A stretch of 30,662 bases of DNA. Origin: an uncultured Gammaproteobacteria bacterium. Its GTDB lineage: Bacteria; Patescibacteriota; Patescibacteriia; 2-12-FULL-60-25. The stretch spans positions 1 through 30,662 of the forward strand of contig CAYHOM010000002.1 of assembly GCA_964358345.1 (NCBI GenBank). Direction: 5' to 3'. A program made the translations under genes and the position numbers. A model generated the notes under the pieces. It saw only the letters and a list, made by a program, of their open reading frames with translations, was not told the origin of the DNA and made no database searches. Of this stretch, positions 1-30,662 are shown in pieces. Each line of letters begins with the position of its first letter. Position 1 is the first letter of the stretch.

Positions 1-8412: not shown

Positions 8413-8964
8413 TTAGAGATTATACCTATAGAGAAGGGCGTAATGACAATCGCCTGCTTCAAATGAGTCTTCTAACGTTAGCGTTCCTTGCGTGAAGTAT
8501 GTTTGCGCATCCTCTTGTGAGAGACGATGCTCCAGCGAAGGACCAATGACGGTTGGCTCGGCTTTCCACTCGATGATAAGAAGAAGACCACCAGGTTTTG
8601 TGAGTCGTATCGCCTCCTCGACAAAAGCTTCACGATGACGTGAAAGATAAAGGTTATTCGCCAGAATCGTCAAGTCCAAAGAAGCGGCGGCAATATGCGT
8701 CGCGCCGAGCACCTCTACGTCAGACCACACAGGCCGTATATTCCAATACTGTTCACGTTTAGCGATCTCCTCAATCGAACGGAGAGCAACGTGTTGAATA
8801 TCCACCGCATAGACCCGTCCTTCTCCCCCCACGAACTGCGCAGCAGGAAAAACAAAATGGCCTAACGCTCCACAGCCAAGATCTGCAACATGCCATCCAG
8901 ACATGATCCCAACGCGCTCCAGGAGCTTAAAGGGATTGATCAGTTCATTCCCGCTGTGGTGCAT
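8413..8964 (-). CDS. Class I SAM-dependent methyltransferase (UbiE-like), 183 aa
   Basis: VADLGCGALG motif I, VYAVDIQ motif II, LKPGGLLLIIEW. Start placed at MHHSG (8964) because the upstream ORF-track extension overlaps the next gene. Confidence 0.85.
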   Translation of the reverse strand: MHHSGNELINPFKLLERVGIMSGWHVADLGCGALGHFVFPAAQFVGGEGRVYAVDIQHVALRSIEEIAKREQYWNIRPVWSDVEVLGATHIAAASLDLTILANNLYLSRHREAFVEEAIRLTKPGGLLLIIEWKAEPTVIGPSLEHRLSQEDAQTYFTQGTLTLEDSFEAGDCHYALLYRYNL

Positions 8965-8968
8965 AGGC

Positions 8969-9235
8969 CTACTCCCCGGTCCCAGACCCTGGGAGGATCG
9001 AACCGAGCGTCGACTCAAGAAAGGCGTTCCACAAGTTTGCGGCGACCATGAATCCCGTAAAAACAATCACGATACCCAACAGCTTATAAAACAACCGTGT
9101 GCCACCCCCACCAAGCTTTTGCTCCGCCCAATCAACCGTCCCAAAAAAACCAAGAATCGTTTCCGTGCGCAGAACCATATAGGTACCGAGCCCAGCCACG
9201 ATGAGTCCGATAATGATACGTAAAAAAATGTTCAT
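8969..9235 (-). CDS. Small hypothetical membrane protein (2 TM), 88 aa
   Basis: MNIFLRIIIGLIVAGLGTYMV...GGGGTRLFYKLLGIVIVFTG; ends 4 bp before the next start. Confidence 0.65.
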   Translation of the reverse strand: MNIFLRIIIGLIVAGLGTYMVLRTETILGFFGTVDWAEQKLGGGGTRLFYKLLGIVIVFTGFMVAANLWNAFLESTLGSILPGSGTGE

Positions 9236-9301
9236 AGCCAACGTGTAGGGATAAGGATAGTCTGATAGTATCATATAAGCATACCTTCGTCATTCCATTC
9301 T

Positions 9302-10090
9302 ATGGCATTTCAACGCACAAAACATCCCTCACGCAAAACTAGTTGGGAACCCGTGGCCGAATGGTACAGTAACCATCTTTCTCAACCCGGTACCTTCCAC
9401 GAAACCATCATCTTTCCAAAAACCGTCCGTCTCTTGAACCCAAAACCCGGAGGCCACTACGTTGATCTTGCCTGTGGCGAAGGGTCATTTACCCGTTTTT
9501 TGATGAAACAGGTCCGCTCTATCATGATGGTGGGAATTGATGTATCCCCCCGACTGATTAAGCAGGCTCAGCAGCATTCTCGCTCCACCGCTTGCCGGTT
9601 TTTGGTAGGAGATGCTACCCATGACGCCGCTCAACTTTCCAAAGAGCGTGCGGATGGGATGACGTGTATTCTGGCCCTTCAAAATATGCATCCTCTCTCC
9701 CCCGTTTTCCGCAATGCCGCCCAACTCCTAAAACGAAATGCTCCTTTTGTGATCGTGTTAAATCATCCTTGTTTTCGTCAACCGCGACAGAGCGGCTGGG
9801 GGTGGGACGATGAACGTAAACTGCAATATCGTCGCCTTGATGGGTACATGACCCCTTTTGAAATGCCTATCCTGGCCCATCCAGGCGCAAACCCGACACT
9901 CAAGACCTACTCCTATCATCGACCTCTGTCCGAATACATACAAAGCCTGTTTCAACATGGATTTGTCGTAGATGCTCTTGAGGAATGGATATCGGATAAA
10001 AACAGTGACTCTGGGCCCCGCGCGAAAGCTGAGAACGTATCTCGTACCGAATTTCCTCTTTTTTTGACGATTCGTGCTCGCAAACAGTAA
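9302..10090 (+). CDS. Class I SAM-dependent methyltransferase, 262 aa
   Basis: YVDLACGEG motif I, VGIDVSPRLI, VLNHPCF, YHRPLSEY motifs. Confidence 0.85.
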   Translation: MAFQRTKHPSRKTSWEPVAEWYSNHLSQPGTFHETIIFPKTVRLLNPKPGGHYVDLACGEGSFTRFLMKQVRSIMMVGIDVSPRLIKQAQQHSRSTACRFLVGDATHDAAQLSKERADGMTCILALQNMHPLSPVFRNAAQLLKRNAPFVIVLNHPCFRQPRQSGWGWDDERKLQYRRLDGYMTPFEMPILAHPGANPTLKTYSYHRPLSEYIQSLFQHGFVVDALEEWISDKNSDSGPRAKAENVSRTEFPLFLTIRARKQ

Positions 10091-10104
10091 CGTACCCTCA
10101 CTCC

Positions 10105-10629
10105 ATGTACCCGTTCATCGGTCTTGTCGGCCCAAGCGGCTCTGGAAAAACCACTCTCATCATGGAGGCGATCCGTGCGTTGCCCGATCAGGTGACCATG
10201 ATGCGAAGCGTGACAACGCGCCCCCGTCGTGGACCAGAAGATGTTGCTTCCTACACATTCGTGACGGGGGAAGAGATCCTCAAACGGCACACCGAAGGAC
10301 ATCTCGTCAATCTTTCGGAGTATGCCAACAACCTCTATGCATTTGATCGACGGGTACTTGATGCCACCCTTACGACACGCATCGGCATCCAAGCTCTCGT
10401 TGAATCAGCCATTCAGCCTCTTCGTCAGGCGGGGTATAACCTACACATCGTGCGCATCATCCCAGAAGGGACGATTGATCAACGAGATCCTGTACGCATC
10501 ATCGCCGATCAAGAACGTACGAAGGATTCCCCGAAGGCGGATCTGACCATCAACAATCGTTTTATTCCCGGTGGACGCGAAGCCGCCGCAGAGGCATTCA
10601 TTGCCTATCTCAAAGCCCTCATCGTTTAG
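10105..10629 (+). CDS. Guanylate-kinase-like P-loop protein (divergent), 174 aa
   Basis: GLVGPSGSGKTTL P-loop, SVTTRPRRGPED and EYANNLY Gmk-type motifs; the C-terminal half is short and divergent. Confidence 0.7.
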   Translation: MYPFIGLVGPSGSGKTTLIMEAIRALPDQVTMMRSVTTRPRRGPEDVASYTFVTGEEILKRHTEGHLVNLSEYANNLYAFDRRVLDATLTTRIGIQALVESAIQPLRQAGYNLHIVRIIPEGTIDQRDPVRIIADQERTKDSPKADLTINNRFIPGGREAAAEAFIAYLKALIV

Positions 10630-10691
10630 CATTCCCTTCATTCCAACGATCCCTTCAACGGAAGACGAGGTGAGCGGTAAAAAGACCCCCC

Positions 10692-11327
10692 TCACATCTC
10701 TTGACCAACGGCCCCAGAAGCAAACCGCCTCTTGAAGTCACCTTCATGATACTCTGCGATATCAAAGATCTTGTTTGATTCTTTATTCAGACGCTCAATG
10801 TAGGAGAAAAAAGCTTCTTGTGTAAAGAGCTCGAGTCCAAGCTCCTGACAGAGGCTCCGAATCTCCATGGTGGCGACTTCTCGATCTTCATCCTGACTCA
10901 CCATTTTTTCCGCTTCAAAATAGTAGCTATGTCCCGGGACTTCTACCAAGGCAAACTCGACCCCACGATAATCATACACGCGACTGTTACGAACGCACAT
11001 GGCTCCTTTTCTAAAACCCAGGACACCAAAAATCTCCACAAGCGTGTCAAAACTTCCCTCTTCCGTCAGAACGGAAAGCTCTCGACGCTGCTCCGTCCCT
11101 CCCCATGCTCCAATTTTTACCACGATCTCAGGCTTCCCGTTCGTCATGCGCAATCGAATATCTCTCGTTCGTTCTCGTACGCCCTCGTTCGGCAAAAAAG
11201 TTGAATAATCAATCAGAAGACGATTTTTTGTTTTCTGAAAAACTCCGTTGACAGAGAAAAATGTATCCAACCGCTTATACCCCTCCTGGTCCAACGAACC
11301 ACGAACCTCAACCTCAATATCTTGCAT
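10692..11327 (-). CDS. CYTH-domain (class IV adenylate cyclase / triphosphate tunnel metalloenzyme-like) protein, 211 aa
   Basis: N-terminal IEVEVR (EXEXK-like), IRLR, RRELSV and YYFEAEK motifs. Confidence 0.75.
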   Translation of the reverse strand: MQDIEVEVRGSLDQEGYKRLDTFFSVNGVFQKTKNRLLIDYSTFLPNEGVRERTRDIRLRMTNGKPEIVVKIGAWGGTEQRRELSVLTEEGSFDTLVEIFGVLGFRKGAMCVRNSRVYDYRGVEFALVEVPGHSYYFEAEKMVSQDEDREVATMEIRSLCQELGLELFTQEAFFSYIERLNKESNKIFDIAEYHEGDFKRRFASGAVGQEM

Positions 11328-11339
11328 AAGAGTGATTGA

Positions 11340-14054
11340 TTACTTCCCATGGCACTTTTTATATTTCTTTCCACTGCCACAGGGGCAGAGGTCATTGCGA
11401 CCTACCTCCTTGGTTTTCCCCTGTCCACCCGGCACAGACGAACGCTCCCCCATCTCCTTCGCTGGGGCGGAAAGTTGTACGCCGCGGGCCATCGGACTTT
11501 CCTCACGAAGTTGCTCCGGAAGGACATGCTTGGTCACCTGAATCCGAAAGATGGTTCGTGCCACACGCTGATTGATCATGTTTGTCATCTCATGGAACAA
11601 TCGGTAGGATTCCCGTTTGTATTCCACCAATGGGTCTCGTTGACCATACCCCTGCAGGCCGATTCCCTGACGCAGATAATCCATCGACTCTAAATGGCCA
11701 ATCCACAAATCATCGATCGTCCGAAGGAGAATAGCCTTTTCCAAGTCAGCCATGTTCACAGGATCCCCAATCATCTCTTCCGTTCTTCGATAGGCTACCT
11801 CCACGATCTGCATCACCGCTTCAATCAGCTTGGTACGACGTTCCGCTAAATCTTCTTTTCCCTCCAAATCACGCTGATCAAGGATAAGAGTATCCGGACG
11901 CATGATCTCCGATGGGAAGAAAGAACCAACCGCTTGGTCCAAAGCTGCCTGATCCCAATCTGAAGGATTTTCAGCAGCCGTGTGATAGGCAATGATCTGT
12001 TCCACATCCGATTCTACGGCTTCAAGAATTTTGGCCTTCAAGGGACGCACTCCTTCTTGCGTTGGGGTCTCTGAAAGCTCCAAAAGCTCACGGCGTCTTT
12101 TGTAGATGACCGTACGATGCTTATTGAGGACATCGTCAAACTCCAGGAGGTGTTTACGAATGTCAAAGTTGTGACCCTCCACCTTCCTCTGAGCCGCTTC
12201 GATCGACTTGGTCAGGACACCATTTTCGATCGCTTCATCATCTGGGAGACCTAAACGGTCCATCATGGTCTTCATACGCTCAGATCCAAAGATACGCATG
12301 AGATCATCTTCCATCGACACATAAAACTGCGTCGTTCCCGGATCGCCTTGACGACCAGAACGTCCGCGAAGCTGGTTATCGATACGACGCGATTCATGTC
12401 GTTCCGTACCAAGCACATGCAACCCTCCCAAGGCACGTACTTCTGCCGCCATGGCTCCATCGGGCGGATTCCCTCCCAGAATAATATCGACGCCACGGCC
12501 GGCCATATTGGTCGCGACCGTCACTGACCCCTTTCTTCCCGCTTGAGCAATAATTTCAGCCTCACGCTCATGATTTTTAGCATTTAACAATTCATGAGGA
12601 ACGCCTTCCTGCTTCAGGAGTTCACTCAATAGTTCATTCTTTTCAATGCTCACCGTTCCAACCAGCACCGGCTGCCCCTTTTCGTAACGTTGCTTGATTT
12701 CACGCACCACAGCTTTGAATTTTCCTAATTCATTTTTGTAGACACGATCACGCAAATCCTGGCGTTGATTCTGCGCGTTGGTGGGGATAGCTAATACTTC
12801 CAACTGATAGATCTTATGAAATTCTTCCGCTTCCGTCGCCGCCGTCCCTGTCATGCCAGCAAGTTTTTCGTACAAGCGAAAGTAGTTTTGAAAGGTGATG
12901 GTTGCAAGCGTAATTGATTCACGCTGGATCTTTACCCGCTCCTTAGCTTCGATGGCCTGATGAAGTCCCTCGGAATAACGACGTCCGATCATAAGACGCC
13001 CCGTAAACTCATCCACGATGATCACTTCTCCATCCTTCACCACATAGTCACGATCCTTTTTATACAACGCTTGAGCACGCAGTGCTTGTTCAACGTGGTG
13101 GACGGTCTTCATTCCCCCTTGAGCATACAGATTTTCGACGCCCAACCATCCTTCGATCTTGGCAATCCCCGCTTCCGTTAAGGTAGCGGCACGCAGTTTT
13201 TCATCGACAAGGTAATCCTGTTTCCCTTCCAGCCGCGTCACTAAATCTGCACAGCGATAATAAAGCTCTGCTGGTTCTTCTGATGGAGCAGAAATGATGA
13301 GTGGCGTGCGCGCCTCATCAATCAAAATAGAGTCCACTTCGTCAATCAACGCATAATGGAGGGGCCGCTGCACCATATCCTCTGCCCGTTGGACCATGTT
13401 GTCGCGTAAGTAGTCGAACCCAAACTCATTGTTGGTTCCATAGGTGATGTCGGCCCGATAGGCCTCTCGACGTGAGACCGGACGTAAGTAGTCCATATCA
13501 ACACGGAATGAACCGGTTTCATCACGTTCTGGATCATGCTGCACCTCTGCCTTAAAGGTGGGATCGTACAAAAAACTTCCGGCGTGCTGGATACAGCCAA
13601 CCGATAATCCAAGAGCGGCATAAATTTGCCCCATCCATACGGTGTCACGACGGGCAAGGTAATCGTTCACCGTGATGACATGGACCCCCTTCTCCGTCAG
13701 AGCGTTCAAATACACCGGAGACGTAGCGGTCAAGGTCTTTCCCTCACCGGTACGCATCTCCGCGATAGTGGCGTGATGCATCACGACTCCACCCATGAGC
13801 TGCACATCGTAATGACGCTGCCCCAATGTACGATGTGAGGCTTCCCGCACGGCCGCAAAGGCCTCTGGCAAAAGATCGTCCAACGATTCACCTTGAGCAA
13901 GTCGTTGACGAAAATTCACCGTCCGTTCACGTAACGCCTCATCACTCAAGGTCTCAAAAGAGGGGCCGAGTGAGTTCGCGCGCTCGATAAAGGGCTTTAT
14001 TTTTGCGATTTCTTTGGCATTTGGGTCTGGAAACAGGGAACGCAGGAAGGTCAT
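11340..14054 (-). CDS. secA: Preprotein translocase ATPase SecA, 904 aa
   Basis: [65 protein letters not shown] and C-terminal [18 protein letters not shown] (SEC-C). Confidence 0.99.
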
Positions 14055-14101
14055 AGATGCACGGATGGTAACGGGTTCCCCCGTGATCGTCCAGGTGCCC
14101 C

Positions 14102-14419
14102 TTATCCCTTCGTATGACGGTCTTCTTCTCGTTTTTTATGGTCCGTTAACTCAACCCGCAGATGATCACGAACCTTGTCGATGGCTTTGTATAAATCCGC
14201 CTCCTCGCGCTCAAGGCGCATCGTCCCCCCATCAAAAGCCAACACGACTTTACAGGCGTAGATGTCCCCTTTGTGATGATGGCCAGAGGCCAATCCGACT
14301 TCAACGTCCATATGATGAAGACGATCCATATACTTATTCAATGTCTGCATCTTTTCCTCAACGTAGTCTTTAATCGCCTGCGTAAGCTCAAACCCACGGT
14401 GGGTAATGTTGATGGTCAT
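14102..14419 (-). CDS. hpf: Ribosome hibernation promoting factor / RaiA (short form), 105 aa
   Basis: [21 protein letters not shown]...[13 protein letters not shown]; conserved position directly upstream of secA. Confidence 0.9.
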
Positions 14420-14471
14420 AGGCTGAAAAAATAGCGAATGAGGTCACCTCTTTATGGTACCAGGCGCCCCC

Positions 14472-15458
14472 CTAGAAACCAAGCTCCTGGACTTCTTCCT
14501 GTAACTGTATGCCAAACCGGTCGCGCACCTTCATTTTCACGATGGATATAAGGGTCAACACATCCTCCGCTGTCGCATGCCCTTTGTTCAAAAAGAAATT
14601 GCCATGCTTCATACTCACCTCCATGCCCCCAACCCGCTCCCCCATCATCCCAGCCTGCTCGATAAGCCATCCAGCTCCCAAACGCCGGTGCACAATCCTA
14701 CTGGGCGGAATCTCATCTACGTGGCGACGAAGGATCTCGATCTCCCCTTCATCGTGAACATCCACGTTACGAAATACCGACCCGCAGCTGGAAGACCCGC
14801 TCGGTTGGGTGTCTTTCCGTTTTTGCAAGCATCGTTCGATTTCGGCCTTCCCCTCCTCAGGCGTTTTTCGTGAGGCAAACACGAGCTCGGCTGATAAAAT
14901 AAGATGTGGACGCTCTTTGAACATACTGCCACGATAGACGAATCCACATGCCATATGATCGAGCTGAACACGCGTATGCGTCAGAAGATCATACGCCTCC
15001 ACCTGAGAAACAACATGAGTCATCTCTCCTCCATAACACCCCGCGTTTCCATAGACAGCCCCACCGATCGTCCCAGGGACCGTCACAGCCCAAGCAAACT
15101 CTGCCCACCCCTCTGCCACCGCTTTACGCGCCGCCAACGCCGTAATGACTCCCGCCTCAACACGCATCCCCATCGGCGTGGCCTCTATGCCAGAGGAAGC
15201 GAGTTGAATCACGACCCCTTCATATCCTTTGTCCGCCACCAGCAAGTTAGAACCTCCTCCATAGATATACCAAGGGATGTGCAAGACTTCTGCCGCCTGT
15301 ACAGCGTCGATGCATGCATCAGAAGTCTTGGCCACAACATACAGACGCGCTGGACCCCCAATATGGAACGTCGTGTGGCGCGACATAGGCTCCGCTTCTA
15401 TCGTCTCCGGAATCCGCTCTTGATACTCCTTGATCTGGTCTGGATGTAGCGGATTCAT
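14472..15458 (-). CDS. murB: UDP-N-acetylenolpyruvoylglucosamine reductase, 328 aa
   Basis: HTTFHIGGPA, GGGSNLLV, VPGTIGGAVYGNAG, QP...SCGSVFRN, KHGNFFLN and LQEEV motifs; ATGA overlap with the murC stop. Confidence 0.97.
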   Translation of the reverse strand: MNPLHPDQIKEYQERIPETIEAEPMSRHTTFHIGGPARLYVVAKTSDACIDAVQAAEVLHIPWYIYGGGSNLLVADKGYEGVVIQLASSGIEATPMGMRVEAGVITALAARKAVAEGWAEFAWAVTVPGTIGGAVYGNAGCYGGEMTHVVSQVEAYDLLTHTRVQLDHMACGFVYRGSMFKERPHLILSAELVFASRKTPEEGKAEIERCLQKRKDTQPSGSSSCGSVFRNVDVHDEGEIEILRRHVDEIPPSRIVHRRLGAGWLIEQAGMMGERVGGMEVSMKHGNFFLNKGHATAEDVLTLISIVKMKVRDRFGIQLQEEVQELGF

Positions 15459-16867
15459 ACCGTAGAAAGAAGATCTGCCGCAATGGTGTAAATGTCGCCG
15501 GCACCCATGATCAGAATCACATCGCCTGCACGCATGATGCGTTGTACTCCATGACGCGCTTCCACAACCGTGCCCGCATATTCACGCAGACGCGTACACC
15601 CTCGATCGGCATCATGGCGTGTCAGGGCATCACACAGGTCATGGGAGGAAATGTCTCGATCCTCAACCTGTTCGCGTCCCGCGACATCATAAATCTCAAC
15701 CAAGATAACGGCATCCGCTTTATCGAAGGCCTGAATAAAATCAAGAAAAAAATGACGTGTCCGATGACGATGATGCGGCTGAAAACAAACAACGATACGG
15801 CGGCCGGGATAGGCCTGTTTGGCAGCTTCGATCGTTGCTACGACAGCCGTAGGATGATGGGCGTAGTCAGAGATGACGGTCATGCCATCACGCTCAGCCA
15901 CCTTCTCAAAACGACGCCAGATCCCTCTAAACCCAGCGAGCGTTTCCCGCAGAGCGTCATACGGTGCTTTCAAACGGCGTGCGGCAACACAGGCCGCCGT
16001 GGCATTCATCACATTCATTTTTCCAGGGATGGTGAGTCGTAAACGGGTGACGATGTGCTGTTCGTCACGCAGAGAAAATTGCCATCCTTCGACCGTAGGC
16101 ATCAAATCTTTCATCTGAACATCCGCATGACTTGCGCACCCAAAGGTCACAACATGGATATGGCGCGAAGCCAAGCGCGTGCGCTCCTGACCGATCAACG
16201 TACTCACCTGTGGATCATCCGCATTTGCCACCACCCATCCCCCATCGGGGATCTGACCCAGGAGGGATCGAAAGGCCTCAAGGATGTCAGCGACATTGGC
16301 AAAGACATCCGTATGGTCAAGCTCGATATTATTGATGACGACCCCGCGCGGATGAAAGGACAAAAAATGCCTCTCATATTCATCTCCTTCGATAAGGACA
16401 AGATCTGACTGACCAAATCGGACATTCCCATCTGGGAATTGTGGGACTTTACTGCCGACGATCACCGTCGGATCTAAGCCAGCTCGTTCGCAGAGAAGAC
16501 CAAGCATGGCTGTGGTGGTGCTCTTGCCATGCGTCCCTGTCACAAGAACGACTTCGCGACCCTGAAACCACTCTCCCAAAAATGCAAAATTTGTGTATTG
16601 CGGAAGGTTTCGCCGACGCGCCTCCGCCCGCTCGACATTGAGCTCAGGAACGGCCGAGGTATAAATAACGAGTTCCGTGATAGGAGGGAGGTTTGCAACA
16701 TCGTGACCAATGCTCACAGGGATGCCCACGTTCCGTAACTCTTCGGTCTGCGGTGACTTGGCAACATCTGATCCTGTGACGGATACGCCTGATCGGTGGA
16801 GCAGTTTTGCCACGGCGGACATTTGAATGCCACCAATGCCTATCAGATGAACATGCTGAAATGTCAT
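15455..16867 (-). CDS. murC: UDP-N-acetylmuramate--L-alanine ligase, 470 aa
   Basis: [55 protein letters not shown] and MGAGDI motifs; start at MTFQH (16867). Confidence 0.95.
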
Positions 16868-16955
16868 ACAAGAAAGAGATAATCTTAGCCTACGGTTTTC
16901 CCCACGTCTCGTCCAGCGTTTGACGCTGCCTTTCTCCTCCTCCATCATAGGAGCC

Positions 16956-18230
16956 ATGTCTCTTCTTTCTTCTCTCGATCCAGATGTCGCCCGTCTCATC
17001 CACAAAGAACTGGACCGACAGCGTCATGGACTCGAACTCATTGCCTCTGAGAATTACGTCTCACCAGCCGTGCTAGAGGCTGCAGGATCAGTGCTGACAA
17101 ATAAATATGCCGAAGGGTATCCTGGCAAACGCTACTACGGCGGCAATGAGGTGATCGACGAGACCGAATCTCTCGCCATAGGACGAGCGAAACAGTTGTT
17201 CAGCGCAGAACATGCCAACGTCCAATCACATGCAGGTGCACAGGCAAACTTCGCGGTATATCTCGCGCTATGCAAACCTGGCGATACCGTCCTCGCCATG
17301 AATCTTGCCCATGGCGGACATCTTACGCATGGTTCACCTGTGAATTTTAGCGGCAAGTGGTTTAACATCATTCCCTATGGCGTACGAGAATCAGACCATC
17401 TGGTCGACATGGATCAGGTACGTGCCCTTGCGCGCGAGCACAAACCACGCATGATCCTGGCCGGATTCTCTGCCTATCCCCGTAAGCTCGACTTTGCCGC
17501 TTTTGCGGATATCGCCAAAGAAGTTGGGGCGTATCTGTTTGTTGACATGGCACACGTGGCAGGACTCGTTGCTACCAAATTGTATCCCGATCCGATCCCG
17601 CACGCTGATGTAGTAACCAGCACCACCCATAAAACCTTACGTGGTCCACGCGGAGCCATGATTCTTTGCAAAACGGAGGATCGGCTTGATCCGGACGGAA
17701 AAAAAACCCTCGCACAAAAAATAGACAGCGCCGTATTCCCCGGCTCTCAAGGAGGACCCCTTGAACACATCATTGCCGCCAAAGCCGTTGCTTTTCACGA
17801 GGCTCTTCAGCCATCCTTTGTTCACTATCAAGAACAGGTTTTGAAAAACGCTCAAGCCATGGCAGAAGTTTTTTTAGCGGAAGGCGGACGGCTGGTTTCT
17901 GGAGGGACAGATAACCACCTTCTGCTCCTCGACGCGACCGCCTGGGGACCGAGCGGTAAAGAAGCCGAAGAATGGTTGGAAAAAGTCGGCATTTCAGCCA
18001 ACAGAAATATGATTCCCTTTGATCCTCGCAAACCCATGGACCCGTCTGGATTACGTGTCGGCACTCCCGCGATCACCACACGCGGCATGAAAGAAGAAGC
18101 CAGTAAACAGGTCGCACACTGCATCATAGACGTGCTGCGATCCAACCAGGACATAAGTACGATAGAGCGTATCCGCGGACGCATTCGTGAACTCACCGAT
18201 ACCCATCCACTTTACCCAGACTATGCCTAA
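16956..18230 (+). CDS. glyA: Serine hydroxymethyltransferase, 424 aa
   Basis: [39 protein letters not shown] (PLP Lys), GGTDNHL and [13 protein letters not shown] motifs; AGGAG just upstream of ATG 16956. Confidence 0.99.
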
Positions 18231-18894
18231 ACGGTGGAAGGACACGCTCACCTCTGCGGAGCAGAAGATTTTACGACGACTAGATTCACCGAAAAAAATT
18301 CAGGACTATCTAGATGCATTGCCCTTTAATTTTGAAGAAGGAGGCGAAACCTGCCTGTCTCCGCGTCGTGTGATGCGAGAACAGCGCGCCCACTGTATGG
18401 AAGGCGCTCTTTTCGCCGCTCTCGCGCGACGCATCCATGGTCACCCACCCGTCATTCTTGATCTCACCGCGACCTATCACGATGTCGACCATATCGTCAC
18501 CCCTTTTAAAGAAGCAGGGCGCTGGGGCGCAATATCCAAGACCAATCACAACGTATTACGCTACCGCGAACCGATCTATCGATCCATTCACGAACTCGTG
18601 CTCTCGTACTTTCATGAATATTTTGACGATCAAGGACGAAAGACATTGCGTTCATACACTTCCTGCATCGATTTGCGCCGTTTCGACAAGCAACAGTGGA
18701 TGACGGATGATCAGGATCTTTGGTATCTTGTGAAGGGTATTATTGATCTTCCTCATCAGGACATTCTAACGGATGCACAACGCCGCAACCTGCGAAAGGC
18801 TGACGGGGTCGAACGATATAGCTCCTCTTTTCCCGAATGGACAGCACAGGACAAACGTAATCCATGCATCAACCCTCCCTATGCTATTTTATGA
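18223..18894 (+). CDS. Conserved hypothetical protein, possible transglutaminase-like Cys enzyme, 223 aa
   Basis: [42 protein letters not shown] motifs; start overlaps the glyA stop by 8 bp. Confidence 0.6.
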
Positions 18895-19369
18895 AGAACA
18901 TTACGCAGAAAAAGAAAATTCTTTTCTGCTCATCCTCCTTTCCGTGATCATTCTGGCGGCAGTGGCTTGGAAAAGCCTCCTTCCCCTTCCCGCCATTCTG
19001 ACCATCATCCTCTTATGCCTCTTTGGTGGCATCATCTATTCTTTTCGGCTTGGGAGCGTTCGCATCACATCGGATCAGATCACCCTTTTAGGAGGGAAGA
19101 GTTTAACAACGATTCCTATCCAAACGATGACAACAGCGCAACTTGCCGAACGGAGGCAAAGACAGTTTTTCTTGCCCGGTACCATGCAACAGATCACAGG
19201 AGCTATTCGCATCGTTCCGCTCTGTCTTCCAACGTTGTTCTCCTTGACTCGCGGCGTCATGCTTACCCTCACAAACGGGACACAACTTTTTATTCCTAGT
19301 GGCCACGCGGAGGGGTGTCTGAAGGCGGTGGAGGACGCACGAAAAATACATACGACCTCTTTCAAATGA
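18881..19369 (+). CDS. Hypothetical membrane protein (2 TM plus PH-like cytoplasmic part), 162 aa
   Basis: Two N-terminal hydrophobic helices, then beta-rich SVRITSDQITL...GVMLTLTNGTQLFIPS; start overlaps the end of the previous gene. Confidence 0.55.
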   Translation: MLFYEEHYAEKENSFLLILLSVIILAAVAWKSLLPLPAILTIILLCLFGGIIYSFRLGSVRITSDQITLLGGKSLTTIPIQTMTTAQLAERRQRQFFLPGTMQQITGAIRIVPLCLPTLFSLTRGVMLTLTNGTQLFIPSGHAEGCLKAVEDARKIHTTSFK

Positions 19370-19480
19370 GCATTCAAAGGATATAGTGGCTCCCGTTAAA
19401 ATTTCCCATGTTTGATACCATGGTGAAAGAACTCACAGCAAGGACTCGTTTTTTTGTTGAAGAGATGGGTGAAGGACACG

Positions 19481-19786
19481 CTACAGAAGATCGATGCAAC
19501 GCACATACACAGTCCCCGTCGATGGAGTCGCCACTTCGTTATTGTAGTAAAAACTGCCCGCGGACCACGAGGCACCCTGGGGGCCCGTTGGACCAACTTC
19601 ACCTTACGATCCTTGTGGACCAACTGATCCTACCGTTCCCATAGGTCCGACAGGTCCCGCTGGACCCATAGGACCCGCCGGTCCAACCACATTCCACGTA
19701 AGCAATCGATCACTCCCACGACAATCATTCCGTCGAAATCCTTCCCCAACAAGCCATGAACGGAAGGGACGGAGCAGAGATCGCAA
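19481..19786 (-). pseudogene. Collagen triple-helix repeat protein remnant with in-frame TAA
   Basis: [69 protein letters not shown]...; the Gly-X-Y register continues across TAA 19606-19604. No signal-peptide N-terminus lies upstream in frame. Confidence 0.7.
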
Positions 19787-19800
19787 GGTATCGACCTGGA

Positions 19801-19832
19801 GGAAATGAAAATCCGACCGTCATGCGGTCGGA
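19801..19832 (-). terminator. Intrinsic terminator of the 55-aa small gene
   Basis: 8-bp stem 19812-19819/19825-19832 with a 5-nt loop, followed on the minus strand by TTTTCATTTCC; 10 nt after TAG 19843. Confidence 0.7.
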
Positions 19833-19842
19833 GTGGAGAGAG

Positions 19843-20010
19843 CTAGTTGCCGGCACCAGCGAGGACCGCGTTGATCTGCGCGAGGCATGCCTCACGCCGC
19901 ATCTCCGGATGGCGCTTGCACACCACCATCGGGTCGTACATGAAGGCCGCATATACGTATGCAGCAATCCCCAATACGCAGCAGATGGAACAGAATACAA
20001 ACCGGAGCAT
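19843..20010 (-). CDS. Small membrane peptide (55 aa), below the ORF-track cutoff
   Basis: GGGAGGTCACG-ATG; MLRFVFCSICCVLGIAAYVYAAFMYDPMVVCKRHPEMRREACLAQINAVLAGAGN*. It has a strong SD, an N-terminal hydrophobic helix and its own terminator. Confidence 0.6.
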   Translation of the reverse strand: MLRFVFCSICCVLGIAAYVYAAFMYDPMVVCKRHPEMRREACLAQINAVLAGAGN

Positions 20011-20243
20011 CGTGACCTCCCGTCCAAAAGGACGTACGTCGGCCGCTTATCTGCGGCCAGACGGGTATCCATAAGAACATGTAGAAAGGAAAAGATCAAG
20101 TTCGTGTATCCGAGTGTTATTGACCTTCGCATACATGAGCTTACTCCTGCCATTCTCGTGAATACGAGAATCCATCCGTCGTTCCGATGGTAGATAAGGT
20201 TTTTGATTGTGATATCCGCGCATTCGCGCCATACTTTCTAGGC

Positions 20244-20629
20244 ATGAATAAGCTATTTCAACATGTATTTGCCAAAATCCTGATTATTCCAGCGATTTTT
20301 TGCTTTGCTTTGTTGTCATCCTTTATTCGCACAAGCCGCAGAACCAATAGACGGACAAGCCCAGATTCAAGAAGAGACACCCGTCGCTCCGACTGGGTTA
20401 AGATCGAGTCGTGCCTGTCCTTATGACCACTTCTTCGACTGCTTTGGCCCTTGCCCCATTGTTTTGGGCGGCGTATGCGCCGGGTAAAGAGATGCTTCAC
20501 CCGTTGACGGTTGTGATTTTTGGAGGATTAGCTGTTTCGAACGTGATCTCCCTCTTCCTAATGCCTGCTGTGTTCTATCAGTTTTGGAAAAAGAAGACGG
20601 AGAGAGTGTCTGATTATGGAGCCTCTTAA
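20244..20629 (+). pseudogene. Remnant: signal-peptide-like N-terminus joined to the last two TM helices of a CusA/CzcA-type RND heavy-metal efflux pump
   Basis: 20402-20629 reads DRVVPVLMTTSSTALALAPLFWAAYAPGKEMLHPLTVVIFGGLAVSNVISLFLMPAVFYQF, matching the RND C-terminal R.L.P(I/V)LMT...G.E...PL..V..GGL pattern, with an in-frame TAA at 20399-20401. Upstream MNKLFQHVFAKILIIPAIFCFALLS/PLFAQAAEP needs a one-base shift. Confidence 0.7.
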
Positions 20630-20647
20630 TATAATGAATGTATAATT

Positions 20648-21382
20648 ATGCATCTCCAAAAAGTCATCGAGCGTTTAGGCTATAAGCCGAATGAAGTAAA
20701 GGTCTATCTCACCGCCTTACGCTTGGGCGAGTGTACATATTCTGACATTGCGGTTCAACTCCGGCTTCCTCGCACGAGTGTTCAGCTCATGGTCGATAAG
20801 TTGCACAAAGACGGGCTTATGAACTTTTATGTAAAGAGACGTTATCGTTACTGGATTGCAGAAAATCCGGAGAAATTCGTTATCGAATTACGTGAACGTG
20901 AAGCGGCACTACGGACGGTCATGCCAGAACTATCCGCGATGCGAAATCATGGCGGTGGCAAACCGACCGTCAAAACGTTTATCGGTGTCGATGAGATACG
21001 CTTGGTGCATGAAGATATTTTGGCGACGCAGCAACCGTTCGTAGGAATCGTCCCTTGGGACGAATGGGCGTCTTTCTTAGGGCAAGAGTACGTGAACAAT
21101 TTCATCGAGCGTCGGATCAAACGGTTCCTGAAAGTCCGACTCTTATTTCCCAAAACAAACGCCTCTGTACGATTGAAAGATCGAGACACGAAAGAACTGC
21201 GACAATCTCGTTTCCTTCCTGATCGTTTTACGATTGCAGATGCCATATTTCTTTATGGAAATAAAGTGGCGATTATCTGTCTAAACAAAAAACAACCGAC
21301 AGCCGTACTGATCGATGATCCAAGCATAAGGAGTACGATGACAGCCTTCTTTGAAGAGTTGTGGATTCAGAATAGAGAGTAA
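20648..21382 (+). CDS. TrmB-family transcriptional regulator (N-terminal wHTH plus PLD-like sensor domain), 244 aa
   Basis: LGYKPNEVKVYLTALRLG...IAVQLRLPRTSV...L..DGL HTH, AENPEK linker, VKTFIGVDEI, C-terminal FLYGNKVAII...AVLID...M.AFFEELW. Confidence 0.85.
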   Translation: MHLQKVIERLGYKPNEVKVYLTALRLGECTYSDIAVQLRLPRTSVQLMVDKLHKDGLMNFYVKRRYRYWIAENPEKFVIELREREAALRTVMPELSAMRNHGGGKPTVKTFIGVDEIRLVHEDILATQQPFVGIVPWDEWASFLGQEYVNNFIERRIKRFLKVRLLFPKTNASVRLKDRDTKELRQSRFLPDRFTIADAIFLYGNKVAIICLNKKQPTAVLIDDPSIRSTMTAFFEELWIQNRE

Positions 21383-21630
21383 ATATCCGATGAAGATTCA
21401 TTTTGACGACAACATTCCTGTTGCTGTTCTTTCCCTTTCTTATTTATTACAAGTGCTCATCGAGAGAGTGTATTTACCCTTTTAAATAGGACATATTTTG
21501 ATAAATCCCGTCACGAACGCTTTTGATTTTCTAGAGCTGTTTGACGAGCTTGGGCAAAATCCTTCCCCGTATTTTTTGAGGGGGTATAAAGAGTGTGTAG
21601 GGTACTTTTACCTATTTCACTTTAACCCAT

Positions 21631-22044
21631 ATGTCCCTCACCAAATACGGACCTTTCGTTAACCTCGACCGCTTCTTGGATGATGCATTTCTTACCCCAT
21701 CTCGTCGATATGGATGGGATATGGCTGTTGATGTGTTCGAGGCAAAAGATCAAGTAACGGTTAAAATGAGTTTACCGGGCATCAATCCGGATGAACTCAA
21801 CCTTTCGATTGAGGAAGACTTACTTTCCATTTCCGGTGAACGGCAAGAAGAGCACGAAGTGAATGACAAAGAGTATTACAGTAAAGAAATTAGACGAGGA
21901 TCATTTTCACGCGTTGTTGAGCTACCAACAGCGGTAGATGCGGCAAAAGCAGAGGCGAGTTATTCAGATGGTCTACTTTGTATCGCTTTGCCGAAGCTAC
22001 CTACCCAAGCAAGAAAGGGTGTAAAAATCTCTGTGAACAAATAA
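21631..22044 (+). CDS. Small heat-shock protein, Hsp20/alpha-crystallin family, 137 aa
   Basis: AVDVFE...VKMSLPGI..DEL.L.IEEDLLSISGER, EIRRGSFSRVVELP, EASYSDGLLCIALPK, C-terminal VKISV. Confidence 0.95.
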   Translation: MSLTKYGPFVNLDRFLDDAFLTPSRRYGWDMAVDVFEAKDQVTVKMSLPGINPDELNLSIEEDLLSISGERQEEHEVNDKEYYSKEIRRGSFSRVVELPTAVDAAKAEASYSDGLLCIALPKLPTQARKGVKISVNK

Positions 22045-22062
22045 CTTTTTGATGAATAATCT

Positions 22063-23223
22063 ATGATGAACAATAAACTCATCGTCATCGTCACAATGGT
22101 TGTCGCCGTTGTTGGGATTGGTATTTTCGTCTATGACGGATCCAGGAAATATGATGACATGCTCTCTCGTATGCAAGAGAAGGTGTATGTTGCTCTTGAG
22201 GGTTCTGGCGAAATAGCGGTGATAAACGCGATGACGAAGAACGTTGTGAGAAAGATTGATTTGTCTGAAATGAAAAATGGAAAGAGTGTCAATTACATGC
22301 CTCACAATGTTCAAGTCGCTCCAAATAACAAAAGTGTATGGGTTACAGCGGCTGCCACAGAAAAAAAGAGAAAGATGTCTTTTCAGATCATCCTGGCGGC
22401 TCATGCGGATGAGGGAGCTGTTCGTGAAACGGTGGATGCGGATGATCAAATCATCGTGATAGATCCATCCTCAGATAAGATCACAAAAAGAATTAATATC
22501 GGTCGAGGCCTTCGTCTTTCACATGTTGCGTTGACACCAGATGGTTTATTCGCGATTACGGCTTCACAAGAGAAGGGTGTTATCTATAAGATCAATGCAA
22601 TCAGTTTTGAAATGGAAAAGACCATTGATGCGCAAAAGGGAGCGGGGCCTCACGGCCTTCGTATTTCCCCCGACGGGAAAACAGCCTACATCGCGATGCT
22701 CGGGGGCAAAAGTATGGGCATCCTTGATATAGACAAGATGAATCTGGAATATATTCCCTTAAAAGGATCGGCGGTACAGACGGGGGTGACGCCTGATGGA
22801 AAATACGCGCTCGCTTCCATCTATGAAACAAAGAGTCTGGCGGTGTATGACATTGCTTCCGGAACGCTCCGATATGTTGATTTACCAAAAGAAGCGAAAG
22901 GTCCGGTTCAGATCTATCCGACATCTGACTCGCGCTTCGTCTTTGTTGCTGATCAGGGATATTACTTCAACCAGCCTACTAGTGATCTTGTTTACATGAT
23001 TGATTTAAAGGAGATGAGCGTCGTGCAAACGATCTCTGCAGGATCGGCACCTCACGGAGTCATCGTTTCTAAAGATGGAGCCCTTGTCTACGTGACAAAT
23101 CTTCTGAGCGACGACGTCTCGGTGATTGATATTAAAATGGGACGAGAAGTGAAGCGAATTAAGGTCGGAGATATGCCAAATGGAATCAGTATTTGGTCAG
23201 GGCCTACTGCGGGAGCTCCTTAA
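22063..23223 (+). CDS. Membrane-anchored YVTN/YncE-type beta-propeller protein, 386 aa
   Basis: N-terminal TM anchor; blade repeats PHNVQVAPNNKSVWVT, SHVALTPDG, GPHGLRISPDGKTAY, GVTPDGKYAL, APHGVIVSKDGALVYVTN. Confidence 0.85.
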   Translation: MMNNKLIVIVTMVVAVVGIGIFVYDGSRKYDDMLSRMQEKVYVALEGSGEIAVINAMTKNVVRKIDLSEMKNGKSVNYMPHNVQVAPNNKSVWVTAAATEKKRKMSFQIILAAHADEGAVRETVDADDQIIVIDPSSDKITKRINIGRGLRLSHVALTPDGLFAITASQEKGVIYKINAISFEMEKTIDAQKGAGPHGLRISPDGKTAYIAMLGGKSMGILDIDKMNLEYIPLKGSAVQTGVTPDGKYALASIYETKSLAVYDIASGTLRYVDLPKEAKGPVQIYPTSDSRFVFVADQGYYFNQPTSDLVYMIDLKEMSVVQTISAGSAPHGVIVSKDGALVYVTNLLSDDVSVIDIKMGREVKRIKVGDMPNGISIWSGPTAGAP

Positions 23224-23241
23224 CTCATTCTCACTAACCAT

Positions 23242-23463
23242 ATGACGAACGCCTTCAAAATCCTCTCCTTTGTTCTCCTTGCCGTGGGCATCGTCATTTT
23301 CTTCGTTGATCGTTCCAAATTGTTAGGCTTTCTTCCATTCCTCTTCATCCTCGCCTGTCCATTCATGCACCTCTTTATGCATAGCGGGTACAATCATGGT
23401 TCTGGAGGGGGCGATGGAAATGATGCAGGGGTGAAAAAGAAGAAGCACGGTGGGTGCCATTGA
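23242..23463 (+). CDS. DUF2933-like small membrane protein (copy 1), 73 aa
   Basis: LPFLFILACPFMHLFMH motif after two TM segments; C-terminal KHGGCH. Confidence 0.75.
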   Translation: MTNAFKILSFVLLAVGIVIFFVDRSKLLGFLPFLFILACPFMHLFMHSGYNHGSGGGDGNDAGVKKKKHGGCH

Positions 23464-23494
23464 AAGTATGATTACTTATTCTCTTGAGCACACT

Positions 23495-24202
23495 ATGAAA
23501 AATATCTTCCTCATCCTATTCATCTTTTTCAGCTTCTTGATTGGTGTTTCCGCCACAAGTGCTCAGATGATGGGCAACGTAAATAACGTTCGAGTCAACT
23601 GGAACGAGGTGCAAGAACATACCCTGCGTGAAGAGCAAGAAGGCAAGGAGCTTTGGAACAAACTGCAGGCCAAAGAAGCGACGTGTACAGATCTCAAAGA
23701 TGAACAATTCGGTGTCCTGGGTGAGTACTATATGGGGCAGATGATGGGAGCGTCTCATGCCTCCATGAATGCCATGATGATGCAAATGCATGGAGAAGAT
23801 GGGGAAGAGCAGATCCATATTGCCATGGGAAAACGCTTGTCTGGCTGTGATCCAAATGCCGCACTTCCTACACAAGGCTTTGGATGGATGCCAATGCTAC
23901 AGATGATGGGAGGCCTAGGATCATCTTCTCAATCGTTTAATCAGCCTAACGCGACATATATGCCAATGATGTGGGGCTTCGGCCCAGGTGGGTATGGGTT
24001 TGGTGGAATGGGGTCAGTCTTCATGATCTTTTGGTGGATCTTGATCATTGCGGTCATCGTCTTGATTGCCAGATGGTTTATGGGTCAATCTCATGGGATG
24101 GGACATCGCAATAGCTCTGCCCTCGATCTTCTGAAGGAGCGCTACGCCAAAGGTGAAATTGACAAGAAAGAGTTTGAGGAGAAGAAGAAAGACCTTACTT
24201 AA
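23495..24202 (+). CDS. Secreted Met/His-rich domain plus TM plus SHOCT protein, 235 aa
   Basis: Signal peptide MKNIFLILF...ATSA-QMM; EYYMGQMMGASHASMNAMMMQMHGEDGEEQIHIAMGKRLSGC; TM; C-terminal ALDLLKERYAKGEIDKKEFEEKKKDL (SHOCT). Confidence 0.8.
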   Translation: MKNIFLILFIFFSFLIGVSATSAQMMGNVNNVRVNWNEVQEHTLREEQEGKELWNKLQAKEATCTDLKDEQFGVLGEYYMGQMMGASHASMNAMMMQMHGEDGEEQIHIAMGKRLSGCDPNAALPTQGFGWMPMLQMMGGLGSSSQSFNQPNATYMPMMWGFGPGGYGFGGMGSVFMIFWWILIIAVIVLIARWFMGQSHGMGHRNSSALDLLKERYAKGEIDKKEFEEKKKDLT

Positions 24203-24205
24203 CCT

Positions 24206-24532
24206 ATGAAACTCGGCATCATTTTGCAGTCCAACAACCCGGAGCATGTCTGGAACACCTTTCGTTTGGGCATCGCTTCTCTCAAGGCGAGCCACGCGGT
24301 ACAAGTAGTTCTTTTCAACGAAGGGGTTGAAATCGAAGATATCCAAGACACGCCCCAATTCGATCTCTCCAAGAAACTTCAAGAGTTTACAACCCTGAAG
24401 GGAATGATTTTCGCTTGCACCACCTGTCTCAAAGTCCGTTCAAAATCGGAAAGCAAGGTCTGCCCGACTGGCACCATGGACGATTTGGTAAAGATGGTTG
24501 AGGTATCGGATAAGGTGTTGGTATTTGGATGA
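24206..24532 (+). CDS. DsrE/DsrF-like family protein, 108 aa
   Basis: VVLFNEGVE, IFACTTCLKVR (CxxC), CPTGTMDDLVKMVEVSDKVLVF. Confidence 0.85.
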   Translation: MKLGIILQSNNPEHVWNTFRLGIASLKASHAVQVVLFNEGVEIEDIQDTPQFDLSKKLQEFTTLKGMIFACTTCLKVRSKSESKVCPTGTMDDLVKMVEVSDKVLVFG

Positions 24533-24569
24533 GATGATCTTTAAATTTGTCTACTTAATACTCACATAT

Positions 24570-24833
24570 ATGAACAATACATCCTGCTGTAACCATGCAA
24601 GTAACGATGAAGAAAAACCATCTTGTTGCGCTCATGCAGAAAACTCGTCTTGTTGCAGTAACAAGAGCTTGATGGCAAGTGGAGCCATTGATCCAGTTTG
24701 CGGCATGGAGCTTGATCCATCCGAAACAAAACTCACGGCTGAGTACAAAGGCAAAACGTACTATTTCTGCAATATCGCCTGTAAAGACAGCTTCGTCAGT
24801 GACCCTCAGAAATATCTTGATAAAACCAACTAG
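24570..24833 (+). CDS. YHS/TRASH metal-binding domain protein with Cys-pair-rich N-terminus, 87 aa
   Basis: IDPVCGMELD...EYKGKTYYFCNIACKDSF..DPQKY; N-terminal SCCNH, SCCAH and SCCSN repeats. Confidence 0.85.
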   Translation: MNNTSCCNHASNDEEKPSCCAHAENSSCCSNKSLMASGAIDPVCGMELDPSETKLTAEYKGKTYYFCNIACKDSFVSDPQKYLDKTN

Positions 24834-24857
24834 TAATTCTCATTTGGTGAAAACGAT

Positions 24858-25127
24858 ATGGACAAACTTTCATTCTCATCCTACGTCAAGAAGTGTGTAC
24901 TTGGAACAGAAATCGCCTATGTAGTCTGTCTCATTGGGGGCTATCTCCCATTCCGATCGACGAGGGGCACAGAATTGCATCATGCGCTTTTTGAGACGTT
25001 ACCGGGATTTACCTGGGGCAGTTTTAGCAGCGTCATCTGGGGAGCGATTCTGTTAGCTCTCGTAGCCATTATCGTGGGTTCTTACATGGTATGGATGTAT
25101 AATTCCAGCCTTGAAGGAACGCATTAA
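24858..25127 (+). CDS. Small membrane protein, DUF5676-like, 89 aa
   Basis: AYVVCL...LHHALFETLPGFTW...G...MYN pattern; two to three hydrophobic segments. The family label is from recall and is uncertain. Confidence 0.5.
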   Translation: MDKLSFSSYVKKCVLGTEIAYVVCLIGGYLPFRSTRGTELHHALFETLPGFTWGSFSSVIWGAILLALVAIIVGSYMVWMYNSSLEGTH

Positions 25128-25136
25128 TTTTTCTCT

Positions 25137-25352
25137 ATGAAAAATTCCACCATTCGTTGGGTGCTCGGCATCCTGGTTGCTGTGGCTGGTGTGTATCTCG
25201 TTACAGATCATGGTCAGCATCTTGCTCCCTATCTTCCGTTTACGTTTCTCTTGGGCTGCCTCGTTATACACCTTCTCATGCAGGGAGGTCATGGGGGTCA
25301 TCATGATGATGTTTCGCGCGATGAGGGTAATCATGGCAAACCTAAAACATAG
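25137..25352 (+). CDS. DUF2933-like small membrane protein (copy 2), 71 aa
   Basis: HGQHLAPYLPFTFLLGCLVIHLLMQGGHGGHH, a variant of the DUF2933 C-P-L-M-H-x-F-M-HGGHG motif. Confidence 0.7.
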   Translation: MKNSTIRWVLGILVAVAGVYLVTDHGQHLAPYLPFTFLLGCLVIHLLMQGGHGGHHDDVSRDEGNHGKPKT

Positions 25353-25355
25353 GAT

Positions 25356-26003
25356 ATGTCCTCCTCCGCCTACGGCCTGTGGCCTCTTGTTATCATCAAC
25401 TCTTTGGTTTTTCTGATCTTTGCCTTTAGCTTTGTAAAACCTAAGACTTCTCGTGATTGGCGATCATTCGGGGCATTCTCAGCCTTCATTGTTGCTTTGT
25501 TCACCGAAATGTATGGGTTCCCTCTTACGATTTACCTTTTTTCAGGCTGGCTTTCAACGAAATTTCCTGAGATTGATTTCTTGTCACATAATTCAGGGCA
25601 TTTGTTTGAAGATTTCTTCGGTTGGGGCGGCGATCCTCACTTTGGCCCGTTCCATATTGCAAGTTACATTCTGATCATCCTTGGGTTCTCACTGCTCGCG
25701 AATGCTTGGAAAATTCTTCATGCGGCGCAGCAGAAGCATGCTCTGGCGACGACCGGCATTTACGCACGCATTCGTCATCCTCAGTATGTCGGCTTTATCA
25801 TCGTCATGCTCGGATTTCTTTTGCAGTGGCCAACGCTTCTTACGCTCATCATGTTCCCGATACTCGTGTTCATGTACGTGCGGCTTGCTCGAAGCGAAGA
25901 ACGAGAGGCGCGAAAGGAGTTTGGCAAGCAATGGGAAGCGTACGCAGCCAAGGTCCCAGCCTTCATTCCCCATTGGAAGCCCCCGGTTACAGCCATCGAT
26001 TAA
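25356..26003 (+). CDS. Isoprenylcysteine carboxyl methyltransferase (ICMT/PEMT)-like membrane methyltransferase, 215 aa
   Basis: LATTGIYARIRHPQYVGF...EEREARKEFG..WEAY...VPAFIP C-terminal SAM-binding signature; N-terminal YGLWPLV..NS...RDWRSFGAFSAFIVALFTEMYGFPLTIY. Confidence 0.85.
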   Translation: MSSSAYGLWPLVIINSLVFLIFAFSFVKPKTSRDWRSFGAFSAFIVALFTEMYGFPLTIYLFSGWLSTKFPEIDFLSHNSGHLFEDFFGWGGDPHFGPFHIASYILIILGFSLLANAWKILHAAQQKHALATTGIYARIRHPQYVGFIIVMLGFLLQWPTLLTLIMFPILVFMYVRLARSEEREARKEFGKQWEAYAAKVPAFIPHWKPPVTAID

Positions 26004-26025
26004 CGATCTGTAACGTATAATATTT

Positions 26026-26463
26026 ATGTCAGCAATCATGACAAAAACTATCGGTTACGGTACAGGAGCGGCTTTCCTATTGCTGGCGTTCTATTTCGTT
26101 ATTCTAACGCTTGTATCCGGTTGGGGGTTTGCTCAGAGTCAGTTTAGCGACTATTGGTACTTTATCGTGAGTCTAGCCATAGGTTTTGGCATCCAAATAT
26201 TCTTGTACCAATACATCAAACGGATGGTTCATAGTGGGCAAGGAATGGGAAAGGTGGTTGGCGTGTCTGGCACAACATCTACGGCTGCGATGATCTCTTG
26301 TTGTGCGCACTACCTGGTGAACTTATTACCGATTCTTGGGGTAACGGGCCTGACGACTCTTGTCGCACAATATCAGGTAAGGCTATTTTGGGTGGGGATT
26401 GTATTTAACGCTGCGGGCATCGTCTATATGGCAAACAGAGCTCTTAAACTCCCTCGCTTATGA
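26026..26463 (+). CDS. Hypothetical 4-TM membrane protein with SCCAH motif, 145 aa
   Basis: Four hydrophobic segments; STAAMISCCAHYLVNLLPILG; ATGA overlap with the next gene. Confidence 0.7.
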   Translation: MSAIMTKTIGYGTGAAFLLLAFYFVILTLVSGWGFAQSQFSDYWYFIVSLAIGFGIQIFLYQYIKRMVHSGQGMGKVVGVSGTTSTAAMISCCAHYLVNLLPILGVTGLTTLVAQYQVRLFWVGIVFNAAGIVYMANRALKLPRL

Positions 26464-26897
26464 AATACACTCGATTTATCCTCATAGGTCTAATCGTCGT
26501 TGTTTCTGTGCTCTTTGTCATGACTCGGAATAAGCAAGATCCCAGTCCACAACAGCAGGTCAATGAAAGCCGCTTTGAGACACAATCTGATGAACAGGGG
26601 CAGGTCTCTATCAAAGTGACTCCGCAGGTATCAAACGGTGCGCAGTGGAAATTTAATATCGTATTCGATACCCATTCAGTCGACCTCAATCACGATCTTC
26701 TCCAAATAGCCGTGTTAGCTGATGACCAAGGGAATATCTATAAACCAACTTTATGGGAGGGTCCAGGGCCCGGCGGTCATCATCGTGAAGGAGTTTTGAT
26801 ATTTGAGTCGATCAGCTCAACCACGTCTTTTGTGGAATTACGCATAAAAAACGTTGCTGGAGTACCCGAACGCTTATTCAAGTGGCGTATCAAATAA
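26460..26897 (+). CDS. Membrane-anchored hypothetical protein with THSVDL and GGHH motifs, 145 aa
   Basis: N-terminal anchor; beta-rich FNIVFDTHSVDL...WEGPGPGGHHREGVLIF. Confidence 0.7.
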   Translation: MKYTRFILIGLIVVVSVLFVMTRNKQDPSPQQQVNESRFETQSDEQGQVSIKVTPQVSNGAQWKFNIVFDTHSVDLNHDLLQIAVLADDQGNIYKPTLWEGPGPGGHHREGVLIFESISSTTSFVELRIKNVAGVPERLFKWRIK

Positions 26898-26902
26898 CGC
26901 AT

Positions 26903-27403
26903 ATGAAACCATCTTTACTTATACGCCATCCTTATTTCGTGGCTTTTTCCATACAAATCATCCTCGTATACGAATGGATCTCTGTGGGCTTAGGCAAGAT
27001 TTATGGAGGGCAGTTCGTATCGAATATAGGAAAAACGTTTAGCCGTTTTGAGAATGGCAATCCCCATGAGTGGTATGTCGGCTCCGTATTACATCTCGCA
27101 AAAAGCTTCCCTGAACTTTTCGGACGGCTTGTTCAATGGGGCGAGCTGCTGGTAGGGATCGGGCTCGTTGTCGCCCTGCTTACGTACGGACTCAGTACGC
27201 AGCCGCAATGGAAGAATCCGGCACGGTACGCAGCCATCCTTTCCCTTCTCGGAGGAGTGTTCATGAATGCAAATTTCTACTACGCTGCCGGATGGACAAG
27301 TCCGAGCACGGAGGGGTTAAACATGGCTATGTTTTGGATGCAAGTTGTGCTTATCCTGTTTTGGGTCAAACCTTGGGAGGAGAGACGTCCGTATCCAAGA
27401 TAA
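26903..27403 (+). CDS. DoxX/TQO small subunit DoxD-like membrane protein, 166 aa
   Basis: YEWISVGLGKI, NPHEWY, LVQWGELLVGIGL, NANFYYAAG pattern over four TM segments. Confidence 0.65.
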   Translation: MKPSLLIRHPYFVAFSIQIILVYEWISVGLGKIYGGQFVSNIGKTFSRFENGNPHEWYVGSVLHLAKSFPELFGRLVQWGELLVGIGLVVALLTYGLSTQPQWKNPARYAAILSLLGGVFMNANFYYAAGWTSPSTEGLNMAMFWMQVVLILFWVKPWEERRPYPR

Positions 27404-27459
27404 AAAGCTTGGTTACTTCACGGTAACCAGATTTCCTATTACACATGAATGATCTAGAT

Positions 27460-29058
27460 ATGAAAAAAATCTTCGGGCTCTCCCTTATCGTTATCTTCGC
27501 TATTCTCGGAGGGGTATTCGTTTATCGTAACTCGAACGCTCCGTCGATCAACCAAGGGAGCAATAACCCAATGGTTCCAGCCGTTGTCGAAACAACTTCT
27601 ACACAGGTTCAAGCTGTCATTGATCTGAAGGATGGTGATGCATACACGTTTAGGCTCCAAGCGGTAAAGAAGACGATTGCCGGACGCGAAGTGGACGCTC
27701 TTACCTACAGTGGTACCGTTCCCGGTCCAACGATTCGTGTCCCACAAGGAGCTACGATTCATCTCACGCTTAAGAACGATCTTGACCGTGAGACGACCCT
27801 CCATCCTCACGGAGTCCGGGTTGAAAACGCCTCTGATGGAGTGCCAAATGTGACGCAGAAGCCTATTCGTCCAGGTGAGTCATTCACGTATACCTTGCGT
27901 TTTCCTGACGCGGGCGTCTTCTGGTATCACCCGCACCTTGATGAAGTGATGCAGCAGAACCTTGGCTTATACGGTAATTTTCTGGTTGCTCCAACTTCAA
28001 CAAGCTACTGGTCGCCTGTGAACCGTGAAGAGACGTTGGTGCTTCAAGATATGCTCTTTAACGAAAACAAGATCGCCACGTTCAATGACGGTCGTTCTTC
28101 CTATTATGGCATGATGGGTCGCTACGGCAATGTTCTGCATACGAATGGCAAGACCGACTATCGTCTTGAAGCGAAGAAGGGGGAAATCGTGCGTTTTTTC
28201 ATCACCAACGTTGCCAACGCTCGCCCGTTCCGTTTGGCTATTCCTGGAGCGAAGATGAAACTTGTCGGTGGCGACAACGGGAAATATGAACAGGAAACAT
28301 TTGTGGATAGCGTGACCGTCTCGCCGTCTGAACGCGCCATTATAGAGGTTTCATTCGATACCGTAGGGGCGTTTACCATTGTGAATGGTACACCTGTTCG
28401 AGTCTCTACAATGGGAACGGTTCACGTGTCTGATGATTCAATCAGAGTTTCTTACTTGGAGGCGTTTAACCAATTACGTACCAATCAAGATGTCATCACC
28501 TCAATCGATCCTCTGCGTCCACTCTTCTCGAAACAGCCGGATAAGACTCTGGATCTCGGATTCAATATGATGGGGAACGGTGGGATGATGGGTGGAACCG
28601 GAATGATGGGACGTGGCATGATGGATGGAGGCATGATGGGATCATCAGTTGAGTCGAACGACGGGATCGAATGGGAGGATCACATGGGAAGTATGAATGC
28701 CCATATGACAGCAGCTACGGCCGGGTGGACAATTACAGACAAAGCAACAGGAAAAACGAACGACAAGATTAATTGGTCGTTCAAACAAGGCGACTACGTC
28801 AAAATTCGGATCAACAATCCAAACACGGGGATGCATCCCATGCAACATCCGTTTCATGTTCATGGTCAGCGCTTCTTAGTTCTAAGCGAGAACGGAAAAG
28901 CGAACACGAATATGGTTTGGAAGGATACGGTTTTGCTACCTGCTGGTACTACCACCGATATTCTGGTCGAGATGTCGAATCCTGGGCAATGGATGATGCA
29001 CTGTCATATCGCAGAACATCTAGAGAGTGGGATGATGCTGAATTTCGAGGTGAAGTAA
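27460..29058 (+). CDS. Membrane-anchored three-domain multicopper oxidase (CueO/CopA/laccase-like) with Met-rich loop
   Basis: All four Cu motifs: TLHPHG, FWYHPH, MQHPFHVHG, WMMHCHIAEHLESGMM (axial Met). Met/Gly loop MMGNGGMMGGTGMMGRGMMDGGMMG; N-terminal TM anchor. Alternative start at 27445. Confidence 0.95.
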   Translation: MKKIFGLSLIVIFAILGGVFVYRNSNAPSINQGSNNPMVPAVVETTSTQVQAVIDLKDGDAYTFRLQAVKKTIAGREVDALTYSGTVPGPTIRVPQGATIHLTLKNDLDRETTLHPHGVRVENASDGVPNVTQKPIRPGESFTYTLRFPDAGVFWYHPHLDEVMQQNLGLYGNFLVAPTSTSYWSPVNREETLVLQDMLFNENKIATFNDGRSSYYGMMGRYGNVLHTNGKTDYRLEAKKGEIVRFFITNVANARPFRLAIPGAKMKLVGGDNGKYEQETFVDSVTVSPSERAIIEVSFDTVGAFTIVNGTPVRVSTMGTVHVSDDSIRVSYLEAFNQLRTNQDVITSIDPLRPLFSKQPDKTLDLGFNMMGNGGMMGGTGMMGRGMMDGGMMGSSVESNDGIEWEDHMGSMNAHMTAATAGWTITDKATGKTNDKINWSFKQGDYVKIRINNPNTGMHPMQHPFHVHGQRFLVLSENGKANTNMVWKDTVLLPAGTTTDILVEMSNPGQWMMHCHIAEHLESGMMLNFEVK

Positions 29059-29073
29059 ACCTTTTTGGCAAAA

Positions 29074-29105
29074 GAAAAACCACCCTCTTACGATGGTGGT
29101 TTTTC
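29074..29105. terminator. Probably bidirectional intrinsic terminator ending the copper operon
   Basis: 11-bp stem GAAAAACCACC (29074-29084) / GGTGGTTTTTC (29095-29105), A-rich before and T-rich after; lies between convergent genes. Confidence 0.75.
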
Positions 29106-29235
29106 ATCAACCGGCTTGTATGCAGGGAATCCGGTCACCCGGAACTCTTGTCCACTTCCCCATGGGAAAGCGGTCTTATACACCAAACCGGCTATTGGCA
29201 GGAGCTGGTATCTGACGTCAGAACTCTTGCCACTA

Positions 29236-29634
29236 CTAACTTTGGAATTCTCTCAATGAGAGATACTTCTCGGGAATAACTTTTGCCTTAATGGTCTCTT
29301 GTCCGTTTTCATACGCTTTTACAAGCCGATGAACTCCATCAAGAATCACTAGACGAGTTTTGTATTGTGTCACAATGATTGGATAAACTGCATCCGCCTC
29401 TTTCACTCTTTTTTGATGGACATCTGAACCTGTCGCTTTCCTGATAACTTCCCATGGTGTCAGATTCCAGTCATCAGTTCCATCTTTTTCCCAAACGGGC
29501 ATATCAAAATGCCAAACTAGTTGCTCAATGGGAATTTCCATGATCGGAAGAGGTAGATCCCTGAGCTTTACCGTATTCACGAACATACTTAGACCGACGT
29601 CAGTAAGTGCACGTGGTGGCTGTCGATTTTCCAT
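29236..29634 (-). CDS. Small stand-alone ParB/Srx-like domain protein, 132 aa
   Basis: ADAVYPIIV...LVILDGVHRLVKAY motif of ParB-like N-terminal domains. Confidence 0.7.
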   Translation of the reverse strand: MENRQPPRALTDVGLSMFVNTVKLRDLPLPIMEIPIEQLVWHFDMPVWEKDGTDDWNLTPWEVIRKATGSDVHQKRVKEADAVYPIIVTQYKTRLVILDGVHRLVKAYENGQETIKAKVIPEKYLSLREFQS

Positions 29635-29690
29635 AGATGGATACTAGGGTAACAGCCTACCGAAAAAAGTTCCATTCTTTCATCCCCTCA

Positions 29691-29718
29691 AACAAAATAA
29701 CCCCGTATTCACGGGATT
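29691..29718 (-). terminator. Candidate intrinsic terminator
   Basis: Minus strand AATCCCGT-GAAT-ACGGGGTT (8 bp with one G.U) followed by ATTTTGTT. Confidence 0.5.
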
Positions 29719-29810
29719 AAAATGTTGGCAGGGGCTCGCGGAAGACGTTCGGACGTTGGTAATAGCGGAACCAGCGTTGTACATGGCCAGATTCCGTTAG
29801 AGAATTATTA

Positions 29811-29856
29811 CCGGAAAAGAAAAGGCGACGGCCTACTTTTCAGTAGTACCGTCGCC
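29811..29856 (-). terminator. Intrinsic terminator of the GNAT-ASCH gene
   Basis: GGCGACGG (29824-29831) / CCGTCGCC (29849-29856) with inner CTACT/AGTAG pairing; TTTTCTTTT follows on the minus strand. Confidence 0.75.
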
Positions 29857-29876
29857 ATGAGTCGCTGGTTGCGTGG

Positions 29877-30662
29877 TCAGCCTTTCTGAACCACTTCCAG
29901 CTCGAAGACCAAGACGCCGAGCCGCTCCTTGTTGGGCGGGTAGATGTCCTGAAGGAGTCGAAGCGCTTCGGGCTTGCTCACGTCGGGCACGATCTTCTCG
30001 TGCGGTTCGACCTCGAGCATGGCCGCGAACGTCGGGTACGTACGAACGGCCTTGACGCGGATGACGCCCTCGCGGTGCTGGGTCATCAACTTGATGCTCT
30101 CGCCAGCACGGATCCGCTTGAGCGAGTCATACCCAACCCGAACCTCGAGCGTCTTGCGGCCGCTCATGATGTGGTTGAAGTAGACGTTCTTGACGCGCAT
30201 GTCTCGCATGAGATGGTTCTCCAGATTATTGCCCCATTGCTGGGTGCAGAAGTTGTCGTGATACGCAGCCGGCATGACCGCGTCGAGCGTCCACCCAAGT
30301 CGTTGAAGTACCATAGTCTCATCGACCGAAGGCACGCAGTGGACGTAGAGCTTTCGTCCGTACTGACGCATGAGATACGGCAGATCGATGAGCATCGCCG
30401 CGAAGGCTTGCGGATCATGCGCCACGCAGGGCATGAGCTTGATCGGTTCGCCTTTTTTCGGAGTTGCTCCGGTAACCCCGAGCACTCGATCATCGCGGTC
30501 GACGGCGACGAAGATGAGCTTGTACTTGGCGTTGACCTCGCCGATGTTGCGTCTGGCATAACCGCGATACAGCGCGTTCACCCATTCGTCATCAACCCCA
30601 CGAAAACAGGGCGGGAGTTTCTGCAGAATCAAGGCGCGAGCCTGATCGGAGTACTTCTCATC
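29877..30662 (-). CDS. GNAT-like acetyltransferase domain fused to a C-terminal ASCH (PUA-like) domain; 5' end beyond window
   Basis: The frame is open to the window edge (DEKYSDQARALILQK...). GNAT-like GRKLYVH...LQRLGW..DAVMPAAY; ASCH-like MRVKNVYFNHIMSGRKTLEVRV...IRAGESIKL...VRTYPTFAAML...LGVLVFEL. Confidence 0.7.
   Translation of the reverse strand, partial: DEKYSDQARALILQKLPPCFRGVDDEWVNALYRGYARRNIGEVNAKYKLIFVAVDRDDRVLGVTGATPKKGEPIKLMPCVAHDPQAFAAMLIDLPYLMRQYGRKLYVHCVPSVDETMVLQRLGWTLDAVMPAAYHDNFCTQQWGNNLENHLMRDMRVKNVYFNHIMSGRKTLEVRVGYDSLKRIRAGESIKLMTQHREGVIRVKAVRTYPTFAAMLEVEPHEKIVPDVSKPEALRLLQDIYPPNKERLGVLVFELEVVQKG

What the first reader, a model, noticed from the sequence alone, without database searches (positions are those of the whole stretch)
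21631..29058. Thirteen-gene, membrane-tethered copper/thiol-stress operon made mostly of uncharacterised proteins
Seen: 13 co-oriented genes with gaps of -4 to about 56 bp and one terminator at the end. Nearly all carry Cys-pair, His or Met clusters, and four (beta-propeller, SHOCT, THSVDL protein, MCO) have N-terminal anchors or signals. Established: multicopper oxidases with Met-rich loops oxidise Cu(I) (CueO-type), and YHS domains occur on Cu-ATPases. Inference: an integrated surface complex that captures Cu(I) on Met/His sites, oxidises it with the MCO and handles thiol damage (DsrE, DoxD-like, Hsp20). It would suit an ultrasmall cell without a classical periplasm. I know of no characterised system with this combined gene set, which makes it the best candidate for an undescribed system here.
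Basis: partly seen in the sequence, partly recalled or inferred. Interest (0 to 1): 0.75.

Follow-up and report, generated by a model that had tools for sequence, protein, structure and literature searches.

The report
Pump-less copper-stress island in a groundwater Patescibacterium
This is a real 13-gene operon on a horizontally acquired copper-handling island of an ultra-small groundwater bacterium; it is built from modules that recur beside copper pumps in four phyla, this copy has lost its pumps, and its least understood part is a widespread, unnamed pair of membrane proteins.

Summary
Thirteen co-oriented, tightly packed genes (21631-29058) end at one bidirectional terminator. All 13 have homologues or family hits.

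The theme is copper: a CueO-like oxidase with all four copper motifs and a Met-rich insert, a Cys-rich YHS protein, two DUF2933 genes, a CzcN-like ICMT methyltransferase, and a Met-rich SHOCT protein. However, this is not a new integrated 13-protein system.

It is a low-GC 8.4-kb transferable block running from a TrmB-family regulator to the oxidase. The whole order recurs only in near relatives. Subsets recur beside P1B copper ATPases in Patescibacteria, Chloroflexota, Burkholderiales and Actinomycetota.

This copy has no pump. A DoxX-like gene sits exactly where relatives carry a CPD-type ATPase, and only a 60-residue relic of an RND pump remains upstream. A csoR-copA...RND locus lies on another contig.

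The notable part is the pair g10 (a 4-TM protein with an invariant intramembrane CCxH) and g11 (an anchored Ig-like domain with invariant His). The two are adjacent in 56 of 80 loci and fused in 45 of 150 family representatives. g10 is also fused to HMA or YHS/HMBD domains. Databases call both proteins hypothetical.

This scan has flagged similar Patescibacteria copper islands, and this pair, on other genomes before.

The parts
20187..20629 (+). Relic of a metal-efflux operon. The N-terminal piece resembles a 133-aa protein of contig C3. It is followed by the last ~60 residues of an RND (AcrB-family) pump.
   Evidence: Pfam ACR_tran E 1.8e-10, model positions 965-1019 of 1021. The genome search PF00873 hit at C2:20396-20581 with 1 stop. 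tblastx to C3 18149-18286 and 24412-24603.
20648..21382 (+). TrmB-family HTH regulator (244 aa) and first gene of the conserved transferable block. It has no TRASH or Cys-rich sensor domain.
   Evidence: Pfam TrmB E 2.5e-8. Only 2 Cys. 91% identical in L003/L004, and the DNA similarity to L004 begins at 20647.
21383..21630 (+). Intergenic region of 248 bp, presumed to hold the promoter or operator. It has conserved blocks, including a TATAAA-containing stretch.
   Evidence: Alignment with L003/L004. No inverted repeat was found. Function is inferred.
21631..22044 (+). g1: small heat-shock protein (Hsp20/alpha-crystallin).
   Evidence: Pfam HSP20 E 2.5e-20. Found in this context only in L003/L004.
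22063..23223 (+). g2: N-terminally anchored YncE/YVTN-type 7-bladed beta-propeller, with His conserved in several blades.
   Evidence: Pfam YNCE E 6.6e-15; NCBIfam beta_rpt_yvtn. TM segment 1-28. Conserved PHN, PHG and HG motifs in 9 homologues. Relatives lie in copper loci L026, L029, L039, L007, L032 and L033.
23242..23463 (+). g3: DUF2933 small membrane protein with a His/Cys tail (HGGCH).
   Evidence: Pfam DUF2933 E 3.8e-12; sequence.
23450..24202 (+). g4: exported Met-rich domain (25 Met, 10%), then a TM helix and a cytoplasmic SHOCT domain. The start is probably the ATG at 23495.
   Evidence: Pfam SHOCT E 1.4e-7. Composition and TM segments. Relatives L003/L004 carry only a 77-aa SHOCT protein here.
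24206..24532 (+). g5: small DsrE/DsrF-like protein with 3 Cys.
   Evidence: Pfam DsrE E 1.9e-5, 25.3 bits against a cut-off of 22.7. Found in one other locus only, L038, again next to a SHOCT gene.
24534..24833 (+). g6: cytoplasmic Cys-rich protein (three CC motifs) with a YHS/TRASH-type metal-binding domain.
   Evidence: Pfam YHS E 7.4e-16. 65% identical to the 95-aa orthologue in L004, which sets the start. Conserved DPVCgM...YyFCs..C.
24858..25127 (+). g7: 89-aa 2-TM protein with two conserved Cys, an LHH motif and a WMHNsS motif. It is weakly DUF5676-like.
   Evidence: 22 homologues aligned. Present in 20 of 31 Patescibacteria loci. Pfam DUF5676 E 0.016, below cut-off.
25137..25352 (+). 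g8: DUF2933 small membrane protein with a His-rich tail.
   Evidence: Pfam DUF2933 E 9.5e-15.
25356..26003 (+). g9: ICMT/PEMT-type integral-membrane methyltransferase (CzcN-like, 215 aa). It forms the known DUF2933-ICMT module with g8.
   Evidence: Pfam PEMT 6.5e-9 and ICMT 7.7e-9. NCBIfam isopcys_mtase 1.8e-11, below cut-off. PMC8478169; PMC7563307.
26026..26463 (+). g10: unnamed 4-TM protein, N-in/C-in, with an invariant intramembrane C92-C93-x-H95.
   Evidence: No Pfam or NCBIfam hit. Alignment A2 gives the invariant residues. Positive-inside counts. The family has 1085 representatives, with fusions to g11, HMA and YHS/HMBD. AF2 pLDDT 73, no PDB match.
26460..26897 (+). g11: unnamed N-terminally anchored Ig-like beta-sandwich. 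Invariant T71-H72-S73, W99 and G105, and invariant H107-H108-R109-E110-G111.
   Evidence: Alignment A1. AF2 pLDDT 84.9. Foldseek gives only generic Ig-like hits. Weak DUF5643 likeness. No PDB sequence match. Overlaps g10 by 4 nt.
26882..27403 (+). g12: DoxX-like membrane protein. It occupies exactly the place of the HMBD/CPD-type P1B ATPase of relatives.
   Evidence: Atlas first hit 'putative DoxX family' at 0.95. Pfam DoxX only E 0.24. Replacement boundaries at 26912 and 27459 against L004/L009.
27409..27430 (+). Hairpin after g12, terminator-like with a weak T tail.
27445..29058 (+). g13: three-domain multicopper oxidase, CueO-like, with an N-terminal anchor or Sec signal and a Met-rich insert.
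   Evidence: Pfam Cu-oxidase_3/-/2. NCBIfam CueO 178 bits against a cut-off of 525. Motifs HPHG120, WYHPH160, HPFHVH468 and HCHIAEHLESGM519, plus 13 Met in residues 362-421. No TatC in the genome.
29070..29105 (.). Bidirectional intrinsic terminator that closes the operon and the convergent gene.

Best explanation
The region is a horizontally acquired copper (Cu/Ag) stress island, 8.4 kb from 20647 to 29059, in a ~1-Mb groundwater Patescibacterium. It consists of a TrmB-family regulator gene and a 13-gene operon. The operon is a mosaic of modules that recur beside P1B copper ATPases in many lineages.

This copy is pump-less. A DoxX-like gene replaces the ATPase and the upstream RND pump is reduced to a relic. 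Export therefore presumably depends on the csoR-copA...RND locus on contig C3. What the island adds is handling on and in the membrane.

Proposed roles of the parts (all inferred):
- g6, the Cys-rich YHS protein, buffers cytoplasmic Cu(I).
- g10 takes Cu(I) at its cytoplasmic face and holds it on the intramembrane CCxH site. It hands it to the His site of the anchored Ig-like g11 outside.
- g4 (Met-rich), the His-tailed DUF2933 proteins and perhaps the g2 propeller bind Cu at the surface.
- g13, the Sec-exported, membrane-anchored CueO-like oxidase, is metallated outside the cell and oxidises Cu(I) to Cu(II).
- g9 (ICMT-like) and the Hsp20, DsrE-like and DoxX-like genes are accessory stress functions of unknown chemistry.

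Shown: gene identities, block boundaries, pump loss, synteny and domain fusions. Inferred: metal specificity, direction of transfer, regulation by TrmB and co-transcription.
For: Gene identities.

Transferable block:
- DNA similarity to L004 (76-81%) starts at the TrmB start and stops at the oxidase stop, with unrelated flanks.
- GC is 0.465 against a genome value of 0.511, the 2.5th percentile.
- g11 was found in 1 of 36 other same-family genomes.
- g10 was found in 21 of 400 other sampled Patescibacteria.

Pump loss:
- L003/L004/L009 carry an HMBD-CPD P1B ATPase between g11 and the oxidase. The window has g12 there.
- An RND relic lies upstream.
- The pumps on C3 are intact.

Recurrence: in 31 Patescibacteria-type loci, g10 is adjacent to g11 in 29. 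An ATPase lies within 3.5 kb in 23, g7 occurs in 20, ICMT in 11, YHS in 9 and MCO in 8. The same families occur in Burkholderiales (for example L046: MCO, SHOCT, g11, g10, DUF2933, ICMT, YHS, ATPase) and in cultured Lentzea.

The g10-g11 unit:
- 45 of the top 150 family representatives are g10-g11 fusions.
- N-terminal HMA or YHS/HMBD fusions exist.
- The N-in/C-in topology fits both kinds of fusion.
- CCxH and the His residues are invariant.

Other: the DUF2933-ICMT module beside copA is copper-induced in Alteromonas (PMC8478169). Exact short contigs of g2, g5, g12 and g13 occur in an aquifer metatranscriptome library.
Against: - There is no experimental link to copper for this organism or for g10/g11.
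- The TrmB regulator has no recognisable metal-sensing domain, so copper induction is unproven.
- The ESMFold2-based complex prediction for g10+g11 scored 0.00, which is uninformative.
- The g11 fold matches only generic Ig-like domains, not CopC, PCuAC or YcnI.
- Hsp20, DsrE-like and DoxX-like genes are barely co-conserved with the rest.
- The RNA evidence is four low-depth contigs that could be DNA carry-over.
- HMA, YHS and ICMT (CzcN) also occur in Zn/Cd/Co/Hg systems.
- Loss of both pumps could mean that the island is decaying.
Confidence: 0.62

Rival explanations
1. One reading: the 13 products form one integrated, previously undescribed surface system. It captures Cu(I) on Met/His sites, oxidises it and repairs thiol damage.
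For: Tight spacing and one terminator. Four anchored exported proteins. The whole order is conserved in L003/L004.
Against: The set breaks into independently assorting modules across 80 loci. Near relatives lack g3, g5 and g12 and carry a pump instead. The thiol-repair components are not co-conserved. No interaction evidence exists.
Confidence: 0.12
2. Cuproenzyme-maturation cluster. Its main job is to deliver copper across the membrane to metallate the Sec-exported oxidase in a Tat-less cell. The oxidase's real substrate could be Fe(II), Mn(II) or phenolics, so the cluster would not be for copper tolerance.
For: No TatC in a 96%-complete genome, and no twin-arginine motif on the oxidase. g10-g11 has the layout of an inside-to-outside relay. 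Maturation of the Rhodobacter oxidase CutO depends on CopA efflux and CutF (PMC8456105, abstract seen).
Against: g10-g11 travels with ATPases (23 of 31 Patescibacteria-type loci) far more often than with an oxidase (8 of 31). The Met-rich insert is the hallmark of Cu(I)-oxidising CueO-type enzymes. Buffering proteins (YHS, DUF2933, Met-rich g4) fit detoxification better.
Confidence: 0.15
3. Same architecture but another metal (Ag, Hg, Zn/Cd/Co), or a general soft-metal or thiol-stress response.
For: HMA, YHS, HMBD and CzcN-type ICMT are not copper-specific (PMC7563307). The regulator is not a known copper sensor.
Against: The oxidase has full copper sites and a Met-rich insert. Neighbours in relatives are CsoR and cupredoxins. 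The DUF2933-ICMT module is copper-induced in Alteromonas.
Confidence: 0.07
4. Decaying cargo. After loss of both pumps the remaining genes are no longer useful and are merely not yet eroded.
For: RND relic. ATPase replaced. Patchy distribution.
Against: All 13 frames are intact, with every invariant residue of g10, g11 and the oxidase kept. Possible transcripts exist. The same sequence is held by groundwater runs from several studies.
Confidence: 0.04

Closest known systems
Cue system of E. coli (CopA P1B ATPase + CueO multicopper oxidase)
   Same: A CueO-like three-domain oxidase with four copper motifs and a Met-rich insert. Relatives of the island pair it with a P1B ATPase.
   Different: No ATPase in this operon and no MerR-type CueR. 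The oxidase is Sec-type or anchored, not Tat-exported. NCBIfam CueO scores 178 bits, below the 525 cut-off.
merR-copA-cupredoxin-DUF2933-ICMT genomic-island cluster of Alteromonas and other Gammaproteobacteria (PMC8478169); CzcN/NccN of Cupriavidus (PMC7563307)
   Same: A DUF2933 gene immediately followed by an ICMT-type membrane methyltransferase (g8-g9, 3-nt gap) in a metal island.
   Different: Here there is no copA, cupredoxin or MerR in the operon, and the module is one of several.
CsoR-regulated cop operons of Gram-positives and the copper islands of other Patescibacteria
   Same: The same accessory families (YHS, SHOCT, DUF2933, g7-like, g10-g11, DoxX) surround a P1B ATPase. The window's own genome has such a csoR-copA locus on C3.
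   Different: This island has a TrmB-family regulator instead of CsoR, and it has no pump.
Archaeal copR-copT-copA clusters (HTH regulator with TRASH domain, TRASH metallochaperone, ATPase; e.g. PMC7830388)
   Same: An HTH regulator gene upstream, with a small TRASH/YHS-type metal-binding protein in the operon.
   Different: The regulator here lacks the TRASH sensor domain, and there is no ATPase.
Membrane copper-relay pairs such as CopC-CopD/YcnJ-YcnI or FixH beside the FixI ATPase (recalled from general knowledge, not tested by sequence)
   Same: A polytopic membrane protein plus an anchored beta-sandwich ectodomain, encoded beside a copper transporter.
   Different: No sequence or fold match to CopC, CopD, YcnI, PCuAC or FixH appeared. 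g10 has 4 TM helices with CCxH, and g11 has a THS...GGHHREG signature.

Membership tests
CueO-type multicopper oxidase | Three cupredoxin domains with the four copper-ligand motifs (HxHG, HxH, HxxHxH, HCHxxxHxxxxM) | tested here: met
   Pfam Cu-oxidase_3, Cu-oxidase and Cu-oxidase_2. Motifs at residues 120, 160, 468 and 519.
CueO-type multicopper oxidase | Met-rich insert near the T1 site | tested here: met
   13 Met in residues 362-421. Its position relative to T1 was not modelled.
CueO-type multicopper oxidase | Tat export (twin-arginine signal) | tested here: not met
   No RR motif in the N-terminus and no TatC in the genome. NCBIfam CueO equivalog scores below cut-off.
CueO-type multicopper oxidase | Cu(I) oxidase activity | not testable with these tools
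   Needs an enzyme assay.
Copper efflux operon (cop/cue/cus type) | Contains a P1B ATPase or an RND pump | tested here: not met
   No ATPase between g11 and g13. Only a 60-residue RND relic remains. The pumps are on contig C3.
YHS/TRASH metal-binding domain (g6) | Pfam YHS above cut-off, with conserved Cys ligands | tested here: met
   58.3 bits against a cut-off of 30.3. DPVCgM...YyFCs..C is conserved in 20 homologues.
DUF2933-ICMT module (CzcN-like) | A DUF2933 gene directly upstream of an ICMT/PEMT membrane methyltransferase in a metal island | tested here: met
   g8 DUF2933 54.9 bits; g9 PEMT 36.6 bits and ICMT 36.3 bits, both above cut-off; 3-nt gap. Literature.
Archaeal CopR-type copper regulator | HTH domain plus a C-terminal TRASH metal-sensing domain | tested here: not met
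   Only a TrmB HTH hit. Two Cys in 244 residues and no TRASH motif.
DoxX/DoxD (g12) | Pfam DoxX or DoxD above cut-off | tested here: not met
   DoxX E 0.24, 12.5 bits against a cut-off of 23.6. Only Atlas feature likeness of 0.95 to a 'putative DoxX' cluster.
DsrE/DsrF-like (g5) | Pfam DsrE above cut-off | tested here: met
   25.3 bits against a cut-off of 22.7, full length. The score is marginal and no function follows from it.
Hsp20 (g1) | Alpha-crystallin domain | tested here: met
   72.9 bits against a cut-off of 20.8.
DsbD/CcdA-type thiol-disulfide transporters (considered for g10) | Sequence or profile similarity to the DsbD TM domain | tested here: not met
No Pfam hit.
CopC / PCuAC / YcnI / FixH-type copper-binding ectodomains (considered for g11) | Sequence or fold match | tested here: not met
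   No Pfam hit apart from sub-threshold DUF5643. No PDB sequence hit. The top 50 Foldseek hits are generic Ig-like folds.

The most novel reading that the evidence does not exclude
g10 and g11 form a previously uncharacterised, ATP-independent transmembrane copper relay. Cytoplasmic Cu(I) is taken from HMA/YHS-type donors, here the separate YHS protein g6. It passes through an intramembrane CCxH site to a tri-His site on an anchored Ig-like ectodomain. There it is handed to surface acceptors such as the Sec-exported oxidase. On this reading a pump-less island can still move or deliver copper in a Tat-less, periplasm-less cell.
Probability: 0.3. Interest if true: 0.75.

Novelty: new variant of a known kind. 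Interest (0 to 1): 0.45.

Why it matters
Copper islands are a well-known kind of system, so the operon as a whole is not a new system.

Two things are worth keeping. First, this copy shows that the accessory genes are retained intact after both pumps are lost. That argues they do something on their own. Second, the g10-g11 pair is a large family with at least 1085 clusters at 50% identity, spread over four phyla and with no Pfam model. Its domain fusions (HMA, YHS/HMBD, g11) and its neighbourhood point clearly to copper.

The pair also occurs in cultured Lentzea, Saccharothrix and Ramlibacter, so its function can be tested genetically. It may explain how Sec-exported cuproenzymes are loaded, or how copper is disposed of, in cells without Tat or a periplasm.

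Tried and rejected
- Complex prediction on g10+g11 scored 0.00. This gives no support and no evidence against.
- The PDB sequence search with the g11 profile found nothing relevant.
- Foldseek for g10 found no hit with E below 2. For g11 it found only generic Ig-like folds.
- The idea that g10 is a DsbD/CcdA-type protein was rejected by hhalign.
- The idea that the TrmB regulator is an archaeal CopR-type sensor was rejected, because it has no TRASH domain.
- A search for an operator palindrome in 21383-21640 found none.
- tblastn of g10 (the window's copy and a Burkholderiales copy) against 72,556 plasmids found no match.
- g12 as a remnant of the ATPase was rejected, because there is no similarity.
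- Literature searches for Patescibacteria/CPR copper islands found only passing mentions of copA.
I could not measure whether H72, H107 and H108 of g11 cluster in space.

Full report
OBSERVATION

The window is the whole of contig C2 of a 1.0-Mb, 139-contig, 96%-complete genome. Record titles of relatives place it in Patescibacteria/CPR, and its sequence is held by groundwater and aquifer runs.

Between 21631 and 29058 there are 13 plus-strand ORFs. The gaps are 18, 18, -14, 3, -35 (+1 with the orthologue's start at 24534), 24, 9, 3, 22, -4, -16 and 41 nt. A stable hairpin flanked by A/T runs at 29070-29105 ends both this operon and the convergent gene. N-terminal hydrophobic segments are present on g2, g4, g11 and g13. 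The description is therefore correct.

WHAT THE GENES ARE

- g1: Hsp20.
- g2: anchored YncE/YVTN-type beta-propeller.
- g3 and g8: DUF2933.
- g4: exported Met-rich domain (25 Met), then a TM helix and SHOCT.
- g5: marginal DsrE-like protein.
- g6: three CC motifs plus a YHS domain.
- g7: an 89-aa 2-TM protein with conserved Cys and His, weakly DUF5676-like.
- g10 and g11: no family.
- g12: only weakly DoxX-like.
- g13: three-domain multicopper oxidase with all four copper motifs and 13 Met in residues 362-421.

These assignments rest. The oxidase has no twin-arginine motif and the genome has no TatC. It is therefore presumably Sec-exported and metallated outside the cell. Upstream, 20648-21382 encodes a TrmB-family HTH protein without any TRASH or Cys-rich sensor domain.

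A TRANSFERABLE BLOCK THAT HAS LOST ITS PUMPS

Metagenomic contigs L003/L004 share 76-81% DNA identity with the window, exactly from the TrmB start (20647) to the oxidase stop (29059). Their flanks are unrelated and have no homologues in this genome. The block has GC 0.465 against a genome value of 0.511, which is the 2.5th percentile of 7.5-kb windows. g11 was found in 1 of 36 other genomes of the same family. g10 was found in 21 of 400 other sampled genomes of the phylum, scattered over many families.

The order in L004 is TrmB, Hsp20, propeller, SHOCT (77 aa), YHS, g7, DUF2933, ICMT, g10, g11, a P1B ATPase with HMBD, and the oxidase. That ATPase carries a CPD motif in the transport site. In the window, g3+g4+g5 stand where L004 has the short SHOCT gene. 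g12 and a hairpin stand exactly where L004 and L009 have the ATPase.

Just upstream of TrmB, 20187-20629 holds a collapsed relic. It consists of an N-terminal piece like a 133-aa protein of contig C3, followed by the last ~60 residues of an RND pump.

Contig C3 carries the intact pumps. The locus there reads CsoR, a CPC/HMA CopA, an HMA-DsbD_2 protein, a cupredoxin-like protein, a YtkA-like protein, a HlyD-like adaptor and an RND pump. The finding is thus a pump-less accessory copy of a copper island.

IS THE SET CO-CONSERVED?

I fetched 80 loci from species-representative genomes that encode a g11 relative and annotated them by tblastn with the window's proteins. I grouped the loci myself, by record title and similarity. 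A few MAG titles, such as 'uncultured Gammaproteobacteria' for L009 and L011, conflict with their gene content.

In the 31 Patescibacteria-type loci:
- g10 is adjacent to g11 in 29.
- A P1B ATPase lies within 3.5 kb in 23.
- g7 occurs in 20, ICMT in 11, YHS in 9, the oxidase in 8, SHOCT in 5, DUF2933 in 4 and the propeller in 3.
- DsrE-like and the g12 type each occur in 1.
- TrmB and Hsp20 occur in none.

A ~1-Mb genome has one or two such ATPases. The chance of finding one in a given 7-kb stretch is therefore about 1%, by my own arithmetic.

The same families co-occur elsewhere. Burkholderiales locus L046 carries the oxidase, SHOCT, g11, g10, DUF2933, ICMT, YHS and the ATPase on one strand. 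Chloroflexota and Actinomycetota also carry them, including cultured Lentzea and Saccharothrix.

The island is therefore a mosaic. It has a stable core (g10-g11 with a pump, plus g7 in Patescibacteria) and freely assorting accessories. The full 13-gene order is a property of one shallow lineage.

THE UNNAMED PAIR

The g10 family keeps several invariant positions: W44, GFG-x-Q (53-57), S85, M89, C92-C93-x-H95, P102 and N128. Lys and Arg counts across 30 members put the N-terminus, the second loop and the C-terminus inside the cell. The CCxH site therefore lies mid-membrane in the third helix.

A profile search of 1.84 billion representatives found 1085 family members. Only the best 150 are listed. 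Among those 150:
- 45 also carry a g11 domain C-terminally (E from 2e-10 to 2.5e-49).
- At least 10 have an N-terminal MxCxxC/HMA domain.
- At least 7 have an N-terminal YHS-like domain.

I confirmed nine of these by Pfam, some with HMBD as well. Three Chloroflexota loci hold HMA-g10 fusions.

g11 keeps several invariant positions: T71-H72-S73, W99, G105 and H107-H108-R109-E110-G111. It is anchored by a TM helix, or in 3 of 30 members by a lipobox. Its AF2 model (pLDDT 84.9) is an eight-strand Ig-like sandwich whose solved relatives are only generic. The g10 model (pLDDT 73) has no solved relative.

GenBank/RefSeq and UniRef call the homologues in Lentzea, Ramlibacter and Saccharothrix hypothetical or uncharacterised, apart from one UniRef entry for the Lentzea g11 homologue labelled 'DUF4352 domain-containing'.

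MECHANISM

The mechanism is inferred. The fusions put cytoplasmic copper-binding domains on g10's inner end and g11 on its outer end. Together with the intramembrane CCxH, which is reminiscent of the CPx site of P1B pumps, this suggests an inside-to-outside copper relay or conduit.

In this pump-less copy the relay could feed the anchored oxidase and the surface Met/His binders (g4, the DUF2933 tails, perhaps the His-bearing propeller). g6 would buffer Cu(I) inside the cell.

The roles of the ICMT-like enzyme, Hsp20, DsrE-like and DoxX-like proteins remain unknown. The 'thiol damage' reading rests on names only.

Transcription in situ is hinted at by four exact short contigs (in g2, g5, g12 and g13) in an aquifer metatranscriptome library. 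Depth is 2-3 and DNA carry-over cannot be excluded.

COMPARISON AND NOVELTY

The closest described systems are:
- CopA/CueO of E. coli.
- CsoR-regulated cop operons.
- The merR-copA-cupredoxin-DUF2933-ICMT island of Alteromonas, which is copper-induced (PMC8478169).
- CzcN as a membrane ICMT in Cupriavidus (PMC7563307).

The window's island differs from these in three ways. It has a TrmB-type regulator, it has no pump, and it carries the unnamed pair. I found no paper in the searchable library that describes Patescibacteria copper islands beyond noting copA.

This scan, however, has met look-alikes of g10 in 42 other windows. It has already reported Patescibacteria copper operons with 'an unnamed pair of membrane proteins', and a 'pump lost' island. 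My results agree with those notes and add the fusion evidence.

VERDICT

The region is a lineage-specific, pump-less variant of a known kind of island. It contains one family pair that is genuinely uncharacterised, widespread and testable.

Noticed in passing
window 20187-20629: A collapsed relic directly upstream of the TrmB gene. The ORF start resembles the 133-aa protein of contig C3 (C3 18149-18286). It is followed by the last ~60 residues of an RND pump (58% identical to the C3 RND C-terminus).
   Followed up: partly
window 20116-20190; G000 C11 3517-3591; G000 C54 4367-4443: A 75-nt element is repeated on two other contigs (93% and 87% identity). It is also present in a chimeric contig of the aquifer RNA library X9. 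It could be a small mobile or structured element, and the C54 copy lies near a TrmB paralogue.
   Followed up: no
G000 contig C3, about 14100-24600 (L093, L094): The genome's pump-bearing copper locus, all on one strand. Gene order: CsoR, CPC/HMA CopA, HMA-DsbD_2 fusion, cupredoxin-like protein, 133-aa protein, YtkA-like protein, HlyD-like adaptor, RND pump.
   Followed up: partly
L004 7301-7476 versus window 25761-25936: In the near relative L004 the ICMT gene is broken by a 176-bp inversion, leaving a 155-aa product. It is intact in the window and in L009.
   Followed up: no
window 24546-24765: One contig of groundwater run X3 skips 218 nt inside g6, the Cys-rich YHS gene. This is a strain variant that would truncate or frameshift it.
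   Followed up: no
L004 8444-10675: The island's ATPase in relatives has an N-terminal HMBD (CPMHPE...CPNCGM) and a CPD motif instead of CPC/CPH in the transport helix.
   Followed up: partly
window 22063-23223: The best NCBIfam hit of the propeller g2 is the 'clade III lactonase-type nitrous-oxide reductase' model (87.6 bits, far below the 700 cut-off). His is conserved in several blades, so a metal site in the propeller is conceivable but untested.
   Followed up: partly
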